Shown here: positions 1-64,000 of the stretch, piece by piece | How the letters are laid out: every line of letters starts with the position of its first letter | Numbering within the stretch: position 1 is the stretch's first letter | Origin: Candidatus Omnitrophota bacterium | GTDB taxonomy: Bacteria; Omnitrophota; Gorgyraeia; 2-01-FULL-45-10 | Direction of reading: 5' to 3' | DNA: 64,000 nucleotides | Assembly (NCBI GenBank): GCA_026387175.1 | Contig: JAPLME010000004.1 | Coordinates: forward strand, 447-64,446 | The notes under the pieces: model-generated | Databases searched by the model: none | What the model was told of the DNA's origin: nothing | What the model saw: the letters and a program-made list of their open reading frames with translations, nothing else | Made by a program: the position numbers and the translations under genes

Positions 1-4
1 AGCA

Positions 5-81
5 GGGCCTATAGCTCAGCTGGCTAGAGCGCCGTGCTGATAACGCGGAGGTCTCTGGTTCGACTCCAGATGGGCCCACCA
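5..81 (+). tRNA. tRNA-Ile (anticodon GAU) in the 16S-23S spacer
   Basis: Cloverleaf-compatible sequence gggcctatagctcagctggctagagcg...ctGATaacg...ggttcgactcc...gggcccacca with a GAT anticodon loop and a CCA end. This is the typical rrn spacer tRNA. Confidence 0.88.
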
Positions 82-101
82 GTTTGTACGATGAGATAAC
101 C

Positions 102-177
102 GGGGACATAGCTCAATTGGGAGAGCGCCAGCTTTGCAAGCTGGAGGTTACCGGTTCGATCCCGGTTGTCTCCACCA
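102..177 (+). tRNA. tRNA-Ala (anticodon UGC) in the 16S-23S spacer
   Basis: ggggacatagctcaattgggagagcgccagcttTGCaagctgg...ggttcgatcccggttgtctccacca. It has the G3:U70-type acceptor stem, a TGC anticodon and a CCA end. Confidence 0.88.
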
Positions 178-379
178 GCTTTTGCAATGGTCTTCAGCGG
201 CAAAAGCGTCCCGACGATCTAACTGGGGACAGCTTTTGCGCAGATAATAAACGACTTGATCATTCATTTTGTAACGATTTTGTTCCTTTATAAAAGGAAC
301 AGCTCGTTCTTTGACAACACAGGTTTAAGTGACAAAGGTAAATCGAGCATCAGCATGCCATTTTATGACGAATTAAAAT

Positions 380-3333
<2,954 letters not shown>

Positions 3334-3417
3334 TTTTATTTTTGAAAATGGCATTGATGCGATGTTCGATCGCACCCATGTTCACTTAAATCAGTGTTGT
3401 CGGAGTTTTACAGAAAT

Positions 3418-3535
3418 TCCCGGTGCTACCAGCGGAGGGGTCACACCCGTTCCCATTCCGAATACGGAAGTTAAGCCCTCCAGCGTCGATGGTACTTGCT
3501 GGGCAACTGGCTGGGAGAGTAGACCAGTGCCGGGT
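3418..3535 (+). rRNA. rrf: 5S ribosomal RNA
   Basis: Conserved 5S core ccgttcccattccgaatacggaagttaag...gtagaccagtgccggg. The ends can pair to form helix I. It lies immediately downstream of the 23S gene. Confidence 0.9.
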
Positions 3536-3543
3536 TTATTTTA

Positions 3544-3580
3544 AAAGAGCCCTGCGATTCAATGCAGGGCTCTTTTAACA
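3544..3580 (+). terminator. Rho-independent terminator of the rRNA operon
   Basis: Perfect inverted repeat agagccctgc/gcagggctct around the loop gattcaat, followed by tcttttaa. Confidence 0.8.
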
Positions 3581-3607
3581 AATCAAGATAAGGAGGTGAG
3601 ACAGGCA

Positions 3608-3715
3608 ATGAAGTGTCCTAATTGCGGCAAGAAACTGGATCACGTTGACAATGAGTGCGGATGGTGCACATTCTGCGGCACAGTCCACGAAGCCACCGGT
3701 GTATCTGCAGCATAA
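3608..3715 (+). CDS. 35-aa zinc-ribbon protein (MKCPNCGKKLDHVDNECGWCTFCGTVHEATGVSAA). It is absent from the ORF track because it is shorter than 60 aa.
   Basis: ATG is preceded by the strong SD aaggaggtg. Two CxxC pairs (CPNC, CTFC) form a 4-Cys ribbon. An in-frame TAA ends it at 3713-3715. Confidence 0.55.
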   Translation: MKCPNCGKKLDHVDNECGWCTFCGTVHEATGVSAA

Positions 3716-3751
3716 TTCAGAAAATATCATTCCCGGAATTATAGATAATTC

Positions 3752-3780
3752 TTGAAAAGAGGCGCCCTTTATACTATAAT
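3752..3780 (+). promoter_or_regulatory. Sigma70-like promoter (-35 ttgaaa, 17-nt spacer, -10 tataat)
   Basis: Motif spacing was read directly from the sequence. Downstream lie a GC-rich hairpin (gagctcccgc tttagc gggagctc, about 3840-3866) and then the 3898 ORF. Confidence 0.45.
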
Positions 3781-3897
3781 ATTTAAAATAAAGGGACGAT
3801 GATGTATTTCACGGTTATGACAGATTGATGTATTGACAGAGCTCCCGCTTTAGCGGGAGCTCTTCTTATTGTTCCGGGATACGATAAGTATTCTTAA

Positions 3898-4182
3898 ATG
3901 GGTGAGGATGATATGAGATATGAAAAGTTGGCAGTTGCTATTATGCTGATCGGAATGCCTGTTTTGGCGTACGCCGCTGATAGCGGGCAGACGGAAAAGG
4001 ATGGTTTTGTATCGAGCGCTATATCGGACGTGTTCGATAAGGTCGATAAAGTCACATCCGGAGAGAAACCTATCCTTGAGTCGGTGAATGATTATGATAT
4101 GGATTCCTCAGGGCATAAGATACCTAAGAGGCGGAGCGATAAATATAAGAAGTCGGCGCTTGAAGAGAAGCTGGGCGAATAG
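3898..4182 (+). CDS. Small secreted hypothetical protein with an N-terminal signal peptide
   Basis: ORF track. Hydrophobic N-terminus with an AYA-AD cleavage-like site. An internal ATG at 3913 is an alternative start. Confidence 0.5.
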   Translation: MGEDDMRYEKLAVAIMLIGMPVLAYAADSGQTEKDGFVSSAISDVFDKVDKVTSGEKPILESVNDYDMDSSGHKIPKRRSDKYKKSALEEKLGE

Positions 4183-4202
4183 GATAAAGAGGAGCGGGGG
4201 GT

Positions 4203-4574
4203 ATGAAGAAGATATTGATAATCGATGATGAAGAAGAGTTTGTCTCATTTATGAAGACGAACATCGAACTAAGGTACGACTACGAGGTTATCGCGGCCTT
4301 GGACGGCGAGACAGGGCTCAGGGCCGCGGAGAGCATCGGGCCGGACCTCGTGCTTCTGGATATAAATATGCCGGGGATGAACGGCTTTGAAGTGCTGAAG
4401 AAGCTCAGGGAGAACGGAAAGACAAAGGCTATTCCGGTTATTATGGTTACCGCGAGGACCGATGATGAGACTATGATGGAGGCGCTTAAACTGCATGACG
4501 ACGGTTATGTGGTAAAGCCAGTAAAGATAGAAGAATTGGAGAAAAAGATGGAAGAAGCGCTGGGGGAGGAATGA
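4203..4574 (+). CDS. Stand-alone response-regulator receiver (CheY-like REC) protein
   Basis: Carries the conserved acidic pocket (DDEEE), the phospho-acceptor region LLDINMPGMNG and the T/K region VIMVTA...VVKP. No output domain. Confidence 0.85.
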   Translation: MKKILIIDDEEEFVSFMKTNIELRYDYEVIAALDGETGLRAAESIGPDLVLLDINMPGMNGFEVLKKLRENGKTKAIPVIMVTARTDDETMMEALKLHDDGYVVKPVKIEELEKKMEEALGEE

Positions 4575-4575
4575 A

Positions 4576-5043
4576 ATGAAGAAACGGGTTAAGCCGGACA
4601 TCGCCGGTCTGATCGATAAAATGCAGCAGCAGCTGATCTCTTTAGAGAAGAAGATAGATACCCTGATCGGCCGTTCTTCGCCAAGGCCTTTCGAAGAAAA
4701 AAATTATTCAAGACCCGTCCAGCCGGCTGATCAGTCCCACCGTTATAATGAAAGAAAACAAGAGGACAGGTTCAGGGAAAGAATCTTACATAAAGCGGTA
4801 TGCGCGGACTGCCATAAGGAATGTGAGGTCCCTTTCAAGCCAAGCGGCGACCGACCGGTATACTGCAAGGAGTGCTTCTCAAAACGCAAGAATAGCGGTT
4901 CATTTAACGCGAAACCCGATAATAAGCCCGGAAAAGAAGGTATTGTTCAGGTGATTCGTCCCAATAAACATAATGTTAGCGAAACTCAAAAACCCGCCGT
5001 AAAGAAGAAACCAGGTTTACGAAATCGAAAGAAGCGGGTATGA
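4576..5043 (+). CDS. CxxC-x17-CxxC zinc-ribbon protein with a lysine/arginine-rich C-terminus
   Basis: CADCHKECEVPFKPSGDRPVYCKECF motif. Basic tail KKKPGLRNRKKRV. Translationally coupled to the REC gene (ATGA overlap). Confidence 0.6.
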   Translation: MKKRVKPDIAGLIDKMQQQLISLEKKIDTLIGRSSPRPFEEKNYSRPVQPADQSHRYNERKQEDRFRERILHKAVCADCHKECEVPFKPSGDRPVYCKECFSKRKNSGSFNAKPDNKPGKEGIVQVIRPNKHNVSETQKPAVKKKPGLRNRKKRV

Positions 5044-5073
5044 CGCGAAAGAGATAACGAAAGGGGGTCGTGT

Positions 5074-5466
5074 ATGGCGAAGAGATGCAGAAAGTGCAGG
5101 GTCCCGCTTGAAGGGATCATGTACAAGCTGATAGCATCGACGATATTCGGCGTGAGGCCGTCTGCGAAGGATCCCGGACTGTGCAACAAATGCGATGCGT
5201 CGCAGGGGAAGGGCGCGATAGAGGGGAAAGAGATAGGGAAGATAGCCCACTATTATGGGCACCTGAGCGTTGGGATCATAGAGTTAAGCGGAGAGCTCAA
5301 GGCAGGCGATAAGATTCATATCAAAGGGCATACTTCCGATTTTAAGCAAGGCGTGGCATCCATGCAGATCAATCATGAAAATGTATCGGGAGGTAAGAGC
5401 GGTGACCTCGTCGGAATAAAAGTATCGCAAAAAGTCCATCCGGGCGATAAGGTTTATAAGGTATAA
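5074..5466 (+). CDS. N-terminal zinc ribbon fused to a beta-barrel resembling EF-Tu domain 2
   Basis: CRKCRV...CNKCD ribbon. The C-terminal half has the pattern G.V..G.I..G....GD.....H..D, which resembles the translation-factor beta-barrel (domain 2) fold. Confidence 0.55.
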   Translation: MAKRCRKCRVPLEGIMYKLIASTIFGVRPSAKDPGLCNKCDASQGKGAIEGKEIGKIAHYYGHLSVGIIELSGELKAGDKIHIKGHTSDFKQGVASMQINHENVSGGKSGDLVGIKVSQKVHPGDKVYKV

Positions 5467-5501
5467 TGTTAAAAATGTTTAAAAAATAGGAGGGCGTTGA
5501 A

Positions 5502-5783
5502 GTGAAGAGACTATTGGTTATAGCTGTGACGGGAATATTTATGATGAGTCTGGTGTGCGGATGTGCGTATGCCCAGGCTAAAGAAGACAAATCGCCCGTA
5601 AACGTTGGAAATACCGTATGTCCGGTGCTCGGGACAAAGATAACGCCGGGCACTACACCGACAGTCGAATATAATGGAAAGATCTATAATGTCTGCTGCC
5701 CGATGTGCATAGGGGAATTTAAGAATAATCCGGAAAAGTATGTCGCCATCGTTGAGAAACAGATGAAGGAACAGGGCAAATAG
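5502..5783 (+). CDS. YHS/TRASH-domain metal-binding lipoprotein
   Basis: Lipobox LVCGC. CPVLG...YNGKIYNVCCPMCIGEFKNNPEKY matches the YHS/TRASH metal-binding signature. Confidence 0.7.
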   Translation: MKRLLVIAVTGIFMMSLVCGCAYAQAKEDKSPVNVGNTVCPVLGTKITPGTTPTVEYNGKIYNVCCPMCIGEFKNNPEKYVAIVEKQMKEQGK

Positions 5784-5793
5784 CGGAGTATGG

Positions 5794-6084
5794 ATGACGG
5801 CAAGATACATAGGCATAGCGGCAGCGCTGATTATCGCAGGGTTATGTTTTTCGGCGCAAGCCGAGGAGAAGGATACCGCTAAGGGATTGGATATGGTATC
5901 AGATACTGTAGCAGCCGCATTTAGTAAAGCAAATGCTCTTATTTCCGGCAATCTGGATGTCACGATGTCATTAGATAAACCGGATACTAAAGAGCAATCT
6001 ACCACAAATGCGCTCGGACAGAGAGTTCCTAAATCTACGGCAATAAAGTCGGCCGGATCATTACATAATGATGAGCCGCTATAA
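5794..6084 (+). CDS. Secreted hypothetical protein
   Basis: ORF track. Signal-peptide-like N-terminus with AQA cleavage. Confidence 0.35.
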   Translation: MTARYIGIAAALIIAGLCFSAQAEEKDTAKGLDMVSDTVAAAFSKANALISGNLDVTMSLDKPDTKEQSTTNALGQRVPKSTAIKSAGSLHNDEPL

Positions 6085-6120
6085 TGACATATTGTATTTA
6101 CTAAAAAAGGGGAGGGAAGA

Positions 6121-6195
6121 ATGCCGAAAAAATATACCCGCGCGATGAGGCGTAAAGATCTAAGGCGTAAGAAGAGAAAAGCGAGAAAGAAATAA
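6121..6195 (+). CDS. 24-aa highly basic peptide (MPKKYTRAMRRKDLRRKKRKARKK)
   Basis: Perfectly placed strong SD ggggaggg 6 nt upstream of the ATG. In-frame TAA. Composition resembles small basic ribosomal peptides (Thx/bS22-like). Confidence 0.35.
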   Translation: MPKKYTRAMRRKDLRRKKRKARKK

Positions 6196-6203
6196 GGGGG
6201 ATT

Positions 6204-6587
6204 CTATTTAAGTATATTCTCTATATCAGGCGGCAGTGAATCGGTTTTTCTTATGAAGGCCACGCCGATATTATATTTACCGTCCTCATCCTCCTCGATC
6301 CTTACCACCTTGCCTATCAGCTTATTGTCGACCGTCATCGCATTTTCTTCTATTTCATGACAGATGCCCGTAGTGCGATAATCCAGATCGAGCTCAAGTA
6401 TGCTGGAGATGTCCGGAAGATGATCGCTCTTGAAGAGCAATCCGGAGACGCTTAGGTTTTTTGAGATGCCGCTGACCAGTTTTAACGCGGATTTGCTGTG
6501 CCTGGGAGAAAGTAATATTTTAAAATTTACGGGCTTATTATAACTATATCGCACGAACTCTCTTTTGTTTTCAGGGTTTGTATTCAT
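6204..6587 (-). CDS. PilZ-domain c-di-GMP-binding protein
   Basis: Translation from the internal Met (MNTNPENKREFVRYSYNKPVNFKIL...) gives an RxxxR motif and a later (D/N)xSxxG-like motif (NLSVSGLLF). SD ggagaggcgaga lies upstream of that ATG. The longer ORF-track start runs into the neighbouring gene. Confidence 0.7.
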   Translation of the reverse strand: MNTNPENKREFVRYSYNKPVNFKILLSPRHSKSALKLVSGISKNLSVSGLLFKSDHLPDISSILELDLDYRTTGICHEIEENAMTVDNKLIGKVVRIEEDEDGKYNIGVAFIRKTDSLPPDIENILK

Positions 6588-6714
6588 TCTCGCCTCTCCT
6601 TTCTCGAGAATTTTATACCATGAATAAATCAAAATGGCAATGCAAATGTGCGTTGCGCGGTTTTGAAAATTACACTTGCTATAATCGGCCGCAGGTAATA
6701 ATATATTCCCAAGG

Positions 6715-6969
6715 ATGGACAAGTTAAATTTAATAGCCACTATAGCCGGGATCTGCACGACCGCGTCTTTTTTACCGCAGGTCGTTAAAGTATATCATAC
6801 CAGGCATACCAAGGACCTTTCGCTGCCGATGTACGTTATTTTTTCCTGCGGCGTTTTCTTATGGGTATACTACGGAGTCATGATACAGAGCTGGCCGATA
6901 ATGATCGCTAACGGGACAACGTTTATCTTGTCGGTCTATATTCTGGCGATGAAGATCAGGTACAAATAA
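6715..6969 (+). CDS. SemiSWEET / PQ-loop sugar-transporter family membrane protein
   Basis: 84 aa, three predicted TM helices, PQ motif (FLPQ) in TM1. This is typical of bacterial SemiSWEETs. Confidence 0.75.
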   Translation: MDKLNLIATIAGICTTASFLPQVVKVYHTRHTKDLSLPMYVIFSCGVFLWVYYGVMIQSWPIMIANGTTFILSVYILAMKIRYK

Positions 6970-6982
6970 GACGGGGGGAAGA

Positions 6983-7213
6983 ATGGATAAAGCAGGCCTG
7001 CTTAAAGTTGTAAATCCGCTCTTGTTCATTTCGCTTGTTATTCAGGCGCTTACCGGGGTGATCGCGGCGCTGCATCTGTTTATTTCGAATCCGAAGCTCT
7101 TTGAGGCTATTATGGAGCTTCATAAACACAACGGTTTTGTATTTGTCGCCCTTGCCGGGACGCATCTCTACCTGAACTGGAACTGGGTGAAAGTACAGTT
7201 TTTTAAAAGATAG
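6983..7213 (+). CDS. Small membrane protein (DUF4405-like)
   Basis: ORF track. Two hydrophobic helices. Confidence 0.45.
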   Translation: MDKAGLLKVVNPLLFISLVIQALTGVIAALHLFISNPKLFEAIMELHKHNGFVFVALAGTHLYLNWNWVKVQFFKR

Positions 7214-7233
7214 CCTCCCGCCCCTATATTAAC

Positions 7234-7261
7234 TTGACTTTTAAGCCATATACCATATAAT
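7234..7261 (+). promoter_or_regulatory. Sigma70-like promoter upstream of the EF-G paralog (-35 ttgact, 16-nt spacer, -10 tataat)
   Basis: Read directly from the sequence. About 50 nt before ATG 7311, which has the SD ggaggt. Confidence 0.5.
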
Positions 7262-7310
7262 ATTTTCATATAATATCTCTCTAAAACATACAAATCCCGG
7301 AGGTATAATA

Positions 7311-9377
7311 ATGGCGATATTCGAAGCAAAAGATATAAGAAATATTGTATTATTGGGTCATTCCGGATGCGGGAAGACGTCATTGGCGGAGGCGCTTCTG
7401 TTAAATTCCGGTGCCATACCGAGGATGGGATCTATAGCGGAAAAGAACACAGTTTCGGATTACAACGAAGATGAGAAAGAGCATAAGTGCTCGATAAGCT
7501 CATCGTTGATATCGCTCAATTCGCGCGATAAAAAGATCAATATAATAGATACCCCCGGCTATACGGACTTCATAGGCGAGATGATAGGTGGCCTGAGGGC
7601 GGCCGATGCCAGCATCATCGTAGTCAACGCGGCCGGAGGCGTGGAGATAGGCACGGAGAAGGCGCAGAGGATGTCATGTGAAAAGGGCGTGCCATCCATG
7701 TTCTTTATCAATAAGCTGGACCAGGAGCATGCCGATTTTACCAAGTGCATTGACGGCATAACCAGAAAATTCAGAAAGAGCTGCGTCCTCGTAGCGTATC
7801 CCATCGGCGAGAAGTCATCGTTTAAAGGCGTGGTAAACCTGGTCACCCGTAAAGGCCTGGACGCCCTATCGGATCATGATAAGGTCGCCGCAAAGGCCGC
7901 GATCGATACGCTCTCGGAGGCGGTTGCCGAGACCGATGATGCGCTCCTGGAGAAGTATCTCGATAAAGGCGAATTATCGGTAGATGAACTTACGAGTGCC
8001 CTGAGAAAGGCTGTCGATAATGGAACCATCCATCCGATAATGTGCGGTTCGTCGACAGCGAACATAGGCGTAAAAGAGCTTCTGGATTTTATCGTAGATT
8101 TTTTACCGTCTCCCGCAGAAATGCCGCAGGTCGAAGCGACCAGGCCCGGCACGGACGGCGCAGAGAGATTTGCCGTGAAATTGGACCCGAACGGGCCGTT
8201 TTCGGGATTTGTCTTCAAGACGCTGTCCGACCCGTTTCTTGGACAGCTGTCTATATTTAAAGTGTTTTCGGGTAAATTGCAATCAAACGGCGGATTCTAC
8301 AATGTGAACAGGTCGACTAAAGAGAGGATAGGCCAGATATTCACTCTACGCGGTAAGCAACAGATACCGATGGAGACGGTTCAGGCGGGCGACATCGCAT
8401 GCGTCTCAAAATTAAAGGATACGCGCACGGGTGACAGCATATGCGACGATAAGAATCAGGTGAAATTCGAGGATATAAATTTTCCGGAGCCCGCGATAGC
8501 TTTTTCGCTTAAACCTAAGACGCGCTCCGATGAAGACAAAATAGGCAATGCGCTTCACAAACTGACCGCGGAAGATCCGACATTCAAGGTGTCGCGCGAT
8601 GAGCAGACTAAAGAGGTTATCGCTAACGGGATGGGCGATCTCCATATCGGCATGATGATAAACAGGATGCGGATGCGTTACGGCGTCAATGTGGATCTGG
8701 GCACGCCGAAGGTCGCTTACAAAGAGACCATCACCGGTAAAGGCGACGCGCAGTACCGCCATAAGAAGCAGTCGGGCGGAGCCGGACAGTTTGCCGAAGT
8801 CTGGATGAGGATAGAGCCGCTCGAGAGGGGGAGAGGTTTCGAGTTTGTCGATGAAGTGGTAGGCGGCGCCATACCGAGACCGTTCGTAGTGAGCTGCGAA
8901 AAGGGCATCAAGACCGCCCTGCAGTCCGGATCTCTGGCCGGTTTCCCGGTGGTGGACGTCAGGGCCATAGTTTATGACGGCAAGACGCATCCCGTGGACT
9001 CGAAGGACATAGCGTTCCAGACGGCCGCCAAGTTTGCTTTCAGGGAGTCTTTACAAAAGGCAAGGCCCGTGATCCTGGAGCCGATAATGGATGTCGATAT
9101 CATTGTGCCGGATACGCTTGTGGGGGATATCGCGGGAAGCCTGAATTCCCGCCGCGGCAGGGTGATGGGGATGGAGCCGGGCGAGGATGTTCAGACTATA
9201 AAGGCGAAGATGCCGTTAGGGGAGATGTACAAGTATGTTAATGAGCTGAAGTCGATCACGGGCGGCCGTGGGACATATACTATGACTTTTTCGCACTATG
9301 ATGTAGTGCCGTCTAATGTGGCACAGGTGATCATTGAAAAAGCAAAGCTGACCAAGAAAGAGGAAGTGGAGGAGTAA
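7311..9377 (+). CDS. Elongation factor G paralog (EF-G2-like translational GTPase)
   Basis: Full five-domain EF-G architecture with G1 GHSGCGKTS, G4 NKLD and EF-G domains IV/V. It is not in a str-operon context. Switch II reads DTPGYTDF, so the catalytic His of DTPGH is replaced by Tyr. Confidence 0.85.
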   Translation: MAIFEAKDIRNIVLLGHSGCGKTSLAEALLLNSGAIPRMGSIAEKNTVSDYNEDEKEHKCSISSSLISLNSRDKKINIIDTPGYTDFIGEMIGGLRAADASIIVVNAAGGVEIGTEKAQRMSCEKGVPSMFFINKLDQEHADFTKCIDGITRKFRKSCVLVAYPIGEKSSFKGVVNLVTRKGLDALSDHDKVAAKAAIDTLSEAVAETDDALLEKYLDKGELSVDELTSALRKAVDNGTIHPIMCGSSTANIGVKELLDFIVDFLPSPAEMPQVEATRPGTDGAERFAVKLDPNGPFSGFVFKTLSDPFLGQLSIFKVFSGKLQSNGGFYNVNRSTKERIGQIFTLRGKQQIPMETVQAGDIACVSKLKDTRTGDSICDDKNQVKFEDINFPEPAIAFSLKPKTRSDEDKIGNALHKLTAEDPTFKVSRDEQTKEVIANGMGDLHIGMMINRMRMRYGVNVDLGTPKVAYKETITGKGDAQYRHKKQSGGAGQFAEVWMRIEPLERGRGFEFVDEVVGGAIPRPFVVSCEKGIKTALQSGSLAGFPVVDVRAIVYDGKTHPVDSKDIAFQTAAKFAFRESLQKARPVILEPIMDVDIIVPDTLVGDIAGSLNSRRGRVMGMEPGEDVQTIKAKMPLGEMYKYVNELKSITGGRGTYTMTFSHYDVVPSNVAQVIIEKAKLTKKEEVEE

Positions 9378-9378
9378 A

Positions 9379-10116
9379 ATGAGCGGACATTCAAAATGGG
9401 CTACTATTAAACACAAGAAGGCGGCGACGGACGCGAAGCGCGGCTCGCTCTTCACAAAGCTTATCAAGGAAATAACCATAGCGGCCAGGTCGGGCGGTAA
9501 GCCGGAAACCAATCCAAGACTCAGGGTGGCCATAGAGCGCGCCAAGGAAGCAAGCATGCCGGCCGACAATATAGACCGCGCGGTAAAAAAGGGCACGGGC
9601 GAGCTCGAAGGCGTAAGCTATGAAGATATAACGCTGGAGGGCTACGGTCCGGGCGGCGTGGCGATCTATATCGAGGGTGTCAGCGATAATAGGAACCGCA
9701 CCACCAGCGAGATCAGGACCATATTCTCCAAGAGAGGCAGCAATATGGCCGGCGCCGGTTCCGTAGGCTGGATGTTCGAGAAGAAGGGGTATTTCGTTAT
9801 CAATAAAAATACTATCGATGAAGACAAACTTATGAGCATAGCGCTGGATGCCGGCGCGGAGGATCTGGTGACGGAGGGTGAAAGTTATGAGGTGAAGACC
9901 GCTCCGGCCGATTTCTTTAAGGTGAAGAAAGCTCTCGAGGATAATAAGATCGCCACCGAGGATGCGGAGATAACGCTTATTCCCAAGTCTACGGTGAAAG
10001 TAGAAGGAGATGACGCTAAGAAAGTGCTGGAGCTCGTGGACGCGCTGGAAGAACACGAGGACGTCCAGCACGTTTATGCCAATTTTGATATACCGGATGA
10101 TCTGATAAAGGAATAA
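9379..10116 (+). CDS. yebC: YebC/PmpR-family transcriptional regulator
   Basis: MSGHSKWATIKHKK... canonical N-terminus. Conserved position upstream of ruvC. Confidence 0.92.
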   Translation: MSGHSKWATIKHKKAATDAKRGSLFTKLIKEITIAARSGGKPETNPRLRVAIERAKEASMPADNIDRAVKKGTGELEGVSYEDITLEGYGPGGVAIYIEGVSDNRNRTTSEIRTIFSKRGSNMAGAGSVGWMFEKKGYFVINKNTIDEDKLMSIALDAGAEDLVTEGESYEVKTAPADFFKVKKALEDNKIATEDAEITLIPKSTVKVEGDDAKKVLELVDALEEHEDVQHVYANFDIPDDLIKE

Positions 10117-10601
10117 TGCGGATACTCGGAATAGACCCGGGTTTAGGAACAACAGGATACGGCATCATAGACGGCAATAGCTTTAAAGTGATCGAGGCCG
10201 GGACCATACGGACCAGGACCGGCTCTCCGGTCCAGGAGCGCATTAAAAAGATATTCGACGAGATATCTGGTATCATCGAAGAGCATCGGCCGGGCGTTCT
10301 GGTGCTGGAGAAGATATATTCGCATTACAAGCATCCTGCCACGTCGATACTGATGGCCCACGCGCGCGCGATGGCGTGCCTTGTCTGCGGTAAGTTTAAT
10401 ATCGAACTTGTTAATTATCCCTCCACGAGGATCAAGAAAGTAATAACAGGCAACGGCCACGCTTCCAAGGTCCAGGTTCAACGGATGGTCCGGGATCTGT
10501 TGAAATTAAAAAAGACGCCTGAGCCGGTAGATGTGAGCGATGCGCTTGCGATGGCGATAACTTACTGCTTCGTAGAGAGGAGTCCGCTGGAACTGCGCTA
10601 A
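10116..10601 (+). CDS. ruvC: Holliday-junction resolvase RuvC
   Basis: MRILGIDPGL...GYG N-terminus and RNase H-like catalytic acidic residues. Synteny yebC-ruvC-ruvA-ruvB. Confidence 0.92.
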   Translation: MRILGIDPGLGTTGYGIIDGNSFKVIEAGTIRTRTGSPVQERIKKIFDEISGIIEEHRPGVLVLEKIYSHYKHPATSILMAHARAMACLVCGKFNIELVNYPSTRIKKVITGNGHASKVQVQRMVRDLLKLKKTPEPVDVSDALAMAITYCFVERSPLELR

Positions 10602-10602
10602 G

Positions 10603-11244
10603 ATGATAGCCTATATTTCGGGAAAGATACGCAAGAAGAAACAGCTGAGCGTCATCATAGACGTGGGGGGAGGCATATCCTATGAAGTGATGATGCCGTC
10701 CGCCGTTATGAAAGGGCTCGATAAGGCCAGGGCCGAAGACGGAGCGGTAACACTGATCACCTACCATTATTACCAGATGGACCCTTCCAAAGCAATACCG
10801 GTGCTTGTCGGATTTTTAAGCGAGATCGAAAAAGAGTTCTTCGAACATTTCATAACAGTTTCCGGGGTCGGGCCAAAGGCAGCCTGCAGGGCGCTGATCC
10901 AGCCGTTTTCGGTCATCGCGGGGGCGATCGATAGAGGCGACGTGGCTATGCTTAAGACTATGCCGGGAATAGGCGAACAGAGGGCCCGCGAGATCATCGC
11001 GAAACTTCAGGGCAAGATTGGAAAATTCGGGCTTATTCAGGATGGAGGCGATGAGGCGGTGTCTATGGCCAAAGAGGATATAAAAGAAGAGGCGGTCAGT
11101 CTTTTGGTGCAGTTGCTATATAAGAGAAATGAGGCGCGCGGTATGGTCGAAGCCGCTATTAAACGTAATCCGAAAGCGTCAAACTGCGAAGAGATATTAA
11201 ATGAAGTCTATAAGGGATCTAAAGTGAGGTTGAATTCCAGATGA
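10603..11244 (+). CDS. ruvA: Holliday-junction DNA helicase subunit RuvA
   Basis: MIAYISGKI... start, HhH motifs (GVGPKAA, MPGIGEQRAREI), C-terminal domain III. Confidence 0.9.
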   Translation: MIAYISGKIRKKKQLSVIIDVGGGISYEVMMPSAVMKGLDKARAEDGAVTLITYHYYQMDPSKAIPVLVGFLSEIEKEFFEHFITVSGVGPKAACRALIQPFSVIAGAIDRGDVAMLKTMPGIGEQRAREIIAKLQGKIGKFGLIQDGGDEAVSMAKEDIKEEAVSLLVQLLYKRNEARGMVEAAIKRNPKASNCEEILNEVYKGSKVRLNSR

Positions 11245-12344
11245 CAGTCTCCGGAGAGAAACCTAACAGGGGCAGGGAAAAGATAAAGCTTGAACAGGAT
11301 CTGAGCGCTGTCAGCAGGCCCGCCGGAAGGGACAAGGCGCTTATGGCGAGCGAGTCCGAAGAAGACGTTATACTCAATATATCTCTGCGCCCCTCTAAGC
11401 TTAAGGATTTTATCGGCCAGGGCACAGTGGTAGAAAATCTTAAGATATCTCTCGAGGCCGCGAAGAAGCGCGGCGAGCCCATGGAGCACACTCTCCTTTC
11501 GGGCCCTCCCGGGCTCGGCAAGACGTCGCTTGCCAATATCATGGCTCACGAGATGGGGACCCGTATCACTACGACAAGCGGTCCCGCCATAGGAAGGCCC
11601 GGAGATCTTGTGGGCATTCTCACCAATCTCGAAGCCGGGGATATACTGTTCATCGATGAGATACACCGTCTCTCAAGCACCGTAGAGGAATATATCTATC
11701 CGGCGATGGAGAATTTCGAAATAGACGTAATAATGGACAAGGGGCCGTATGCGAAGACTTACAAATTCAACCTGAAACCGTTTACACTGATCGGCGCGAC
11801 TACGCGCGCGGGGCTGTTAACGGCTCCTATGAGATCGCGTTTTGGAATATTATATCACCTGGAATTTTATGACGTCGAGGATCTTGTGAAGATAATAAGC
11901 CGTTCGGCGAAGATCCTGAACATCCCTATCGCGAAACCCGCGGCGGAGGAGCTCGCCAGGCGCGCGAGAGGCACTCCCAGGGTGGCCAATAGGCTGCTGC
12001 GTCGTGTGCGCGACTGGGTACAGGTGAAGAAGGACGGAAATATTACCGGGGACGCGGTAGAGGAAGCGCTCAAGGTGCACGGGATAGACGGGATGGGGCT
12101 TGACAGCGTTGACAGAAAGGTCATAAGCGTTATGCACGAATCGTTTGACGGCGGACCCGTGGGCATAGAGTCGATCGCCGCCACGATGAATGAAGAACCT
12201 GATACGATAGTCGATATAGTGGAGCCGTTCCTTCTGAAGATAGGATTTCTGAAGAGGACGCCGCGCGGAAGGGAGCTCACAAAACAGGCATACGCGCATA
12301 TGGGGTTTAAAAATAAATCCGGGCCCGACAAGGAATTGTTCTGA
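11241..12344 (+). CDS. ruvB: Holliday-junction DNA helicase RuvB
   Basis: AAA+ Walker A GPPGLGKTS, Walker B DEIHRL, sensor and arginine finger. Overlaps ruvA by 4 nt. Confidence 0.95.
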   Translation: MTVSGEKPNRGREKIKLEQDLSAVSRPAGRDKALMASESEEDVILNISLRPSKLKDFIGQGTVVENLKISLEAAKKRGEPMEHTLLSGPPGLGKTSLANIMAHEMGTRITTTSGPAIGRPGDLVGILTNLEAGDILFIDEIHRLSSTVEEYIYPAMENFEIDVIMDKGPYAKTYKFNLKPFTLIGATTRAGLLTAPMRSRFGILYHLEFYDVEDLVKIISRSAKILNIPIAKPAAEELARRARGTPRVANRLLRRVRDWVQVKKDGNITGDAVEEALKVHGIDGMGLDSVDRKVISVMHESFDGGPVGIESIAATMNEEPDTIVDIVEPFLLKIGFLKRTPRGRELTKQAYAHMGFKNKSGPDKELF

Positions 12345-12919
12345 TGGGCGCCGGGATGAACATATTACTGCATATTTGCTGCGCTCCATGTTCCATATAT
12401 CCGATCGCACAGCTTAAGGCAAAGTATCACCGGATCGCAGGATACTTTTACAATCCCAATGTCCATCCTTATTCGGAATACCTTAAAAGAAAAACTGAGG
12501 TCGATAAATATTCGAAAGAGGCCGGCCTGAATACCATTATCGGCGATTACGATCTCGAAAAATACTTCGAATATATAATTTATAACGAGGCATTTAAAAA
12601 GAGGTGTCCCGTCTGCTGGTGGATAAGGCTTGAGATGGCCGCTAAATTCGCGAAAGAGAACGGGTTCGAGGCCTTCACTACGACCCTTCTGGGCAGTCCT
12701 TATCAGGATCACGAGGTTATAAAGAGGATCGGTGATGAGGTGGCTGAAAAGGCCGGGCTCAAATTCTATTACGAAGATTTCAGGCCCGGCTTTAAAAAGT
12801 CGCTGGAAAACGCAAAGGCAAAAGGCATATATTGCCAGAACTATTGCGGCTGCATATTTTCTGAGAAGGAACGCTTAGAGAGGAAAGAAACGGCTAAAGG
12901 CAAGGGAAAGAAGAGATGA
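12344..12919 (+). CDS. queH: Epoxyqueuosine reductase QueH (DUF208)
   Basis: LLHICCAPCS, YNPNVHP, RCPVCW and CQNYCGCIFSE cysteine motifs are characteristic of QueH. Lysine-rich C-terminal tail KGKGKKR. Confidence 0.85.
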   Translation: MGAGMNILLHICCAPCSIYPIAQLKAKYHRIAGYFYNPNVHPYSEYLKRKTEVDKYSKEAGLNTIIGDYDLEKYFEYIIYNEAFKKRCPVCWWIRLEMAAKFAKENGFEAFTTTLLGSPYQDHEVIKRIGDEVAEKAGLKFYYEDFRPGFKKSLENAKAKGIYCQNYCGCIFSEKERLERKETAKGKGKKR

Positions 12920-14082
12920 GAAAGAGAGCGTTTTTTATTCTGGCATATCTATTTGCCATGTTCTGCGCAAGTTCCGCTGTGGCGCTTGATGCCGGGAGCG
13001 ATCCGATAGTCGTGAGAGTTTCGATAATGGATGATAAGGATTCAGTCTACCTGTCTGTGAAGGACGCGTATAAGATTTACGCCATAAATTCCGATAGAGT
13101 CTTAATGAGCGGCCCGCGGCTTGCTACAAATATCTCCGCGACAAAAGACGGGCTCATGGTCGGAGCCAAAGAACTGAAGATGGGCGGGATCAGCGTGAAG
13201 GCCGAGGGCAAGACGAGGATCTATGTCGGCGGCAGGCTATTCAGGGGAGACGTGGACATTATCAGAAAAGAGAATAATAAATTGATGCTGATAAATCACA
13301 TAGGCCTGGAAGATTATCTTTATGGAGTGTTGTACCATGAGGTATCGCACCGCTGGCCCATGGAGGCCTTGAAGTCGCAGGCCATAGCGGCGAGGACCTT
13401 CGCGTTGTATCAGGCCAGGCAGAACAAGATGCAGCCGTATGACCTTCGCAGCGATATATATTCACAGGTGTACGGAGGTTCGACATCGGAGAGATGGTCG
13501 ACAACGATGGCGGTGAATGTCACTAAAGGCAAAATTCTGGTCTACAATGGGGATATCCTGCCGGCCTATTATCATGCGACATGCGCCGGTTCCACCGAGG
13601 ACGCCGCCAATCTATGGAAAGTCGATATCCCGCCGCTAAAAGGGGTGATCTGTAATTTCTGTGTCCGGTCACCGCATTACAAGTGGACGAAGGAGGTCCC
13701 TCTGTGGTCGCTTGAGAACAAACTTCGCGAAAATAGTTATAAGATCGATAAGATTGCGTCGGTCAACATATTATCCAGGAATGAATCGGGAAGGGTGGAC
13801 AAGATGGAGATAAAGGATAGCGCCGGCGTTTCCATTCTGCTCACAGGAAAAGATTTCCGGCAGATAATGGGCCCCAATGAGTTAAGGAGCACCAAATTCG
13901 AGGCATCTATAAAATACGGCAGCCTTATGATCGAAGGCCGCGGATGGGGGCATGGAGTAGGGATGTGCCAGTGGGGAGCTTTTAGCATGGCTTCTCAGGG
14001 TAAAAAAGCGGAAGATATCCTGAAATTTTATTATCCCGGCGCCGAAATCGCTACTATAGACAGCGTAAAGAGCAAGCTATAG
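12916..14082 (+). CDS. SpoIID/LytB-domain protein (peptidoglycan remodelling)
   Basis: Signal peptide. LEDYLYGVLYHEVSHRWPMEALKSQAIAARTFAL SpoIID signature. Confidence 0.8.
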   Translation: MRKRAFFILAYLFAMFCASSAVALDAGSDPIVVRVSIMDDKDSVYLSVKDAYKIYAINSDRVLMSGPRLATNISATKDGLMVGAKELKMGGISVKAEGKTRIYVGGRLFRGDVDIIRKENNKLMLINHIGLEDYLYGVLYHEVSHRWPMEALKSQAIAARTFALYQARQNKMQPYDLRSDIYSQVYGGSTSERWSTTMAVNVTKGKILVYNGDILPAYYHATCAGSTEDAANLWKVDIPPLKGVICNFCVRSPHYKWTKEVPLWSLENKLRENSYKIDKIASVNILSRNESGRVDKMEIKDSAGVSILLTGKDFRQIMGPNELRSTKFEASIKYGSLMIEGRGWGHGVGMCQWGAFSMASQGKKAEDILKFYYPGAEIATIDSVKSKL

Positions 14083-14087
14083 AGATA

Positions 14088-14615
14088 ATGAAATCTCTTC
14101 CCGCCAGAAATTATTTTAAAACAGCGATAGCCCTTCTTGTTGTTATCCCAATCGCAGCATATCTGTATATAGCGGTTAAACAGAGCTTCAACAGGCGAAA
14201 TCCTATCGAGCTTTACGAGAGGAAATTGAAAGCCGCTCCCGAAAGCGTGAAGGCCAATAATGACATGGCCGTGGCTTATGAGAAGAAAGGCATGCACGAT
14301 AAAGCGATAAGCGTATATAACCGGATGTTGACTAAAGATTCGAACAATCCCGACCTGTATGTGAACCTCGCCGCCATTCAGATAAAAAAACGAAATCCCG
14401 AATCGGCTATAGCCTTGTGCGAAAAAGCCATAGAGCTGGAACCTGGCAATGCCACCGCTCATAACAATCTCGCCGTAGCTTATTACCTTCAAGGCGATTA
14501 CGAACTCGCTATAGAGCAATGCGATCTCGCCATCAAGTATGGCTACAAGGTAAAGTCCGAACTCCTCAATCTCCTTAAACCATACCGGGAGCAAGAAGAA
14601 ACGAATGAACATTGA
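14088..14615 (+). CDS. TPR-repeat protein with an N-terminal membrane anchor
   Basis: Several 34-aa TPR units (AVAY..KG..DKAI..Y...L repeated). Confidence 0.7.
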   Translation: MKSLPARNYFKTAIALLVVIPIAAYLYIAVKQSFNRRNPIELYERKLKAAPESVKANNDMAVAYEKKGMHDKAISVYNRMLTKDSNNPDLYVNLAAIQIKKRNPESAIALCEKAIELEPGNATAHNNLAVAYYLQGDYELAIEQCDLAIKYGYKVKSELLNLLKPYREQEETNEH

Positions 14616-16311
14616 TAAATTGAACGAGCTGCTCCTTACCGTGCAGAAGCCCGGCAGGTATGTCGGCGGAGAATGGAACGTTGCCAGGAAGGAGTGGACC
14701 GACGATAAGGTAAAGGTGCTGCTGGCGTTCCCCGACGCCTATGAAGTGGGGATGAGCTACCTCGGCATCAAGATACTTTACGGTATCCTGAATAACCGTT
14801 CCGACTGCCTGTGCGAACGTGTCTTCTCGCCATGGATCGATTTTGAGGAGGTCCTCAGAAAAAATCATATAAGCCTCTTCAGCCTGGAATCGCGCAAACC
14901 GATAAAAGAGTTCGATATAATAGGGATAAGCCTGGCCTATGAGTTGTGTTACACGAACGTATTGAATCTACTGGACCTGGGGGGCATCCCTCTGAGGAGC
15001 GCGGAGAGAACCGACTCGGACCCGCTGGTAATCGCCGGCGGACCATCCTGTTATAATCCTGAGCCGATGGCGGAGTTCATCGACGCTTTTTTAATAGGCG
15101 ACGGAGAAGACGCTATAAGCGAGATAGTGGATATATATAAAAAACTGCGCTTATCCGGAAACCGGTCCCGAAAAGATGTCTTGAGGGAGATGGCCAACAT
15201 AAAAGGTGTTTATGTTCCCTTCCTCTACAGAGTTGATTACAACGAAGACGGCACGATTGAAAGTTTTGAACCTTGCGAGAAGGGCATTCCGGAAAAAATT
15301 GAAAAAAGGATAGTCAGGGACCTGGACAAGGCCTTCTATCCCGTAGATCAGATAGTGCCGAATATCGGTATAATACACGACCGCGCCGCTATAGAGATCA
15401 TGAGGGGGTGTAAGCATGCCTGCAAGTTTTGCCAGGCCACGATTGCGTACAGACCGGTGCGGGAGCGTTCGCGAAATACTATTTTAGAACTTGCTAAAAA
15501 GACACACAGCTCGACCGGGTACGATGAAATATCCCTCTTATCGTTATCGAGCGTGGACCATTCCGAACTTCACGATACTATCAGGGATCTCAATAAAGAG
15601 TTTTGCCGTAATGCCGTGTCGCTTTCTATTCCGTCGCTTCGCATAGAGGATTCACTTAAGGATTTACCGGCGCTGATATCGGAAATAAAAAAAACCGGGC
15701 TCACATTCGCGCCGGAGGCAGGAAGCGACAGCCTTAGAAAATCACTTAACAAGAATATAAAGATAGAGAGGCTGTTCGAGGCCGCGTCAGAGTCGTTTAG
15801 AAAAGGCTGGCGCAAAGTCAAGCTGTACTTCATGATAGGGCTTCCGGGCGAGACCGAAGAAGATCTGGCCGGTATAACCGATCTGATGCGCAAGATCTCA
15901 AATCTTAAGAAAGAGATCGACGGCCATCCGGCCCAGATAACGGCGAGCATTAATGCGTTCGTGCCGAAACCTCATACGTTCTTTGAGCGTTCGGCAATGG
16001 CGGATGTTGAGTCGCTGGAGAAGAAGAGAGAGATTCTGCGGAGCGGTTTTCGGTCTAAGCTGATCGACCTGGATTTCCATTCATTCAACAGAAGTTATCT
16101 TGAAGCGATACTGACCAGGGGAGACAGAAGGCTGGCGAATGTCATATATGAGTCCTGGCGCTCAGGCGCGAGATTTGACGGGTGGCAGGAACTTTTTAGA
16201 TTCGAGACCTGGTTATCATCGCTTAAAGAACTTGGAATAGACGGATCGTTTTATGCCTTGAGGGCCAGAAAAGAAAATGAGCTGCTGCCATGGGATTTTA
16301 TCGAAATTTGA
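14605..16311 (+). CDS. B12-binding-domain radical SAM protein of the TIGR03960 type
   Basis: N-terminus LLLTVQKPGRYVGGEWN and KVLLAFPDAYEVGMSYLGIKILYGILN match this uncharacterised radical SAM family. Radical SAM core with a CxxxCxxC-type cluster site CKHACKFC. Confidence 0.8.
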   Translation: MNIDKLNELLLTVQKPGRYVGGEWNVARKEWTDDKVKVLLAFPDAYEVGMSYLGIKILYGILNNRSDCLCERVFSPWIDFEEVLRKNHISLFSLESRKPIKEFDIIGISLAYELCYTNVLNLLDLGGIPLRSAERTDSDPLVIAGGPSCYNPEPMAEFIDAFLIGDGEDAISEIVDIYKKLRLSGNRSRKDVLREMANIKGVYVPFLYRVDYNEDGTIESFEPCEKGIPEKIEKRIVRDLDKAFYPVDQIVPNIGIIHDRAAIEIMRGCKHACKFCQATIAYRPVRERSRNTILELAKKTHSSTGYDEISLLSLSSVDHSELHDTIRDLNKEFCRNAVSLSIPSLRIEDSLKDLPALISEIKKTGLTFAPEAGSDSLRKSLNKNIKIERLFEAASESFRKGWRKVKLYFMIGLPGETEEDLAGITDLMRKISNLKKEIDGHPAQITASINAFVPKPHTFFERSAMADVESLEKKREILRSGFRSKLIDLDFHSFNRSYLEAILTRGDRRLANVIYESWRSGARFDGWQELFRFETWLSSLKELGIDGSFYALRARKENELLPWDFIEI

Positions 16312-16317
16312 CAAAAG

Positions 16318-16346
16318 GATATCCTTATAGTATACTTTGGTCAATA
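16318..16346 (+). promoter_or_regulatory. Consensus sigma70 promoter (-35 ttgaca, 17-nt spacer, -10 tatact) for the GGDEF-domain gene
   Basis: Perfect -35 and near-consensus -10. The same gtatact -10 recurs at other strong promoters in this window. Confidence 0.6.
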
Positions 16347-16391
16347 TAATATATAACGATATTATTGCCAATATACGGGAGGGAGATAACG

Positions 16392-17777
16392 ATGGCCACC
16401 CTTAAGGGGTTGTTTATAAGCAGCAAAGGCTTAAGGCACAAACTTATGGTTGCGTTCAGCCTGATGACCATCATACCTCTTCTGGCCTGTGTATACCTGC
16501 TTTCCCCATATCTGAATCCCGGATTTCAGAACCTTGTAAATCTCGCTGTAATAATCTTAGCGTCGCTGGTCATTTCGATCCTGGGCCTTATCATTGCCGG
16601 AAGCATCATAAACGCTGTCGTCGAACTTTCTGCTGAAACAAAAAAGATATCCGCCGGCGACTACGACAGGCGCATAGACATACCGGGTGACGACGAACTC
16701 GGTAATCTCGGCCAGTCGATTAATATGATGACCAGGAGGATAAAATCCAACCTGGATGAACTGAAGAACTACGGGCAGAGCATGAAAGCGATAAACGCGG
16801 AGATACAGAAGAAAGTGACCGCGCTTTCGAGCTTGTTGCAGATAGATGAAGTGATTTCGGCCGGTTCGCTGCAGATAGATTCGCTTTTGGAGCTTGGGGT
16901 GGGCAAAGCATCCGGTATGTTCGATATGGGTTTCGGCGCTCTGTATATGTCCAGGGAAGAGGACGGGGATTTTATCGCGAAAGTGTGCTATAACGCCGAT
17001 AAGGAGAAGCTTGCGGAGATCGTAATAAGAAGAGGCGGTCATGGCGTCCTGGAGAAAGCTATCGAAAATAAGAAGATGTTCCAGGTCACTGATGGTATGA
17101 AGCTTCCTGATGATCTGGATGATTTTAAGAGAGCGCATAATCTGAAGAATTTTATTGTGATCCCGTTGTATTCCGACAGGATAGCGTTCGGGCTTCTTTT
17201 GCTTGGTAATCGTCTGAGTGATTTCAGCTACACCAGCGATGATATTGAACTAGCTACGGTATTCGCCAAACATATCACGATCGCCATCGAAAGCGACCTG
17301 TTGGAAAAGAAGAACAAAGAGCTTGCCATAATGGACGACCTGACAGGGCTGTATAACAAGCGTTATCTGCTTATACGGCTCGAAGAAGAGATAAAGAGGT
17401 CCATATTTTATCAGAGACCCTGCGCGTTCATAGTCTTCAGGGTGGATAATTTCAGGGCATTCCGCGAAACAAACGGCGAGCTGGCTTCGGAAGAGGCTCT
17501 TAAACGTATAGCCAAGGTCATAAGGGACAATAATATTCCGGTTGGCAGGGCCGCGCGTATAGGGGGAAGTGAGTTTGCTATGCTCCTTCCTGAGAAGAAT
17601 AAAAAAGAGGCCACCCGCATCGCCGAAGATGTACGCAGGAAGATTGAAAACGTCAATGTGCTGAAAGCGGGTAAGGTCAGCCTTGAGGTGAAGATGGGCT
17701 TGAGCGAAAACCCGATAGACGGCGCGACGAGCGAAGAGCTATTTAAAAAAGCTGTGGCTTCATTGGAAAAAGAATGA
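16392..17777 (+). CDS. Membrane HAMP-GAF-GGDEF protein with a degenerate (GGSEF) diguanylate-cyclase motif
   Basis: TM helices, HAMP (DELGNLGQSINMMTRRIK), GAF-like middle region and a GGDEF fold where the signature reads RIGGSEFAMLL. There is no RxxD I-site. The start at 16392 has SD gggaggga; the ORF-track start 16365 is the upstream alternative. Confidence 0.8.
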   Translation: MATLKGLFISSKGLRHKLMVAFSLMTIIPLLACVYLLSPYLNPGFQNLVNLAVIILASLVISILGLIIAGSIINAVVELSAETKKISAGDYDRRIDIPGDDELGNLGQSINMMTRRIKSNLDELKNYGQSMKAINAEIQKKVTALSSLLQIDEVISAGSLQIDSLLELGVGKASGMFDMGFGALYMSREEDGDFIAKVCYNADKEKLAEIVIRRGGHGVLEKAIENKKMFQVTDGMKLPDDLDDFKRAHNLKNFIVIPLYSDRIAFGLLLLGNRLSDFSYTSDDIELATVFAKHITIAIESDLLEKKNKELAIMDDLTGLYNKRYLLIRLEEEIKRSIFYQRPCAFIVFRVDNFRAFRETNGELASEEALKRIAKVIRDNNIPVGRAARIGGSEFAMLLPEKNKKEATRIAEDVRRKIENVNVLKAGKVSLEVKMGLSENPIDGATSEELFKKAVASLEKE

Positions 17778-17789
17778 AAGGAATATTAA

Positions 17790-18854
17790 ATGCCTCATAA
17801 TATGAAAGACCTCTTAAGCCTGATGGTTCAGAAGAGCGCCTCAGATCTTCATATAACCTCCGGGTCTCCGGTCCATTTAAGGGTGGACGAGAACCTTATT
17901 CCCGTGGACCGGAATATTTTGTCCGATAATGATACGAAGGCCCTTGTCTTCAGTATGCTGACCGAAACGCAGATAGAAAAATTTGAGCGGGAGCTGGAGC
18001 TCGATGTGGCGTTCAGCATGGAAGATTTTGGCCGATTCAGGGTTAACGTTTTTAAGCAGAGGGGCTCAGTCGCCTCATCAATAAGGCTCATACCCGGTAA
18101 TTTATGGTCTTTCGAAAAGTGTGGCTTGCCGGCGGATGTGGCGATCGACCTTTGCAACAGGCCCAAAGGCCTTGTGCTGATCACGGGCTCGACGGGAAGC
18201 GGTAAGTCCACAAGCCTTGCCTCGATGATAGACTGGATAAACACTAACCGCTCATGCCATATTGTTACGATCGAGGACCCTGTGGAATTTGTTCATAAGA
18301 ATAAGAAGTCGATAGTCAATCAGCGCGAAGTATACAGCGATACGCACTCTTTCAACGCTTCGCTGAAACATATTTTAAGGCAGGACCCGGACGTTATCCT
18401 GATAGGAGAGATGAGGGACCTGGAGACGATCGAGTCGGCTTTAATAATCGCCGAAACGGGCCACCTGGTTTTCGCGACTCTGCATACGTCAGACTGCGTC
18501 CAGACCATTAACAGGATTGTAGATGTCTTCCCCTCTCATCAGCAGGAACAGACACGTACTCAGCTTTCGTTTGTTCTGGTCGGGGTCCTGTCCCAGCAGC
18601 TTATTCCTAAAGCGGAAGGGCCGGGACGTGTATTGGCTACCGAAATCCTTATGGTGACGCCTCCGGTGCGCAGCATGATAAGGGAATCGAAGGCGCACCA
18701 GCTGTATTCTGTGATACAGACGTCGAAGAAAGAGGGTATGAAGACGATGAACCAGTCTCTCTATGAGCTTTATAGCAAGAAGCTGATCACTTATGAAGAA
18801 GCTTTCGACCGATCCACGGATATCGAGGATCTAGGAAGGCTGTTTAAAAAATAG
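17790..18854 (+). CDS. pilT: Twitching-motility retraction ATPase PilT
   Basis: Walker A GSTGSGKST, Asp box, His box, ~350 aa with no N-terminal extension. Classic PilT. Confidence 0.92.
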   Translation: MPHNMKDLLSLMVQKSASDLHITSGSPVHLRVDENLIPVDRNILSDNDTKALVFSMLTETQIEKFERELELDVAFSMEDFGRFRVNVFKQRGSVASSIRLIPGNLWSFEKCGLPADVAIDLCNRPKGLVLITGSTGSGKSTSLASMIDWINTNRSCHIVTIEDPVEFVHKNKKSIVNQREVYSDTHSFNASLKHILRQDPDVILIGEMRDLETIESALIIAETGHLVFATLHTSDCVQTINRIVDVFPSHQQEQTRTQLSFVLVGVLSQQLIPKAEGPGRVLATEILMVTPPVRSMIRESKAHQLYSVIQTSKKEGMKTMNQSLYELYSKKLITYEEAFDRSTDIEDLGRLFKK

Positions 18855-18870
18855 AAATATAAGAAAGCCA

Positions 18871-19320
18871 ATGTCCAACGCTAAGAGAGTCGTATCTAAA
18901 CAATTGGGCGAGCTTTTGCTGGAGCGGGGCGTGATCAGCGAAGAACAGCTGAATAAAGCCCTGAAGGCCCAGGAGATTAACGGAGGCCTGATAGGTTATA
19001 TCCTTGTTTCGCTGGGTTACGCAAAAGAAGAGGAGATAGCTCAGGCGCTTACCGTGCAGTATGGTTTTCCGTATTTACCGCTTGAGTATTATGAGATAAA
19101 TACTGAGGCGATGAAGCTGATACCGCGGAACGTCGCCGAACAATACAATCTTATTGCGATAGATAAGATGGGCAACCTGTTGACTATAGCTATGTCGAAC
19201 CCCCTGAATGCTCAGGCGGTAGAGGATATTGAAATGATATCGAATTGCACGGTGCAGGTATTCGTGAGCACGATGTCCGACGTAACTAACGCGATAACCA
19301 AATACTACCAGAAAAAATAA
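18871..19320 (+). CDS. Stand-alone T2SS-E N-terminal (MshEN-like) domain protein, a putative c-di-GMP receptor
   Basis: KQLGELLLERGVISEEQLNKALKAQ fits the 24-residue MshEN motif RLGxxLxxxGxIxxxQLxxALxxQ. The rest is the GspII_E_N fold. There is no ATPase domain. Confidence 0.75.
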   Translation: MSNAKRVVSKQLGELLLERGVISEEQLNKALKAQEINGGLIGYILVSLGYAKEEEIAQALTVQYGFPYLPLEYYEINTEAMKLIPRNVAEQYNLIAIDKMGNLLTIAMSNPLNAQAVEDIEMISNCTVQVFVSTMSDVTNAITKYYQKK

Positions 19321-19328
19321 TCCTTTAA

Positions 19329-21062
19329 ATGACGCCCGGACTAAAAGAGAAACTTACAAAGATCCTGATAGATAAGAACCTCATAAAAGAGGATGACCTT
19401 CAGAAGGCCCTCGCGCTGCAGAAGGAAAAGGGCGGATCTTTAAGCGACGTGCTGATAGCCCTCAAGCTGATATCGAAGAATGACCTGATGATGGTAATCA
19501 GCGAGCATCTGGGTATCCCGCCCATAAATCTGAGCCGTTTTAAGATAGATCCCGCAGTTCTTAAACTTGTTTCCAGAAAAACCGCAAAGCATTATAAGAT
19601 AATGCCGATCGCTAAGATGGGTAATGTGCTGACGCTTGCTATAGCGGACCCTCTTAATATATTTGCCATCGATGATATAAAAGCCCTTACAGGGTTTAAG
19701 ATAGCCCCTATAGTTACTACCGAAAACGATATAAATTACGCTATAGGCCACTATTATGAGGAAGATACCTATGCCGCTATAGACAAGATAGTCACCGGTA
19801 TAAAAGGCGCTGATGGGGACGTGAAATTCATGGATGGCGCCGGCTCAGACGTCGGTGTGGAAGACATGACGGAGATCGCGCAGGAAGTTCCTGTAGTGAA
19901 GATAACGAATATGCTTGTCGCCGAGGGTCTAAAGATGCGCGCCAGCGATATACTTATCGAGCCGATGGAAAGAGAGCTGCGTGTCAGGTACAGGGTCGAC
20001 GGCATTTTGCAGGAGGGGCGAAGGCCCCCGAAGGTATTGCATAGCTCTATCGTGTCCAGGCTAAAGATTATATCGGATCTTGATATCGCGGAGCACCGCT
20101 TGCCCCAAGACGGCAGGTTTAAGATTAAGGTGTCCGGAAGGGAGGTCGACTTCAGGATATCGATCCTGCCATCGCGTATGGGAGAGAAGGTCGCGATCAG
20201 GATACTGGATAAGGCTCAGGCTACACTTGATATAAATAAACTTGGGATCGACCCGATATCCCTCGACAAGATAAAGAAATCAGCCGAGAGGCCGCATGGC
20301 ATGATACTCGTCTGTGGTCCGACGGGATGCGGAAAAACCACAACCCTCTATTCGATACTGCAGCTTATAAATTATCCGACGGACAACATAGTGACTGTCG
20401 AGGACCCGGTAGAGTATCTCATAGAAGGCATAAGCCAGGTGACCGCGCGGCCTGAAATAGGCCTCACCTTCGCCGCCGCGCTTCGTTCGATATTGAGACA
20501 GGACCCCGACTCAATAATGATAGGCGAAATACGTGATTTCGAAACCGTAGACATAGCTATAAAAGCGGCCCTTACGGGGCACCTCGTCTTAAGCACGCTG
20601 CATACGACGACGGCAACGGGCTCAATCATAAGGCTTGTCAATATGGGCCTTGAACCGTTCCTGATAGCGTCATCCCTGATAATGGTGGCCGCGCAGCGGC
20701 TTGTCCGAAAGATATGCCCCGGCTGCAAAGAGTCTTACGATCTCGATAAGGATATTGCCAGAAAAATCAACCTGGCGCCGGCATCCGGTAAAATTACTCT
20801 GTATCGGGGCAAGGGATGCCCTGACTGTCTGGGGACGGGATACAAGGGCCGGACCGCGTTGATAGAGGTCCTTATGCTTACTCCGAAGATAAAAGAGCTG
20901 GTCCTGGCAGGCGAGCAGGAGCATATTATAAGGGAAGCGGCAAGGCGCGAGGGCATGAAGACGCTTCGCGAAAATGGAATACAGAACGTGCTCGACGGTA
21001 TAACTACCCTCGACGAGGTAGTGCGCGTTACTGTCGGCGATCAGGACATGGATACGGTATAA
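19329..21062 (+). CDS. pilB: Type IV pilus assembly ATPase PilB (copy 1) with an N-terminal MshEN-like domain
   Basis: N-terminal LTKILIDKNLIKEDDLQKALALQ motif, Walker A GPTGCGKTTT, tetracysteine CPGC...CPDC zinc motif, GspE-family boxes. Confidence 0.9.
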   Translation: MTPGLKEKLTKILIDKNLIKEDDLQKALALQKEKGGSLSDVLIALKLISKNDLMMVISEHLGIPPINLSRFKIDPAVLKLVSRKTAKHYKIMPIAKMGNVLTLAIADPLNIFAIDDIKALTGFKIAPIVTTENDINYAIGHYYEEDTYAAIDKIVTGIKGADGDVKFMDGAGSDVGVEDMTEIAQEVPVVKITNMLVAEGLKMRASDILIEPMERELRVRYRVDGILQEGRRPPKVLHSSIVSRLKIISDLDIAEHRLPQDGRFKIKVSGREVDFRISILPSRMGEKVAIRILDKAQATLDINKLGIDPISLDKIKKSAERPHGMILVCGPTGCGKTTTLYSILQLINYPTDNIVTVEDPVEYLIEGISQVTARPEIGLTFAAALRSILRQDPDSIMIGEIRDFETVDIAIKAALTGHLVLSTLHTTTATGSIIRLVNMGLEPFLIASSLIMVAAQRLVRKICPGCKESYDLDKDIARKINLAPASGKITLYRGKGCPDCLGTGYKGRTALIEVLMLTPKIKELVLAGEQEHIIREAARREGMKTLRENGIQNVLDGITTLDEVVRVTVGDQDMDTV

Positions 21063-21063
21063 A

Positions 21064-22800
21064 ATGAAAACAGCGGACCCGCTTAAAGAAAAACTGATAG
21101 ATATTTTGATAAACGGCAAACTCATAACCCAGGAGCAGCTGGCTACCGCGCTCGATGTGCAGAGGAATATAGGCGGATCTCTCGGGAAGATCCTCGTCTG
21201 GCAGGGTTATGTCTCTCAGAAAGATATCGTGATAGCGATGAGCCAGCAACTAAACATTCCGCCGATAAATCTGTCTAAATATCAGATAGACAAGACGTTG
21301 ATAGATATTATCCCTGAACGGATAGTAAAGCAGTACTTGATAATGCCGATATCCAAGATCGGCAATGTGCTCACCGTCGCTATGGTGGATCCGCTTAATA
21401 TATTTGCCATCGATGACATAAAGACGCTGACCAATTATCGGATCCAGCCGATACTGGCCACTGAGAATGATATAAAAGAGGCTATAGGCACCTACTATAG
21501 CAGCGCGGCCATTGAGGACATCTCTGATATGCTCGATCAGGCTGAGGCCTCGGATGTCTCGGAGGTGGAAAAAGCAGAAGGGGAAGAGGAGATAAATGTA
21601 AGCGAGGTGGCTGAAGAATCGAAGAAGGCGCCGATAGTTAAAATAGTCAATCTGATATTGAATGAAGCGATGAAGAAGCGTTCGAGCGATATCCATATCG
21701 AACCGCGCGAAAAAAACTTGATGGTGCGCTATAGAATTGACGGTAATCTGGAAGATGCTCTTACTCTCCCTAAGAAAAATCAGAATGCGGTCATTGCGAG
21801 ATTAAAGATCATATCCGGCCTGGACATCACCGAGACCAGAATTCCGCAGGACGGGCGGTTTAAAGTAAACTTCGAAGGAAGAGAGATAGATTTCAGAGTG
21901 TCGATCCTGCCGGTGGCGTTTGGCGGCAAGATAGTTTTACGCGCGCTTGACAAGTCGAACCTGAGCATAGGCCTGGATGAACTCGGATTTTTACCGGGCC
22001 CTTTAAGCACTTTTAAGGCCGCTCTCGCGAGGCCTTACGGACTGATCCTTGTGACCGGTCCTACGGGCAGCGGAAAGTCCACGACATTATACTCAATCAT
22101 AAATCAGATTAACACGCCGGACAAGAACATAATTACCCTGGAAGATCCGGTAGAATACGAGGTCGACGGTATTACGCAGATTCAGGCCAGACCCGACATA
22201 GGATTGACCTTCGCCACGGGGCTAAAGTCCGTCTTAAGGCAGAGCCCTGATATTGTGATGGTCGGAGAGATAAGGGATTTTGAGACTGCGGATATTTCCA
22301 TCAAGGCATCGCTGACCGGCCAGCTTATATTAAGTACTCTTCATACCAATGACGCAGCGGGCGCGATAACGAGGCTTATAGACATGGGAGTGGAACCATT
22401 TCTTGTGGCATCCAGTCTCGTCCTCTCTTCGGCGCAAAGGCTCATGAGAAAAATCTGTCCGTTCTGTACGGAGGAGGTAGATATACCGAAAAACATTCTG
22501 GAAAAAGCGGGGATAAGCCTTGATGAGATATCTAAAAAAGGCGTTAAACATTTTCATCAAGGTAAGGGTTGCCAGAGATGCAATAATACCGGATATCACG
22601 GCAGGTTCGGTATCCTTGAGGCGCTTTTGATCGATGATAATGTGCGGGATATGATAATGAAGAAGACCTCGAGCGGCGATATAAAAGATTATGCCATAAA
22701 AGAACAGCATATGCTGACATTGAGAGATAACGCGGTAGAGAATTTTATTAACGGGACCACTGCGCTTGAGGAGGTTTTAAGGGTGACCTCGGAGGACTAG
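21064..22800 (+). CDS. Second PilB/GspE-family assembly ATPase (tandem paralog) with an MshEN-like N-domain
   Basis: KEKLIDILINGKLITQEQLATALDVQ N-motif, Walker A GPTGSGKSTT, CPFC...CQRC tetracysteine motif. About 45 percent identical to copy 1 by eye. It has an acidic linker (EASDVSEVEKAEGEEE) that copy 1 lacks. Confidence 0.88.
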   Translation: MKTADPLKEKLIDILINGKLITQEQLATALDVQRNIGGSLGKILVWQGYVSQKDIVIAMSQQLNIPPINLSKYQIDKTLIDIIPERIVKQYLIMPISKIGNVLTVAMVDPLNIFAIDDIKTLTNYRIQPILATENDIKEAIGTYYSSAAIEDISDMLDQAEASDVSEVEKAEGEEEINVSEVAEESKKAPIVKIVNLILNEAMKKRSSDIHIEPREKNLMVRYRIDGNLEDALTLPKKNQNAVIARLKIISGLDITETRIPQDGRFKVNFEGREIDFRVSILPVAFGGKIVLRALDKSNLSIGLDELGFLPGPLSTFKAALARPYGLILVTGPTGSGKSTTLYSIINQINTPDKNIITLEDPVEYEVDGITQIQARPDIGLTFATGLKSVLRQSPDIVMVGEIRDFETADISIKASLTGQLILSTLHTNDAAGAITRLIDMGVEPFLVASSLVLSSAQRLMRKICPFCTEEVDIPKNILEKAGISLDEISKKGVKHFHQGKGCQRCNNTGYHGRFGILEALLIDDNVRDMIMKKTSSGDIKDYAIKEQHMLTLRDNAVENFINGTTALEEVLRVTSED

Positions 22801-22823
22801 AGCGAAAGCTTGAAAGGGACGAT

Positions 22824-24041
22824 ATGCCGAATTTTAAATATGTTGCCAAGGACCGCGCCGGCAAGGCTTTGAGCGCAAGTCTGGATGCCAAGGACCGCGC
22901 GGCGGCCGTGGATGTCCTGAGAAAAAAGGATCTCATTATCATATCGGTGATTGAAGAGACGCCGAAAACCGGCATATCGCTTGCCATGTTCGGAGGGGCG
23001 AAGAAGATCAAGCTGGATGATATCGCCATGTTCGCCAGGCAGCTGGCCACGATGGTCGACGCGGGAATTACGCTGGTAGCCGCTCTCGATATACTGGGAG
23101 AACAGATGGACAATAAGGCATTCGGCGCGATAATATTGACCGTTCGTAATGATGTTGAGACGGGTTCGAGCCTTTCGGCGGCGCTGGCCAAACACAAAAA
23201 GGTATTTTCGCCTTTATTCGTTAATATGGTAAGGGCGGGTGAGTCCAGCGGTATGCTTGACGACATACTGGACCGGCTGTCTCAATATCTCGAAAAGACC
23301 AGCAGCCTTCAGAAGAAAGTACAGTCCGCTATGATCTATCCGGCCATTGTAAGCAGTATGGCGATAGGGATAACCCTCATATTACTCTTGAAAGTAGTGC
23401 CGATATTCAAAGATATATTTTCCGGCTTCGGCGCCAAACTTCCTACGCCCACACTCATCCTGATAACTATCAGCAATACCCTGCAAAAATATTTTTTAAT
23501 GGTTGTGTTATGCGTTGCCGGCATGGTTTTTCTGCTGCGCAAATATCTGAACACCGAAAAAGGCAGGGTAAAATTTGACGGATTCGTGCTGAATGTGCCA
23601 ATATTCGGGACCCTTCTCACAAAAGTCGCGATAAGTAAATTTTCCAGGACGCTCTCGACTCTCGTAAAATCAGGGGTTCCGATATTATCCGCGCTGGAGA
23701 TAGTAGGCAAAACAGCCGGCAATAAAGTGGTCGAAAATGCTGTAGATGAAGTGAGGAAGAATGTCAGGGAAGGCGAGGGTATAGCGGCTCCTCTGGCTAA
23801 GTCCAAAATATTTCCGACTATGATGACTAGAATGGTTTCAGTGGGCGAACAATCCGGAGAGCTGGAGAAGATGCTTTCAAAGATAGCCGATTTCTATGAT
23901 GATCAGGTAAGTATAGCCGTAAGCGGGTTAACCAGCATGATAGAGCCGCTTATAATAGCATTCCTGGGCATAGTCATAGGATCCGTTGTTATAGCCATGT
24001 TCCTTCCGATCTTTAAACTTACCACAGTTGTAAGCATGTAA
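22824..24041 (+). CDS. pilC: Type IV pilus platform protein PilC (GspF family)
   Basis: Two GspF repeats and three TM segments. Conserved position after pilB. Confidence 0.9.
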   Translation: MPNFKYVAKDRAGKALSASLDAKDRAAAVDVLRKKDLIIISVIEETPKTGISLAMFGGAKKIKLDDIAMFARQLATMVDAGITLVAALDILGEQMDNKAFGAIILTVRNDVETGSSLSAALAKHKKVFSPLFVNMVRAGESSGMLDDILDRLSQYLEKTSSLQKKVQSAMIYPAIVSSMAIGITLILLLKVVPIFKDIFSGFGAKLPTPTLILITISNTLQKYFLMVVLCVAGMVFLLRKYLNTEKGRVKFDGFVLNVPIFGTLLTKVAISKFSRTLSTLVKSGVPILSALEIVGKTAGNKVVENAVDEVRKNVREGEGIAAPLAKSKIFPTMMTRMVSVGEQSGELEKMLSKIADFYDDQVSIAVSGLTSMIEPLIIAFLGIVIGSVVIAMFLPIFKLTTVVSM

Positions 24042-24106
24042 ATCACCCCAGAAAGCCGCTCTCATTCCTGCGGAGATAGACAGTAAGATTTATTGCTTTC
24101 GCGCTC

Positions 24107-24135
24107 TTGACAACGGGTAATTCATAACGTATACT
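24107..24135 (+). promoter_or_regulatory. Consensus sigma70 promoter (-35 ttgaca, 17 nt, -10 tatact) for the major pilin gene
   Basis: tcttgacaacgg...gtatact. The identical 12-mer tcttgacaacgg recurs at 24631 ahead of the mini-pilin/pilM operon. Confidence 0.6.
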
Positions 24136-24188
24136 TTTATTGAAGGTCTGGAATATGCCCAATTCTGGGAGAAAGCGGGGTGATTTAT

Positions 24189-24530
24189 ATGATGACAAAG
24201 ATGAACAAGAAAGGCTTTACGCTTGTTGAAATAATGATTGTTGTCGCAATTATAGGTCTATTAGCTGCGATAGCCATTCCAAACTTCATCAAAGCGAGGG
24301 AGACTGCGCAGAGAAACGCGTGTATCGCTAACCTGAAACAGATTCAGGGAGCGGCTCAGGTATGGGCCATAGATACCGGCGCGGCGTCAGACGCTACAGC
24401 TACATCGGCGGCTCTGGTGCCTAATTATCTGAAGGGGTGGCCGAAGTGCGGTACGAATTCTTATGCAGAAACGACCGTGAGCGGCACTCCAACGTGTCCG
24501 ACCACAGGCAGTGTTGGCCACACTATATAG
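24189..24530 (+). CDS. pilA: Type IVa major pilin (PilA-like prepilin)
   Basis: Class III signal: short basic leader ending KKG, then FTLVEIMIVVAIIGLLAAIAIPNF (Gly-1, Phe+1, Glu+5). C-terminal Cys pair WPKCG...TPTCP forms a disulfide loop. The ORF-track start 24180 is GTG; an ATG at 24189 or 24201 is likelier. Confidence 0.88.
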   Translation: MMTKMNKKGFTLVEIMIVVAIIGLLAAIAIPNFIKARETAQRNACIANLKQIQGAAQVWAIDTGAASDATATSAALVPNYLKGWPKCGTNSYAETTVSGTPTCPTTGSVGHTI

Positions 24531-24573
24531 CCGACAGGTTCATAAGTGTTGATTAATGTAAACCTAGGATCAG

Positions 24574-24607
24574 CCCCGCGTCCAAATTAATGGGCGCGGG
24601 GTTTTTC
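24574..24607 (+). terminator. Rho-independent terminator after pilA
   Basis: ccccgcg/cgcgggg stem with a 14-nt loop followed by ttttt. Confidence 0.75.
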
Positions 24608-24668
24608 TATACATTTTGTCCATGCCATTATCTTGACAACGGTTTTTTTATATGATAATCTGACTATA

Positions 24669-24809
24669 ATGAATCTAAAAAATAACGCTGGTCTGACATT
24701 AGTTGAAAATCTAGTAGCGATACTTTTGGTAAGCACCCTATTGATAGGCATAATGGGTGCTTTTTTTGTTTCAAGTTACGCATCTCCCGCGATAGGCATG
24801 GAGAGGTGA
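24669..24809 (+). CDS. 46-aa mini-pilin (prepilin leader plus N-terminal alpha-1 helix only). It is absent from the ORF track because it is shorter than 60 aa.
   Basis: MNLKNNAG|LTLVENLVAILLVSTLLIGIMGAFFV has a class III cleavage/methylation motif (G, then L-T-L-V-E with Glu+5). The stop overlaps the pilM start. Preceded by the tcttgacaacgg promoter box. Confidence 0.5.
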   Translation: MNLKNNAGLTLVENLVAILLVSTLLIGIMGAFFVSSYASPAIGMER

Positions 24810-25852
24810 TGGCCGGATTTAACCTGCAATTAAAGCGTCCCGGAAAAATCAGGAGCATCACCGCGCTCGATATCGGCAGCCACTCGATAAAGATGATCGA
24901 GATTTCCGTTGGAGCGGAAAGGCCGTCTCTTGTCTCATTCGGTATAAAAAAGATACAGGGGCTTTCGAGCGGATCGGTAGCGGACGCCGTGAGAACGCTA
25001 TCTGAAGATCTTAAGATAGCGGGGAGAGACCTTAATATATCTCTTGCCGGATCGTCCATAGTGGCCCGTGTCATATCGATGCCGGATATGGGGGATGAGG
25101 ACCTGAAGAACGCCATCAGGTTTGAGACGGAAAAGTTTATCCCGTTCGATATCAATGAATGCACGCTCGATTTTCATATTCAGGGAAAGAGCGCGAGAGA
25201 AAAGAATAATTTAGACATACTTCTGGCGGCCGCCAAAAAAGACTATGTTCTCGCGAAGATAAAGATCGTGGAGGATGCGGGTTTCAGCGTCAATGTGGTC
25301 GATGTGGACAGTTTTGCCCTCACAAACGCGTTTCTTAAGAATTTCACCTCCATAGAGCCGGCTAAAACCATAGCTCTTATCAATGTGGGGGCTGTATATA
25401 CGAATCTTGTAATATTGAGGGGAGGAGTCATATCGTTCGTCAGGGATCTGGCGATAGGCGTGAATGACTTTTGCCAGACGATTTCTAAAAAGTGCGGCGT
25501 CAACCTGGAACTCTCCGACTGGTCTAAAGGCGTTTCGGCCGAGAAATCGGCCGAAGTCGCTCTTTCGGCGAAGTCCGCTCTCGCAGGTCTTGTAGATGAG
25601 ATAAAACTCTCTTTCGGATATCATGAAAACCAGAGCGGCAGAGGCATAGATGAGATACATATATCCGGCGGAGGCGCGGGTTTTATCGGACTGGAAGAGG
25701 CATTTAACGACACTTTCGGGTCCAAGCCGGCGCGGTGGAACCCTTTTCAGTTTCTAAATATAGATCCCTCCATAGTCAACGCTGATGAAATAGCCGGGAC
25801 AAACGGCTCTTTTGCCGTTTGCGCCGGACTTGCGCTGAGAGGAGGCCTATGA
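24806..25852 (+). CDS. pilM: Type IV pilus assembly protein PilM (actin-like ATPase fold)
   Basis: ALDIGSHSIKMIE N-terminus and FtsA/actin-like fold. Conserved pilMNOPQ order. Confidence 0.9.
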   Translation: MMAGFNLQLKRPGKIRSITALDIGSHSIKMIEISVGAERPSLVSFGIKKIQGLSSGSVADAVRTLSEDLKIAGRDLNISLAGSSIVARVISMPDMGDEDLKNAIRFETEKFIPFDINECTLDFHIQGKSAREKNNLDILLAAAKKDYVLAKIKIVEDAGFSVNVVDVDSFALTNAFLKNFTSIEPAKTIALINVGAVYTNLVILRGGVISFVRDLAIGVNDFCQTISKKCGVNLELSDWSKGVSAEKSAEVALSAKSALAGLVDEIKLSFGYHENQSGRGIDEIHISGGGAGFIGLEEAFNDTFGSKPARWNPFQFLNIDPSIVNADEIAGTNGSFAVCAGLALRGGL

Positions 25853-26472
25853 TAGAGATAAATCTGCTTCCGCAGGAACTCAGGAAGAAACCTCCGATTT
25901 TTTCCGGGCTGGATTTTAAAGGAATCGATATAAAGAGCATCCCGATACTCAAGATAGCCGCCGGCATAGGCGCTGGGCTAGTCCTGATGCAACTGGCGGT
26001 TTTTCTGTTCGGGATAATTTCAAGCATTGAGCTTGCTTCGACTACCAAAAAATACAACGCGATATTGCCGGAAAAGAGAGAGGCGGACATATTGAAGGCG
26101 AAAGTAGCCGATATCAATAAGAGATCCGGCGCTATCGACGAGCTGATGGTGAAGCGGTTTAGCTGGGCCAGGAAGATCAATCTCTTAAGCGATTGCATGA
26201 CCCCCGGGATATGGCTCTCGGAGCTTTACTATGATGAACGTCCGGTTCCAGGCCAGGCCAAGACGGCTATGCCCGGAGCGCTTGTGATGAGCGGATACGC
26301 TTCCGGAGTTGGCGAGCAGGGAGCCGCCCTTATAGGAAAATTTATAAAAAGTCTGCAGGATAATAAAGATTTCTATTCAGATGTCGCCAGCGTGGAACTG
26401 GTCTCCACGAAGAGCGACAAAGTGGACAAGCAGGACGTGATGAGTTTCAGGATAAACTGTTTATTTAAATAG
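25849..26472 (+). CDS. pilN: Type IV pilus assembly protein PilN
   Basis: MIEINLLPQELRKK canonical PilN N-terminus, single TM, coiled coil. ATGA overlap with pilM. The ORF-track start 25819 is probably too long. Confidence 0.85.
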   Translation: MIEINLLPQELRKKPPIFSGLDFKGIDIKSIPILKIAAGIGAGLVLMQLAVFLFGIISSIELASTTKKYNAILPEKREADILKAKVADINKRSGAIDELMVKRFSWARKINLLSDCMTPGIWLSELYYDERPVPGQAKTAMPGALVMSGYASGVGEQGAALIGKFIKSLQDNKDFYSDVASVELVSTKSDKVDKQDVMSFRINCLFK

Positions 26473-26478
26473 GTTAAG

Positions 26479-27078
26479 ATGCGGACGATATTGAACAACA
26501 TAATCGCTATTTTCACGAACCTTAAGAAGAGCCCGAAGCAGATGATAATTGTGATATCCGCGGGCTGCGCCTTTGCGCTCTTATTGTATTTTAATTTTTT
26601 GCTGAAACCTCAGGTTATCAACATATCCGGCATTAGAAGCAATCTCGGTAAAGTCAGCGCGGATCTGAGGGCCGCAAAATCTGATATCGCCAAAATCAAC
26701 AGCATGAGAAGCGCGGTCGAAGCATACAACAAGAAGCTGGACAAATATGAGAAGACGCTTCCCACGGAAGAGGGCATACCTGACCTGTTGGAAAGCCTTT
26801 CCGAGATGGCGAAGAGCTCTAATATGCGCATAGCCGGCATAGTGCCGGTCGATCAACAAAAAGGGGCCGGGTCCGGAAATCGTGTTTACAAAGAGATACC
26901 TATAATGATAACCGCCAAGGCCGGATATCATGGGGTGGGACGGTTTCTTTCCAGCCTGGAGAATTCCGACCGGTTTATGAAGGTGGTCGATATGCAGATA
27001 AAAGCCGATCCGGCTTCGCCGAAGAAGCACGATGTGGAACTGCTGGTGGTTACATATGTTTTGCTGGGGGGCCGATGA
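26479..27078 (+). CDS. pilO: Type IV pilus assembly protein PilO
   Basis: Single TM then coiled coil. Position between pilN and pilP. Confidence 0.8.
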   Translation: MRTILNNIIAIFTNLKKSPKQMIIVISAGCAFALLLYFNFLLKPQVINISGIRSNLGKVSADLRAAKSDIAKINSMRSAVEAYNKKLDKYEKTLPTEEGIPDLLESLSEMAKSSNMRIAGIVPVDQQKGAGSGNRVYKEIPIMITAKAGYHGVGRFLSSLENSDRFMKVVDMQIKADPASPKKHDVELLVVTYVLLGGR

Positions 27079-27464
27079 AATTCCATTTCGGGAAACAGGC
27101 GCACCTTATCTTTTTTTCGCTGGCAGCTATGGTTATTTTTATATTGCCCTGCGCCGGTGACGACTATAAATATGATTCTCACGGTAAGCGCGACCCTTTC
27201 GTGCCCCTGGTGAGCATAGACAGGCCCGCGGTGTCGAGATTAGAGGATGTGACATCGGTCGCGGATGTGAAACTGGAAGGCGTGGCCAGCACCCCTCGGG
27301 GAAAAATAGCCGCGATATTGAACGGTGAGATCGTGAAGGAAGGCGACAAGTTCGGGGATATAGAAATCAAAAAAATCACAAAAAAGACCGTCACGATAAT
27401 AATGGGCGGTAAAAATTATAATATCGATTTAGCCGAAGAGGGGGGAACAAAGAGTGGGTTATAA
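27075..27464 (+). CDS. pilP: Type IV pilus assembly lipoprotein PilP
   Basis: Lipobox LPCAG, small beta domain, overlaps pilO and pilQ. Confidence 0.75.
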   Translation: MKFHFGKQAHLIFFSLAAMVIFILPCAGDDYKYDSHGKRDPFVPLVSIDRPAVSRLEDVTSVADVKLEGVASTPRGKIAAILNGEIVKEGDKFGDIEIKKITKKTVTIIMGGKNYNIDLAEEGGTKSGL

Positions 27465-29148
27465 AAGAGCCGCAAGGCTATCAAGAAAGCTCCTGATCAT
27501 GGTATTGGTGATTATATTTATCGCACCGCCTTTAGCTCTTATCCAGGCGTTTGCCGAAGAAGGGAAAGCGGAGACGCTTCCTGAGAAGCCTGCGTCTGCG
27601 GTCAGCGTCCCGGCAGAGAAAGCTCAGGATGTTTCCGCGCAACCTGTTGCTAAATCCGGAGTGGCCCCGGCCCTGCCAGAGCCGCCGGCGCAGGAAGAAG
27701 CTAAGCCTGTGGAGGTCCTTCCGGTCGAGCCCGGCAACGTCACTGTCAATTTTAAGGGCGCTGAGATAAAAACGGTCCTGGCCTATATATCGGAAGTGGC
27801 AGGCGTCGATATAGTGTCGGCTCCCGATGTTAAAGGTATTATAGATCTTAGGCTGACCAATAAGCCATGGAAGGCGGCGCTCGATATCATCGTAAGAAAT
27901 TATGGATTCGCTTACGAGAGGGAAGGTGACATCATAAGGGTCGTGACGCTTGATAAGTTGAAACAGGAAGAGCTTACGACCCAGGCTTTTAGCCTTAACT
28001 ACTCAAAATCGAAGGAAGTCGTCGCGGCGCTAAAGAATATAGTAGGTGAGAGGGGCAATATAGTGTTTGACGATAGGACCAATACTGTTATAGTCACGGA
28101 TATCCCCACTAACATATACAGGATAGGCCAGATAATCGGAAGGCTCGATAAGAGGACGGAGCAGGTTCTTATAGAGGCGAGGATAATAGAGACGGTGCTG
28201 GGTAATGACGAGAAGCTGGGGATAGACTGGACCGCAAAGATGACAGTCAGCGGCGCTAGTCGTCCGACTACAATGCCGTTCAATTTCTTTAATAACGATG
28301 ACTGGAAATTTTTAGATAAAATGATCCCTTGGGACCAGACAAATGCACCAACGGTTATCGCATTACCGGGTACGCAAGGTACACAGACTGTAACGCCTGC
28401 GAATTTCCCTGTATCTAATGCTGGTATCAATGTGAAATCATTTCCTCTTGCGCTCGCTGACAGTTTCAGTTTTGGGACGCTAGATTTCAGCCAGTTTAAA
28501 GCGGTATTGGAGTTATTGAAATCGCGGGCCGACACAGATACCATATCAAATCCGCGCATAGCCACTCTTAATAATAATAAAGCTACTATAAATGTTGGCG
28601 AAATTATCTACATTCCTAAGTTTGAAAGAAACTCCACAACCGGAAAGATGGAGATCACCGGATATGACCAGACAAATTCCGGCATTGTGCTGGATGTCAC
28701 TCCTCATATTAACGATGTCGGCGAGATAGCGCTGGATCTGGTTCCCCAGATAAAAGAATACCTGGGGACTTCGCCCATAGCTCCGGGCAGTGATATATTC
28801 GCGCCATTATTCAGGACCAGAGAAGCAAAGACGCAGGTGATGGTGAAAAACAGCCAGACAATATTTATCGGCGGCCTGATAAGCGAGAAAGAAGTTGATA
28901 AGCGCACTAAGCTGCCGTTCATCGGGGACATGCTTGGCGATGTTCCGTATCTGGGGCTCCTGGTCTCCCATAAAGACATAGTTAAGCAGAGGGTGGAGTT
29001 GATATTTTTCATCACAGTTAATATAATGTCTCCCGGAACTGCGATAGAAGGTGCGCCGTTAGCCAGTAAAGCGTATGTGCCCGTATTTACCGATACCCAG
29101 CGTGGTAACACAGCCGCCGATAAGAAGAGATTGAAAAAAACATATTAA
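27454..29148 (+). CDS. pilQ: Type IV pilus secretin PilQ
   Basis: Signal peptide, N0/N1 domains (VNFKGAEIKTVLAYISEVAGVDIV), C-terminal secretin domain with GGLISEKEVDKRTKLPFIGDMLGDVPYLG. GTG start in the ORF track. Confidence 0.9.
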   Translation: MGYKRAARLSRKLLIMVLVIIFIAPPLALIQAFAEEGKAETLPEKPASAVSVPAEKAQDVSAQPVAKSGVAPALPEPPAQEEAKPVEVLPVEPGNVTVNFKGAEIKTVLAYISEVAGVDIVSAPDVKGIIDLRLTNKPWKAALDIIVRNYGFAYEREGDIIRVVTLDKLKQEELTTQAFSLNYSKSKEVVAALKNIVGERGNIVFDDRTNTVIVTDIPTNIYRIGQIIGRLDKRTEQVLIEARIIETVLGNDEKLGIDWTAKMTVSGASRPTTMPFNFFNNDDWKFLDKMIPWDQTNAPTVIALPGTQGTQTVTPANFPVSNAGINVKSFPLALADSFSFGTLDFSQFKAVLELLKSRADTDTISNPRIATLNNNKATINVGEIIYIPKFERNSTTGKMEITGYDQTNSGIVLDVTPHINDVGEIALDLVPQIKEYLGTSPIAPGSDIFAPLFRTREAKTQVMVKNSQTIFIGGLISEKEVDKRTKLPFIGDMLGDVPYLGLLVSHKDIVKQRVELIFFITVNIMSPGTAIEGAPLASKAYVPVFTDTQRGNTAADKKRLKKTY

Positions 29149-29200
29149 TCCCGAAAACGTAAATTATAAGTTAAGAGCGGTATTTTCCAAGACCGGCGAT

Positions 29201-29473
29201 ATGCGTTTCATATCGCACCTGGATCTTATGAGGCTTTTCCATAGGGCATTGCGCAGGGCAGGCCTGCCGGCTGTCATAACCAAAGGATTCAGTCCTCATA
29301 TAAAAATGAGCGTAATGAAGGCTCTGAAGCTGGGCGTGGAGAGCGCCTCCGAAGAGGCCGTATTTTACATGACCGAGAAGCTCCCGCCTCAGAGTTTTGT
29401 GGATGCAATTAACGCTAAATTACCCGACGGAGTAAAAGTAGTGAGCGCTAGAGGAGATGACTTGAATGCATAA
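29201..29473 (+). CDS. DUF2344 (TIGR03936-like) radical-SAM-associated protein, N-terminal ~90 aa only
   Basis: MRFISHLDLMRLFHRALRRAGLP...GFSPHIKMS...LGVES matches the start of the DUF2344 family that normally partners the TIGR03960 radical SAM gene. Full-length members are roughly twice this size. Confidence 0.6.
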   Translation: MRFISHLDLMRLFHRALRRAGLPAVITKGFSPHIKMSVMKALKLGVESASEEAVFYMTEKLPPQSFVDAINAKLPDGVKVVSARGDDLNA

Positions 29474-30980
29474 AGAGATATTTATAAATGTTACTCAACA
29501 CGAAAAAAGGATAGCTGTCCTTGAGAATAAGCGTATCGAAGAGTTTTACACGGAGCGTCTCGACGATGTGAACCTCGTAGGAAATATTTATAAGGGCAGG
29601 GTCGAATCCGTATTGCCGGGTATGGGCGCGGCATTTGTCGACATCGGTTTAGAGAAGAACGGTTTTCTGTATGTAACGGATGTAGTGCCCGGCATGGGGA
29701 GCTATGAGAAGCTTCTGGAAGAGGGCGTGGGAGAGGAAGACGTTAAGAAGGCCGAGAGACAGAAGAAACTTCCGCCGATAAACCAGCTGTTGAAAAAAGG
29801 CGACGAGGTGCTTACCCAGATAGTGAAGGAACCCATAAGCACAAAAGGCGCGCGCCTGACGACCCATATAAGCATACCGGGCAGGTTCCTGGTCCTTATG
29901 CCATTCGACAACCATATAGGCCTTTCGAAGCGGATCGAATCGCGGGAAGAGCGCGACAGGATAAGGGCCATCATCGAAAATTTGAAGCTGCCTAAGGATC
30001 TCGGTTTCATCGTGAGGACAGCCGCGCAAGGGGCGAGCGATAAAGATTTCTTCAGGGAGTCCAGGTATCTTATCAATCTCTGGAACAATATAAAGTCTAA
30101 GACAAGAAAGGCGAAAGCTCCCGCCCTCATACATCCCGAATATGACCTGATATTGAGAGTTGCCAGGGACATATTTACAAGCGATGTGGGCAGGCTGGAG
30201 GTGGATTCAAAAGACGATTTCAGAAGGATCTCGCGCTTTTTAAATATACTGGCGCCTCACTTAAAGTCCAGGTTGAAGCTTTATCAGGACAAGGAGCCTA
30301 TATTCGAGAAGTTCGAGATAGAGAAACAGATCGAGAAGATATACGATAGGATCGTGCAATTAAAGAGCGGCGGCTATCTCATATTCGAGCAGACGGAGAG
30401 CCTTGTCGCGATAGATGTTAACTCGGGTAAATTCATCGGCAGGAAGAACCTGGAAGACACGGCATTCAAGACCAATATAGAGGCTGCGGAGGAGGTGCCA
30501 CGGCAGTTGAAGCTGAGGGACCTCGGAGGCATAATAATAATCGATTTCATAGATATGGATTATGCCGACCACAGAAAGTCAGTATTCAAGACGCTTGAAA
30601 GGCGCCTTGAGGATGATAAGGCCAAGACGAATATTCTGAACATTTCAAGCATAGGGCTTGTTGAGATGACGCGCCAGAGGGTGCGCGAGTCGATCGAGTC
30701 GAAGAGCTATCAGAAATGCCCGTATTGCAACGGCCGCGGCATCGTGAAGTCGATATCGACTATATCTATCGAGCTCATCAGGAAACTCGAGTATGTGCTG
30801 CAGAATACAAGGTCGAGGGAGCTGTTCGTTTCGATGCATCCGGAAGTGGCATATTATGTCTCAAGCCCTGAAAAAAATATGGTAAAATCACTAGAAAGGC
30901 GCTTCAGGAAGAGTATAAGGATAATAGAAGACCCCAATATCCATATCGAAGAGATAAAGATAGAGCAACGGAACGCTTGA
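29466..30980 (+). CDS. rng: Ribonuclease G/E family endoribonuclease
   Basis: S1 domain NIYKGRVESVLPGMGAAFVDIG, DNase I-like and Zn-link CPYCNGRG motifs. About 500 aa, so RNase G-like rather than Rne. Confidence 0.9.
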   Translation: MHKEIFINVTQHEKRIAVLENKRIEEFYTERLDDVNLVGNIYKGRVESVLPGMGAAFVDIGLEKNGFLYVTDVVPGMGSYEKLLEEGVGEEDVKKAERQKKLPPINQLLKKGDEVLTQIVKEPISTKGARLTTHISIPGRFLVLMPFDNHIGLSKRIESREERDRIRAIIENLKLPKDLGFIVRTAAQGASDKDFFRESRYLINLWNNIKSKTRKAKAPALIHPEYDLILRVARDIFTSDVGRLEVDSKDDFRRISRFLNILAPHLKSRLKLYQDKEPIFEKFEIEKQIEKIYDRIVQLKSGGYLIFEQTESLVAIDVNSGKFIGRKNLEDTAFKTNIEAAEEVPRQLKLRDLGGIIIIDFIDMDYADHRKSVFKTLERRLEDDKAKTNILNISSIGLVEMTRQRVRESIESKSYQKCPYCNGRGIVKSISTISIELIRKLEYVLQNTRSRELFVSMHPEVAYYVSSPEKNMVKSLERRFRKSIRIIEDPNIHIEEIKIEQRNA

Positions 30981-31055
30981 CCGATGCTTGATATTATGCT
31001 ATATTATCCGGTCTGTAACCCTTATAATCAACTACAAAAGATCCGGAGGTATTAA

Positions 31056-31382
31056 ATGTTCGCTGTAATCAGTGCTGGCGGTAAGCAGTATAAAGTAACG
31101 AAGAATGACGTTTTCTCCGTGGAGAGAATGGATGTGAAGGCCGGCGAAGAGATCAAACTTGATAAGGTGCTTCTGTCCAAAGAGGGGAACTCCACTCATA
31201 TAGGCAATCCTTATCTTAAGGGTTCGCATGTGGTATGCGAGGTCCTGCGCCAGGAGAGAGAAGCCAAGGTAATAGCTTATAAATATAAGAAACGAAAGAG
31301 CGAGAAGAAGAAGATAGGCCACAGGCGCGATGTCACAGTGCTCAAAGTGAAAGAAATCGAGATAGCGAAAGGCGACAAATAA
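31056..31382 (+). CDS. rplU: 50S ribosomal protein L21
   Basis: [14 protein letters not shown] canonical start. rplU-rpmA-obg synteny. Confidence 0.95.
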
Positions 31383-31612
31383 TGGCACACATGGTAAATG
31401 GCCGCGACGGTCAACCTAAGACCCGAAGCGTAAAAAAATATAAAGGCGAGGTCGTTAAGGCCGGTAATATAATCGTAAGGCAGAAGGGCCGGCGTTTCAG
31501 GCCCGGAGCCAATGTAGGGATAGGCAGGGACGATACGCTCTTCGCGCTGGTTTCCGGCGTGGTGAATTTCAAGCCCAATAAAGTAGTAAGCGTAATTCCT
31601 AACGAGAAATAA
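31382..31612 (+). CDS. rpmA: 50S ribosomal protein L27
   Basis: [13 protein letters not shown]... 76 aa, conserved L27 family sequence. Confidence 0.93.
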
Positions 31613-32598
31613 TGTTCATAGATGAGGCTAGGATATATGTCAAGGCCGGTAACGGCGGTGACGGCTGCAGCAGCCTCTATAAGGATATATTCAATAGAAT
31701 AGGCAAACCCGACGGCGGCTTCGGCGGAGCAGGCGGGGACGTCGTCTTCGTCGTAGATCAGAATGTCCAGACCCTTCTGGACTTTCAATACAGGCAGCAT
31801 CACGAAGCGGAGCGCGGATACCACGGCAGCTCTAACCACAAAAAAGGCGCGCGGGGCAAGGACCTCATAATAAAAGTTCCTCCGGGCACCCTCATCAAGG
31901 ACTCCGACAGCGGCCTCGTCATACGCGATCTCACAATTATAGGCGATAAAGTAATAGTGGCAAAAGGCGGCGCCGGCGGCAGGGGAAATTCCCGTAACCA
32001 CGATGCGACAAAGGGAATTCCGGGTGAGGCCAAGACCGTGCTGCTCGAATTGAAGCTGATAGCGGATGCCGGGATAATAGGTTACCCCAATGCCGGAAAA
32101 TCCACGCTTATCTCCAGGATATCGAGCGCGCATCCCAAGATAGCAGGTTACCCGTTCACGACCAAGGAGCCCGTCCTGGGTGTGGTCAAGATCCATGAAG
32201 GGACCTCTTTCGTGGTCGCCGAGATACCCGGACTGATAGAGGGCGCGCATGAAGGCAGGGGCTTGGGTGACAAATTCCTCAGGCATATCGAGAGGACCAG
32301 GATCCTTATACATATGGTCGATATTTCGGCCTTCGAAGGCCGGGATCCTGTGCAGGATTACAGGAAATTAAATTACGAACTCAAGTCTTACAGTAAAGAG
32401 CTTTCGAAGAAGTTTCAGTTCATAGCATTGAACAAGATAGACAATCCCGATGCTGAGATTCATTTAAAGAAGTTCAGGAAGGCTTATCCGAAAAAGAAAG
32501 TTTACCCGATATCCGCGATCACGGGAAAAGGGGTGAAGGAGCTTCTGGGAGCTGCATATAAAAAAGCGATGAGCGTGAAGTGCGCCGCGAAAGAATAA
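31612..32598 (+). CDS. obg: GTPase Obg/CgtA
   Basis: Obg fold N-terminal glycine-rich domain (GGDGCSS, GGFGGAGGDV). G motifs GYPNAGKST, DIPGLIEGA, NKID. Confidence 0.93.
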   Translation: MFIDEARIYVKAGNGGDGCSSLYKDIFNRIGKPDGGFGGAGGDVVFVVDQNVQTLLDFQYRQHHEAERGYHGSSNHKKGARGKDLIIKVPPGTLIKDSDSGLVIRDLTIIGDKVIVAKGGAGGRGNSRNHDATKGIPGEAKTVLLELKLIADAGIIGYPNAGKSTLISRISSAHPKIAGYPFTTKEPVLGVVKIHEGTSFVVAEIPGLIEGAHEGRGLGDKFLRHIERTRILIHMVDISAFEGRDPVQDYRKLNYELKSYSKELSKKFQFIALNKIDNPDAEIHLKKFRKAYPKKKVYPISAITGKGVKELLGAAYKKAMSVKCAAKE

Positions 32599-32602
32599 GA
32601 CG

Positions 32603-33682
32603 ATGAGAATAGTAATAAAGATAGGGACCAAGGTCATAACGTCCAAGGACAGGGCTCTCGATAAAGAGCGCGTAAAGGATATGGTGTCTCAGATATCCGC
32701 TATACGTAAAAAAGGTATAGACGTGCTTATAGTGACGAGCGGCGCGATAGGTGCGGGAATGTGGCTCCTCGGTATCAAGAAGAGGCCGGCCGATCTTTCG
32801 GAACTGCAGGCCGTAGCCGCGATAGGGCAGAATTATCTGATGAAACTCTACGGTGAATATTTCAAGGCGCACGGTTCCCTCACAGGCCAGATACTGCTGA
32901 CGCAGGACGATTTCAATGACAGGAAAAGATATCTCAATATCAAACATACTATAGGCGCGCTTTTGAAATACAACGCGGTACCGATAATAAACGAGAACGA
33001 TACAGTAGCCACCGAAGAGATAAAATGCGGCGACAATGATCGTTTATCAAGCCTTGTAGCGGATATCGCAGGGTGCGATAAACTCATCCTTCTTACCGAC
33101 GTGGATGGCCTATTGGACGAGCATGGCTCTGTCATAGGCATGGTCGGCGAGGTGAATCAGAAGATACTGAAACTTGGCGGAAGGAGCGTTTGCGACCTGG
33201 GGACGGGCGGGATGGCGACTAAGCTTCAGTCCGCCAGGGCTGCCCAAAAAGCCGGCATCGAATGCATCATAGCTAACGGTAAGGCCAAGGACATACTTTC
33301 CAGGTTAGTTCTGGATGGTGATAGAGTCGGCACCAGGATCCTCAGCGCAAATAAAAAGTTCGACGCTAAGAAGCGCTGGATAGCTTACTCATCCATGTCC
33401 AGGGGGGCGATCAGGATCGATGACGGCGCCAGGACGGCGCTTATTCATCGCAATAAGAGTTTGCTGGCCTCCGGCATAGTCGAAGTCAGCGGCGATTTTG
33501 TGTCGGGCGACGTTATCAGCATATCGGATAAGGATGGGCATGAGTTCGCGAAGGGTCTTTCTAATTATTCGGCCGATGAGGTGGAGAAACTGAAAGGATT
33601 GAAATCCGTCGATTTCAAAAACGTGCTGGGATATAAAGCTAAGGACGAGATCGTCCATAAAGACAATCTGGTGATACTATGA
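32603..33682 (+). CDS. proB: Glutamate 5-kinase with a C-terminal PUA domain
   Basis: Amino-acid kinase fold VIKIGTKVIT, PUA domain at the C-terminus, proB-proA operon. Confidence 0.92.
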   Translation: MRIVIKIGTKVITSKDRALDKERVKDMVSQISAIRKKGIDVLIVTSGAIGAGMWLLGIKKRPADLSELQAVAAIGQNYLMKLYGEYFKAHGSLTGQILLTQDDFNDRKRYLNIKHTIGALLKYNAVPIINENDTVATEEIKCGDNDRLSSLVADIAGCDKLILLTDVDGLLDEHGSVIGMVGEVNQKILKLGGRSVCDLGTGGMATKLQSARAAQKAGIECIIANGKAKDILSRLVLDGDRVGTRILSANKKFDAKKRWIAYSSMSRGAIRIDDGARTALIHRNKSLLASGIVEVSGDFVSGDVISISDKDGHEFAKGLSNYSADEVEKLKGLKSVDFKNVLGYKAKDEIVHKDNLVIL

Positions 33683-34935
33683 TGTCCGCATATAATATAA
33701 AAAAAATATGCAGCGAAGTGAAGTCCGCATCGAGAGAGCTTGCTGTTACCGGTACGGAGGCCAAGAATAAGGCCCTCATCGCGATGAGTAAGGCCCTGAC
33801 GATAAGAGCTCCCTATATCATCAGGGAAAACAAAAAAGATCTTTCAACAGCCGTGCGAAAAGGGTTGTCGCCGGCGCTTATAGACCGGCTGCGGCTCACC
33901 GAATCAAGGATAGCCGGCATGGCGAAATCCCTGTCCGCGATCGCCCGGCTGAAAGACCCCATCGGCGAGGTCACCGAGACCAGGGGAAGGCCCAATGGTT
34001 TACTGATAAAAAAGATCAGGGTTCCTATTGGCGTGATACTGATAATCTACGAGGCGCGGCCCAACGTCACGAGCGACTGTATAGGGCTCTGTCTTAAATC
34101 TTCCAATGCTGTTATCTTGCGGGGCGGAAGCGAGGCGGTTAATTCCAATATAGCGATATTCAATGTCCTGAACGAAGTCGCGGTAGATGCCGGGTTACCG
34201 GACCATTCGATCGCGATAATTAAAGACACCGACAGGCGGGTCGTGGACGAGCTTCTTATACAAGAGGGCCTTATAGACCTTGTTATACCCAGAGGCGGCG
34301 AATCGCTTATACGCGAGGTCACCAGGAAGTCGAGGATACCCGTTATAAAACATTATAAGGGTGTCTGCCATACCTATGTCGATTCCGACGCGGACCTGAA
34401 GATGGCGGAAGATATCTGTTTTAATGCGAAAGTTCAGAGGCCCGGCGTATGCAACGCGATGGAGACGATGCTGGTCCACAGAAAAGTGGCGAAGAAGTTC
34501 CTTTTGCCTATGATAAAGCGTTTTATTGCCGCGGGCGTTGAGATCAGGGGATGTCCCGAGACGCGCCGCATTGTTCCTGGCTTAAAGAGAGCGGCGGAGA
34601 AGGACTGGTACACCGAGTATCTGGACCTTGTTTTATCCGTGAAGGTGGTGAAGGATGTCGATGAGGCTATCGCGCATATAATGAAATACGGCTCATACCA
34701 CTCGGACGCGATAGTGACTGAAAACAAGAAAAACGCCGGGAAATTCTTAAGCGAGGTCGATTCCGCATGTGTCTATCTGAACGCTTCGACAAGATTTACC
34801 GACGGCGGAGAGTTCGGCAAGGGCGCCGAGATGGGCATATCCACGGATAAGCTGCATGCGCGCGGCCCCATGGGCCTCGAGGAGCTGGCCTCATATAAGT
34901 ACGTGGTCTTCGGCACGGGACAGATCAGAAAATAG
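33679..34935 (+). CDS. proA: Gamma-glutamyl phosphate reductase
   Basis: Aldehyde dehydrogenase superfamily with catalytic Cys in NASTRFTDGGEFG context. Overlaps proB by 4 nt. Confidence 0.92.
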   Translation: MMSAYNIKKICSEVKSASRELAVTGTEAKNKALIAMSKALTIRAPYIIRENKKDLSTAVRKGLSPALIDRLRLTESRIAGMAKSLSAIARLKDPIGEVTETRGRPNGLLIKKIRVPIGVILIIYEARPNVTSDCIGLCLKSSNAVILRGGSEAVNSNIAIFNVLNEVAVDAGLPDHSIAIIKDTDRRVVDELLIQEGLIDLVIPRGGESLIREVTRKSRIPVIKHYKGVCHTYVDSDADLKMAEDICFNAKVQRPGVCNAMETMLVHRKVAKKFLLPMIKRFIAAGVEIRGCPETRRIVPGLKRAAEKDWYTEYLDLVLSVKVVKDVDEAIAHIMKYGSYHSDAIVTENKKNAGKFLSEVDSACVYLNASTRFTDGGEFGKGAEMGISTDKLHARGPMGLEELASYKYVVFGTGQIRK

Positions 34936-35038
34936 GCCGATGCCAGAGACATCGGCACTTAGCCTGCAATACGGCTGAATAAACTAGGCCGATATCAGAG
35001 ATATCGGCACTTAGCCTACAATGCGGCTGAATAAACTA
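34935..35038 (+). repeat. Tandem direct repeat, 2 x 52 bp, each unit containing a stem-loop
   Basis: Unit 1 ggccgatgccagagacatcggcacttagcctgcaatacggctgaataaacta and unit 2 ggccgatatcagagatatcggcacttagcctacaatgcggctgaataaacta. Differences in the hairpin stem are compensatory (gccgatg/catcggc versus gccgatat/atatcggc). Confidence 0.8.
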
Positions 35039-35049
35039 GGAGTTTAGGC

Positions 35050-35622
35050 ATGATGAGAATCGGGATACTCGGAGGGACATTTAATCCGATCCATATAGGG
35101 CATCTTATACTGGCTGATGAAGCTCTCTCAAAGTTAAAGCTGGATAAGGTGGTCTTCGTCCCGTCGTATATGCCGCCCCACAAGAGTGTCGAAACCGGCA
35201 TTAAGCCTCAGGACCGCCTCAAGATGGTCGAACTTGCGATAGGGGATAATCCGTCTTTCGAGGTCTCGAATTTTGAAATAGGCCGGAAGAAGACATCATA
35301 TTCCATTGATACCCTGAAAGAGTTTCGCGCCAAACATGGCGACGACGTCCAGCTATATTTCATAACGGGCTCGGACCTTCTAAAGGACCTGTTCTCATGG
35401 AAGAGCGTTAACGATATATTCAAGATATCTAAATTCATAGTCGCCAACCGCCCGGGATATCCCGTGAAGGATGTTCCTAAAGAGGTGGAGACCGTAGTGA
35501 TAACGCCCATCGAGGTGTCGTCCGAGGATATACGGAGGCGCCTCAAGGCCGGAAAGTCCATAAGATACCTTGTGCCGGAAAAGGTGCGCAGTTATATCAT
35601 TGAGCGGGGGTTGTATAAATAA
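35050..35622 (+). CDS. nadD: Nicotinate-nucleotide adenylyltransferase
   Basis: GILGGTFNPIHIGHL (HxGH motif), ISSTxIR-like C-terminal SSEDIRRR. Confidence 0.9.
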   Translation: MMRIGILGGTFNPIHIGHLILADEALSKLKLDKVVFVPSYMPPHKSVETGIKPQDRLKMVELAIGDNPSFEVSNFEIGRKKTSYSIDTLKEFRAKHGDDVQLYFITGSDLLKDLFSWKSVNDIFKISKFIVANRPGYPVKDVPKEVETVVITPIEVSSEDIRRRLKAGKSIRYLVPEKVRSYIIERGLYK

Positions 35623-35635
35623 GTAGCAGTTTCCC

Positions 35636-35664
35636 TTGACGATAGCGGCGTTTAAGGTTATAAT
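35636..35664 (+). promoter_or_regulatory. Sigma70-like promoter (-35 ttgacg, 17 nt, -10 tataat) for the small zinc-ribbon gene
   Basis: Read directly from the sequence. About 45 nt upstream of ATG 35713. Confidence 0.5.
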
Positions 35665-35712
35665 TGAATAAAATTTAAGTATCAAGCTCAATTTTTAAGG
35701 GGGTGATATCAG

Positions 35713-35856
35713 ATGGCCGAGATAGGATATTGCGTAAAGTGTAAATCCAAGAAAGAGATGAAAGATACTCAACAAGTCACGATGAAGAATAAGAGAACAG
35801 CGATGAAGGGGAAGTGCACGACTTGTAATACCGGAATGTATAAGATAATGAAGTAA
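35713..35856 (+). CDS. 47-aa zinc-ribbon protein (MAEIGYCVKCKSKKEMKDTQQVTMKNKRTAMKGKCTTCNTGMYKIMK). It is absent from the ORF track because it is shorter than 60 aa.
   Basis: Own promoter, in-frame stop, two CxxC pairs 25 residues apart, lysine-rich. Followed by a strong terminator. Confidence 0.55.
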   Translation: MAEIGYCVKCKSKKEMKDTQQVTMKNKRTAMKGKCTTCNTGMYKIMK

Positions 35857-35863
35857 TGCCACG

Positions 35864-35916
35864 ATTACACAGATTAGAAGTAAGCTTTGCAGCTAGCTGA
35901 TCTGTGTAATCTTTTT
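35864..35916 (+). terminator. Rho-independent terminator (12-bp stem gattacacagat/atctgtgtaatc, then ttttt)
   Basis: Perfect 12-bp inverted repeat followed by a T5 run. It overlaps the first 30 nt of the ORF-track rsfS call, which argues for a downstream start. Confidence 0.75.
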
Positions 35917-35967
35917 ATGGGCCAAAAAAGGAGCATAGCGATCGACTCTAAACGTAAAGCGTTAATT

Positions 35968-36399
35968 ATGGCTGAAGCTGCTTCGGATAAAAAAGGCATC
36001 GATATAATCACTATAAAGATGAGGAAGGTGTCAGGTATATGCGATTATTTCGTGATAGCCACCGGTACTTCCACTACACATGTTCGCGCGATCTCCGATA
36101 ACATTATCAAGCAGTTAAGGGAGAAAGGCGCTAAACTCAGGCATATAGAGGGCGAGAGAGAAGCTTCGTGGATACTGGCGGACTTCGGCGACGTGGTCGG
36201 CCATATATTCCTGAAAGATACGCGTAAGTTCTACGATCTCGAGAAGCTTTGGGCCAAGGCTCCCCAAACCAGGTTCGAGGAACCGGAGCCCTCGAAGCGA
36301 AAACCCCTAAAAAAAGTAGTAAAGAAAGCCGTAAAGAAACCCGTGCGTAAAGCCGCGAAGAAGCCCAGGAAAAAGGCCCGAAAGAAGAACAAAAAATAG
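35968..36399 (+). CDS. rsfS: Ribosome silencing factor RsfS (Iojap family) with a ~45-aa lysine-rich C-terminal extension
   Basis: Core DKKGIDIITIKM...CDYFVIATGTSTTHVRAISDNI matches RsfS. The tail PLKKVVKKAVKKPVRKAAKKPRKKARKKNKK is histone H1-like. The true start is uncertain (35917 or 35968) and neither has a good SD. Confidence 0.8.
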   Translation: MAEAASDKKGIDIITIKMRKVSGICDYFVIATGTSTTHVRAISDNIIKQLREKGAKLRHIEGEREASWILADFGDVVGHIFLKDTRKFYDLEKLWAKAPQTRFEEPEPSKRKPLKKVVKKAVKKPVRKAAKKPRKKARKKNKK

Positions 36400-36403
36400 A
36401 TCA

Positions 36404-38086
36404 ATGCATTATGGCGAGATTGAAAAAAATATAACGTTGGTTTTAGAGAGCTCTCTTCAATCGGTGCTCTCGCGCCTCAGTGTCCAGCCCCCGTCACCCC
36501 AGGAAATAAAGATCGAATTAGAGATACCTAAAGAGAGGTCCCATGGCGACCTCTCTTCAAATATCGCCTTAAGGATCTCCAAGCTTGCCTCAAAACCGCC
36601 GGTTGAATTCGCGAATCTGTTAAAGGCAAAACTCGAAGAGTCTATCCCGTCATCGCCTTTAAAAGGCGCTATCGACCGGGTCGAGGTGAAGGGGCCCGGT
36701 TTTATAAACTTTTTTGTCAGCAAGGATTTTTTATCGGGTATTCTGCTGGAGATCCTGAAAGAAGATAGTAATTTCGGCAGTTCGAATATCGCCGGGCCCG
36801 TAAAGATGCAGATAGAGTTTGTCAGCGCGAACCCGACGGGCCCGCTTACGATAGCGCATGCCAGGCAGGCCGCGTTAGGCGACAGCCTTGCGAACATTAT
36901 GACCTTCCTCGGATACGATGTGACCAGGGAATATTATCTTAACGATGAAGGCAATCAGATGAATATGCTCGGGCTCTCCATACGCTCGCGATACCTGAGC
37001 CTCTGCGGAGTCGATGAACCGCTGCCCGATGACGGCTATAAAGGGTCTTATGTGATCGATATAGCGAAAGATTTCATGAAGGAACACGGAAAAGATCACG
37101 TAAAGACGAAAGAGACAGATATATTCAGGGAGTTCGGACTCCAGTGGATACTGGAGGGTATAAAGAAGGACCTTGACGATTTCGGCGTAAAGTTCGATGT
37201 CTGGTACAGCCAGAAGTCCCTGAGGGAATCCGGAAAAGTTGAGAAAGCTATCGACACCCTTAGGGGTAAGGGCTTCATATATGAAAGCGAAGGGGCGGTA
37301 TGGTTTAAGTCGACTCTTTTCGGCGACGATAAAGACAGGGTTATATATAAATCCGATGGAAGCGCTACTTACCTTACACCCGATATAGCGTATCACCTGG
37401 AAAAGTTCAACAGGGGATTCAAAAAGTTGATCGATATATGGGGCCCGGACCATCATGGCTATATCCCCAGGATCAAGGCCGCCATAAAGGCTCTGGGATA
37501 CCCCGAAGACTCTCTTTCGGTGCTGATAGTGCAGCTCGCCACTTTGTACAGGAACGGCCAGGTGGCCTCTATGTCGACGAGGGCCGGGGAATTCGTGACC
37601 CTAAGAGAGGTCATGGACGAGGTCGGTAAGGACGTCTCCAGGTTCTGTTTCATAATGAGGAGGATGTCGAGCCATCTGGAGTTCGACCTGGACGTGGTCA
37701 AGAAGGAATCCGCGGAGAACCCCGTCTATTACATCCAGTACGCGCACGCGCGCATCTGGTCGATACTGGAGTATGGCAAAGGCGCCGACATATCCGCCGA
37801 ATTCGATCCGGGCCTGCTGAAGTCTCCGGAAGAGATAGAGATCATGCGCATGCTCAGACAATTCCCCTTGATAGTGGTATCGAGCGCCAGGACCCTTGAG
37901 CCCTATGTGGTCCTGCAGTATCTTCAGGACCTGGCAGGATCGTTCCATTCTTTTTATAATAAACACAGGGTTGTGAGTGACGACCCGCGCCTGACGAAGT
38001 CCAGGGTAGTGCTGGTCGATTGCGTCAGGGTAGTGCTCGCCAACGGTTTACGTTTATTGGGAGTTTCGCTTCCCAAGAAGATGTAA
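36404..38086 (+). CDS. argS: Arginine--tRNA ligase
   Basis: Class I HIGH (ANPTGPLTIAHAR) and KMSK-like (MSTRAG) motifs. DALR anticodon-binding domain at the C-terminus. Confidence 0.93.
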   Translation: MHYGEIEKNITLVLESSLQSVLSRLSVQPPSPQEIKIELEIPKERSHGDLSSNIALRISKLASKPPVEFANLLKAKLEESIPSSPLKGAIDRVEVKGPGFINFFVSKDFLSGILLEILKEDSNFGSSNIAGPVKMQIEFVSANPTGPLTIAHARQAALGDSLANIMTFLGYDVTREYYLNDEGNQMNMLGLSIRSRYLSLCGVDEPLPDDGYKGSYVIDIAKDFMKEHGKDHVKTKETDIFREFGLQWILEGIKKDLDDFGVKFDVWYSQKSLRESGKVEKAIDTLRGKGFIYESEGAVWFKSTLFGDDKDRVIYKSDGSATYLTPDIAYHLEKFNRGFKKLIDIWGPDHHGYIPRIKAAIKALGYPEDSLSVLIVQLATLYRNGQVASMSTRAGEFVTLREVMDEVGKDVSRFCFIMRRMSSHLEFDLDVVKKESAENPVYYIQYAHARIWSILEYGKGADISAEFDPGLLKSPEEIEIMRMLRQFPLIVVSSARTLEPYVVLQYLQDLAGSFHSFYNKHRVVSDDPRLTKSRVVLVDCVRVVLANGLRLLGVSLPKKM

Positions 38087-38088
38087 CA

Positions 38089-39978
38089 GTGTTCGAATCC
38101 ATAAAGATCTATCTAAACGAAGAGATAGACGTAGAGAAGATATCGACGAGGCTTGTCGAGTACGGCTATCACGCCCGAAAGAGGGTCGCCGAAGAGGGGG
38201 ATTACTCCCGGCTCGGGGACACCATCACAGTATATCCGCTTACATTCGAATACCCGCTCAGAATAGAGCTCCTGGATAATAAAGTCGAGAGAATAAGAAG
38301 CGTCGATCCTGTCACATACCAGAATGTCGACGAACACTCCGCCGCTATAATCCTTCCAATAAAGGGCATACAGAGAAAGAGGATCCGGCGCAAAGAGCCC
38401 TTGGCCGGGGAAGAGTCCCCGATAGATAATTTTGTCGATATAGAGCCGGGGGATTACGTCGTACATATCGACCACGGCATAGGAAAGTATCTCGGTATAG
38501 AGAAGCTGAAGATAGAGGGTAAATATGTTGAGCATCTAGCGCTGGAATACGCTGACGGCGAAAAGCTCTTCGTTCCTTTCGACGATGTCGGCAAGATACA
38601 TAAATACCTGGGATTCGAGAGAAGGCTGCCGAAACTGCACAAGATCGGGTCGAAACTGTGGAACGCCGCCAAGGAGAGGGTGAAGAGCGGCGTATCGAAG
38701 ATAGCGATCGATCTTCTGGACCTGCAGGCAAAACGCGCGGCCGCCGGAGGGTTCAAATTTTCGCCGGATACGGAGTGGCAGAAAGAGCTGGAAGGCAGTT
38801 TCCCGTATAAAGAGACAGCCGACCAGCTGCGCGCGACGGCCGAGGTAAAAAAGGATATGGAATCCCCGAAGCCGATGGACAGGCTCCTATGCGGCGATGT
38901 GGGTTACGGAAAGACCGAGGTCGCGCTCCGGGCGGCGTTTAAGGCCGTGATGGACAATAAGCAGGTGGCGATACTTGTGCCGACGACGATCCTCGCCGAG
39001 CAGCATTTCAATACATTCCGGAACAGGATGCGGGCCTTTCCCGTGGCCGTAGAGATGCTGTCGCGTTTCAGGACATCCAGGGAACAGGGAAGAATAGTCA
39101 AGGATGTGGCTGAAGGTAAAGTCGATATAATAATCGGCACGCACAGGCTTTTGTCGAGCGACATGGCTTTCAAAGACTTGGGCCTGGTAATAATAGACGA
39201 GGAGCAGAGGTTCGGCGTGCGGCATAAAGAGCGCCTGAAGAAACTCCGCGTCAATACGGACGTGCTCACATTGACAGCGACCCCGATCCCGCGAACGTTA
39301 TACTTTGCCCTCATGGGCGGCCGCGACATCTCCATTATAAATACTCCGCCGTCCGAGAGGCAGCCCGTAGAGACTAAAGTCGTTCATTACGATGAAGCGT
39401 TGATAAAAGACGCGATATTGGCCGAGAAGGCCAGGGGAGGCCAGGTATTCTTTGTCCATAACAGGGTCAAGGGCATCGAGCTTATAGCCGAGAAGATCTC
39501 AAGCCTTGTTCCCGGGATCAGGCTGGTCGTAGCTCACGGCCAGATGCCGGAGAGGATGCTCGAAGAAACGATGATCAATTTTATAAAGGGGAACATAGAC
39601 TGCCTAGTATCGACCACGATCATCGAATCCGGCATAGATATACCGAACGCCAACACTATTATCATAAACAGGGCCGATGCCTTCGGGCTATCCGAACTTT
39701 ATCAGCTCCGCGGAAGGGTAGGCAGGTTTACGCGCGCGGCGCATGCTTATCTTATGATACCGAAAAAATTTGTCTTGAGTGCGGAGTCCGAGAAGAGGCT
39801 CCAGGCGATAAAGAAATTTCAGGAGCTGGGCAGCGGGTTCAAGCTCGCGATGGAGGACCTGCAGATAAGGGGAGCGGGAAACCTCCTCGGCGTTGAACAG
39901 CATGGTTATATAAGCTCGGTCGGGTTCGACTTATATTGCCGTCTCCTGAAGTCCGCTGTGGACTCATATAAGAGCTGA
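38089..39978 (+). CDS. Compact Mfd-like transcription-repair coupling factor: RNAP-interacting (CarD/TRCF) domain plus SF2 translocase, lacking the UvrB-homology N-terminus and the C-terminal D7 domain
   Basis: CarD_TRCF segment GDYVVHIDHGIGKYLGIEKLKIEGKYVEHLALEYADGEKLFVPFD. Helicase motifs I (GDVGYGKTEVAL), II (DEEQRFG), III (TATPIPRT), VI (QLRGRVGR) and TRG region. Ends with GFDLYCRLLKSAVDSYKS, immediately after the translocase. The likely start is GTG 38089, 3 nt after the argS stop. Confidence 0.75.
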   Translation: MFESIKIYLNEEIDVEKISTRLVEYGYHARKRVAEEGDYSRLGDTITVYPLTFEYPLRIELLDNKVERIRSVDPVTYQNVDEHSAAIILPIKGIQRKRIRRKEPLAGEESPIDNFVDIEPGDYVVHIDHGIGKYLGIEKLKIEGKYVEHLALEYADGEKLFVPFDDVGKIHKYLGFERRLPKLHKIGSKLWNAAKERVKSGVSKIAIDLLDLQAKRAAAGGFKFSPDTEWQKELEGSFPYKETADQLRATAEVKKDMESPKPMDRLLCGDVGYGKTEVALRAAFKAVMDNKQVAILVPTTILAEQHFNTFRNRMRAFPVAVEMLSRFRTSREQGRIVKDVAEGKVDIIIGTHRLLSSDMAFKDLGLVIIDEEQRFGVRHKERLKKLRVNTDVLTLTATPIPRTLYFALMGGRDISIINTPPSERQPVETKVVHYDEALIKDAILAEKARGGQVFFVHNRVKGIELIAEKISSLVPGIRLVVAHGQMPERMLEETMINFIKGNIDCLVSTTIIESGIDIPNANTIIINRADAFGLSELYQLRGRVGRFTRAAHAYLMIPKKFVLSAESEKRLQAIKKFQELGSGFKLAMEDLQIRGAGNLLGVEQHGYISSVGFDLYCRLLKSAVDSYKS

Positions 39979-40030
39979 GGCAGTTCGAGATTGAATATGC
40001 TCGCTTTTAATGGTAATATATAATCCAATT

Positions 40031-40909
40031 ATGAATATACGGCATATTCTTATAGTAATATTAAGCGCCTCATTAACATTGGCCTTCGGCTGCGCGAAAG
40101 AGCCTTCCCCGGATGATAAGGTCCTTGTAAAGATCAGTAACAGCACCATCACTCTTAAGGATTTTAAGACAAGGATCGAGAAGCTTCCGCCTTACTACCG
40201 GAATATGGTCGAGAAGGACAGGAAGCGTTATCTGGAAGAGATGATCGCTGAAAAATTATTCTACGAGGAAGCCCTGCGAAGAGGGCTGAATAATGATAAA
40301 GAAGTCGCTGAGATAGTGATGGAGGCCAAGAGGAAGATCGTTATAGCGAAGCTTATCAAGAATGACGTGGAAGACAAGGTGAAAGTGAGCGAGGATGAGA
40401 TCGCTAGCTTTTACGCAGCGAACAAGGATAAGCTGAAGACGCCGGAAATGTGGCGCGCGTCGCAAATACTGGTGCCGACCGAACAGGAAGCGAAGGAAAT
40501 TCTGCAGAAATTAAATAGCGGCGGCAATTTTGAGGATATCGCCAGAGCTCAGTCAAAGGACGCTACCGCATCCAGGGGCGGCGATATCGGGTACTTCAGG
40601 GCCGGCCAGCTGGTGCCCGATTTCGAGAAAGCAGCCCTCAGCCTGGACGTGGGCCAGTTGAGCGACGTCGTGCACACAAAATTCGGCTACCATATAATAA
40701 AGCTCACCGATAATAAGGCCCCCGATATGCAGACTTATGAAAAAGCGAAGCCGCTGATAGAGAATGAGCTCAGGAAGAAGAAGAAGGCGGAACTCTTCTA
40801 CGAGCTTGTGATGGCATTAAAAAAGAAATATGGCGTAAATATAGATGAGAGCGCGTTCAGTTCCAAAGACCCATTAAAAAAAGAAGACAAACCGGACGGT
40901 GAGATATGA
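40031..40909 (+). CDS. SurA-like periplasmic chaperone / PpiC-type peptidyl-prolyl isomerase lipoprotein
   Basis: Lipobox LAFGC. Parvulin domain GGDIGYFRAGQLVPDFEKAA...FGYHIIKL. Synteny with pdxA-rsmA as in the surA operon. Confidence 0.8.
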   Translation: MNIRHILIVILSASLTLAFGCAKEPSPDDKVLVKISNSTITLKDFKTRIEKLPPYYRNMVEKDRKRYLEEMIAEKLFYEEALRRGLNNDKEVAEIVMEAKRKIVIAKLIKNDVEDKVKVSEDEIASFYAANKDKLKTPEMWRASQILVPTEQEAKEILQKLNSGGNFEDIARAQSKDATASRGGDIGYFRAGQLVPDFEKAALSLDVGQLSDVVHTKFGYHIIKLTDNKAPDMQTYEKAKPLIENELRKKKKAELFYELVMALKKKYGVNIDESAFSSKDPLKKEDKPDGEI

Positions 40910-41859
40910 AAAAAATACGCTTACTATTTTTAGCGCTTGTCTTCATGGCCTCGGCGTCGGCAGTTTTATACGCGGCGGTAGTGGATAAGATAGTGGTTGT
41001 GATCAATAACGAGGTCATTACTCAGGGCGAGATAGACAGGATACTCGCTCCCGCATATGAGCAATATAAGAGCATGCTTCCCGAGGATCAGCTTATTAAG
41101 AAGCTGGATGATGCCAGACAGGCCGTTATGGCCCAGTTGATAGAAGAGAAGCTCATCCTGAGTGAGGCGAAGAAGCAGAATATCGAAGTCGATGAGAAGG
41201 ATGTGGACGCGAAGGTCCAGGAGTCCAAAAAACGCTTTCCTTCGAACGAGTTGTTCGAGGAGGCGCTCGCCGCGCAGCATCTGACTCTGAAGGATTTGAG
41301 GGCTAAATTTAAAGAGCAGCTTATGACGAAGAAGCTGATAGATCAGAAAGTCGGCTCAAAAGTTTTCATAACTCCGAACGAGGTAATTGAATATTACGGG
41401 AAGCATGCAGAGGAATTTTCCAAACCGGAGGCGCTCCGGTTAAGCAACATACTGATAAAGCCTAAAGAGAATGTGAAGATTGAGAAGACGGTGGAGCTGG
41501 TCGCCGAGATAGGCAAGCGCCTTAAAGGGGGCAGCGATTTTGCCGAACTTGCGAAGATCTATTCCGAGGGCCCGGGCGCCAAAGAAGGCGGCGCTATGGG
41601 ATATGTGAGAAGAGGGGATCTCTTACCCGAGATAGAGAAAGTGGTATTCAGTATGAAGGAGGGAGAGATCTCCGACGTGATACGGACTAAGGTCGGATTT
41701 CATTTTATCAAGGTGGATGAGAAGAAGGCTCCCGAGAGCGTTAGCATGGCTGACGCGCGCCAATCTATCGAGCAGACGCTCTGGATGAGCAAGATGAGGG
41801 AAAAATCAAAGGGGTGGATCGAGGAACTGAGAAAGCATGCCTACATCGCGTTCAAGTAA
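40906..41859 (+). CDS. surA: Second SurA-like chaperone with a parvulin PPIase domain
   Basis: Signal peptide, SurA N-domain. Parvulin GGAMGYVRRGDLLPEIEKVVF...VGFHFIKV. Confidence 0.8.
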   Translation: MKKIRLLFLALVFMASASAVLYAAVVDKIVVVINNEVITQGEIDRILAPAYEQYKSMLPEDQLIKKLDDARQAVMAQLIEEKLILSEAKKQNIEVDEKDVDAKVQESKKRFPSNELFEEALAAQHLTLKDLRAKFKEQLMTKKLIDQKVGSKVFITPNEVIEYYGKHAEEFSKPEALRLSNILIKPKENVKIEKTVELVAEIGKRLKGGSDFAELAKIYSEGPGAKEGGAMGYVRRGDLLPEIEKVVFSMKEGEISDVIRTKVGFHFIKVDEKKAPESVSMADARQSIEQTLWMSKMREKSKGWIEELRKHAYIAFK

Positions 41860-42802
41860 GCAGCGAATTGTTATAACCATGGGGGATCCCTCCGGTATAG
41901 GTCCCGAAGTTACTTTAAAAGCTCTGGCAAGTCCTCAGATCAAGGGGCTTGCCGATTTTATTGTTGTGGGCAATCGGTTTACCATAGAGAAAACCTCGCG
42001 TGAGCTGGGGCTGAAATTTTCGGCGTCTCTAATGGATATAGATAATGTCCCGCAGGAAATATTCAGATATGGCAAATCTCATCCGGCTTTCGGCAAAGCG
42101 TCAATACAGTATATCGATAAAGCCCTGGATATTATAGATAGTGATGACGCGGATTCGCTCGTCACGGCTCCGATAAACAAGGCCTCCATAAACTCCGCGG
42201 GCTATAAGGGATTCGAAGGCCATACCGAATATCTGGCTAAAAAGACCCATGCGAGTAATTTCGCGATGATGTTCGTAGGCAAAGAGCTTAAGATAACGCT
42301 TGTAACGCGCCATATAGCGCTCAGGGACCTGCCGAAAAAACTCTCGGAGGCAAATATCCTTTCGGCAATAGAGCTCACAGATAGATATCTAAAAAAATTC
42401 TTCAGGATTTCGGCTCCCAGGATCGGCGTGGCGGGATTAAACCCGCATGCAGGCGAGGGCGGCATGTTCGGAGACGAAGAGGAGCTAGTCATAGCTCCAG
42501 CTATAAAGAAAGCGGCCAAACACGTTAAATGCCTCACCGGCCCGGTGAGCCCCGACGTCATATTCAATATGGCGCTTGACGGAAAATTCGACGCGGTGAT
42601 ATCCATGTATCACGACCAGGCGCTTATACCGTTCAAGCTCCTCTATTTTAATACGGGCGTGAATCTCACGCTCGGCCTTCCGTTTGTCCGCACCTCGCCG
42701 GATCACGGCACGGCATTCGATATAGCGGGAAAGGGAATTGCCGACCCGTCGTCGATGATCGAGGCCATAAAGCTCGCATGCCGTCTGTCCGGCAAAGCGT
42801 GA
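41837..42802 (+). CDS. pdxA: 4-hydroxythreonine-4-phosphate dehydrogenase PdxA
   Basis: RIVITMGDPSGIGPEV N-terminus, metal-binding His residues (HTEYL, NPHAGEGG). Confidence 0.9.
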   Translation: MPTSRSSKQRIVITMGDPSGIGPEVTLKALASPQIKGLADFIVVGNRFTIEKTSRELGLKFSASLMDIDNVPQEIFRYGKSHPAFGKASIQYIDKALDIIDSDDADSLVTAPINKASINSAGYKGFEGHTEYLAKKTHASNFAMMFVGKELKITLVTRHIALRDLPKKLSEANILSAIELTDRYLKKFFRISAPRIGVAGLNPHAGEGGMFGDEEELVIAPAIKKAAKHVKCLTGPVSPDVIFNMALDGKFDAVISMYHDQALIPFKLLYFNTGVNLTLGLPFVRTSPDHGTAFDIAGKGIADPSSMIEAIKLACRLSGKA

Positions 42803-42811
42803 CTTAAGGCC

Positions 42812-43645
42812 ATGCTCACCATCTCACAGCTTAAAGAGATCTTCGCAAAATACGATTTCCATCCGCTGAAACGCCTCGGCGAAAACTACCTGATCGATTC
42901 AAATATCAAAGATAAGATAATCGCCGAGAGCCGTCTCTTAAAAGAGGACATAGTCCTGGAGATAGGGCCCGGCCTGGGTGCCGTCACAATGGACCTGGCG
43001 AAATCCGGCGCCGGGGTCTTTGCCGTAGAAAAAGATAGGAAAGCGTTCGCGATCCTTGGCAAATTGTCCGCAGACATTCCAAATCTGAAACTCATCCAGG
43101 GCGACATACTGGAATTCGATATAAGAGACATAGGAGCTTCTAAAAGGATAAAGGTTATCGGAAATCTGCCTTATTATATAACGACGCCGATCATGGAATA
43201 TCTGATCAGGAATAAAGCAGACATAGAGTCGGCGATCGTCATGGTCCAGAGGGAATTCGCTAACCGGCTGCTTGCCTTGCCGGGGACAAAAGATTACAGC
43301 TCATTAAGCTGCTTCATTCAATACCATATGAAGCCGAGTTACATTTACACGGTCAAGAGGGCCTCTTTTTATCCCGAGCCCGATGTCGACACAGGCCTGA
43401 TAAGGCTGGATGTGCTGGAGACGCCTTCGGTCGATGTGAAGGATGAGGACCTCTTATTTAAGGTCATACGAAGCTCGTTTAACCAGCGGCGCAAGTCGAT
43501 AATAAACTCACTATCCCGCGAAGAGGCCCTCAATATGCCTAAGAAGGACCTTTCGGACATTTTGGCCGGCTTAAAGATAGATCCTTCCATTCGCCCTGAG
43601 ATGCTGAGCCTGTCCGAATTTGCGAAGATCGCCAACGCCCTTTAG
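42812..43645 (+). CDS. rsmA: 16S rRNA (adenine1518/1519-N6)-dimethyltransferase RsmA/KsgA
   Basis: SAM motif LEIGPGLGAVT. NLPY catalytic motif. surA-pdxA-ksgA operon order. Confidence 0.92.
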   Translation: MLTISQLKEIFAKYDFHPLKRLGENYLIDSNIKDKIIAESRLLKEDIVLEIGPGLGAVTMDLAKSGAGVFAVEKDRKAFAILGKLSADIPNLKLIQGDILEFDIRDIGASKRIKVIGNLPYYITTPIMEYLIRNKADIESAIVMVQREFANRLLALPGTKDYSSLSCFIQYHMKPSYIYTVKRASFYPEPDVDTGLIRLDVLETPSVDVKDEDLLFKVIRSSFNQRRKSIINSLSREEALNMPKKDLSDILAGLKIDPSIRPEMLSLSEFAKIANAL

Positions 43646-43730
43646 TACCGTATTAGACCCCCAGGGTCTAGGAGGTAGGCGAATTGACAAATAGCTACTC
43701 CTATGGTAACTTATACTGAAATAAGGATTT

Positions 43731-44030
43731 GTGATGAAAATAGATAAAGAGACTGTAAGGCGCGTCGCGGCTCTCTCGCGGCTGTCTTTAGCCGATGACG
43801 AGCTCCTGGCATACAGCTCCCAGCTGGCGACTATCATTGACTATATATCAAAATTAAATGAAATAGATACTAAGGATGTCCCTCCTACGAGCCATGCCTT
43901 GTCCACTCTCAAGAATGTATATCGCAAGGATCTGCTGAAACCCTCGTTAAAGACCGAAGAAGCGCTCGCGAACGCGCCTTCAAAAGACGGCGATTTTTTC
44001 AAAGTGCCTCAGGTGGTCGAGAACAAATGA
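43731..44030 (+). CDS. gatC: Glu/Asp-tRNA amidotransferase subunit C
   Basis: ~95 aa, [17 protein letters not shown]..., gatCAB order. Confidence 0.88.
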
Positions 44031-45451
44031 TGGAAAATCTACATCAATTAACCGGCCACGAAATCAGAAAACTGCGAAGCGCTCTTGAAGGCGCTAAGGT
44101 ATTGGATGCCATATATAAGCGCATTGAGGCTATCGACCCAAAGATCAAAGCGTTTGCTTTTGTGAATAAGAAGGCCGGCCAGCATAATGGCGGGGGTAAA
44201 TTGGCCGGCGTTCCGGTGCTGGTCAAAGATAACATCTGTGTGAAGGATGAGGCGACTACCTGTTCATCAAAGATATTGAAAGACTTCAAGCCGCCTTATG
44301 ACGCTACAGTAGTCAGGAAACTTAAGGAGGAGGGGGCCTTTCTAATCGGAAAAGCCAATATGGATGAGTTCGCGTTCGGGTCATCATGCGAGACGTCCTG
44401 TTACGGGCCTACGAGGAATCCATGGGATCTCGACAGGATCCCCGGCGGATCGTCCGGTGGTTCCGCCGCGGCGGTCGCCGGCGATGAGACTATAATGGCG
44501 CTCGGCTCGGATACGGGCGGATCTATAAGGCAGCCGGCCGCGCTCTGCGGAGTGGTGGGGTTGAAACCCACATACGGCAGGGTCTCAAGGTACGGGTTGA
44601 TCGCGTTCGCCTCAAGTCTCGACCAGATTGGGCCGATAACAAAGGACGTCGAGGATTCTGCGCTCCTCCTCAGCGTGATAGCCGGTTATGATGAGATGGA
44701 CTCGACATCTGTGGACATTCCGGTTCCTGATTACGCCAAGTCGCTCGTCAAGGATGTCAAGGGACTGCGCATAGGCGTTCCGAAAGAATATTTTGTTAAG
44801 GGGATAGACGAAGAGGTGGAGGCCGCTGCCAGACGTTCGATCGCTGTATTCAAAGATCTCGGCGCCTCTATAGTCGACATAAGCTTGCCTCACACAGAGT
44901 ACGCCGTGAGCGCATATTATATAATCGGCCCCGCGGAGGCGAGCTCGAACCTCGCGCGATTTGACGGCGCGCATTACGGCTACAGGGTGCCCGACGCTAA
45001 AGATATCATAGATATGTACACCCGGACCCGCTCGCAAGGGTTCGGCAATGAAGCGAAGCGCAGGATACTTCTCGGCACATATTGCCTTTCAGCCGGATAC
45101 TATGACGCGTATTACCTGAAGGCCCTGAAGGTTCGCACGAAGATAAAAGAGGATTTCGATAACGCTTTTCAGTCCTGCGATCTGATAGTCACGCCGACAT
45201 CTCCGACGCCCGCGTTCAAGATAGGGGAGAAGGCCAATGATCCGCTCGCTATGTACCTCTCGGACATATTTACGATACCGGCGAACCTTGCGGGGCTGCC
45301 GGGGATATCCATCCCATGCGGATTTTCTTCGCTCGGCCTTCCGATAGGGTTGCAGATAATGGCAAGGCCGTTCGCCGAGGAGACGATATTCAGGGCCGCT
45401 TACGCTTTTGAGCAGAGCACGGATTTCCATAAGAGAAAGCCGAAACTATGA
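44027..45451 (+). CDS. gatA: Glu/Asp-tRNA amidotransferase subunit A (amidase)
   Basis: Amidase signature [12 protein letters not shown] with the Ser-cisSer-Lys triad. Confidence 0.93.
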
Positions 45452-46884
45452 CCTATGAAACCGTGATAGGGCTTGAGGTCCACCTGCAGCTCTCGACCGT
45501 GACGAAGGCCTTCTGCGGATGTTCGACAAAGTTTGGTCAGAAGCCGAACAGCCAGACATGCCCCGTATGCCTGGGGCTTCCGGGCAGCCTGCCCGTATTG
45601 AACGAGCAGGCGTTCCTTTATGCGATCAAAGTCGCCCTCGCGCTCAATTGCAAGATCCAGAACCTGATAAAGTTTGACAGGAAAAATTATTATTATCCGG
45701 ACCTTCCCAAGAACTACCAGATATCGCAATACGATATGCCCCTCTCATACGATGGTTTTGTCGATATTCCGGAGGCCGGCGCCAAGCTTCCGAAACGTAT
45801 CCGTATATTGCGCGTTCATCTCGAAGAGGACGCGGGAAAGCTCATCCATTCGGAAGGAGAAGGGTACAGTCTGGTGGACCTTAACAGGACGGGCCTGCCT
45901 CTACTCGAGATAGTAACCGAACCCGATATGAATTCGCCGCAGGAAGCATATGACTATCTGACAAAATTGAAATCCATTCTCGAGTATCTGAAGGTCTCGG
46001 ATTGCGATATGGAGAAGGGCTCTCTCAGATGCGACGCGAACATATCGATCCGCCCTAAAGGCGAGAGTAAGCTGGGCACCAAGGTCGAACTGAAAAATAT
46101 GAATTCATTTAAAGGCGTAAAGGCCTCCCTGGAATACGAAGTTAAACGCCAGACAGCCGCTGTTACGGATGGGGAGAAGATCATACAGGAGACGAGGCTG
46201 TGGGACGCGGATAAGCTGGTAACTATCTCAATGCGTAATAAAGAAGAGGCTACTGACTACAGATATTTCCCAGAGCCGGACCTCGTGCCTTTTATTGTGG
46301 ATAAATCGCTCATCCAGAAGATAAGGAGCGGCCTGCCGGAGCTTCCTGAAGCCAAGGTCAACAGGTTCATTAAAGATTTCGATCTGTCGGAATACGATTC
46401 TAATGTGCTCGCGAGCCAGTCGGAACTTGCGGAATATTTCGAGAAGTGCGCGAAGATTTATGGAAACAAGAAGGCCATAGCTAATTGGATAATGGGCGAC
46501 ATTATGGCCTATCTTAATACTAACGGTATCGCGCCGGCGGATCTGGGTGTATCTCCGGAAGGCCTTATAGCGCTCCTGAAGATGATAGATGAGGGCGCTG
46601 TAAGCGGTAAGATGGCAAAAGAGATATTGATCGAAGCCATTAAGACGAAGACCAGCCCCGCTGAGATAGTCGCCAAAAAAGGCCTGTCGCAAATAAGTGA
46701 TTCCGGCAAACTCGAAGAGGTAGTGGCGCTGACTATCTCCAGAAATGAGAAATCGGTGAATGATTATAAACTCGGGAAGAAGAACGCTCTCGGATATTTG
46801 GTGGGCCAGATAATGAAAGAGACCAAGGGCGCGGCCAATCCTGAAATGGTCAATCGGATATTGAAGAAGAAGCTGGGAGAATAA
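45448..46884 (+). CDS. gatB: Glu/Asp-tRNA amidotransferase subunit B
   Basis: [15 protein letters not shown] canonical start. GatB/YqeY C-terminal domain. Confidence 0.93.
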
Positions 46885-46889
46885 AGATA

Positions 46890-48167
46890 ATGAGAAGATG
46901 GCTGGGCGTTTTAGCTGTTCTTGCAGTATTTATTTTCGGCGTCGCGCTCGCCTCCGGTGTGGGTGAAAAAGCCGCTGAAAAGAGCAAATCTAAGGAAAAT
47001 CTGTACGACCAGCTCGAGCTCTTCGCGGACGCGGTGAGCATACTAAGAAACGAGTATGTGGACGAAGTCGATTCGAAGAAGCTCATATACGGCGCGATGC
47101 AGGGCATGCTCGGGTCCCTCGATGACTACAGCCAGTTCATGGATCCGGATGAATATAACGAGATAAAGATCGAGACAAAGGGCGAGTTCGGCGGCATTGG
47201 CATAGAGATAACCCTGAAGGACGGCGTACTTACGGTCATAACGCCGATGGTCGGCACTCCCGCGGACTTAGGCGGAGTGAAAGCCGGCGATAAGATCGTC
47301 AAGATAGACGGTAAGGTCACGAAGAACATAACTCTTAATGAGGCGGTGAAGCAGATGAGGGGTAAGCCCGGCAGTACCGTGACGCTGACGGTATGGCGCG
47401 AAGGTCTGCCCAATATCCTCGATATTCCGATAAAGCGGGACATGATAAAGGTTCACAGCATAAAGAGGGCCGATATGATCGAGGATAATATCGGGTACAT
47501 AAAATTAGTTGAGTTCCAGGAAAACACTCCCCGCGATCTGGATGACGCCCTGAAGAAGCTGAAGGCCGATGGTATGGATTCGCTGATACTCGATCTCAGA
47601 AACAACCCCGGTGGGCTCCTGGACGGCGCGGTAGACGTGTCGGAGAGATTTTTATCAAAAGATAAAGCCATAGTATCGATAAAATCCAGGACCCAGAGCC
47701 AGAATGCGTCGTTCAAGTCCAGCGGCAAGACCGCGCATACGGATTTCCCGCTCATAGTGATGGTGAACGAAGGTTCGGCAAGCGCCTCGGAGATAGTGGC
47801 CGGCGCCGTGAAGGACAATAAGCGCGGGATAGTCCTTGGCATGAAGACGTTCGGCAAGGCATCGGTCCAGACGGTCATACCGTTAAAAGACGGGTCCGCT
47901 CTCAGATTCACCACCGCGTATTATCTTACGCCGAGCGGTAAGCTGATAAAGAACGAAGGCATTATGCCCGATGTGACCGTCGAAAGAACGGACCATTCCC
48001 GCAAGAAGAAGGACCACAGCGCGGATATATTCGAAAACCTGGAAGAAGGGAAAGACCTGACGGGCGCGAAAGAGAAACCCGAACTCGAAAAAGATAATCA
48101 GCTGGATGCGGCTGTAAATTTAATGAAAGCCATAAAGATCTATAAACGGATGGAAGTTAATAAATGA
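46890..48167 (+). CDS. ctpA: Carboxy-terminal processing protease (S41 family, PDZ-containing)
   Basis: PDZ domain (GIGIEI...KAGDKIVKIDG). S41 catalytic Ser/Lys (GSASASEIVAGA, K in TFGK). Confidence 0.88.
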   Translation: MRRWLGVLAVLAVFIFGVALASGVGEKAAEKSKSKENLYDQLELFADAVSILRNEYVDEVDSKKLIYGAMQGMLGSLDDYSQFMDPDEYNEIKIETKGEFGGIGIEITLKDGVLTVITPMVGTPADLGGVKAGDKIVKIDGKVTKNITLNEAVKQMRGKPGSTVTLTVWREGLPNILDIPIKRDMIKVHSIKRADMIEDNIGYIKLVEFQENTPRDLDDALKKLKADGMDSLILDLRNNPGGLLDGAVDVSERFLSKDKAIVSIKSRTQSQNASFKSSGKTAHTDFPLIVMVNEGSASASEIVAGAVKDNKRGIVLGMKTFGKASVQTVIPLKDGSALRFTTAYYLTPSGKLIKNEGIMPDVTVERTDHSRKKKDHSADIFENLEEGKDLTGAKEKPELEKDNQLDAAVNLMKAIKIYKRMEVNK

Positions 48168-49270
48168 AATCAAAATCTGTAACTATTTTATTCCTGGCGG
48201 TTATTCTGGTCACGGGGTTCTTCTATTGGCGGGCCAATTACGGCAAGGTCGATAAGTCCGCCGCGCTTAAAAAAGTCCTCTCGCCGGTATTTTTAAAGTT
48301 CGGCCTTACCGATGACAAGCTTGTCAAGAAGGCCGTGGAAGAGAATAAGCTGGGTGGGGCCAGGTATATAAGCACATACATAGAATATGAGGTGCCGAAG
48401 TCATTCGCGTGGAGAAACTTTGACCCGGCTTTAAGGGCGGCGCTGAAGCGTACGGGATTTATTGTCTTCGATGTCGAACAGACGTTTGAGAAGGATAAGG
48501 AATGTTACGCGGTCATTATAAATTACGGAAAGTTCGATGTGCTCACATTGAAGATAAACCGCAGAGGAAGGCCCGTAGCTATTCCGGTGACCGAGAAAGT
48601 ATATGCTAAACCAAAGGTCGCGATAGTGGTGGATGACTTTGGTTACAGCAAGAACAACCTGGACGCGTTTTTAGGATTGAAGCAGCCCATCACATTATCG
48701 ATCCTTCCGGAACAGCGTTATACCCGTGAGGTCGCGCTACAGGCCAGGGCCCACGGATTCGAGACGATACTTCACCTTCCCCTCGAACCCGGTAGGGATG
48801 ATGTGGGGCAGGAGGTCGATACTATAAAGACCAACATGGGCGAAAAAGAGATAGCGTTAATACTTAAAAAAGAGATAGCTCTGGTGCCGGGGATAGACGG
48901 GGTGTCCAATCATATGGGATCGAAGGCCACCGCGGACAGGGCGACGATGACCTCGATAATAAAACATCTGAAATCCGAAAGCCTGTACTATTTCGACAGC
49001 CTTACCTCGAGCAAATCTGTTTGCGTCGATGTGGCAAGATCGCTTGGCGTCAAATGCGCGAAGCGCGACCTATTTTTAGATAACTCAAACAATACCGCCG
49101 CGATCGAAAAACAATTAGCGGATCTCGAGGCTCTGGCGTTTAAACGCGGCGAAGCGATCGCCATATGTCATGATCGTAAGAATACCGCCGCGGTATTGAT
49201 TAAAGAGCTGCCCAGGATGGCCAAGGACGGGATCGAGTTCGTGCGGCTTTCCGAGCTGGTGAAGAAATGA
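48164..49270 (+). CDS. Divergent polysaccharide deacetylase (YibQ-like)
   Basis: KVAIVVDDFGYS...LSILP and HLPLEP motifs of the divergent polysaccharide deacetylase family. N-terminal TM anchor. Confidence 0.7.
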   Translation: MKSKSVTILFLAVILVTGFFYWRANYGKVDKSAALKKVLSPVFLKFGLTDDKLVKKAVEENKLGGARYISTYIEYEVPKSFAWRNFDPALRAALKRTGFIVFDVEQTFEKDKECYAVIINYGKFDVLTLKINRRGRPVAIPVTEKVYAKPKVAIVVDDFGYSKNNLDAFLGLKQPITLSILPEQRYTREVALQARAHGFETILHLPLEPGRDDVGQEVDTIKTNMGEKEIALILKKEIALVPGIDGVSNHMGSKATADRATMTSIIKHLKSESLYYFDSLTSSKSVCVDVARSLGVKCAKRDLFLDNSNNTAAIEKQLADLEALAFKRGEAIAICHDRKNTAAVLIKELPRMAKDGIEFVRLSELVKK

Positions 49271-50265
49271 TCACGCTGGGCATTGAGACCTCATGCGACG
49301 AGACGAGCGTCTCTGTTACCAGCTCCAGGACCGTGCTTTCTAATGTGGTAACGTCCAGCGTCCATCTTCATAAAAAATACGGCGGCGTGGTGCCGGAGAT
49401 AGCGTCCCGTTACCATGTGGAATATATAGCGGAGGTTCTTTCTAAGGCGCTGGAGCGGTCCGGGAGAAAATTAAAGGATGTGGACCTGGTGGCGGTCACA
49501 AACGGCCCCGGCCTTGTAGGCGCGCTTCTGACAGGTATTTCGCTGGCGAAGGCGCTGAGTTATGCCATGGATGTGCCGATCATAGGCGTAAACCACATAC
49601 TCGCGCACCTCTATAGCTCATTTTTAACCGAGGAAGGCCTGTCGTTCCCGTTCGTCGGCCTCGTGGTATCCGGCGGGCATACGGCGCTATTCTATTGCAA
49701 GGATATAAATGACCAGGAAGTGCTGGGGCAGACACAGGACGACGCCGTAGGAGAGGCGTATGATAAGGTGGCTAAGCTTCTGGGCCTGGGATATCCGGGC
49801 GGGCCGATAATAGAGAAGATGGCCGCGCGCGCCACCGGAAAGAATAAGATAACGTTTCCCAGGAGCTATCTTGGCAAGGATTCGCTGGACTTCAGCTTCA
49901 GCGGCGTAAAGACAGCGGTACTATATTATATGCAGAAGGTAAAGAATCCGGACGCTGTCCTTATCAGCGATGTCTGTTATGCTTTTCAGGAAGCGGCGCT
50001 CGATGTGCTGGTCGAGAAGGCGTGCCTTGCCTGCGATATGAAAAAGGCGAAGAGGATAGTAATAGGGGGAGGCGTGGCGGCCAACTCCGGACTCAGGCGG
50101 AAGCTCTTGAGTCGCTCGGCGCTCTCCGGGATCAAAGCCTATTTTCCCGAGATGAAATATTGCATGGATAACGCGGCAATGGTCGGAGCGCTGGGAGAAG
50201 CGCTCTATAAAAAGGGATGCAGGTCCGATATGTATTTAACTGCGGAACCGAATTTGAGGGCTTAA
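49267..50265 (+). CDS. tsaD: tRNA N6-adenosine threonylcarbamoyltransferase TsaD
   Basis: ITLGIETSCDETSV N-terminus. HxxxH metal motif (VNHILAHL). Kae1/Gcp family. Confidence 0.92.
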   Translation: MITLGIETSCDETSVSVTSSRTVLSNVVTSSVHLHKKYGGVVPEIASRYHVEYIAEVLSKALERSGRKLKDVDLVAVTNGPGLVGALLTGISLAKALSYAMDVPIIGVNHILAHLYSSFLTEEGLSFPFVGLVVSGGHTALFYCKDINDQEVLGQTQDDAVGEAYDKVAKLLGLGYPGGPIIEKMAARATGKNKITFPRSYLGKDSLDFSFSGVKTAVLYYMQKVKNPDAVLISDVCYAFQEAALDVLVEKACLACDMKKAKRIVIGGGVAANSGLRRKLLSRSALSGIKAYFPEMKYCMDNAAMVGALGEALYKKGCRSDMYLTAEPNLRA

Positions 50266-50283
50266 CTCACACGGAGGATCTTT

Positions 50284-50955
50284 ATGGTAAATGACTGGAT
50301 GATAATATGGAGGCTTATACTGGCGGCGGTACTGAGCGGAGCGATAGGTTTTGAACGTGAGTTTCACGGACGCTCGGCCGGATTCAGGACGCACATCCTG
50401 CTCTGCATAGGCTCGACGCTCATAATGCTTACATCGATGCACATGTTCGATCTATATGCCGGGAAGGTGGTCGTGGACCCGGGCAGGATAGCGGCAGGCG
50501 TTATCACCGGCATAGGATTCCTGGGGGCCGGCACGATAATGCATTTTAAGTCGTCTATAAGGGGTCTCACCACCGCGGCGAGCCTATGGGTGGTGGCGGG
50601 CATAGGCCTTGCGGTAGGGTCGGGGCTTTATTTTGGGGCGATCATCACTACAGCTATTACGATGGTGGCCCTGATGATATTCGCGAAATTAGAGCATGCC
50701 ATGATAAGAAAAGACTGGTATAAGACCATAATAGTAGAGGCGAAAGAAGGCGTTGACCAGTTAAGGTCCGTGCGTGGTATACTGGAAGAGTGGCATGCGG
50801 AGATAACCGATTTCGAGATCGATCACGCGAAAGAGAGCGGTAATATGCTGCTCAAGCTAGGGCTGAAGTTAAAGTCGCCGAAACACGCCGACCGCTTAGT
50901 GGAGGACATAGGTTCTATCAAAGGCATAAATAGCGTAAAGTGGGATTGGGAATAA
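50284..50955 (+). CDS. mgtC: MgtC/SapB family membrane protein
   Basis: Four to five TM helices with the conserved MgtC N-domain and ACT-like C-terminus. Confidence 0.8.
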   Translation: MVNDWMIIWRLILAAVLSGAIGFEREFHGRSAGFRTHILLCIGSTLIMLTSMHMFDLYAGKVVVDPGRIAAGVITGIGFLGAGTIMHFKSSIRGLTTAASLWVVAGIGLAVGSGLYFGAIITTAITMVALMIFAKLEHAMIRKDWYKTIIVEAKEGVDQLRSVRGILEEWHAEITDFEIDHAKESGNMLLKLGLKLKSPKHADRLVEDIGSIKGINSVKWDWE

Positions 50956-50968
50956 GAGGATAATTTAA

Positions 50969-51367
50969 ATGTCCGAAAAATTATTATCGATAAAAGAAGT
51001 CGCGGATCATCTGAAGATATCGGAAGAGGAAGTGAAGCGGCTCGTGGACATAGGCGAGATCCCGGCTTATAAGATAGGCGGGACATTCCTGCGGTTCAGG
51101 AAAGAGCATATAGACGCTATAAAAGACGAGATAGAGGCGGTGGAATGGATGTTCCCTGAGCATGCCGCTCCGGTCCTCGACGAGCATGGTAAGCCTACGC
51201 ATCATTTGACGGAGCTTGAGGTAGAGATAAAGGCCCGCGAGCCCGCCGTAAGGCAGTACGATTATTCGCCGATCGAGAGGATAAAGGATTTTATCTATTT
51301 TTACGATTTTTATATATTATCGATTATCGTGATAAGCGTATTGTTATTTTTGATATTTAAAAAATAA
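50969..51367 (+). CDS. Excisionase-family (MerR-like) HTH protein with a C-terminal transmembrane anchor
   Basis: LSIKEVADHLKISEEEVKRLVDIGEIPAYKIGGTFLRFRKEHIDAI matches the excisionase-family DNA-binding domain. The last ~30 residues are strongly hydrophobic (FYILSIIVISVLLFLIF). Confidence 0.65.
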   Translation: MSEKLLSIKEVADHLKISEEEVKRLVDIGEIPAYKIGGTFLRFRKEHIDAIKDEIEAVEWMFPEHAAPVLDEHGKPTHHLTELEVEIKAREPAVRQYDYSPIERIKDFIYFYDFYILSIIVISVLLFLIFKK

Positions 51368-51368
51368 A

Positions 51369-52109
51369 ATGTCCGAAAAAACAGCTAAAATATTAAAAGG
51401 CGTCCGCCATGGACGAATATCCGTCCATAAGGCGCTCTTATCGCTAAGGGATATGCCTTACAAGGATATCGGGTTCGCGAAGATCGACAGTCACAGGACC
51501 CTGAGGCGCGGTTTTCCGGAAGTGGTGTTTGGTAAAGGTAAGACCGTAGATCAGATAGTCGAAATATCAAAACGAATAATAGCCCATGACGGCATACTTC
51601 TTGTGACCCGCGCCCCGAAGGCAGCTTATCTGAAGCTTAGGCGGGCCTATCCAAAAGTTAAGTATGACGAGAGGGCCTCCTGCTTAAGTTACAGAGAAGA
51701 TCGTCCCATTCCGAAGAAAGGCCCGGTCCTGGTGATAACAGCGGGCACGGCCGATCTGCCTGTCGCGGAAGAGGCGCGCATAACTCTGGAGTTAATGGGA
51801 AACTCGGTCGAGATATTATGCGATGTCGGAGTCGCGGGAATACACAGGATACTCGATAAAAGGCACATTCTGGATAAGGCGAATGTCATAATAGTGATAG
51901 CGGGTATGGAGGGGGCGCTTGCGAGCGTAGTCAGCGGGCTAGTATCGAAGCCGGTGATAGCTGTTCCCACGAGCGTCGGCTACGGCGCAAGTTTCGAAGG
52001 GATAGCCCCGCTCCTTACGATGATGAATTCATGCTCGCCCGGAGTTTCGGTAGTCAATATCGATAACGGTTTCGGCGCGGGATATTTCGCATCCCTTATA
52101 AACAGATAG
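51369..52109 (+). CDS. larB: LarB-like PurE-family carboxylase/hydrolase (nickel-pincer cofactor biosynthesis)
   Basis: PurE-like fold with a LarB-specific N-terminal extension. GMEGALASVVSGL...VIAVPTSVGYGA. Confidence 0.75.
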   Translation: MSEKTAKILKGVRHGRISVHKALLSLRDMPYKDIGFAKIDSHRTLRRGFPEVVFGKGKTVDQIVEISKRIIAHDGILLVTRAPKAAYLKLRRAYPKVKYDERASCLSYREDRPIPKKGPVLVITAGTADLPVAEEARITLELMGNSVEILCDVGVAGIHRILDKRHILDKANVIIVIAGMEGALASVVSGLVSKPVIAVPTSVGYGASFEGIAPLLTMMNSCSPGVSVVNIDNGFGAGYFASLINR

Positions 52110-52115
52110 GATGCC

Positions 52116-53294
52116 ATGAAGATAGCGTATTTAGATTGTTTCAGCGGTATCAGCGGAGATATGACGATAGCCGCGTTTTTAGACGCGGGCTTAAAACTAC
52201 CCGTATTATCGGACGAGCTGAGTAAATTGAAGATAAAAGGCTATCGGCTTAAAGCCGGCAAGGTTAAGCGCGGAGCGATAGTCGGAACTAAATTTGATTG
52301 TATTGTCACAAAAGATTACAGCGGCCACAGGTCGTTAAAAAGCATAATCTCGATTATAGATAAGAGTTCGTTAAACCCCCGGATTAAAGCCATCTCTAAA
52401 GAGATGTTCAAAAATATAGGAAAGGCCGAAGCGAAGATACACGGGTCCGGAAAGAACGAAACTGTCTGGCTCCATGAGCTCGGCGACATAGATTCCATAA
52501 TAGATATCGTGGGCATCGCGATCGCGGTAGATTCGCTCGGCATCGACGAGGTTTACGCCTCGCGCGTAAATATGGGCAGGACATTCGTAAATACGGCCCA
52601 CGGGACCCTTCCGATACCGGCCCCCGCGGCGCTTGAGTTATTGAAGGGGGTGCCCACAAATATTCTGGACGTAGAAGCGGAACTTGTCACTCCTACCGGC
52701 GCAGGTTTATTAAAGACGCTTTCGAAAGGCTTCGGCGCGATGCCGTCGATGAAAATATCCGATATAGGCTACGGAGCGGGAACCAAAATAATTAAAGAGA
52801 TGCCTAATATGCTGCGTCTTATCATAGGGACGACGAGCGTGCCCTCGCCTAAAGAGGACAAGGTCCTGGTGGTCGAGACGAACATCGACGATATGAACCC
52901 GCAGTATTTCGAATATATTTTCGAGAGGCTGTTTTCCGCCGGAGCCCTCGACGTATATTCCACTCATATTCAGATGAAGAAGACGAGGCCTGCCTACAAG
53001 CTTACGGTGATATGCGAGCCGAAAGATCTGGATAAGATATCGTCGATAATATTCAGCGAAACCACGACGATCGGTATCAGGTTTTATGAGACGCTCAGGA
53101 TTAAGCTCGAAAGAAGGACAGTGAAGGCGAAGACGAAATATGGTAATATCCGGGTAAAGGTTAGCGCGCGCCCCGGTGAAATATTAACGGCTACGCCTGA
53201 ATACGATGATTGCCGTAAGGCCGCGCGCTCTAAGAAAGTACCGCTAAGAGAGGTTTCCGACAGGGCAAGGGAGGCCGCGTATGAAAACAGTTAA
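52116..53294 (+). CDS. larC: LarC-like (DUF111) nickel-insertion protein
   Basis: MKIAYLDCFSGISGDM N-terminus typical of LarC/DUF111. ~390 aa. Confidence 0.75.
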   Translation: MKIAYLDCFSGISGDMTIAAFLDAGLKLPVLSDELSKLKIKGYRLKAGKVKRGAIVGTKFDCIVTKDYSGHRSLKSIISIIDKSSLNPRIKAISKEMFKNIGKAEAKIHGSGKNETVWLHELGDIDSIIDIVGIAIAVDSLGIDEVYASRVNMGRTFVNTAHGTLPIPAPAALELLKGVPTNILDVEAELVTPTGAGLLKTLSKGFGAMPSMKISDIGYGAGTKIIKEMPNMLRLIIGTTSVPSPKEDKVLVVETNIDDMNPQYFEYIFERLFSAGALDVYSTHIQMKKTRPAYKLTVICEPKDLDKISSIIFSETTTIGIRFYETLRIKLERRTVKAKTKYGNIRVKVSARPGEILTATPEYDDCRKAARSKKVPLREVSDRAREAAYENS

Positions 53295-54273
53295 ATCCGT
53301 TATTTTAATTTTAATATCCGCCGCTTGCGCGATTATTTACGCCGCTGACGCGCCTGCGGATACAATTATCACTAATGACGGGAAAGAGATCAAGGGTATA
53401 GTAGTCGAAGATTACAGGGACAGGGTGATATTCTCCACGGCAGACGGCGAGATCACAGTGATGAAGTCCGACATGCGGGAGCTTTCGTTTGACAGCGATG
53501 AGGACAATCTGATAAAACTCGCTGAGCAAACCCTGGAGCGGCGCGACTATTCCCGTGCCATGAGTTATTATGATATGGCGCTAAAAGCGAACCCTGATTC
53601 CTCGGCGGTAAAACAGGGTATGGCATACTTACGCGGCAGTTTTTTTAGAAAAGAAGAATCTTTGAAAGCAGCTGATATAAAGAGACAGCAGGATATAGAG
53701 CTTTACGGCGGCCAGGCTCCGGAGGCCCAGAAATCCGACGAGACCGGCGATATGACCAGGATGCTGGAAAAGTTGACCGGAATGAGGATCGCGGTAGTGG
53801 ATAATATGCCAAAGATAGAGGCCCTCAGGTCACCTTCGCCGGCATATGAGGCGGGATTGAGGAGGGGGGATATCCTGGTTTCGGTATGGGGCAAGCTTAC
53901 CGGCTATCTGTCACTTAAAGAGATACTGGACCTACTCATCAATAAATCGGCCATAGAGATAAGATGCACAATAGAGCGCGAATCCGATGTAGAGATTAAT
54001 CCGAATAAGACTATCATCTCAGGGATCGAAGACCTCATAGGAGCTTCATTTGCCATGGAGATAGACGGTCTTACGGTATCGGCTGTTAAGGAATCAGGAT
54101 ATGCCGCCCAAGCCGGCCTGCAGAAGGAAGATCTCATAATGGCCATTGACGGCAAACAGACCAGGTATATGCCGCTTAAAAAAGCGGTCGAGCTGATAAG
54201 GAATTTAAAGGAAGGGGCAGTTAAACTGGTTATTAGAAGAAAGACCATAATCTGGAGGACTAACGAGCGATGA
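53281..54273 (+). CDS. Secreted TPR plus tandem PDZ-domain protein
   Basis: Signal peptide, TPR-like RRDYSRAMSYYDMALKANP. Two PDZ-like segments (GLRRGDILVSV, GLQKEDLIMAIDG). Confidence 0.6.
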   Translation: MKTVKSVILILISAACAIIYAADAPADTIITNDGKEIKGIVVEDYRDRVIFSTADGEITVMKSDMRELSFDSDEDNLIKLAEQTLERRDYSRAMSYYDMALKANPDSSAVKQGMAYLRGSFFRKEESLKAADIKRQQDIELYGGQAPEAQKSDETGDMTRMLEKLTGMRIAVVDNMPKIEALRSPSPAYEAGLRRGDILVSVWGKLTGYLSLKEILDLLINKSAIEIRCTIERESDVEINPNKTIISGIEDLIGASFAMEIDGLTVSAVKESGYAAQAGLQKEDLIMAIDGKQTRYMPLKKAVELIRNLKEGAVKLVIRRKTIIWRTNER

Positions 54274-54872
54274 CGCAATTTTCGAAACCTAAGTTCAAGA
54301 GGACGAAATACCTTGTTTCAACGAAGCTTCAGCTGAGGTACGTCGGAATAATATTATTGCTGATGCTTGTGACGGCCCTGATATGCTCGTATATCATATA
54401 TTACACGGTTATGATACTGATGGGCGAGAAGTTATCCAATGTTTATCCTCAGGGGCGCCTTATAGCGATCATCAATACCGTAAACTTGCGGATATTATTC
54501 AGCTTACTCTTAATTACGCCTGTGGTCGCGGTAATCGGCATATTTCTATCGCATAAGATAGCGGGACCTATATACAGGATAGAAAAATTCCTCGGCGACA
54601 TGGCCACAGGAAATTTCGCGGCTCGTATCGTCCTGAGAAAAGGCGACGAGCTTATGTCGGTGGCCGATAAGATAAACGTATTGAATGACAGCTTAAAGAC
54701 TACCATCGGCAGCCAGAAGTCCAGCATGGGAAGGATAGTTGCCGAACTCGATGAACTTAAAAAGATGATTAGCTCAAAACCCGGCGATGTCTTATCGCTG
54801 GATAAGAATGTAGAAAGGCTGCAGGGCGAGATTAGGAATTTAGAGGCGCAGCTCGGAAAATATAAAGTTTAA
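54270..54872 (+). CDS. Two-TM HAMP-domain membrane protein with a C-terminal coiled coil
   Basis: TM1/TM2, HAMP (IAGPIYRIEKFLGDMATGNFAARI) and heptad-repeat tail. No kinase, MCP or GGDEF output domain. Confidence 0.6.
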   Translation: MTQFSKPKFKRTKYLVSTKLQLRYVGIILLLMLVTALICSYIIYYTVMILMGEKLSNVYPQGRLIAIINTVNLRILFSLLLITPVVAVIGIFLSHKIAGPIYRIEKFLGDMATGNFAARIVLRKGDELMSVADKINVLNDSLKTTIGSQKSSMGRIVAELDELKKMISSKPGDVLSLDKNVERLQGEIRNLEAQLGKYKV

Positions 54873-54895
54873 TTCGAATATCTATTTCCTAACAC

Positions 54896-54923
54896 TTGAC
54901 AATCGCGGATTATCGGGTATACT
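54896..54923 (+). promoter_or_regulatory. Consensus sigma70 promoter P1 (-35 ttgaca, 16 nt, -10 tatact) for the FadL-like gene
   Basis: cctaacacttgacaatcgcggattatcgggtatactt. Paralogous to P3 at 56828 (about 34 of 42 positions identical). Confidence 0.6.
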
Positions 54924-54951
54924 TACCTCGATTTACTAAAAAAGGAGAGGT

Positions 54952-56229
54952 ATGACTAAAAAGCTTGACGCAATTATTTTTATTTTAATCGTAACAGTCG
55001 CGATGTGCGTGGTTTCGAGCGATTACGCTTATGCCGGTAACGCTTCACGTATGCTGGGATTTAGCGCGAGAGATGAAGCAATGGCCGGCGCTACCACTGC
55101 TTCCTCGGAGGATACATCATGCTTGGTGAGAAACCCCGCCGGACTTGTAAGGATAGGAAATAGGATCGACGCTTCGTATGAAAATCTTCTTTTTCACGAT
55201 GTAACGTTGAATACCACGGGGACCTCTCTTATACCAGGAGTGCCTTTTACAAACGCGGGTTTAACCCAGACCAGTAATATAAATTACATCCCCGGAGGTA
55301 ACGCAGGTGTTAGTTATCGCATACCGGGAACTGACAAATACCCGATATCTGTCGGTATGGGAGCATTTACAATAGGCGGGATGGCAGGTAACTACGCAAG
55401 TTCCAGGCTCAATACCGCATTATTGGCTAACGGGGGCAATTACGACAAGATGGTAGATTTAAGGACCATGAGATTTGCGCCGGGCATAGCGGCCGCATTT
55501 AACGATAAACTCTCTTTTGGTATGACAGCCAACATAGATCTTCAGGCATTACGCACCAATTTAGCTCACAGCATTACTCCTGCCGGGCTTACGCTTTTTT
55601 CAGAAACAGCGGGCGGAGGAAAATGGGATTTTACAGTTGGCGGAGGTTTCACCGCAGGCCTCCTATACGAGATTAATGATATGGTAAGCCTGGGAGCTTC
55701 CTACGAAAGCCACAACTGGCAGCAGGACCATTATAAATACAAAGATGTTCTGCCATATATAGATGAGCCGCCTATAATAAACTTGGGAGTATCTTTTAAG
55801 CCTATAAAGGATTTAGAGCTTACGTATGATACCCGCTATATTAACTGGACAGATGTGAAGCTTGCGAGGCTTGCTCCCAGACAAGGCGGTTTTGGGTGGA
55901 GGGACCAGTGGGTATTTGCTGTTGGTTCCGAATACACTACCTTTAAAGATAAGTTAAAACTCCGGCTTGGCTATAATTATGGAAGATCTCCTATTCAGCC
56001 GAATGTAGTCTTTGCCAATGCTCTTATGCCGGTAATTGTAGAGCACCATCTTACTACAGGCTTTTCATATTTTATCACGAAAGCCCTGTCTTTAGACTTT
56101 GCGTGGGAGCATCATTTTAGAAATACGATGGTGGACGATGGTGGCGATAGCGCGGATCTTATCGGCACAGGCACACAGGTTACAGGGGCATTGGATGTGC
56201 TAAGCATCGGATTAGGATATAAGTTTTAG
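54952..56229 (+). CDS. FadL/OmpP1/TodX-family outer-membrane hydrophobic-compound channel
   Basis: Signal peptide. Conserved N-terminal hatch NPAGL. Alternating amphipathic beta-strands. C-terminal aromatic residue (LGYKF). Lower GC and different codon usage than upstream genes. Confidence 0.75.
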   Translation: MTKKLDAIIFILIVTVAMCVVSSDYAYAGNASRMLGFSARDEAMAGATTASSEDTSCLVRNPAGLVRIGNRIDASYENLLFHDVTLNTTGTSLIPGVPFTNAGLTQTSNINYIPGGNAGVSYRIPGTDKYPISVGMGAFTIGGMAGNYASSRLNTALLANGGNYDKMVDLRTMRFAPGIAAAFNDKLSFGMTANIDLQALRTNLAHSITPAGLTLFSETAGGGKWDFTVGGGFTAGLLYEINDMVSLGASYESHNWQQDHYKYKDVLPYIDEPPIINLGVSFKPIKDLELTYDTRYINWTDVKLARLAPRQGGFGWRDQWVFAVGSEYTTFKDKLKLRLGYNYGRSPIQPNVVFANALMPVIVEHHLTTGFSYFITKALSLDFAWEHHFRNTMVDDGGDSADLIGTGTQVTGALDVLSIGLGYKF

Positions 56230-56261
56230 ATAACAGATCAGTTGTCAGGATTGTTTTCGAA

Positions 56262-56294
56262 ATAGGGGAGACATAAAACCTCCCCTATTTTTTC
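56262..56294 (+). terminator. Rho-independent terminator after the FadL-like gene
   Basis: ataggggag/ctcccctat 9-bp stem, 9-nt loop, then tttttt. Confidence 0.8.
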
Positions 56295-56333
56295 TGCATA
56301 CTGTTAATCCATTAAATATTAAGATATCATCTA

Positions 56334-56362
56334 TTGACAATCTAAAAAGTGTAGTGTATACT
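56334..56362 (+). promoter_or_regulatory. Perfect consensus sigma70 promoter P2 (ttgaca, 17 nt, tatact)
   Basis: Read directly from the sequence. Drives the 56.47-56.72 kb small-ORF region. Confidence 0.55.
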
Positions 56363-56477
56363 TTATGTAATAATAAAAGAAAGTTAGATAAAACTTAATA
56401 GCTCATCATTTTTATAGTGGTGGGCTATAATTGTCTCTGGCAAAATATAGATCTTTAATAAGAGGGAGGTGGTATGT

Positions 56478-56717
56478 GTGAGAGTGCTAGTGCTTCTTTC
56501 GAGTAATCCGGGAGATGGATTTTTGGTGAAGCTTCATACTGAAGAACTTGTGCGCGAGATTAAGAACCTTATCAGCAAGCGCAGTAATTCGAAAGCCATG
56601 GTAACAGCCCTTACTAAGGGGCGGATCGAGAGGGAGGTTGGGCACCACGATTCAAATGCTGTCGATGCCGAACTTGTTCTGACCCAAGATAGGGTTTGCT
56701 GGAATCCGGCTAAATAA
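56478..56717 (+). CDS. Hypothetical small protein (~79 aa from a GTG start)
   Basis: ORF-track ORF 56469-56717. A GTG at 56478 is 8 nt downstream of the strong SD gggagg. No recognisable domain. The alternative reading is a 10-codon ORF from ATG 56474 (MCESASASFE). Confidence 0.35.
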   Translation: MRVLVLLSSNPGDGFLVKLHTEELVREIKNLISKRSNSKAMVTALTKGRIEREVGHHDSNAVDAELVLTQDRVCWNPAK

Positions 56718-56827
56718 TCTTAAGCGATTTCAGAAAAATGCGTAAAATATTTAATTATTCCTATTTCTGCAACACATCCAATTCCAATAAGTTATATCAA
56801 TTTTTCCAAGTATTTAATTCCTAACTC

Positions 56828-56855
56828 TTGACAACCCCTAATTATCGTGTATACT
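56828..56855 (+). promoter_or_regulatory. Consensus sigma70 promoter P3 (ttgaca, 16 nt, tatact), paralogous to P1
   Basis: cctaactcttgacaacccctaattatcgtgtatactt. Followed by a 9-bp 5'UTR hairpin gtgccctta...taagggcac (about 56879-56908). Confidence 0.6.
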
Positions 56856-56963
56856 TTGCAGCACATTAGCGAAGTGTATGTGCCCTTATATAAAGCTATG
56901 TAAGGGCACAATAGTCTATACCAAAATAGTATAAACTATATAAATCAGAAGGTGGTGTTAGTT

Positions 56964-57161
56964 ATGGCAGATGATACCGTCTTCACTGTGCAGGAATTAT
57001 CCACTTACCTAAGGATGAAACCGGTAACTATTTACAAGCACGCAAAGGCTGGTAAATTGCCCGCATTCAAGGTTGGTGCGAGCTGGCGGTTTAAGAAATC
57101 GACTATAGACCGCTGGATTTCTAATCAGGAAGACAAAGAAAATAACGGCGGTTCAAATTAG
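56964..57161 (+). CDS. Excisionase-family helix-turn-helix DNA-binding protein (~65 aa)
   Basis: FTVQELSTYLRMKPVTIYKHAKAGKLPAFKVGASWRFKKSTIDRWI matches the excisionase/MerR-like HTH family. SD aaggtgg. ORF-track start 56952 (GTG); ATG 56964 is preferred. Confidence 0.7.
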   Translation: MADDTVFTVQELSTYLRMKPVTIYKHAKAGKLPAFKVGASWRFKKSTIDRWISNQEDKENNGGSN

Positions 57162-57164
57162 CGC

Positions 57165-57205
57165 CTGACTGTAATAATTAATAGTCAGGCGTTTTTATTT
57201 TAACT
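57165..57205 (+). terminator. Rho-independent terminator after the HTH gene
   Basis: gcctgact/agtcaggc stem with a 13-nt loop followed by tttttatttt. Confidence 0.7.
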
Positions 57206-57242
57206 AATAATGTCTATAAAAAAGATATGAGAGAAATATAGT

Positions 57243-57665
57243 ATGCTTAATATAGAAGAGATAAAGAGTCTTATACCGCAAAGATACCCTTTTCTTATGA
57301 TAGATAGGGTAATTGATATTAAATATGGGGAATATATAAAGGCTTATAAGAATATAAGCATGAATGAAGAGTATTTTAAGGGACATTTTCCTGATTCCGC
57401 GATCTTCCCCGGCGTCCTTACCACTGAGGCTATGGCCCAGGCCGTATGTGTACTGGTGAAGAAGAGCATTAAGGATTTTACCCCTACGCAGTTTTATATC
57501 ACTAATATGAAGATACGCTTTCTAAAGGCTATAGTGCCGGGGGACAGGCTTTATATTACCGCAAAAGTCGTCAAGATGGCGCAGATAGGCGGCATATTTG
57601 AGACGGAGGCTACCGTAGAGAATGACATTGTGGCCAAGGGAGAGATGACCTTTGCCTGCAAATAA
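57243..57665 (+). CDS. FabZ-like hotdog-fold 3-hydroxyacyl-ACP dehydratase
   Basis: LIPQRYPFLMIDRV, catalytic His in GHFP, catalytic Glu in TTEAMAQ. Low GC (~35 percent). Confidence 0.85.
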   Translation: MLNIEEIKSLIPQRYPFLMIDRVIDIKYGEYIKAYKNISMNEEYFKGHFPDSAIFPGVLTTEAMAQAVCVLVKKSIKDFTPTQFYITNMKIRFLKAIVPGDRLYITAKVVKMAQIGGIFETEATVENDIVAKGEMTFACK

Positions 57666-58902
57666 GAGAGTGGTTGTTACGGGAATAGGTATCATATCTT
57701 CAATAGGTACCGGCAAGGACGTGTTCTGGCAATCGCTAAGGGCCGGTAAGTCCGGAATAAGGCCGATCACATTATTCGATACCTCGACAACCAGAGCCAA
57801 AACAGCCGGAGAGATAACCGATTTCAAAGCGGAGAGTTTCTTGGGCGAAAGAGGATTAAGGACATTCGACAGGGTTACAAAACTGGTCCTGTCAGCGGCA
57901 AAGCTTGCGCTTGACGATACTGGTTTTAAATATCCGCTGGATGAGGATCTGTCGGTAAGGACAGGCGTATCTCTCGGGTCCACTCTCGGCAGTGTATGGT
58001 CCATAAGCGAATTTGATAAACAGGGATTAAGGGAAGGGCCAAGCACGGTGAATCCTGCGTTATTTCCAAATACTGTTATAAATGCCCCCGCAAGCCAGAT
58101 ATCTATTAAATATAATATAAAAGGCTTTAATACCACTATATCGACAGGATTTGCCTCAAGCTTAGACGCAATTGATTACGCGGCTAATTTCATTAAGTTA
58201 TATGACTATGACGTTGTCCTGGCGGGCGGGGTTGAAGAATTGTGTTTGCAGACATTCCTTGGGTTTCATAAGATAGGCCATCTGGCCGGCTCAAGAGAAG
58301 GTAAGGCGGAAGTGAATTGTCCTTTCGATAAGAGACGAAACGGCATAATCCTCGGAGAAGGCGCCTGTATATTTATACTGGAGGAGATGGAGCATGCCAG
58401 GAAAAGAGGCGCCAATATTTATGCCGAGATTTTAGGATACGGCGCGAGTTTTGATCCTAAGAGTAAGAATGTATACAGCCCTAAGGCTGATGGCGCGACA
58501 AGGGCGATAAAGCTTGCGCTGGAGGAATCCGGCACCGCGCCCGATGAGATCGATTATATATCGGCATGCGCTAACTCTACACTCGATTGCGATGTGATGG
58601 AGACGCGCGCGGTCAATCGTGTCTTTAGCGATAATGCGAAGAAGATACCGGTAAGCTCTATTAAATCCATGATAGGCGACACCTTCAGCGCGAGCGGCGC
58701 GATGAACGTCGCCGCTTCGATAGGCGCGATAAAAGAAAACTTCATACCGCCCACGATCAATTACGAGGTAAAGGATATACGATGTGACTTGGACTACGTG
58801 CCGAATAACTCTAGAGACAAAAAAGTAGCGAAAGTCCTGATAAACTCATTTACGCCCACGGGCGCGAACTCGAGCCTGGTAGTGGGAAAGGTCGCGGGAT
58901 AG
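57652..58902 (+). CDS. Ketosynthase-fold protein lacking the Cys-His-His triad (chain-length-factor / KS-beta-like partner)
   Basis: Thiolase/KAS fold throughout. The active-site TACxxG is replaced by STGFAS. HGTGT is replaced by CANST. The second His (GHT) is replaced by GDT. TTG start overlaps the FabZ-like gene. Confidence 0.8.
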   Translation: MPANKRVVVTGIGIISSIGTGKDVFWQSLRAGKSGIRPITLFDTSTTRAKTAGEITDFKAESFLGERGLRTFDRVTKLVLSAAKLALDDTGFKYPLDEDLSVRTGVSLGSTLGSVWSISEFDKQGLREGPSTVNPALFPNTVINAPASQISIKYNIKGFNTTISTGFASSLDAIDYAANFIKLYDYDVVLAGGVEELCLQTFLGFHKIGHLAGSREGKAEVNCPFDKRRNGIILGEGACIFILEEMEHARKRGANIYAEILGYGASFDPKSKNVYSPKADGATRAIKLALEESGTAPDEIDYISACANSTLDCDVMETRAVNRVFSDNAKKIPVSSIKSMIGDTFSASGAMNVAASIGAIKENFIPPTINYEVKDIRCDLDYVPNNSRDKKVAKVLINSFTPTGANSSLVVGKVAG

Positions 58903-58906
58903 AGAC

Positions 58907-60010
58907 ATGAGAAATGTTTTCATCACAGGCGCGACGGGATTTTTGGGTAGCTACTTATTGAAACGTATACTGGATGACGGTGATACGCGGCCGATTGTTC
59001 TGGCGAGGGGCAAAAAGACAGGATCGGCAGCCGAGAGAGTTAAAAATATAGCGAAATATTTTTACGGTGGCAATTACGCTACGGCACTTAAAAGGATCAG
59101 GGTGGTAGAGGGCGAGGTAGATAAAGAATTTCTCGGTATAGATAATGCGATTAGGAAGCCTCTCATTAAAGAGGTAGATGAGATTTATCATTCAGCGGCT
59201 ATAGCCGAGTTTCGCATACCGCTCGATAGGATACGAAGATCAAATGTTATCGGCACTGAAAATGTCCTTAAATTCGCGATGGAATGTAAGGCTTCCGGCC
59301 ATATGAAAAAACTGAATCATATAAGCACAACGTTTGTTGCCGGCAAAAAAAGCGGCGTATTTTATGAAAAGGATCTTGATGTTGGGCAGAAATTCAATAA
59401 TACATACGAGCAGAGTAAATTTGAGGCGGAAATCCTGGTGCATAAGTATATGAAAAAAGGACTTACCGCGGCCATATTCCGGCCCAGCATACTAACCGGC
59501 GATTACGTTGCAGGGAGAACTTCAAATTTTAAAATGCTTTATCAACCTCTGCGGTTCTTTGTTAGAGAGCTTTTTGATGCTATTCCGGCTGATAGATCGA
59601 CGTGTTTTAATATGATACCCGTAGATTTTACGGCGGAAGCTATTTGCGCTATCACCAAAGAGAATGAGTCCATAGGCGGAACGTATCACATAGCGAATAC
59701 GCGTATAATGCCATTGGGCAGCTTTATTGATGTAGCCAGTGATTTCTTTGGTTTTAAAAAGCCGGAATTCGTTCCCTTAAAAGACTTTAGCATGAATACG
59801 CTTACGACAGTTCAGAAAAACCTTATAGAGCCATATATTCCGTATTTTAATTACAAGACTATATTTGATTCAGTAAATACGATGGATATGCTAGAAGAAA
59901 AGGGCTTTCAGTGTCCGATTGTTGATACAGATTTTCTGGTTAAGCTATTTAAGTTTTGCGATGAGACTGGATTTATGAAAAGAAAGAAGCGATATGTTAC
60001 TGCAGGGTAA
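58907..60010 (+). CDS. Thioester-reductase-type (NAD_binding_4 / fatty acyl reductase-like) SDR protein
   Basis: ITGATGFLGSYLL Rossmann motif, catalytic YEQSK (YxxxK). ~370 aa with the C-terminal substrate domain typical of terminal R domains and acyl-ACP/CoA reductases. Confidence 0.75.
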   Translation: MRNVFITGATGFLGSYLLKRILDDGDTRPIVLARGKKTGSAAERVKNIAKYFYGGNYATALKRIRVVEGEVDKEFLGIDNAIRKPLIKEVDEIYHSAAIAEFRIPLDRIRRSNVIGTENVLKFAMECKASGHMKKLNHISTTFVAGKKSGVFYEKDLDVGQKFNNTYEQSKFEAEILVHKYMKKGLTAAIFRPSILTGDYVAGRTSNFKMLYQPLRFFVRELFDAIPADRSTCFNMIPVDFTAEAICAITKENESIGGTYHIANTRIMPLGSFIDVASDFFGFKKPEFVPLKDFSMNTLTTVQKNLIEPYIPYFNYKTIFDSVNTMDMLEEKGFQCPIVDTDFLVKLFKFCDETGFMKRKKRYVTAG

Positions 60011-60731
60011 AGTCGTAATAGTTACGGGCGGCACCCGCGGTATTGGCAGGGCTACTGTTTTTGAGTTCATCCAAAGTGGGGCCAAAGTGGTTTTTACATA
60101 TTTAAAGAGTGATGAATCAGCCGGAATAATATTGGATGAGATAAAGGAGATGGGTGGTGAGGCTGTGGCATTAAAGGCTGATACTCGCGATTACAAAGAA
60201 GCGAAAAGGGTTATTGAGGAAACAATTAATAAGTTTGGCACGGTCGATATCCTGGTCAACAACGCGGGGATAATTAAAGATAAAGCGCTTATGATGATGG
60301 ATCCTACAGAATGGCAAGAGGTTATCGACACTAATCTTACCGGTTATTTTAATATGGCAAAGGCATGCATCGTCACTATGCTGAAGCAGAAAAGCGGTAA
60401 CATTGTAAACATATCTTCTATCGCCGGTGTTGTGGGCACGCCGCGCCAGGTAAATTATTCGAGTGCTAAGGCCGGTATAATAGGTCTCACGAAGTCACTT
60501 GCAAAGGAAGTGGGCCCGTATAATATCAGGGTAAACGCTGTGGCGCCCGGCTATATCGAGACAGACATGACTAAAGATTTGAAGCAGAAAGAGAATCTTT
60601 TGAAGATGATACCCTCCGCAAGGTTCGGAAGGCCGGAAGATGTCGCAAAAGTTGTTTTATTTTTAGCAAGCAGCAAGGCAGGTTATATAACCGGACAAGT
60701 TATTAAAGTTGATGGCGGTTTAGCAATCTAA
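59994..60731 (+). CDS. 3-oxoacyl-ACP reductase (FabG-like ketoreductase)
   Basis: TGGTRGIGRA cofactor motif. NAG, S...YSSAK (S-Y-K triad). ~245 aa classical SDR. Confidence 0.88.
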   Translation: MLLQGKVVIVTGGTRGIGRATVFEFIQSGAKVVFTYLKSDESAGIILDEIKEMGGEAVALKADTRDYKEAKRVIEETINKFGTVDILVNNAGIIKDKALMMMDPTEWQEVIDTNLTGYFNMAKACIVTMLKQKSGNIVNISSIAGVVGTPRQVNYSSAKAGIIGLTKSLAKEVGPYNIRVNAVAPGYIETDMTKDLKQKENLLKMIPSARFGRPEDVAKVVLFLASSKAGYITGQVIKVDGGLAI

Positions 60732-60755
60732 TTTTAAATTAAGGAGACAGTATAA

Positions 60756-61010
60756 ATGGCTATTCAATCCGAAAATATTGAAAAAGAGATGCGCTCGCTT
60801 GTAGCTGAGATACTTGAGATACAAGAAGACAAGATAAAGCCGAGTATGAAATTTGTTGAGGAGCTCGGCATGGACTCTATGATGGCTCTTGAAATTCTTG
60901 CTTCGGCTGAGAAGAAATATAAGATTAAAATACCGGAAGAACATCTTACGAAAGTGACGACGCTTAAGAACCTGATCGAGGTAGTGCAGAATATCATGGA
61001 GAAGAAGTAA
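60756..61010 (+). CDS. Dedicated acyl carrier protein
   Basis: 84 aa. Phosphopantetheine attachment site LGMDSMMALE (DS motif). Acidic helix II. Confidence 0.85.
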   Translation: MAIQSENIEKEMRSLVAEILEIQEDKIKPSMKFVEELGMDSMMALEILASAEKKYKIKIPEEHLTKVTTLKNLIEVVQNIMEKK

Positions 61011-61015
61011 AACGC

Positions 61016-62227
61016 GTGCACAATAACAGAGTGGTGGTAACAGGTTTAGGGGTTGTAAGTTCTATCGGAATCGGCAAGGATAAATTTTGGAATAATCTAA
61101 TAGCTGGTAAATCGGGGGTAAGCAAGGTAGAGTCTTTTGACACCTCAAAATATGAAAATCATATGGGTGGGGAAATAAAAGATTTTGACCCGAATGATTT
61201 TATTAAAAAAGATAAAATCAAGAGATTGGGACGCGGATCTCAATTTGCTATTGCGGCAACGAAACTAGCCCTTTCTGATTCAGGAGTAGAATTCGAAAAG
61301 ATAGATAAGAATAGAATTGGTGCGATAATTGGCACAACAATGGCAGATTCTCAGAGACTGGAAGAGATGGATAAGACGTGGGTTGAAAGTAGCGAGAAAG
61401 ATGTGGATGCGAAATTGATACCGCAGTATCCCGGAAGCATTATCGCATCGAGCATAGGATTTGAGCTGGGTGTTCAAAATCTTGTATATTCTATACCGAC
61501 TGCCTGCTCAGCAGGTAATTATTGCATAGGGTATTCTTATGATATGATCAGGACAGGGAAAGCAGACTTTATGTTGGCAGGCGGCTCGGATTCTTTTTCA
61601 AGAGTTGCTTTTACTGGATTTAATCGCCTCTTTGCTGTGGCCCCAGAAAAGTGCCAGCCATTTGATAGGAATAGAAAAGGTATGATGGTCGGAGAGGGAT
61701 CCGGAGTTTTAGTTTTAGAATCATTAGATAGTGCGCGGAAAAGAAGAGCAAATATATATGCGGAAGTATTGGGATATGCCTTGAGCTGCGATGCTCATCA
61801 CATGACGGCTCCTTCGGTTGAAGGTATTTCACGTGTTATGAAGAAAGCGATAAAGAATGCGGATATTCATTCAGAAGATGTCGATTATATCTCGGCACAT
61901 GGAACGGGAACGCCGGCGAACGATAAGGCAGAGTGCGCGGCAGTGAAAGAAGTATTTGGCGATGGGTATAAAGAGGTGCCCGTTAGCTCTATTAAATCTA
62001 TGCTTGGCCATACAATGGGCGCCGCAAGCGCTATAGAAGCAATTACATGTTGCCTTGCGATAAAAGAAGGATCTATTCCGCCTACGATAAATTATGAAAC
62101 ATCGGATCCGGAGTGTGATATCGATTGCGTTCCCAACATTGCGAAAAAAAAGACCGTGCGAATCGCGCTGAATAACTCTCTTGCTTTCGGTGGGAACGAT
62201 GCATGCCTTGTACTGGGAAAGCTATAA
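61016..62227 (+). CDS. Beta-ketoacyl-ACP synthase (active KS, FabF-like)
   Basis: Active-site Cys in PTACSAGN. His in SAHGTGT. His in GHTMGAA. ~400 aa. Confidence 0.88.
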   Translation: MHNNRVVVTGLGVVSSIGIGKDKFWNNLIAGKSGVSKVESFDTSKYENHMGGEIKDFDPNDFIKKDKIKRLGRGSQFAIAATKLALSDSGVEFEKIDKNRIGAIIGTTMADSQRLEEMDKTWVESSEKDVDAKLIPQYPGSIIASSIGFELGVQNLVYSIPTACSAGNYCIGYSYDMIRTGKADFMLAGGSDSFSRVAFTGFNRLFAVAPEKCQPFDRNRKGMMVGEGSGVLVLESLDSARKRRANIYAEVLGYALSCDAHHMTAPSVEGISRVMKKAIKNADIHSEDVDYISAHGTGTPANDKAECAAVKEVFGDGYKEVPVSSIKSMLGHTMGAASAIEAITCCLAIKEGSIPPTINYETSDPECDIDCVPNIAKKKTVRIALNNSLAFGGNDACLVLGKL

Positions 62228-62230
62228 GAA

Positions 62231-63631
62231 ATGAAAAATAAATACGATGCGATTATAATCGGTGCTGGGATAAGCGGTCTTATTTGTGGAACATATCTTG
62301 CGAAAAATGGCCTAAAGGTGTTAATGCTGGAGAAAAATAAAAATGCTGGAGGTTGTTGTGCATCTTTTTATAGGAAAGGCATAAAATTTGACGCGGGCGC
62401 ACACATTATAGGAGAATGCGGTAAGGGTGGGATGTTGCGCACAATATTAACTTATCTTGGCGTTAATCAAAAATTTTATCAACCAAAATTTACTGATCGC
62501 ATATTTTTTCCAGAGGATATCGTTGAAATACCTAACGATTTAGCTGGGTATGCAGCTTTATTACAGCAAAAATTTAAAAAAGAGCGGAATAATATATCGC
62601 GATTTTTTAATAAATTCATCAGTTGTTCAAATATCGCAAATATAGCGCTGATTCAAAAAAATTATTCCGGCATTACCTACCAAGAATTGTTAAATAAATA
62701 TTTTATAAGTAACAGGTTGAAAGCGATTTTATCGGCTCAAAGCGGCTATTTAGGAGTAGCACCAAATAAAGTCAACGCGGCAGCTATGTGCGCAATGTTG
62801 TCCAGTTATTTGGCAAAGGGAGCATATTATCCGGTCGGGGGGTCTCAATCTTTTGCAGATAATATTATGAAAAGATTTATTTATTATGGTGGAGAGCTAA
62901 AGCTTGCATCACGCGTAAGTAGGATACTGCTAAGTAATGGTGCGGCTGAAGGCGTTGCAGTGAATGAAAAAGAAATCTTTAAAACAAATAAAATAGTCTC
63001 AAGCATAGATTTGCATACTACTTTATTCGAACTCCTAAAAAATGAAAAAATAAAATCTCAAGTTAAGACACGCTTAACTTTATCTAAAGAAACACCGTCA
63101 TTATTTGTTCTGTATTTAGGGGTAGCCGCTGATACAAAGTTAATAGAAAGAAGTGTCGGTTGGCATTACGCGCATTATGAAATAAATAAGTTTGAGTTTG
63201 ATGATTGTGTATATATAACGGCACCTACTTTATATGATAGCTCCTTGTCGCCAAAAGGTATACATGCTGTTCAACTATTTATAAAATCACGTTATGATTT
63301 TAATAGTATGCGGAATTGGCATGCTGCGAAAGACATCTTTATAAAAGAAGCGTTATTAAAACTTGATATGTTAATTCCAGGGGTGAAGGAAAAGATTACA
63401 GTTATTGAAAGCGCTTCTCCGGAAACTATCCGGCGATTTACAAATAATAAAAATGGAGCCGCTTATGGATGGATGCTTACAACGGGGCAATATGAACGAA
63501 ATAAAATAATTGCGCAAAATGTCAATGATGGTTTATTTTTAACAGGGCATTGGACAAACCCTGGCGGGGGTATAGTCGCTGTAGGTATTTCAGGATGCGC
63601 TGCGGCAAAAAAAATATTGAAAAGTTTATGA
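62231..63631 (+). CDS. CrtI/phytoene-desaturase-family FAD-dependent oxidoreductase
   Basis: N-terminal dinucleotide fold AIIIGAGISGLICGTYLAKNG...LEKNKNAGG. C-terminal HWTNPGGGIVAVGISG typical of the CrtI/amine oxidase family. Very low GC (~33 percent). Confidence 0.8.
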   Translation: MKNKYDAIIIGAGISGLICGTYLAKNGLKVLMLEKNKNAGGCCASFYRKGIKFDAGAHIIGECGKGGMLRTILTYLGVNQKFYQPKFTDRIFFPEDIVEIPNDLAGYAALLQQKFKKERNNISRFFNKFISCSNIANIALIQKNYSGITYQELLNKYFISNRLKAILSAQSGYLGVAPNKVNAAAMCAMLSSYLAKGAYYPVGGSQSFADNIMKRFIYYGGELKLASRVSRILLSNGAAEGVAVNEKEIFKTNKIVSSIDLHTTLFELLKNEKIKSQVKTRLTLSKETPSLFVLYLGVAADTKLIERSVGWHYAHYEINKFEFDDCVYITAPTLYDSSLSPKGIHAVQLFIKSRYDFNSMRNWHAAKDIFIKEALLKLDMLIPGVKEKITVIESASPETIRRFTNNKNGAAYGWMLTTGQYERNKIIAQNVNDGLFLTGHWTNPGGGIVAVGISGCAAAKKILKSL

Positions 63632-64000
63632 AAAATTCGATACTTGCAATAATTAAACATCGAAGAACTATCAGGACTTTTAATAATCGAAAAGTTACTA
63701 AAAATGTGCTTAAGAATATTTTAGAAGCTGGCAGATGGGCGCCCTGTCCTAATAATGTGCAACCATGGATTTTTTATGTCACAAAAAGAAATAATTTTTA
63801 TACTCAAAAAATCATAAAAATTATTCAAAAAGAATCAAAAAACGAAAGTATCGGGGTTTCCGTTTTTTTAAATGACTCGATCAAAATTTTTAAATCCGCA
63901 CCAATCATGATTTATATATTTAAAAAATGTATTTTAGCAAAAAGATACGCTGTTTTAGGGCCCTCTTATCAACAAAAAGGGGAGTTGTTTGAGCATCAAG
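63628..64000 (+). CDS. Nitroreductase-family protein (partial, runs off the window end)
   Basis: MKNSILAIIKHRRTIRTFNNRKVTKNVLKNILEAGRWAPCPNNVQPW matches the nitroreductase N-terminus (RRxxR, then AxxAPS-like). ATGA overlap with the upstream gene. Confidence 0.65.
   Translation, partial: MKNSILAIIKHRRTIRTFNNRKVTKNVLKNILEAGRWAPCPNNVQPWIFYVTKRNNFYTQKIIKIIQKESKNESIGVSVFLNDSIKIFKSAPIMIYIFKKCILAKRYAVLGPSYQQKGELFEHQ

Follow-up and report, generated by a model that had tools for sequence, protein, structure and literature searches.

In anammox bacteria, the gene cluster known as Cluster I (Kuenenia kustE3603-3608) encodes amxACP, amxFabZ, amxFabFmut, amxFabF2, a homologue of phytoene dehydrogenase and a radical-SAM enzyme of the B12 type. 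Its ketosynthase pair is the amxFabF heterodimer, whose biochemistry has been described (bioRxiv 10.64898/2026.05.19.726425). Clusters of the 'ladderane' type have also been detected with antiSMASH outside anammox bacteria, Omnitrophota MAGs included (PMC9902471), syntenic FAS-like clusters are known from Desulfotalea and Geobacter (PMC2649909), and expression of ladderane-type clusters outside anammox bacteria was reported from the Cariaco Basin. These accounts consist of cluster-type counts or older synteny comparisons, and do not describe the state of the ketosynthase (KS) and its chain-length-factor-like (CLF) partner, a variable release module, a link to FadL and a sensor kinase, a fixed site or a recombination pattern.

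The window analyzed here is a stretch of 64,000 nt from an Omnitrophota genome (W in the comparisons below, in which L numbers designate Logan assemblies and metagenome loci). The region from 54.88 kb to past the window end is probably a fixed-site, long-resident and recombining Omnitrophota locus for lipid biosynthesis and sensing, with the following features:

54270..54872, + strand: HAMP-like transmembrane protein, with weak matches to HAMP regions of sensor kinases (GC3 0.567)
54879..54924, + strand: predicted promoter, copy 1 (TTCCTAAC-CTTGACA-N16-TATACT; 11/12 consensus positions), forming the left arm of a direct repeat of 46 nt
54952..56229, + strand: FadL/TodX-family outer-membrane channel for hydrophobic compounds (Pfam Toluene_X E 1.5e-22, above the gathering score; GC3 0.441)
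56262..56294, + strand: terminator-like hairpin after FadL (ATAGGGGAG...CTCCCCTAT, then a T-run; 9-nt loop), read from the sequence
56334..56362, + strand: promoter-like site (TTGACA-N17-TATACT; 11/12 consensus positions) upstream of orf82
56469..56717, + strand: small conserved ORF (orf82) of 79-82 aa, no Pfam/NCBIfam match
56811..56856, + strand: predicted promoter, copy 2, preceding the HTH_17 gene and forming the right arm of the repeat
56857..56963, + strand: 5' leader of the HTH_17 gene, conserved and aligned in 12 loci
56964..57161, + strand: HTH_17 (MerR/excisionase-fold) small DNA-binding protein (Pfam HTH_17 E 7.5e-16)
57160..57193, + strand: intrinsic-terminator-like hairpin after the HTH_17 gene (13-bp stem, then a T-run)
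57243..57665, + strand: FabZ-type 3-hydroxyacyl-ACP dehydratase (NF000582 E 6e-43, exceeding the cut-off)
57652..58902, + strand: catalytically dead KS homologue, CLF-like (Cys/His/His triad replaced by Phe/Cys/Asp)
58907..60010, + strand: stand-alone thioester reductase, NAD_binding_4 (Pfam E 1e-54; TIGR01746 E 5e-48; GC3 0.410)
59994..60731, + strand: FabG-type 3-oxoacyl-ACP reductase (TIGR01830 E 1.2e-90, exceeding the cut-off)
60756..61010, + strand: dedicated acyl carrier protein (ACP) with a PP-binding domain
61016..62227, + strand: active KS, Cys-His-His triad intact (GC3 0.374)
62231..63631, + strand: CrtI/carotenoid-isomerase-family ('phytoene-dehydrogenase-like') flavoprotein (Pfam Amino_oxidase E 7e-19; GC3 0.281)
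63628..64000, + strand: FMN protein of the nitroreductase family, truncated at the end of the window (Pfam Nitroreductase E 9e-25; GC3 0.250, frame-corrected)

The initial annotation had recognized a lipid/polyketide-like operon, and the gene calls of a FabZ, KS, reductase, FabG, ACP, KS and CrtI-like operon were confirmed. As in anammox Cluster I, an active KS and a triad-less KS homologue are encoded in one operon together with FabZ and a CrtI-family flavoprotein. The KS was 57.8% identical to PDB 9s5h_B (E 1.2e-152) and the CLF 48.9% identical to 9s5h_C (E 1.7e-117), both far nearer to these chains than to FabF or other PKS ketosynthases. Judging from residue numbering and substitutions, 9S5H (/9S5I) would be the anammox amxFabF2/amxFabFmut heterodimer, and the top PDB matches of the ACP (7qv0_D, 7auf_A and 9s5i_E) are probably entries of the anammox-specific carrier protein amxACP. 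PDB searches with FabZ gave no separation between amxFabZ and canonical FabZ, every match lying near 1e-30. At the sequence level, the nearest counterparts of the enzymes appear to be the putative enzymes of ladderane-lipid synthesis in anammox bacteria. The identities of KS (58%) and CLF (49%) to 9S5H therefore mark the locus as a variant of the 'ladderane-type' cluster, without the radical-SAM gene and with linkage to a FadL channel and to a sensor kinase of the 7TM type.

Differences from Cluster I were found in the residue replacing the active-site Cys of the dead KS (Phe in the Omnitrophota locus, Val or Thr in anammox), in the presence of a FabG of its own, of a release module (thioester reductase or another) and of a nitroreductase or FMN-reductase, and in the flanking genes for HTH_17, FadL, and a 7TM-GAF histidine kinase accompanied by response regulators. 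The radical-SAM/B12 enzyme of Cluster I was found neither in the window, nor among those genes of L176 and L180 that were annotated with Pfam, nor among the extra ORFs of a few other relatives; the Desulfotalea clusters, unlike this locus, contain radical-SAM genes. The clusters reported outside anammox bacteria nevertheless resemble it in their FabF paralogues and phytoene-dehydrogenase-like gene within a FAS-like operon, in a non-anammox phylum and with the product unassigned. As the host belongs to Omnitrophota and not to the anammox planctomycetes, a ladderane is not expected; the predicted product is a fatty-acid-like lipid.

Highly reducing type II polyketide synthases, namely ishigamide Iga11/Iga12 (PDB 6KXD-F) and aryl-polyene ApeO/ApeC, share with the cluster the KS/CLF pair, a discrete ACP, a ketoreductase, a dehydratase and the lack of a cluster-encoded enoyl reductase. 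Iga11 was the second-best structural relative of the KS (6kxd, 2e-107, followed by FabF at ~1e-94), but the anammox pair was much nearer, and release in the Omnitrophota cluster would differ in being performed by a reductase. Hallmark genes of aryl-polyene clusters are an adenylating starter enzyme, a thioesterase, LolA/MMPL export genes and glycosyl/acyl-transferases, none of which appeared among the Pfam calls of the cluster. The CrtI-like protein scored under the cut-offs of TIGR02730 and TIGR02734, and apart from its own copy no homologue above 48% identity was found in 5.8 billion proteins. The nitroreductase has a complete length of 195 aa in Logan contigs and is followed, beyond the window, by a 7TM-GAF sensor kinase (HisKA_7TM E 5e-10 in L002).

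In the proposed mechanism, a heterodimer of the active KS (61016-62227) and its dead partner (57652-58902) may prime synthesis by decarboxylation of malonyl-ACP and then elongate the chain on the dedicated ACP, each round being processed by FabG and FabZ. Double bonds could be tailored by the CrtI-family flavoprotein with the nitroreductase-type FMN protein, and the thioester reductase would probably act as the chain-release enzyme, yielding an aldehyde or alcohol. The hydrophobic product, or a related lipid, might then cross the outer membrane via FadL. Regulation of the system would fall to the small HTH_17 protein and to the 7TM-GAF histidine kinase encoded farther downstream.

The boundary proposed initially near 54.88 kb proved to be a true synteny break: DNA similarity to L016, the next-closest species, was continuous over 43704-54882 and then ended, so that the start coordinate given at first (54880) was accurate. 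The HAMP-like gene is the final member of a conserved flank (tsaD-MgtC-HTH-LarB-LarC-PDZ-HAMP), and orthologues with 49-88% identity lie directly 5' of the cluster in L016, L017, L018, L099, L101, L104, L105, L109, L158 and L176. These are the fixed-site lineages: the HTH_17 gene and the KS/CLF-FabG-ACP-FabZ core stand directly 3' of the HAMP-like gene in no fewer than 10 related lineages of Omnitrophota, the taxonomy of metagenome loci being based on synteny and named homologues. At the same junction in other relatives, an IS200-like transposase (L098) and a restriction-modification system (L106) were observed.

In L176, the closest relative, the sequence was colinear from 47102 to 58902 at 83% nucleotide identity, through FadL, orf82, HTH_17, FabZ and CLF, with the flank at the same identity. 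Between W and L176, identity at four-fold sites ranged over 0.58-0.71 for flank genes and was 0.62 for FadL and 0.70 for CLF, in comparison with 0.49 in FabG, 0.45 in ACP and 0.34 (near-saturated) in KS. Given this colinearity and flank-like synonymous divergence, the FadL-CLF part is older than the W/L176 split. The tail most similar to that of W was found in L180 (CrtI-NR-HK-RR-RR).

The FadL/TodX channel which had been described as opening the region was corroborated, with a Toluene_X match spanning profile positions 18-404 of 421 and a signal-peptide-like N-terminus, as in full-length members of the family; here it lies under a predicted copy of the promoter of the cluster regulator. Among its 166 homologues, the best 120 showed 59-88% identity, and all named ones were from Omnitrophota. 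Adjacency of the HAMP-like gene and FadL was kept in L176 (84% identity for FadL), but FadL was missing at this site in eight named loci (L016, L017, L018, L099, L101, L104, L105 and L109). FadL and orf82 are bracketed by the 46-nt direct repeat, whose copies are 83% identical to each other and whose 16-nt core occurs twice in the window vs. 0.12 times expected by chance. Both promoter copies were also present in L176, loci without FadL had a single copy, and the promoter upstream of the HTH gene was kept in at least 13 related loci. Because the duplicated promoter is common to FadL and the HTH gene, and FadL recurs beside such clusters (L100, L107 and L176), a role of FadL as the channel for the cluster's product is plausible; elsewhere in Omnitrophota it sits in HTH_17-FadL-...-7TM kinase modules. 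The small orphan ORF noted after FadL was likewise recovered, with 90% conservation in L096 and 77% in L176, and distant copies (35-43%) occur within the FadL/sensor module of L177.

The HTH_17 protein, 73-96% identical among relatives, was the cluster's first gene every time. Its leader holds a 13-bp hairpin or palindrome at 56879-56910, with a consensus hairpin of -15.6 kcal/mol and compensatory changes at two pairs among the 12 loci, and matched no Rfam family. The gene had been assigned to the excisionase family; the HTH_17 fold stands, yet a conserved first gene that has a conserved promoter and leader to itself and lacks an integrase partner reads rather as a putative regulator of the cluster.

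The fall in GC content and the shift of third codon positions to A/T originally described from about 54.9 kb were both evident. Overall GC was 0.491 at 7001-54872 and 0.412 at 54873-64000; 1-kb windows ranged from 0.44 to 0.54 between 7 and 54 kb, and from 54 kb to the end were 0.433, 0.468, 0.383, 0.433, 0.471, 0.401, 0.424, 0.421, 0.382 and 0.331, a gradient rather than a step, with two windows (0.468 and 0.471) near normal. GC3 was 0.594 ± 0.036 (minimum 0.500) in 43 upstream genes and 0.427 on average (maximum 0.516) in 11 downstream genes (Mann-Whitney p = 5e-7), lowest in the CrtI-like and nitroreductase genes. Windows past 55 kb were outliers both in tetranucleotide L1 distance (4-kb windows; 0.27-0.36 vs. 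0.161 ± 0.016 upstream) and in the correlation of the composition-normalised signature (0.67-0.78 vs. 0.895 ± 0.023 upstream, minimum 0.841), against a baseline formed by this genome's 64 kb alone. The long AT-rich intergenic regions also claimed were only partly borne out: four gaps of 79-246 nt (GC 0.26-0.37) lie between 54.87 and 57.24 kb, but upstream gaps of 264-764 nt are of equal or greater length, though less AT-rich, and past 57.2 kb the genes of the operon follow one another closely.

A trough in GC3 with its centre at KS, CrtI and the nitroreductase, rising again at or after the sensor gene, was found in L016, L098, L104, L106, L109, L176 and L180, and with partial recovery in L103. 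As the AT shift of the cluster was found in every lineage examined, independent of genomic GC, we propose that AT-richness is a persistent property of the cluster and not a sign of recent import. The uniform shift could instead reflect weak expression or relaxed codon selection, in which case lateral exchange would be less than suggested here. Taken to its end, this explanation makes the locus a purely native, vertically inherited operon without lateral transfer, its low GC3 due to AT-biased mutation in genes with a low level of expression or relaxed selection on codons; inheritance of FadL-CLF together with the flank since the W/L176 split is in its favour as well, yet it is unlikely in view of the gene trees (neighbour-joining on tblastn segments, simple distance correction). 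Flank genes grouped (W,L016) with 100% bootstrap and ((W,L016),L105) with 97%, while CLF+FabG+ACP+KS grouped (W,L109) and (L016,L104,L105), both with 100%; L017 and L018, sisters in the flank tree, were separated at 100% by CLF+FabG, so that the conflict affects two sister pairs. FabG alone and HTH_17 alone tended toward the flank topology, which fits vertical descent and otherwise implies that the replaced block is itself mosaic, which leaves the direction of transfer as an argument from parsimony.

Further points against vertical descent are the near-saturation of KS four-fold sites relative to the flank, the varying presence of FadL, reductase, methyltransferases and tail genes, and abrupt drops in identity at 58.9 kb in two relatives: similarity to L176 and L096 breaks at the CLF stop codon (58902), with L096 at 88% nucleotide identity to 58890 and then 72% across 60022-62229. 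The thioester reductase was present only in W, L098, L103, L109 and L180; the release slot or its neighbourhood was occupied in L096 and L018 by an ICMT methyltransferase together with an unknown protein, in L106 and L135 by a NAD-binding protein of 372 aa, and in L104 and L176 by a LuxD-like acyltransferase-methyltransferase fusion. Within the reading of a long-resident, recombining locus, the cluster site after the HAMP-like gene would be ancestral to a whole clade; in the W/L176 ancestor the cluster type may have been replaced from another Omnitrophota lineage and FadL+orf82 inserted through recombination at the duplicated promoter, the distal part (release enzyme to sensor) being exchanged again later as cassettes.

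Polymorphic fixed-site loci are familiar from O-antigen/capsule clusters and peptide-pheromone 'pherotype' loci. By analogy, the locus may be compared with these in that it keeps a conserved site flanked by core genes, stays lower in GC than the genome, varies in gene content in a cassette-like way and has gene trees at odds with the species tree; it differs in involving lipid rather than sugar or peptide chemistry, and the comparison spans species of a clade, not strains of one species, the likeness being evolutionary, with no implication of surface exposure or signalling.

The region had been interpreted initially as an acquired island. The lateral component of that interpretation is upheld by the FadL+orf82 insertion missing from most relatives, the KS/CLF phylogeny at odds with the flank genes, and distal genes swapped even among close relatives. 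A discrete mobile island newly acquired from a low-GC foreign donor, whether integrase-, phage- or ICE-borne, is, by contrast, very improbable and largely refuted. It would suit the sharp compositional and tetranucleotide break, the 'excisionase-family' gene, and the transposase and restriction-modification genes at this junction in relatives. The cluster, however, occupies one chromosomal site in at least 10 lineages, FadL-CLF is shared with L176 at flank-like divergence, the HTH gene is the cluster's own conserved first gene, and named homologues are nearly all Omnitrophota, wholly so for FadL and the sensor. In agreement with the initial annotation, Pfam/NCBIfam profile searches of the region yielded neither an integrase nor a transposase domain, and no tRNA lies near it, the only tRNAs of the window being at 5-177. 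An assembly or binning chimera of two organisms at ~54.9 kb, which would fit a composition change falling in an intergenic gap, is refuted by the same junction in L176 and by eight independent Logan assemblies with the HAMP-like gene (L006-L013), seven of which run on across the junction into FadL with proteins 100% identical to the window's, L006 extending over 13.9 kb, with tsaD at one end and the CrtI-like gene at the other.

Composition changed at 54.88 kb, where the conserved flanking genes give way to FadL and the lipid biosynthetic operon. Overall GC content was 0.491 upstream and 0.412 downstream of the break, and 1-kb windows ranged from 0.33 to 0.47 after it vs. 0.44 to 0.54 between 7 and 54 kb, bearing out the fall from about 54.9 kb reported in the initial annotation. 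The shift toward A/T at third codon positions that it had also described was equally clear: GC3 averaged 0.594 ± 0.036 (minimum 0.500) in the 43 genes at 7.3-54.9 kb and 0.427 in the 11 genes downstream (Mann-Whitney p = 5e-7), sinking toward the window end from 0.516 to 0.250, the latter in the nitroreductase gene, which is partial there. The suggested tetranucleotide comparison pointed the same way, since 4-kb windows past 55 kb deviated both in L1 distance (0.27-0.36 vs. 0.161 ± 0.016 upstream) and in composition-normalised signature correlation (0.67-0.78 vs. 0.895 ± 0.023). The anomaly exceeds a mere change in base composition; composition and oligonucleotide signature both deviate relative to 48 kb of flank, a reference taken from the 64-kb window and not from the whole genome. 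The gene calls (FadL, a small ORF, an HTH gene and a lipid operon) stood in Pfam and NCBIfam searches, and the left edge at 54880 was exact, as DNA similarity to the related locus L016 spans 43704-54882 and then stops. Of the long AT-rich intergenic regions, four gaps of 79-246 nt were recovered between 54.87 and 57.24 kb, but upstream gaps are equally long and the genes of the operon follow one another closely. An assembly chimera at the junction was ruled out: seven of eight independent Logan assemblies with the HAMP-like gene continue into FadL with identical proteins, and one Logan assembly covers 13.9 kb across the junction.

The nearest relatives, identified by a LarC-based scan of species-representative genomes, were Omnitrophota MAGs. 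The flank order tsaD-MgtC-HTH-LarB-LarC-PDZ-HAMP was kept in ten related loci (L016, L017, L018, L099, L101, L104, L105, L109, L158 and L176, the last being the closest relative found); in all ten the next gene past the HAMP-like one was a small HTH_17 gene, sometimes with an insert between, followed by the dead-KS/FabG/ACP/(FabZ)/KS cluster. Flank proteins were 59-93% identical to those of the window among at least 10 lineages carrying the cluster at the same site. Both the site and its core cluster are ancestral, which makes the first of three layers; presence varies only for FadL with orf82, the reductase and the tail genes. Domain searches detected no integrase, transposase or conjugation genes from 54.9 to 64 kb or in the 1.9 kb past the window end supplied by Logan contigs, a span that bounds all statements on the right side. 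Domain and tRNA searches of the region also agreed with the initial annotation in finding no integrase, transposase or flanking tRNA, and the 46-nt direct repeat that was found encloses FadL and orf82 only, being a duplicated promoter and not an att site. The proposal of an acquired island was therefore retained in part: the compositional break, a conflicting KS/CLF phylogeny and a FadL insert are real, but mobility genes are missing from the span covered and the site is shared by at least 10 lineages. The locus is no mobile island; probably it is a long-resident 'ladderane-type' lipid cluster that lacks a radical-SAM gene, has stayed at a fixed site and recombines, and into which FadL was inserted with duplication of a promoter. 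Transfer from another phylum was rejected because nearly all named homologues belong to Omnitrophota.

Also rejected was a phage- or ICE-borne island in which the HTH protein would act as excisionase. The HTH_17 domain behind the excisionase-family assignment was confirmed, but the region has no integrase, and in more than 14 loci this gene consistently opens the biosynthetic cluster. It is preceded by a strongly conserved promoter and a leader of about 100 nt (window 56811-56963), found also in L016, L096, L098, L099, L101, L103-L106, L158 and L176. Within the leader, GCCCTTATA-N8-TGTAAGGGC represents a 13-bp hairpin or palindrome and AGTCTATAC-CAAAATA-GTATAA another conserved block. Covariation in the hairpin was weak (2 of 13 pairs, with compensatory changes in L016), and a scan of the region against Rfam with E up to 1 gave no family, only a chance-level match to sraA. 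The leader may serve the HTH protein as an operator or act as a cis-regulatory RNA. The conserved flank encodes a second HTH_17 protein (window 50969-51367), which is 132 aa long and has a hydrophobic tail at its C-terminus, and in L017, L018, L099, L101, L104, L105 and L109 a further HTH_17 protein of about 190 aa lies immediately upstream of it.

The HAMP/HTH_17 junction takes inserts in other loci as well: Sel1 and PEP-CTERM proteins in L018 (12848-16000), an IS200-like transposase just upstream of the cluster HTH_17 gene in L098 (1423-2007), and an EcoRI-type restriction-modification pair with a type IB topoisomerase-like gene before HTH_17 in L106 (5387-7166 and 8504-9565), where the upstream flank differs. 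The junction appears to be a hot spot for insertions.

The shift toward AT was not restricted to the window. In L016, L098, L104, L106, L109, L176 and L180, GC3 reached a minimum of 0.20-0.40 at the KS, CrtI-like and nitroreductase genes and climbed again at or past the sensor kinase; L103 showed the same trough with partial recovery, and the trough was present with flank GC3 of about 0.45 as well as about 0.70. The AT shift is a long-standing property of the cluster, common to lineages, and not a sign of recent import. Its source would be either repeated exchange of these genes from AT-rich relatives or a distinct mutation-selection balance at these genes. A strong compositional anomaly here does not amount to recent import, which calls for caution with composition-based island callers on MAGs.

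Exchange within the phylum was evident from neighbour-joining trees with bootstrap, built on tblastn segments. The tree of eight concatenated flank genes grouped the window with L016 (100%) and both with L105 (97%), while the CLF+FabG+ACP+KS tree grouped the window with L109 (100%) and L016 with L104 and L105 (100%). Similarly, L017 and L018, sisters in the flank (81% identical), were separated at 100% by CLF+FabG. The phylogeny of the CLF and KS genes thus conflicts with that of the eight flank genes at splits of 100%, with all partners in Omnitrophota, and gene order tracks the cluster tree: FabZ-CLF-...-ACP-KS in the window, L109 and L176, and CLF-FabG-ACP-FabZ-KS in L016, L017 and L104. 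The cluster has moved laterally inside the clade, the second layer. By parsimony, the ancestor of the window and L176 replaced its cluster, since the outgroup L105 carries the L016 type. This replacement, the third layer, is not recent. L176 is colinear with window positions 47102-58902 at 83% nucleotide identity, across the compositional boundary and through FadL, orf82, HTH_17, FabZ and CLF. Identity between the two at four-fold sites was 0.62 in FadL and 0.70 in CLF vs. 0.58-0.71 in the flank, and both share low GC at these sites (e.g. 0.44 in FadL vs. 0.62-0.79 in the flank). The compositional break is older than the split of the window and L176, because L176 shares FadL through CLF at flank-like four-fold divergence and with the same low GC; the split itself amounts to about half a substitution at each silent site.

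The FadL product matched Toluene_X (E 1.5e-22; 80 bits vs. a cut-off of 29.7) over profile positions 18-404 of 421 and has a signal-peptide-like N-terminus, as predicted for a full-length FadL/TodX barrel with a signal peptide. When the adjacency of the HAMP-like gene and FadL was compared among relatives, as the initial annotation had suggested, FadL and orf82 were present in L176 and missing at the site in most relatives. Both lie in an insert of 1.93 kb enclosed by the 46-nt direct repeat (54879-54924 and 56811-56856, 83% identical), which is a promoter close to consensus, TTCCTAAC-CTTGACA-N16-TATACT. Loci without FadL have this promoter once between the HAMP-like and HTH_17 genes, the window and L176 twice; FadL is therefore predicted to be transcribed from a duplicate of the regulator's promoter. 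FadL also has a terminator-like hairpin of its own, and a third similar promoter lies ahead of orf82.

The FadL family is common and well conserved in Omnitrophota (59-88% identity among the best 120 homologues). Paralogous HTH_17-FadL-...-HisKA_7TM kinase-(ACP)-response regulator modules without KS/CLF were found in L177 (9804-15904) and L178/L179 (9370-17978); their middle genes encode PilZ or response regulator, methyltransferase, NMO/FabK-like and GDSL lipase proteins, with the same -10 region in their promoters. In addition, FadL (76%) lies immediately upstream of CLF in L100, and a distant FadL precedes the HTH_17 gene in L107. Given these arrangements, the link between FadL, HTH_17, sensor kinase and lipid cluster is recurrent, which supports, but does not prove, a functional tie among them. 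The FadL module of L178 adjoins a gene for a giant protein of more than 3,400 aa with RHS, Laminin_G and Peptidase_C39 domains.

The distal part of the cluster was hypervariable. Similarity to the window stops at the CLF stop codon, at 58890 for L096 (88% nt) and at 58902 for L176 (83% nt), and returns at a lower level across FabG-ACP-KS (72% and 75-82%, respectively); identity at four-fold sites between the window and L176 falls to 0.49 in FabG, 0.45 in ACP and 0.34 in KS. The chain-release genes in this part of the operon vary among lineages:

Genes found in the slot between CLF and ACP in the window and related loci
Window 58907-60010, + strand: thioester reductase between CLF and FabG; also in L098, L103, L109 and L180
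L096 3065-4824 and L018 18653-20331: ICMT-type methyltransferase and a protein of about 350 aa without assignment
L106 11239-12357, also in L135: 372-aa NAD-binding protein
L104 12812-14485 and L176 12641-14383: LuxD-like acyltransferase-methyltransferase fusion, located later in the operon, after FabG or FabZ

These genes look like interchangeable chain-release chemistries; the slot of L016, L017, L101 and L105 holds no chain-release gene. Divergence was also high in the tail, where identity between the window and L176 was 30% for the nitroreductase, 33% for the CrtI-like protein and 56% for the sensor, the best match of the sensor fragment being 64% identical. The CrtI-like protein (62231-63631), its own 100% identical copy deposited under Candidatus Omnitrophica aside, had no homologue above 48% identity in 5.8 billion proteins, while relatives of FadL and CLF reach 88-94%. 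In the tail, a CrtI-family flavoprotein is always accompanied by an FMN protein: most lineages have a nitroreductase, L016 has two FMN_red proteins. The tail of L016 (17299-19794) holds a third, divergent KS-like gene (437 aa) along with the two FMN_red/flavodoxin-like genes that replace the nitroreductase, and a third KS, 25-31% identical, is also present in many of the remoter loci (L124-L139).

In active-site alignments the KS (61016-62227) retained an intact Cys-His-His triad and the CLF (57652-58902) had Phe, Cys and Asp at the triad positions. Their best PDB matches were chains of 9S5H/9S5I, at 57.8% identity (9s5h_B, E 1e-152) and 48.9% (9s5h_C, E 2e-117), with far weaker matches to the ishigamide KS (2e-107) and FabF (about 1e-94 and 1e-83). 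9S5H is presumably the amxFabF2/amxFabFmut heterodimer of anammox bacteria (bioRxiv 10.64898/2026.05.19.726425), because the catalytic Cys and His of chain B lie at the positions of that paper plus 5 (Cys170 = Cys165 + 5), chain C carries Val in place of Cys, with Asn and Glu replacing both His, as stated there, and the sister entry 9S5I holds an ACP, fitting its C8-ACP complex. The anammox pair behaves as a KS/chain-length-factor complex decarboxylating malonyl-ACP, and is encoded in Cluster I, which comprises ACP, FabZ, dead KS, KS, a phytoene-dehydrogenase homologue and a B12 radical-SAM enzyme and has been called unique to ladderane producers (bioRxiv 10.64898/2026.05.19.726425). The window shares five of these gene types: a predicted active FabF-like KS and a triad-less FabF homologue; an ACP whose top structures (7qv0_D, 7auf_A, 9s5i_E) are probably the anammox-specific ACP (amxACP); a FabZ, for which the PDB search does not separate amxFabZ from canonical FabZ; and a phytoene-dehydrogenase-like flavoprotein, a family-level match (Amino_oxidase E 7e-19; crtI_fam below its cut-off). 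It differs in having no cobalamin-dependent radical-SAM gene and in its additional genes for FabG, thioester reductase and a protein of the nitroreductase family. Searches for Radical_SAM or B12 domains were negative for the genes of the window, for those annotated with Pfam in L176 and L180, and for the extra ORFs checked in L016, L018, L096, L098, L101, L104, L106 and L107. With the highly reducing type II PKS of the ishigamide/aryl polyene kind the cluster shares KS/CLF, a discrete ACP, KR and DH and no ER, but its genes lack adenylation, thioesterase, LolA/MMPL and glycosyltransferase domains.

The kind of cluster was already known, since antiSMASH calls 'ladderane'-type clusters in Omnitrophota and other non-anammox phyla, where their function is unknown (PMC9902471), and similar ones were noted in Desulfotalea in 2009 (PMC2649909); what is new relative to these reports is the architecture and evolutionary behaviour of the locus, undescribed there. 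Omnitrophota have the anammox core enzymes without a radical-SAM gene (KS 58% and CLF 49% identical to the presumed anammox pair, an amxACP-like carrier) together with apparently interchangeable release enzymes, in small, complete operons that could be expressed and could show what the KS/CLF-FabZ-ACP-flavoprotein module builds. To our knowledge, nobody has reconstituted the chemistry of Cluster I.

As judged from the predicted enzymes, the KS/CLF pair would self-prime and then elongate on the dedicated ACP, with FabG and FabZ yielding enoyl intermediates. No enoyl reductase is encoded in the cluster, so either the chain would be polyunsaturated or housekeeping reductases would step in. The CrtI/isomerase-type flavoprotein and its FMN partner may alter double bonds, and the thioester reductase would free the chain as an aldehyde or alcohol, relatives appearing to free a methyl ester or other forms instead. 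The product would cross the outer membrane via FadL, under regulation by HTH_17 and a 7TM-GAF kinase. It is conceivable, but in our judgement improbable, that the locus is a self-contained lipid-signalling system made up of a synthase, FadL as the outer-membrane channel and a cognate sensor kinase of the 7TM-GAF type with its response regulators. The synthase would then be built on the KS/CLF/ACP/FabZ/flavoprotein set that presumably serves anammox bacteria in making ladderanes. Cassette exchange among Omnitrophota lineages would let signal chemistry (aldehyde or alcohol vs. methyl ester and other forms) diversify together with the receptor, yielding lipid 'pherotypes'. If so, a natural Cluster I without the radical-SAM enzyme would show the product of this enzyme set before any cyclobutane chemistry.

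Elsewhere, the window starts within an rRNA operon (1-3535; tRNA-Ile, tRNA-Ala, 23S and 5S), and a whole-window Rfam scan at gathering thresholds returned rRNA and tRNA only. All long ORFs taken as genes from 4.2 kb to the end lie on the + strand, and GC skew was positive in nearly all 1-kb windows. Two intervals, 24042-24805 (764 nt) and 30981-31611 (631 nt), have neither a + strand gene nor an Rfam match, and a perfect promoter-like site, CTTGACA-N17-TATACT, is located at 24106-24135.

Follow-up and report, generated by a model that had tools for sequence, protein, structure and literature searches.

Among known gene clusters, one in the genome (a MAG) of an uncultured Candidatus Omnitrophota bacterium is the closest relative of the "ladderane" fatty-acid cluster of anammox bacteria. 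It is probably (about 60%) a dedicated operon for a type II fatty-acid/polyketide-like synthase and, with the anammox "Cluster I", part of one family. The cluster lies at the end of the analysed 64,000-nucleotide stretch of DNA, called here the window. Domain and residue evidence bears out the original prediction of a dedicated system in which an active ketosynthase (KS) and a dead KS have their own acyl carrier protein (ACP), KR, DH, reductive release enzyme and two flavoenzymes.

Gene layout and flanks

The features of the locus, all on the plus strand, are the following:

56952..57161, +, small HTH_17 (excisionase/MerR-like) DNA-binding protein, 69 aa; PF12728, 7.5e-16
57160..57193, +, terminator-like hairpin between the HTH gene and fabZ, a 13-bp stem followed by TTTTTATTTT; fold energy -22 kcal/mol
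57243..57665, +, FabZ-type 3-hydroxyacyl-ACP dehydratase, 140 aa; His48, Glu62; NF000582, 146 bits, over the cut-off
57652..58902, +, dead KS homologue, chain-length-factor-like partner, 416 aa, TTG start; ketoacyl-synt N and C domains
58907..60010, +, stand-alone thioester-reductase-type extended SDR, 367 aa; TGATGFLG at 7-14; Tyr167/Lys171
59994..60731, +, FabG-type 3-oxoacyl-ACP reductase, 245 aa; TIGR01830, 303 bits, over the cut-off
60756..61010, +, dedicated ACP, 84 aa; Ser41 in an MDSM motif; PF00550, 4e-14
61016..62227, +, active ketosynthase, 403 aa; Cys164, His295, His332; gate Phe391; ketoacyl-synt N and C domains
62231..63631, +, CrtI-family FAD flavoenzyme ("phytoene dehydrogenase homologue"), 466 aa; GC 0.356; PF01593
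63628..64000 (to ~64215 in full), +, nitroreductase-family flavoprotein, 195 aa; GC 0.30; PF00881, 1.9e-13

From 57243 to about 64215, eight co-directional genes follow one another in the order FabZ, dead KS, thioester-reductase-type SDR, FabG, ACP, active KS, CrtI-like flavoenzyme and nitroreductase. All eight open reading frames (ORFs) were found in place, and Pfam and NCBIfam models with their cut-offs assigned them to the families named in the original prediction. The tight packing was confirmed as well, but the predicted range of 0-15 nt was slightly too narrow, as the successive spacings are -14, +4, -17, +24, +5, +3 and -4 nt. The GC content of the cluster genes (0.30-0.48, mean 0.42; GC3 0.42) is indeed below that of the 55 upstream ORFs (0.489 +/- 0.028; GC3 0.58). 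The low-GC stretch extends beyond the cluster and includes a FadL-like gene at 54952-56229 (GC3 0.44) and the downstream kinase (0.36). Although real, the low GC does not clearly point to recent transfer, because the cluster core (dead KS, KR, ACP, FabZ and KS) keeps the same chromosomal position in many Omnitrophota species.

The window end truncates the nitroreductase gene, leaving 124 of its 195 codons inside. Its end at about 64215 was read from an overlapping contig (L002; 4 mismatches in 3536 bases). After the ~215 nt that complete this gene, a HisKA_7TM/GAF histidine kinase starts 9 nt on, and in relatives the kinase is followed by two response regulators and an HD-GYP protein. The expectation that more biosynthetic genes would follow past 64 kb was not borne out: there are none past the window end. 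The HTH_17 protein is likely the regulator of the unit. In most Omnitrophota loci, a homologue is the gene immediately before the cluster, also where the LarB/LarC/PDZ upstream synteny has been lost. Of 35 related loci, 12 have a comparable hairpin with a T-tail after the HTH gene, against none of 35 shuffled controls. With the HTH_17 gene ahead, the 7TM kinase behind and the regulators next to it in relatives, production is probably tied to a membrane-embedded sensor, either as the output of the sensor or as the source of its ligand. The adjacency of the kinase could also reflect conserved gene order rather than functional coupling.

The ketosynthase pair and anammox Cluster I

In a residue-by-residue alignment with B. 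subtilis FabF, all three triad residues of the dead KS are replaced (Cys by Phe167, His by Cys306, His by Asp343), which agrees with the prediction of a catalytically dead partner. The second KS retains Cys164, His295 and His332. We compared both proteins with solved structures. The best relative of the dead KS is PDB 9s5h_C (amxFabFmut; 1.7e-117), and the active KS matches 9s5h_B (amxFabF2; 1.2e-152) ahead of Iga11 (2e-107) and FabF (3e-94). The KS is 57-58% identical to its anammox counterparts, and the dead KS 49-51%. Up to 476 species-level genomes, mostly of Omnitrophota and some of Nitrospirota, contain a dead-KS relative. Neighbour-joining trees, in which B. subtilis FabF and Iga11 were the only outside sequences and ApeO/ApeC and aromatic KS-alpha/KS-beta were left out, recovered a monophyletic dead-KS clade with the anammox proteins inside it in 100% of bootstraps, and a KS clade with the anammox proteins that excludes Iga11 in 94%. 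Judged by sequence, the pair is orthologous to amxFabF2/amxFabFmut, the heterodimer of anammox Cluster I. Thus, of the leads named in the original prediction, the resemblance to anammox ladderane clusters proved the best: the matches to chains B and C of 9s5h are far above any FabF, and the trees agree.

The anammox heterodimer was solved in 2026 (PDB 9s5h/9s5i), and its formation and decarboxylation activity were shown experimentally; chain elongation was demonstrated no further than acetoacetyl-ACP, and the heterodimer preferred C6-C8 probes over C16 (bioRxiv 10.64898/2026.05.19.726425). The tunnel and gate residues mutated in that study are conserved in the Omnitrophota pair; Phe135/Val139 of amxFabFmut, for example, are retained as Phe138/Val142 in the dead KS. 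The dead triad is altered in the same way in both systems: a hydrophobic residue replaces the Cys, and Cys/Asn and Asp/Glu replace the two His.

The other proteins point in the same direction. The three best solved relatives of the ACP are all anammox amxACPs (7qv0_D, 7auf and 9s5i_E). The cluster FabZ is 40-45% identical to amxFabZ and only 35% identical to the FabZ of another Omnitrophota locus (L013). At one tunnel position it has Cys, where amxFabZ has Ile69 and canonical FabZ has Gly (PMC10139942); a non-Gly residue is therefore shared with the anammox enzyme, but the residue itself differs. The CrtI-like flavoenzyme is encoded directly after a KS gene in both systems. It shares 37-40% identity with the Cluster I flavoenzyme, compared with only 29-32% for its counterparts in the near relatives L011 and L013. 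In the tree it clusters with the anammox enzyme (54% bootstrap), and its nearest relative in the database is no more than 48% identical.

Cluster I comprises kuste3603-3608 in Kuenenia; in Brocadia/Scalindua, it encodes amxACP, amxFabZ, amxFabF2, amxFabFmut, a phytoene-dehydrogenase homologue and a B12 radical SAM, and it is the putative ladderane cluster. The Omnitrophota cluster differs from it in several respects. The gene order is FabZ, dead KS, ..., ACP, KS rather than ACP, FabZ, KS, dead KS. FabG, the thioester reductase and the nitroreductase are additional, and the flanks are formed by the HTH_17 gene and the 7TM kinase, with response regulators and HD-GYP next in relatives. The radical-SAM gene, which immediately follows the flavoenzyme gene in both anammox loci, is absent from the window and its extension, and none of the 44 related loci with enough flank has one adjacent.

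Proposed pathway

Taken as a whole, the following four-step scheme seems to us to have somewhat better than even odds. Because the KS pair is orthologous to amxFabF2/amxFabFmut, the active and dead KS would form a heterodimer of the KS/chain-length-factor type, which would prime by decarboxylating malonyl-ACP and extend the chain on its own ACP. FabG, found in 41 of 44 related loci, and FabZ would then convert each beta-keto group to an enoyl group. Neither a malonyl transferase nor an enoyl reductase is encoded in the cluster, so the pathway depends on housekeeping genes elsewhere, and the chain would keep its double bonds unless they are reduced by a housekeeping or flavin enzyme.

In the third step, the thioester reductase would free the acyl-ACP as an aldehyde, possibly reduced on to an alcohol. 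This is suggested by its family assignment (PF07993, NAD_binding_4, 1e-54; TIGR01746, Thioester-redct, 164 bits, under the 213 cut-off), by its intact NAD(P)H and Tyr/Lys motifs and by an exchange of genes in sister genomes. The slot after the dead KS holds either a thioester reductase (12 related loci and the window) or a 339-377 aa protein (12 loci), and never both together. The profile of the latter protein matches cyanobacterial acyl-ACP reductase 6jzq (5e-44) and the N-terminal part of PigE (2e-46); that an acyl-ACP reductase homologue unrelated to the window reductase occupies the same slot speaks for release as an aldehyde. The window enzyme is an MxaA-like extended SDR, its best solved relative being the reductase domain of MxaA (myxalamid; PDB 4u7w; 3e-34). 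However, the MxaA domain is fused to a carrier, and the two are only ~30% similar over 268 residues. Unlike the MxaA and cyanobacterial systems, the window has no aldehyde-deformylating oxygenase or aminotransferase after the reductase.

The fourth step is the weakest. The CrtI-like flavoenzyme and the nitroreductase, as its redox partner, may act as a pair on the C=C bonds of the chain by desaturation, isomerisation or saturation; the adjacency of their genes is the sole reason to pair them. Ten related loci have a nitroreductase, and in 9 of them it adjoins the CrtI-like gene. All 9 reductase-bearing loci contain a CrtI-like gene, and 7 contain the nitroreductase. The flavoenzyme matches crtI_fam but falls under the equivalog cut-offs, and its anammox homologue Kuste3607 lacks CrtI activity and any functional assignment (PMC4790861). 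The best solved relative of the nitroreductase, 3gfa, is uncharacterised.

Alternative readings and the ladderane question

We also assessed whether the cluster could be the housekeeping fatty acid synthase of these small-genome Omnitrophota, which would make bulk membrane acyl chains while the reductase supplies alcohols for ether lipids. The conserved chromosomal position, FabG and FabZ scores over the NCBIfam equivalog cut-offs and the lack of another fab paralogue within the 64-kb window fit this idea. Nevertheless, it is unlikely. The unit lacks FabD, FabH, FabI and ACC, its ACP is under the cut-off of every AcpP model, and its KS is under that of the fabF equivalog, in line with the prediction that this is not a housekeeping fab operon. 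Even near relatives vary in gene content, unlike an essential pathway: locus L011 lacks FabZ, the linked KS is missing in 14 of 44 related loci, and one complete 1.43-Mb chromosome retains only the HTH, dead KS, reductase, KR and ACP. In anammox bacteria, the homologous cluster is carried besides a canonical fab operon (PMC4790861).

A pigment cluster of the aryl-polyene type, which the original prediction emphasised, or of the flexirubin type is very unlikely. A KS/dead-KS pair with KR and DH and no ER conforms to polyene logic, the flexirubin model FlxB gives FabG 268 bits, and the precomputed Pfam list contains ApeI-like and ApeP-like dehydratase matches. The Gram-negative aryl-polyene system (Ape; ApeO/ApeC) likewise combines such a pair with KR, hotdog dehydratases and a dedicated ACP. 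But its hallmarks are missing in and beside the unit (an adenylating/CoA-ligase starter, a thioesterase, a second ACP, acyl- and glycosyltransferases, LolA-like and MMPL export genes), reductive release is not an Ape feature, and the FlxB match is under the 340-bit cut-off. Iga11, the second-best solved relative of the active KS, belongs to the highly reducing type II PKS of the polyene ishigamide (Iga11/Iga12, KR Iga13, DH Iga16; PDB 6kxd-6kxf), which also joins a KS/CLF heterodimer to discrete KR, DH and ACP with no ER. That system has an actinobacterial host, amide rather than reductive release and no CrtI-like or nitroreductase genes; chain length factors of the Iga12 type were not among the dead-KS relatives found in the PDB, and no other solved KS comes nearly as close to the two KS proteins as the anammox pair does.

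It is conceivable, though doubtful, that the product is a small lipid-derived signal. Such a signal, an unsaturated aldehyde or alcohol of short or medium chain length, would be sensed by the 7TM kinase and relayed to the response regulators and the HD-GYP c-di-GMP phosphodiesterase, by analogy with the DSF/Rpf, CAI-1/Cqs or 3-OH-PAME/Phc systems. In des-desK-desR of Bacillus subtilis and rpfF-rpfC-rpfG (DSF) of Xanthomonas, a lipid-modifying or signal enzyme lies beside a multi-pass membrane histidine kinase, and the Rpf output is an HD-GYP regulator. The likeness is one of architecture, including the HD-GYP protein in relatives of the locus; the biosynthetic enzymes are of a different kind. 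The short gap before the kinase and the linkage of HTH, biosynthetic genes, kinase, two response regulators and HD-GYP even where upstream synteny is lost are consistent with a signal. So are the conserved tunnel-constricting residues, matching those of a heterodimer that favours C6-C8 probes, and the non-Gly residue of FabZ at the position that restricts amxFabZ to short chains. The release enzyme is exchanged from lineage to lineage and methyltransferases occur in some relatives, which resembles secondary-metabolite tailoring, and a FadL/TodX outer-membrane channel gene stands beside the cluster in the lineage of the window only. However, this support is genomic context throughout. A membrane-state sensor over a lipid-modifying operon, as DesK/DesR over des, accounts for the same linkage, and the kinase is missing in more distant family members (those of Nitrospirota, and the type that consists of dead KS, KR and FabZ alone).

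A ladderane (cyclobutane lipid) pathway in a non-anammox bacterium is extremely improbable. The cluster has five of the six gene types of anammox Cluster I, anammox proteins are the closest solved or characterised relatives, and antiSMASH labels such loci in Omnitrophota MAGs "ladderane" (PMC9902471). The suggestion that the cluster is identical to none known must be qualified, as these calls were already published. However, ladderanes are known from anammox bacteria only (PMC10139942; PMC9902471), and Omnitrophota are not known as producers. The B12-binding radical SAM is the only proposed cyclising enzyme. As no such gene accompanies the Omnitrophota operon, cyclobutane rings are not expected from it. 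Thus, the existence in Omnitrophota of a related synthase operon that lacks the radical SAM means that most of the anammox ladderane cluster is not specific to ladderane makers.

Gene content and extent of the cluster

The original prediction described eight tightly packed genes on the forward strand, and the ORF listing bears this out, with seven genes complete and one cut by the window end. The intergenic spacings are, in order, -14, +4, -17, +24, +5, +3 and -4 nt. Pfam and NCBIfam searches upheld the domain identity proposed for every cluster protein. FabZ and FabG pass the NCBIfam equivalog cut-offs, and the second KS-like protein passes a subfamily model only.

Genes of the cluster (ORF listing; Pfam/NCBIfam)
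57243-57665, + strand: fabZ-like
57652-58902, + strand: KS-like 1 (dead KS)
58907-60010, + strand: SDR (thioester-reductase type)
59994-60731, + strand: fabG-like
60756-61010, + strand: ACP
61016-62227, + strand: KS-like 2 (active KS)
62231-63631, + strand: CrtI-like (flavoenzyme)
63628 onward, cut at the window end, + strand: nitroreductase

MCX5677792.1 (Candidatus Omnitrophota) matches the dead KS with 100% identity. The view beyond 64 kb comes from synteny in relatives and from a metagenomic contig (L002), which has 4 mismatches in 3536 overlapping bases and adds 1.5 kb past the window. On this contig the nitroreductase gene ends at about 64215, and the gene of a HisKA_7TM/GAF histidine kinase starts 9 nt later. 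The cluster had been expected to continue past the window end; no more biosynthetic genes were found there, since the kinase gene begins at this point. Downstream of the kinase, related genomes encode two response regulators and then a GAF/HD-GYP protein. The transcription unit probably goes on past the last biosynthetic gene.

Relationship to anammox Cluster I

Alignment to B. subtilis FabF confirmed that KS-like 1 is catalytically dead, as predicted: Phe167, Cys306 and Asp343 stand in place of Cys, His and His. The anammox dead-KS proteins have Val/Ile/Thr, Asn/Cys and Glu at the three triad positions. In the active KS the triad is intact (Cys164, His295 and His332). The likeness to the anammox ladderane clusters, also suggested originally, was supported by the best-scoring solved structures, residues, identities and trees. 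The best solved match of the active KS was 9s5h_B (1.2e-152), followed by Iga11 (2e-107) and FabF (3e-94). For the dead KS, 9s5h_C ranked first (1.7e-117) and a FabF second (1e-83).

The structures 9s5h and 9s5i show amxFabF2 and amxFabFmut of the anammox bacterium Brocadia fulgida as a heterodimer, which a preprint of May 2026 describes as KS/chain-length-factor-like (bioRxiv 10.64898/2026.05.19.726425). Decarboxylation of malonyl-amxACP needs both proteins together, and in crosslinking of the pair C6-C8 probes were favoured over C16; this preference is shaped by Phe135 and Val139 of amxFabFmut and by Phe394 of amxFabF2 (bioRxiv 10.64898/2026.05.19.726425). Heterodimer formation and malonyl-ACP decarboxylation have been demonstrated for the B. 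fulgida proteins only (bioRxiv 10.64898/2026.05.19.726425). The tunnel residues are kept in the window dead KS as Phe138 and Val142, which are invariant across all aligned dead KS proteins, and the gate residue is kept as Phe391 of the active KS. By extrapolation, these conserved tunnel residues hint at chains of short to medium length.

In the anammox loci of Brocadia (L015) and Scalindua (L016), the gene order is ACP, FabZ, KS, dead KS, flavoenzyme and B12 radical SAM. Pairwise identity of the window proteins to their counterparts in these two loci is 57-58% for the KS, 49-51% for the dead KS and 41-44% for the ACP. FabZ (40-45%) and the flavoenzyme (37-40%) are nearer to the anammox proteins than to those of near-relative Omnitrophota loci (35% and 29-32%, respectively). 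KS trees were built by neighbour-joining from 56 sequences with 200 bootstraps, B. subtilis FabF and Iga11 being the only outside sequences. All dead KS proteins formed one clade (100%) and all partner KS proteins another, with Iga11 outside (94%). The anammox dead KS proteins were sister to the remaining ones (73%). Judged by these sequence comparisons, the anammox pair, and not FabF or another KS type, provides the orthologues of the KS and dead KS; in the trees, FabF and Iga11 alone stood for the other types.

The window thus shares five of the six gene types of anammox Cluster I. The sixth, the B12 radical SAM, is anammox-only here: it is present in both anammox loci, and no cobalamin-dependent radical-SAM gene lies at 54-64 kb, on the 1.5-kb extension or beside any of the 44 related loci.

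The other shared proteins were compared in the same way. The three top PDB matches of the window ACP are all amxACPs. The signature of amxFabZ is Ile69 in the acyl tunnel, where canonical FabZ has Gly (PMC10139942). The residue at this position is Cys in the window FabZ; among the cluster-linked FabZs of relatives it is Ile in 25, Cys in 22, Ala in 8, Leu in 2 and Met in 1, and Gly in no case. The flavoenzyme, a phytoene-dehydrogenase homologue, groups with the anammox protein at a bootstrap of 54% only; it forms an isolated lineage whose nearest relative is 48% identical. Its anammox homologue Kuste3607 is without CrtI activity and has no assigned function (PMC4790861). The best solved match of the nitroreductase is an uncharacterised structural-genomics protein. 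Fatty-acid enone reductases with a nitroreductase fold exist. We dropped this assignment for the window protein, because no such enzyme was among its solved-structure matches. In L029 (7669-9102 and 9699-11144) and L075, the nitroreductase gene is flanked by two different CrtI-like paralogues, of which one belongs to the window/anammox type and the other to that of L011.

Variation among relatives and the flanks of the cluster

A scan with the dead-KS alignment over one genome per species found relatives in up to 476 species-level genomes, an upper bound, since one of the two search patterns is not dead-KS-specific. The best 80 of the 476 belong to Omnitrophota (some deposited as 'uncultured Planctomycetia') and about eight to Nitrospirota/Thermodesulfovibrionales. 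The cluster components were counted by tblastn over the 44 loci with sufficient flank.

Cluster components in 44 related loci
KR: 41/44
FabZ: 34/44
KS: 30/44
ACP: 29/44
CrtI-like flavoenzyme: 22/44
Nitroreductase: 10/44 (9 of the 10 adjoin the flavoenzyme)
Thioester reductase: 9/44
B12 radical SAM: 0/44

All eight gene types of the window occur together in six species (L023, L029, L030, L031, L045 and L050). The close relative L011 is without FabZ. On the complete 1.43-Mb Omnitrophota chromosome CP070780.1 (L021), positions 9755-13360 carry only an HTH gene, the dead KS, an acyl-ACP reductase homologue, KR and ACP. The neighbourhood lacks an active KS, a flavoenzyme and a kinase, which leaves the dead KS with no linked partner. 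A remoter Omnitrophota subgroup (L049, L051, L053, L057 and about 10 others) has the dead KS, KR and FabZ only, with no linked KS, ACP, HTH gene or kinase.

The window reductase aligns over its full length with TIGR01746 (residues 3-356 to model positions 1-370) at 164 bits, with a cut-off of 213, and scores 186 bits against PF07993. The NAD(P)H motif TGATGFLG and Tyr167/Lys171 are present, and the closest solved match is the MxaA reductase domain (3e-34). Twelve sister loci have no thioester reductase and carry instead a protein of 339-377 aa without a Pfam match (L018 11227-12345, L021 11241-12374, L025 11257-12381 and 9 other loci). This protein is usually placed between the dead KS and FabG, in the same slot as the thioester reductase, and no locus has both. 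Its profile matches the cyanobacterial long-chain acyl-ACP reductase 6jzq (5e-44) and the N-terminal part of PigE, 4ppm (2e-46), and NCBIfam concurs. Two unrelated families of acyl-thioester-to-aldehyde reductases thus alternate at one slot, which indicates non-orthologous displacement. This pattern supports the assignment of the slot to an enzyme that reduces the ACP-bound chain to an aldehyde. Sister clusters at L013 (11987-12643) and L045 (15763-16650) contain methyltransferases (membrane ICMT/PEMT-like; class I SAM). Their presence suggests alternative tailoring or release in these clusters, for example as a methyl ester.

Features upstream of the cluster
5-81: tRNA-Ile(GAT)
102-177: tRNA-Ala(TGC)
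380-3335: 23S rRNA
3419-3535: 5S rRNA
56952-57161: HTH_17 protein, 69 aa, upstream of fabZ
57160-57193: strong terminator-like hairpin with a long stem and T-rich tail, directly 3' of the HTH_17 stop and before fabZ

An explicit scan for a hairpin with a T-tail, which replaced whole-segment RNA folding, found such an element after the HTH_17 gene in 12 of 35 related loci (L011, L019, L020, L026, L028, L029, L033, L036, L041, L046, L050 and L075) and in none of the shuffled controls. The hairpin could be a terminator or an attenuator between the regulator and the operon. The upstream HTH_17 gene and the downstream kinase module are retained even where the LarB/LarC/PDZ/HAMP synteny upstream is lost. 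Both are missing in the most distant family members and in anammox bacteria.

An rRNA operon, represented by its 3' part, occupies the start of the window (5-3535). At 51369-53294 lie LarB-like (AIRC) and LarC-like (Ni_insertion) genes of the nickel-pincer cofactor; with MgtC, HTH_17, PDZ and HAMP genes, LarB/LarC form a block, and many Omnitrophota have this block in synteny upstream of the cluster. The gene at 54952-56229, just ahead of the cluster, encodes an outer-membrane channel of the FadL/TodX family for hydrophobic compounds (PF03349, 1.5e-22; GC3 0.44). A FadL-like homologue was found in none of the 80 related loci, which makes it a lineage-specific insertion beside the cluster. This channel might move the hydrophobic product of the cluster. 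The AT-rich spacer that follows (56230-56950; 720 bp, about 38% GC) contains two sigma-70-like promoter matches of 11/12 each, at 56334-56362 and 56828-56855, and an 82-codon ORF without a family match (56469-56717).

The low GC content reported for the cluster was confirmed: it is 0.30-0.48 (mean 0.42, GC3 0.42), compared to 0.489 +/- 0.028 (GC3 0.58) for 55 upstream ORFs. It drops toward the 3' end, to 0.36 in the flavoenzyme gene and 0.30 in the nitroreductase gene. We do not take it as proof of recent horizontal transfer, because the locus is syntenic across Omnitrophota, the dip also covers the FadL-like gene and the kinase without a clean island signature, and several relatives show a weaker dip. 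Between the window and L011 the dead KS is 80% identical and the flavoenzyme only 32%. Given this contrast and the steep fall in GC, it is plausible that the 3' module of flavoenzyme and nitroreductase was replaced within Omnitrophota.

Possible product and its meaning

Sequence evidence establishes which enzymes are encoded, their catalytic residues and the orthology with the anammox pair. By analogy with the characterised orthologues, the KS and dead KS would form a heterodimer and prime synthesis by decarboxylation of malonyl-ACP. The gene set includes KR and DH and no dedicated enoyl reductase, and their cycles would leave the chain unsaturated. Family membership of the reductase and the displacement argument point to release as an aldehyde or alcohol. 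In the weakest step, suggested by their adjacency, the flavoenzyme and nitroreductase may act jointly on C=C bonds.

It is unlikely that the cluster is a housekeeping FAS II operon. It has no FabH, FabD or FabI, and the fabH-fabD-fabG-acpP-fabF organisation is not matched. Its ACP is not AcpP-like and passes no AcpP model (52 bits against a cut-off of 70), and its KS lies below the fabF cut-off (450 against 494). Gene content also differs even among close relatives, as in L011 and the reduced set of CP070780.1. A search of the literature on fatty acid synthesis in Omnitrophota found nothing usable to weigh this explanation. Despite the five shared gene types, ladderane synthesis by the window cluster is very unlikely, since the radical-SAM enzyme is missing; in the literature, ladderanes are described from anammox bacteria only (PMC10139942; PMC9902471).

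The affinity to aryl polyenes that was originally proposed did not hold, because the defining accessory genes are missing: from 53 kb to the kinase and in the related loci we found no genes for an adenylating/CoA-ligase starter enzyme, thioesterase, LolA-like/MMPL export or acyl-/glycosyltransferases. Aromatic type II PKSs (KS-alpha/KS-beta) are defined by Gln at the active-site position of the chain-length factor. The window dead KS has Phe167 there and no cyclases are present, so this class was rejected too. A signalling role, in which the product is sensed by the co-transcribed 7TM kinase, is attractive in view of the conserved linkage between operon and kinase; however, a sensor regulating a membrane-lipid operon fits this linkage equally.

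We propose tentatively, with a probability of roughly one in five, that the operon is ladderane machinery without the radical SAM, either ancestral or parallel. The shared module of KS/dead KS, ACP, FabZ and flavoenzyme would make a defined short- or medium-length unsaturated chain. Anammox bacteria would pass this chain to the B12 radical-SAM cyclase. In Omnitrophota a reductive step would set it free as an aldehyde or alcohol, and the 7TM kinase/HD-GYP module would either read this product or mediate its regulation. If this proposal is true, expression of the cluster would show the substrate that has long been sought for the ladderane cyclase, since KR and a release enzyme belong to this cluster and not to the anammox one.

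Reports of 'ladderane-like' clusters in bacteria other than anammox go back to 2009, with Desulfotalea and Geobacter (PMC2649909), and antiSMASH 'ladderane' calls in Omnitrophota MAGs are expressed and have no assigned function (PMC9902471). Cluster I is said to occur exclusively in ladderane producers (PMC10139942; likewise bioRxiv 10.64898/2026.05.19.726425). This is true only of the complete six-gene set. In the searchable literature we found neither the gene-by-gene orthology of the Omnitrophota cluster with anammox Cluster I nor the consistent absence of the radical SAM from such clusters, their alternating reductive release enzymes or their operonic tie to the HTH gene and the 7TM kinase/HD-GYP module.

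Ladderane biosynthesis is a long-standing open problem. Five of the six gene types of Cluster I have orthologue-like counterparts in a tight non-anammox operon. These shared types and the spread of dead-KS relatives, mostly in Omnitrophota and also in some Nitrospirota, leave the B12 radical-SAM enzyme as the one part of Cluster I that is specific to ladderanes. A ketoreductase and a release enzyme are encoded within the window cluster itself; one should therefore be able to extract the product as a free aldehyde or alcohol, and the cluster offers a tractable route to identifying the product of the shared module. Hardly any Omnitrophota have been cultured; for this phylum, the locus points to a hitherto unstudied pathway for a lipid or lipid signal, connected to a sensor kinase of the membrane.

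Follow-up and report, generated by a model that had tools for sequence, protein, structure and literature searches.

What is left for a ketosynthase to do once all of its catalytic residues have been replaced? This question is raised by an open reading frame at positions 57652–58902 of a 64-kb stretch of DNA from an Omnitrophota bacterium (64,000 nt, hereafter the window), where it lies in a co-directional gene set that is probably an operon. An earlier note, based on a by-eye alignment, had described the encoded protein, here called KSmut, as an inert paralogue of a second ketosynthase encoded further downstream (hereafter KS 61016) and had assigned it the role of a chain-length factor or heterodimer partner. 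The features considered below are the following, with coordinates referring to the window.

56964–57161, + strand: HTH_17 DNA-binding protein, 65 aa (PF12728), directly upstream of the cluster
57243–57665, + strand: FabZ-type 3-hydroxyacyl-ACP dehydratase (PF07977; passes NCBIfam NF000582)
57652–58902, + strand: KSmut, dead FabF-fold ketosynthase paralogue, 416 aa (PF00109 and PF02801; F167, C306, K338, D343, P402)
58012–58131, + strand: helix-loop-helix segment of KSmut, residues 121–160, containing FPNTV (58063–58077) with F138, T141 and V142
58907–60010, + strand: stand-alone thioester-reductase-like SDR (NAD_binding_4; PF07993, E 1e-54)
59994–60731, + strand: FabG-type 3-oxoacyl-ACP reductase (adh_short_C2; TIGR01830 equivalog, 303.4 against a cut-off of 297.75)
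60756–61010, + strand: acyl carrier protein, ACP (PF00550)
61016–62227, + strand: active ketosynthase KS 61016, the proposed partner (C164, H295, K327, H332, gate F391); orthologue of anammox amxFabF2
62231–63631, + strand: phytoene-desaturase-family (CrtI/CrtISO-like) FAD oxidoreductase (PF01593, PF13450); counterpart of the anammox 'PDH'
63628–64000, + strand: nitroreductase-family ORF (PF00881, E 1.9e-13), overlapping the PDH stop codon in ATGA and continuing past the window end

A catalytically dead ketosynthase with a complete FabF fold

The KSmut gene starts with a TTG codon and overlaps the stop of the FabZ gene by 14 nt. BLASTP aligned its product end to end with KS 61016 (38% identity over 412 aa, E 2e-91), in line with the full-length match proposed in the earlier note. 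The catalytic Cys of KS 61016 (C164 in TACSAG) corresponds to F167 in STGFAS of KSmut (codon 58150–58152), the first His (H295 in SAHGTGT) to C306 in SACANST (codon 58567–58569) and the second His (H332 in GHTMG) to D343 in GDTFS (codon 58678–58680); all three KSmut codons were checked in the DNA. The same assignments were obtained with phmmer against B. subtilis FabF and from MAFFT alignments of >150 homologues, and none of the three approaches yielded a register that places a Cys and two His at these positions. The claim that the entire triad is replaced thus stands, and the worry voiced alongside it, namely that the by-eye alignment might be shifted, can be set aside.

Losses extend beyond the triad: the gating Phe (F400 in E. 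coli) is Pro402 in KSmut, and Thr305 is replaced by Asn308. The structural Lys338 is kept. An AF2 monomer model (pLDDT 96, pTM 0.95) has the complete FabF fold, with B. subtilis FabF as its top fold match (TM 0.96, Foldseek); the PDB library used runs to April 2026 and does not include the anammox structure 9s5h, so that this match bears on the FabF fold and not on closeness to the anammox protein. For amxFabFmut, a dead ketosynthase of anammox bacteria, the closest structural homologue is likewise B. subtilis FabF (bioRxiv 10.64898/2026.05.19.726425). KSmut falls below every curated NCBIfam cut-off, scoring 388.6 against 493.75 for TIGR03150 and 373.3 against 387 for PRK07314, and KS 61016 passes the latter. 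KSmut is a catalytically dead, full-length FabF-fold ketosynthase.

Kinship with a crystallised anammox pair

The best PDB match of KSmut is 9s5h_C, Brocadia fulgida amxFabFmut (49% identity, 382–396 bits), ahead of the best canonical FabF (284 bits) and of 9s5h_B (about 276–277 bits). KS 61016 matches 9s5h_B, amxFabF2, best (57% identity, 478–512 bits, against only 224 for chain C), followed by Iga11 (6kxd_A, 362 bits). The two proteins are therefore reciprocal best matches of chains C and B. Furthermore, the tunnel and metal-site residues of KS 61016 (A163, F202, M334, E341, N386, N387 and F391) are conserved.

The lineage of amxFabFmut (Kuste3606/Broful02170/Scabro02228; chain C of PDB 9s5h and 9s5i) has been known in anammox bacteria since 2009, and its structure was solved in a 2026 preprint, in which it forms the inactive subunit of the amxFabF2/amxFabFmut heterodimer (amxFabFhet) of the anammox "ladderane Cluster I" (bioRxiv 10.64898/2026.05.19.726425). 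There, each subunit is inactive alone, whereas the two, when co-expressed, purify together, decarboxylate malonyl-ACP and produce acetoacetyl-ACP; elongation past acetoacetyl-ACP was not seen in vitro (bioRxiv 10.64898/2026.05.19.726425). Three residues of the dead Brocadia subunit, F135, T138 and V139, line the acyl tunnel of its partner in the crystal structure, and mutation of F135/V139 shifts the chain-length preference, as judged with non-physiological cross-linking probes in what is still an unreviewed preprint (bioRxiv 10.64898/2026.05.19.726425).

Scanning 185,579 species genomes with a single conserved peptide pattern returned 180 relatives, and KSmut shares at least 65% identity with >120 protein clusters. 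None of the 85 orthologous ORFs scored, which come from 81 distinct loci, has the triad, and the structural Lys is kept; the hosts of these loci are Omnitrophota, Nitrospirota/Thermodesulfovibrionia and anammox bacteria. In neighbour-joining (NJ) trees, with an E. coli FabF sequence that aligned as expected as the outgroup, the dead ketosynthases including the anammox members were monophyletic with 100% bootstrap, and the partner ketosynthases formed a clade with 78%. On these sequence grounds, KSmut is an Omnitrophota member of the amxFabFmut lineage, which itself is not new. Within this lineage the Cys position is most often Phe, with Y, T, E, V, M, H, Q, I, S or N as the other residues found, and among the orthologues scored the exact F/C/D combination is confined to this species. 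As for the suggestion that the Phe pattern may mark a distinct lineage, the clade is distinct and far from actinorhodin KS-beta, a subunit of a type II polyketide synthase (PKS), but it is the amxFabFmut lineage already known.

The best PDB matches of the ACP are the anammox amxACPs 7qv0_D (46% identity), 7auf and 9s5i_E. FabZ retains its catalytic His and Glu and has amxFabZ (8ayd) as its top PDB match, with canonical FabZs scoring about equally. Its canonical tunnel Gly position, a column located with an E. coli FabZ sequence that aligned as expected, is occupied by Cys; Gly is missing from this position in all cluster-linked FabZs, and anammox amxFabZ has Ile. A second hallmark of amxFabZ is that a hydrophobic residue replaces Arg/Lys at position 115; in this protein the alignment around that site is uncertain by one column. 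The PDH-like protein scores below the cut-offs of the crtI_fam and carotenoid-isomerase models, with CrtI (4dgk) as its best PDB match; it is 38–40% identical to anammox PDHs and only 25–35% to most other Omnitrophota copies.

The thioester-reductase-like SDR reaches 164 bits with TIGR01746, under the cut-off, and in the PDB it comes closest to the MxaA reductase (4u7w), PKS/NRPS R domains and CAR; it would probably free the chain from the ACP as an aldehyde or alcohol. Among 39 related loci that are fully flanked (6 kb or more to either side of the KSmut gene), a thioester reductase is present in only 7 and FabG in 31. The 65-aa HTH_17 protein is a possible regulator of the cluster: the same gene precedes the cluster in two related loci (L004 and L005, the second of which also holds a nitroreductase), and here it is followed by a terminator-like hairpin (57160–57193), with a promoter-like site at 56828. 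Upstream repeats of TTGACA-N17-TATACT were considered as a cluster-specific regulatory site and rejected, as this strong promoter-like consensus also turns up in unrelated intergenic regions of the window.

A proposed live/dead pair and its alternatives

We propose that KSmut is a chain-length-factor-like partner of KS 61016 and that the two most probably form an obligate heterodimer. The earlier note had reached the same kind of role from the residue losses; the reciprocal matches to 9s5h support it, and the pairing in this organism is carried over from the anammox homologues. Only the active site of KS 61016 would work in such a dimer. KS 61016 would decarboxylate malonyl-ACP and self-prime to acetoacetyl-ACP, and the chain would then be extended on the cluster's own ACP. 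The helix-loop-helix of KSmut would lend a wall to the acyl tunnel of its partner through F138, T141 and V142, the counterparts of Brocadia F135, T138 and V139, and may in this way affect the range of chain lengths that the pair takes. That such proteins set product length, as stated in the earlier note, has its backing, for this lineage, in cross-linking assays on the anammox homologue, and for KSmut it is an extrapolation. Together, FabZ, FabG, ACP, the ketosynthase pair, the reductase, the CrtI-like flavoenzyme and the nitroreductase could make up a FAS-II-like line; its product might be a specialised acyl chain, possibly unsaturated, that is reductively released as an aldehyde or alcohol.

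Conservation within the family fits this picture. In the KSmut family conservation peaks over residues 121–160 (mean 0.73–0.82), whereas the counterpart in the partner ketosynthase is the least conserved stretch of that protein (0.36–0.48). FPNTV is nearly invariant, with F138 present in 80/80 sequences, T141 in 75/80 and V142 in 76/80. The vestigial first-His position, by contrast, is free to vary (S, N, C, T, A or G), and we count this combination in favour of a tunnel role for KSmut. The residues near the dead site are also strongly conserved among the orthologues (N308, K338, D/E343 and F/Y167), a pattern with which a surviving binding function would be compatible. A near-invariant tunnel segment, the pocket residues F/Y, N, K and D/E and a variable first-His position can serve as a signature of the class.

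Rates of change were compared by dN, as dS was saturated in all comparisons but one. Among relatives, dN was 0.125–0.186 for KSmut and 0.207–0.327 for the active ketosynthase, and the single pair with an estimable dS gave a dN/dS of ∼0.06 for KSmut, albeit with dS near saturation. These values suggest that purifying selection on KSmut is at least as strong as on the active enzyme.

The earlier note had also raised the question of whether homologues always co-occur with an active ketosynthase. They mostly do: of the 39 fully flanked loci, 32 hold an intact partner ketosynthase (CHKH) within 8 kb, 32 an ACP, and 32 both. In the remaining seven, mostly from one Omnitrophota subclade, there is no ketosynthase within 10 kb; all seven have just FabG beside KSmut, joined by FabZ in six of them. 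The partner may be encoded elsewhere in these genomes, or KSmut acts differently there. Proteins of ∼800 aa that join two ketosynthases offer circumstantial support for live/dead pairing in general: among the top representatives, 40 out of 40 combined an intact N-terminal half with a dead C-terminal half. Against pairing, we count the 2.1-kb gap between the KSmut and KS 61016 genes, which is filled by the reductase, FabG and ACP and makes KS 61016 the fourth gene downstream, and the fact that Scalindua amxFabFmut crystallises as a homodimer (bioRxiv 10.64898/2026.05.19.726425). The net charge of the helix-loop-helix and contact helix was more positive in KSmut than in the ketosynthase in 24 of 61 pairs, a proxy that misses the published electrostatic asymmetry even for the Brocadia pair.

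The alternative that survives best, to which we would give about one chance in four, retains the live/dead heterodimer but makes the cluster the main membrane fatty-acid synthase (FAS II) of this organism, in place of a specialised or secondary lipid pathway; chain elongation by FAS II in Omnitrophota would then depend on an obligate ketosynthase heterodimer. FabG and FabZ indeed pass housekeeping equivalog cut-offs and KS 61016 passes the FabF subfamily cut-off (NCBIfam), in distant relatives the cluster lies within a conserved neighbourhood of housekeeping genes (tsaD, mgtC, larB and larC), one Omnitrophota subclade keeps just KSmut, FabG and FabZ together, and the 64-kb window contains no further fab genes. 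However, enoyl reductase, FabD and FabH are absent from the cluster, and the thioester reductase, CrtI-like oxidoreductase and nitroreductase are not parts of FAS II. The low number of relatives in the genome scan further suggests that the cluster is probably not phylum-wide, as far as a single-pattern scan can tell. For Omnitrophota, a 2026 preprint counts 176 complete genomes.

Alternatively, KSmut could do without KS 61016, by forming homodimers or joining other proteins, and bind acyl- or malonyl-ACP without condensing it, for example as a scaffold, gatekeeper or priming decarboxylase that works through its remodelled pocket. The conserved pocket residues (N308, K338 and D/E343 invariant, F/Y167 almost so), the seven loci without a nearby ketosynthase, the Scalindua homodimer crystals and a second open tunnel that leads to the dead site in Brocadia (bioRxiv 10.64898/2026.05.19.726425) would all agree with this. 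Yet on its own the dead anammox subunit was inactive in decarboxylation, condensation and cross-linking alike, and in the homodimer its helix-loop-helix is disordered (bioRxiv 10.64898/2026.05.19.726425). Moreover, both decarboxylation His residues are missing from KSmut, and the strongest family-specific constraint falls on the segment facing the partner tunnel, not on the dead pocket. We consider this explanation improbable.

Even less probable, to a marked degree, is that KSmut has kept condensing or acyltransferase activity by way of another nucleophile such as Cys306. The first His is replaced by Cys in KSmut, in the Scalindua protein and in many of the orthologues from Nitrospirota, but the variability of this position across orthologues does not fit a conserved catalytic residue, the gate Phe and both His are gone, and the anammox proteins, the type with a Cys among them, are described as inactive (bioRxiv 10.64898/2026.05.19.726425). 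Finally, the idea that KSmut is a copy of the neighbouring ketosynthase that has lost its function and is decaying, as the loss of every catalytic residue might suggest, is effectively refuted and carries a negligible probability, given an intact 416-aa ORF with a confident AF2 model, a broad set of close homologues in one well-supported clade spanning at least three phyla, and a dN below that of the active partner.

Comparison with known systems

Among systems that combine a live with a dead ketosynthase, the aryl-polyene pair ApeO/ApeC resembles the proposed one in having an active ketosynthase with an inactive partner like a chain length factor (CLF), and precomputed Pfam hits flag the dehydratase in the window as ApeI/ApeP-like. 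However, ApeC is missing from the 60 best PDB matches of KSmut, and accessory genes of the aryl-polyene type are absent from the cluster. Iga11/Iga12, from the highly reducing type II PKS that makes ishigamide (6kxd), is likewise a reducing KS/CLF system with ketoreductase and dehydratase. Here, too, the dead subunit Iga12 (6kxd chain B) is missing from the best 60 sequence and best 50 fold matches of KSmut, so that the two dead subunits seem to be independent in origin.

Actinorhodin KS-beta (ActI-ORF2, 1tqy_B) is also a dead ketosynthase paralogue that pairs with an active one and shapes its tunnel. Aromatic type II PKS chain length factors typically have Gln at the Cys position, which in KSmut is Phe167, and the surroundings of KSmut are reducing FAS-type genes, unlike those of type II PKS KS-beta. 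KS-beta chains did not appear among the best 60 PDB sequence matches or best 50 fold matches of KSmut, whereas canonical FabFs and KS-alpha chains did; one member of the KSmut family (P0158) scored 337 bits with 9s5h_C and 149 with 1tqy_B. For Kuste2805, a 'non-canonical FabB' encoded in a second anammox cluster, the residues Phe163, Asn300, Lys328 and Glu333 are listed (Rattray et al. 2009). This Phe/Asn/Lys/acidic pattern is shared with F167, N308, K338 and D343 of KSmut, a likeness that concerns the listed residues alone; the cluster of Kuste2805 includes a radical-SAM enzyme and an ACP synthase.

The nearest system remains amxFabFmut, which shares with KSmut the FabF fold, the missing Cys-His-His triad, the kept Lys, the tunnel residues F/T/V and the clade. 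Indeed, all of the Cluster I components ACP, FabZ, FabF2, FabFmut and PDH have counterparts at 57243–63631, namely an amxACP-type ACP, a FabZ without the tunnel Gly, an amxFabF2-type ketosynthase, KSmut and a CrtI-like PDH, although the gene order differs and extra genes are present. There are also differences. The host is an Omnitrophota bacterium here and a planctomycete there, the Cys position is Phe in KSmut and Val, Thr or Glu in the anammox proteins, the dead and live ketosynthase genes are apart here and adjacent in anammox bacteria, and FabG, the thioester reductase and the nitroreductase are absent from the anammox cluster. In all four anammox loci, PDH is followed by a B12 radical-SAM enzyme, whereas the nitroreductase takes this place in the window. 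A tblastn search of the 64-kb window with the Scalindua B12 radical-SAM enzyme gave no match (best E 0.17), and among the related loci no orthologue was found outside the four anammox ones. The Nitrospirota locus L056 has a B12 radical-SAM gene coupled to PDH, 7 kb away from its ketosynthase pair. A radical-SAM gene at 14605–16311 was rejected as the anammox enzyme, being of the Radical_SAM_N2 type, 40 kb away and without meaningful similarity.

Two papers treat Cluster I as exclusive to ladderane producers. Orthologous live/dead ketosynthase pairs, together with ACP, FabZ and CrtI-like partners and without the anammox radical-SAM enzyme, occur in many Omnitrophota and Nitrospirota genomes; judging by these orthologues, this type of heterodimer would be neither specific to ladderanes nor confined to anammox bacteria. 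A tentative reading, which we hold to be possible though not the likelier one, is that the Cluster I core (ACP, FabZ without the tunnel Gly, live and dead ketosynthases and CrtI-like oxidoreductase) is an older, heterodimer-based lipid module of Omnitrophota/Thermodesulfovibrionia, to which anammox bacteria added only the B12 radical-SAM enzyme. The module would then make an as yet uncharacterised lipid in these groups, or might even be their main fatty-acid synthase, and if this holds, the B12 radical-SAM enzyme is pointed to as the ladderane-specific step. As an example of a dead ketosynthase serving as a structural partner, KSmut itself is an ordinary case, and its family context is more useful. 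The only characterised relatives are those of anammox bacteria, which are not genetically manipulable and whose cluster was assumed to be ladderane-specific; the family flags uncultured phyla as producers of an uncharacterised lipid, and a subtractive comparison of their clusters with anammox Cluster I is now possible as a route to the ladderane-specific steps.

A ketosynthase without a catalytic triad

The ORF at 57652–58902 (+ strand; hereafter KSmut) starts with TTG, shares 14 nt with the end of the FabZ gene before it, encodes 416 aa and contains both ketosynthase (KS) Pfam domains; it passes the cut-off of no NCBIfam model. As the earlier note had described, it aligned end to end with the active KS at 61016–62227 (BLASTP, 38% identity over 412 residues, E 2e-91), with Phe167 opposite Cys164, Cys306 opposite His295 and Asp343 opposite His332. 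Since phmmer against B. subtilis FabF and MAFFT alignments of >150 homologues gave identical assignments, the by-eye alignment behind that description was not shifted, and all three catalytic residues are indeed replaced. The structural Lys is retained (K338); the gating Phe (now Pro402) and one Thr C-terminal to the first His (now Asn308) are also lost. The AlphaFold2 model (pLDDT 96, pTM 0.95) has a complete FabF fold, with B. subtilis FabF as top structural match (TM 0.96). A Candidatus Omnitrophica MAG encodes a protein identical to KSmut.

KSmut is part of a co-directional gene set with short gaps or overlaps. The rest of the window is housekeeping in character (rRNA and tRNA genes, EF-G, RuvABC, type IV pilus genes, ArgRS, GatA/B, TsaD, LarB/LarC).

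Genes of the co-directional set, in order
Upstream of FabZ, +: gene 1, HTH_17 protein, 65 aa
Starts 57243, +: gene 2, FabZ
Starts 57652, +: gene 3, dead KS (KSmut)
Starts 58907, +: gene 4, thioester-reductase-like SDR
Starts 59994, +: gene 5, FabG
Starts 60756, +: gene 6, ACP
Starts 61016, +: gene 7, active KS
Starts 62231, +: gene 8, CrtI-like FAD oxidoreductase
63628–64000, +: gene 9, nitroreductase-family ORF (PF00881), continuing past the window end

An ATGA overlap joins the start of the nitroreductase ORF to the CrtI-like stop codon; as the related cluster L005 also contains a nitroreductase, such a gene may recur among these clusters. The spacer at 56230–57242 is long and AT-rich (37% GC). 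Within it lie an 82-aa ORF without a Pfam match (56469–56717), with a promoter-like site close to consensus (56334) and a hairpin (56398–56428) ahead of it, and the HTH_17 gene, which has a second promoter-like site (56828) on its 5′ side and a terminator-like hairpin (57160–57193) on its 3′ side; the HTH_17 gene is conserved ahead of the cluster in L005 and another related locus, L004. Just upstream of the cluster, this species encodes a FadL/TodX-type outer-membrane transporter for hydrophobic compounds (54952–56229), which is not at the same position in L004 and L005. Two nickel-pincer cofactor genes, LarB-like (AIRC) and LarC-like (Ni_insertion), at 51369–53294 belong to a block conserved upstream of the cluster in the window, L004 and L005, with LarC fused to a PDZ protein in L005; no LarA or LarE was seen within the 64-kb window. 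Essentially all credible genes of the window lie on the + strand, cumulative GC skew rises monotonically over 1–64000, and tRNA-Ile, tRNA-Ala, 23S and 5S rRNA occupy its start (5–3535).

The cluster itself (57243–64000) is compositionally mosaic: GC3 of the dead KS (0.52) is near that of the flanking housekeeping genes (0.55–0.65), and values of 0.37, 0.41, 0.28 and 0.25 were found for the active KS, the reductase, the CrtI-like gene and the nitroreductase. Together with the CrtI-like protein sharing 38–40% identity with anammox copies but 25–35% with the copies at most other Omnitrophota loci, this suggests that the 3′ part of the cluster was replaced by transfer.

Kinship with an anammox live/dead pair

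The proposal that KSmut is an inert KS partner akin to chain-length factors was supported by reciprocal matches to a known pair and by a conserved tunnel motif. The best solved relative of KSmut is PDB 9s5h chain C (396 bits, 49% identity; best canonical FabF, 284 bits), and that of the active KS is chain B (512 bits, 57% identity). Because the cross comparisons are far weaker (277 bits for KSmut against chain B, 224 bits for the active KS against chain C), the two window genes are, as judged from their sequences, orthologues of the two chains, and KSmut is a new member of an already known family, the dead ketosynthase partners of amxFabFmut type. The 9s5h structure is the heterodimer of amxFabF2 (live) and amxFabFmut (dead) from Brocadia fulgida, whose genes are located in the anammox "ladderane Cluster I"; each protein alone is inactive, and upon co-expression the two co-purify, decarboxylate malonyl-ACP and form acetoacetyl-ACP (2026 preprint, bioRxiv 10.64898/2026.05.19.726425). 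In the same study, the live subunit's acyl tunnel was lined by three residues of its dead partner (F135, T138, V139), and their mutation altered chain-length preference in cross-linking assays.

KSmut retains the FPNTV motif (F138, T141, V142), which is widely conserved (F in 80/80, T in 75/80 and V in 76/80 sequences). Conservation of the dead-KS family peaks at residues 121–160, a helix-loop-helix reaching into the partner's tunnel (bioRxiv 10.64898/2026.05.19.726425), and the same stretch is the conservation minimum of the partner KS family; around the catalytic motifs this contrast is reversed. Furthermore, dN against close relatives is lower for the dead KS than for the live KS of the same genomes. 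Both observations argue strongly against a decaying duplicate and are as expected for a subunit that would shape its partner's substrate tunnel and the dimer interface. In this organism, we infer that KSmut forms a heterodimer and controls chain length. Live/dead pairing in general finds circumstantial support in natural fusions: 40 of the top 150 representatives (P0122, P0123, P0127 and 37 others) are double-KS proteins of ~800 aa, 27–38% identical to the window proteins, with a triad-less C-terminal half in 40/40 and Cys-His-Lys-His intact in the N-terminal half of all except P0180 (C-H-D-D).

The likeness to chain-length factors would be one of function. Neither the 60 best PDB sequence matches of KSmut nor its 50 best fold matches include KS-beta, Iga12 or ApeC chains, FabFs and active KS-alpha chains being present among them, and a member of the family in which Gln occupies the Cys position scores 337 bits against the anammox dead subunit versus 149 bits against actinorhodin KS-beta. 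On these grounds, KSmut lies outside the KS-beta family.

Distribution of KSmut and its partner

A scan covering one genome for each species recovered 80 loci, each 49–80% identical to the query, most from Omnitrophota and many from Nitrospirota/Thermodesulfovibrionia, with one in a deltaproteobacterial MAG and four in anammox bacteria. The triad is missing from every KSmut orthologue: most have Phe in place of the Cys, one Nitrospirota subclade has Tyr, and the anammox proteins have Thr or Glu; the first-His position is variable (N, S, C, A, T or G), the Lys never changes, and an acidic residue (Glu or Asp) invariably replaces the second His. Among the orthologues scored, the exact F/C/D combination is confined to this species. 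The full Cys, His, Lys, His set is present in every partner KS. In neighbor-joining trees, the dead-KS proteins form a single clade (100% bootstrap) and the partner KSs a separate one (78%), each with the anammox sequences as one subclade.

The earlier note had asked whether an active KS always accompanies KSmut. This holds for 32 of the 39 loci with ≥6 kb on each side, but not for the other seven, which have no active KS within 10 kb. ACP (32/39), FabG (31/39), FabZ and the CrtI-like gene (28/39 each) are similarly frequent, and the reductase is present in 7/39. The seven reduced loci, all from Omnitrophota, consist of KSmut and FabG plus either FabZ without ACP (L023, L024, L025, L027, L040, L051) or ACP (L009); apart from L009, they form one subclade with an F/N/K/E pattern. 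In these genomes, either the partner is encoded elsewhere or KSmut acts differently.

The cluster is often followed by a third, triad-intact KS, in most cases close to the CrtI-like gene (L006, L016, L061, L066, L067, L069, L071, L072, L076, L077); this KS shares about 26–31% identity with the window KS and branches as a separate clade, and the window stops before any such gene could appear. Records titled 'uncultured Planctomycetia/Planctomycetales' (L007, L010, L015, L021, L027, L030 and others) group with Omnitrophota in both KS trees, so these labels may be unreliable.

Predicted product and comparison with Cluster I

The pathway product can be outlined by inference. The best matches of the reductase are terminal reductases of PKSs and NRPSs, which suggests that the chain leaves as an aldehyde or alcohol. 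As the cluster has no enoyl reductase, the product is possibly unsaturated, or flavoenzymes possibly take the reductase role. The cluster may belong to a specialised pathway or may be the main fatty-acid synthase of the organism; lipid synthesis is not discussed in two papers on Omnitrophota genomes.

Likeness to Cluster I extends beyond the KS pair. The window ACP best matches anammox amxACPs, and the top match of FabZ is amxFabZ, although canonical FabZs score similarly. Both the window FabZ and amxFabZ lack the canonical tunnel Gly, at a column placed by reference to E. coli FabZ. In contrast, all four anammox loci carry a B12 radical-SAM gene directly 3′ of the CrtI-like gene; orthologues were found only in these four among the related loci, and the window has no counterpart. 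The radical-SAM protein at 14605–16311 (Radical_SAM_N2 N-terminal domain), considered as a candidate, is unrelated. A Nitrospirota locus (L056, MAG221, 18178–20962) is the only non-anammox one with a B12-binding radical-SAM gene adjoining the CrtI-like gene. This radical-SAM gene (30% identity to the anammox enzyme) overlaps the CrtI-like gene at the latter's 5′ end, 7 kb from a KSmut-KS-ACP set, with toxin-antitoxin-like small ORFs between. Non-anammox clusters additionally have FabG and sometimes a thioester reductase, nitroreductase or third KS, and in two relatives with long contigs a histidine kinase comes next after the cluster.

Cluster I has been described in two papers as exclusive to ladderane producers. 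At the level of the five-gene core, gene content contradicts this claim; a survey had earlier reported, but not analysed, antiSMASH "ladderane" calls from Omnitrophota as well as from other phyla. KSmut is of value mainly as comparative context for the unresolved ladderane pathway and as a marker of an uncharacterised lipid pathway in Omnitrophota.
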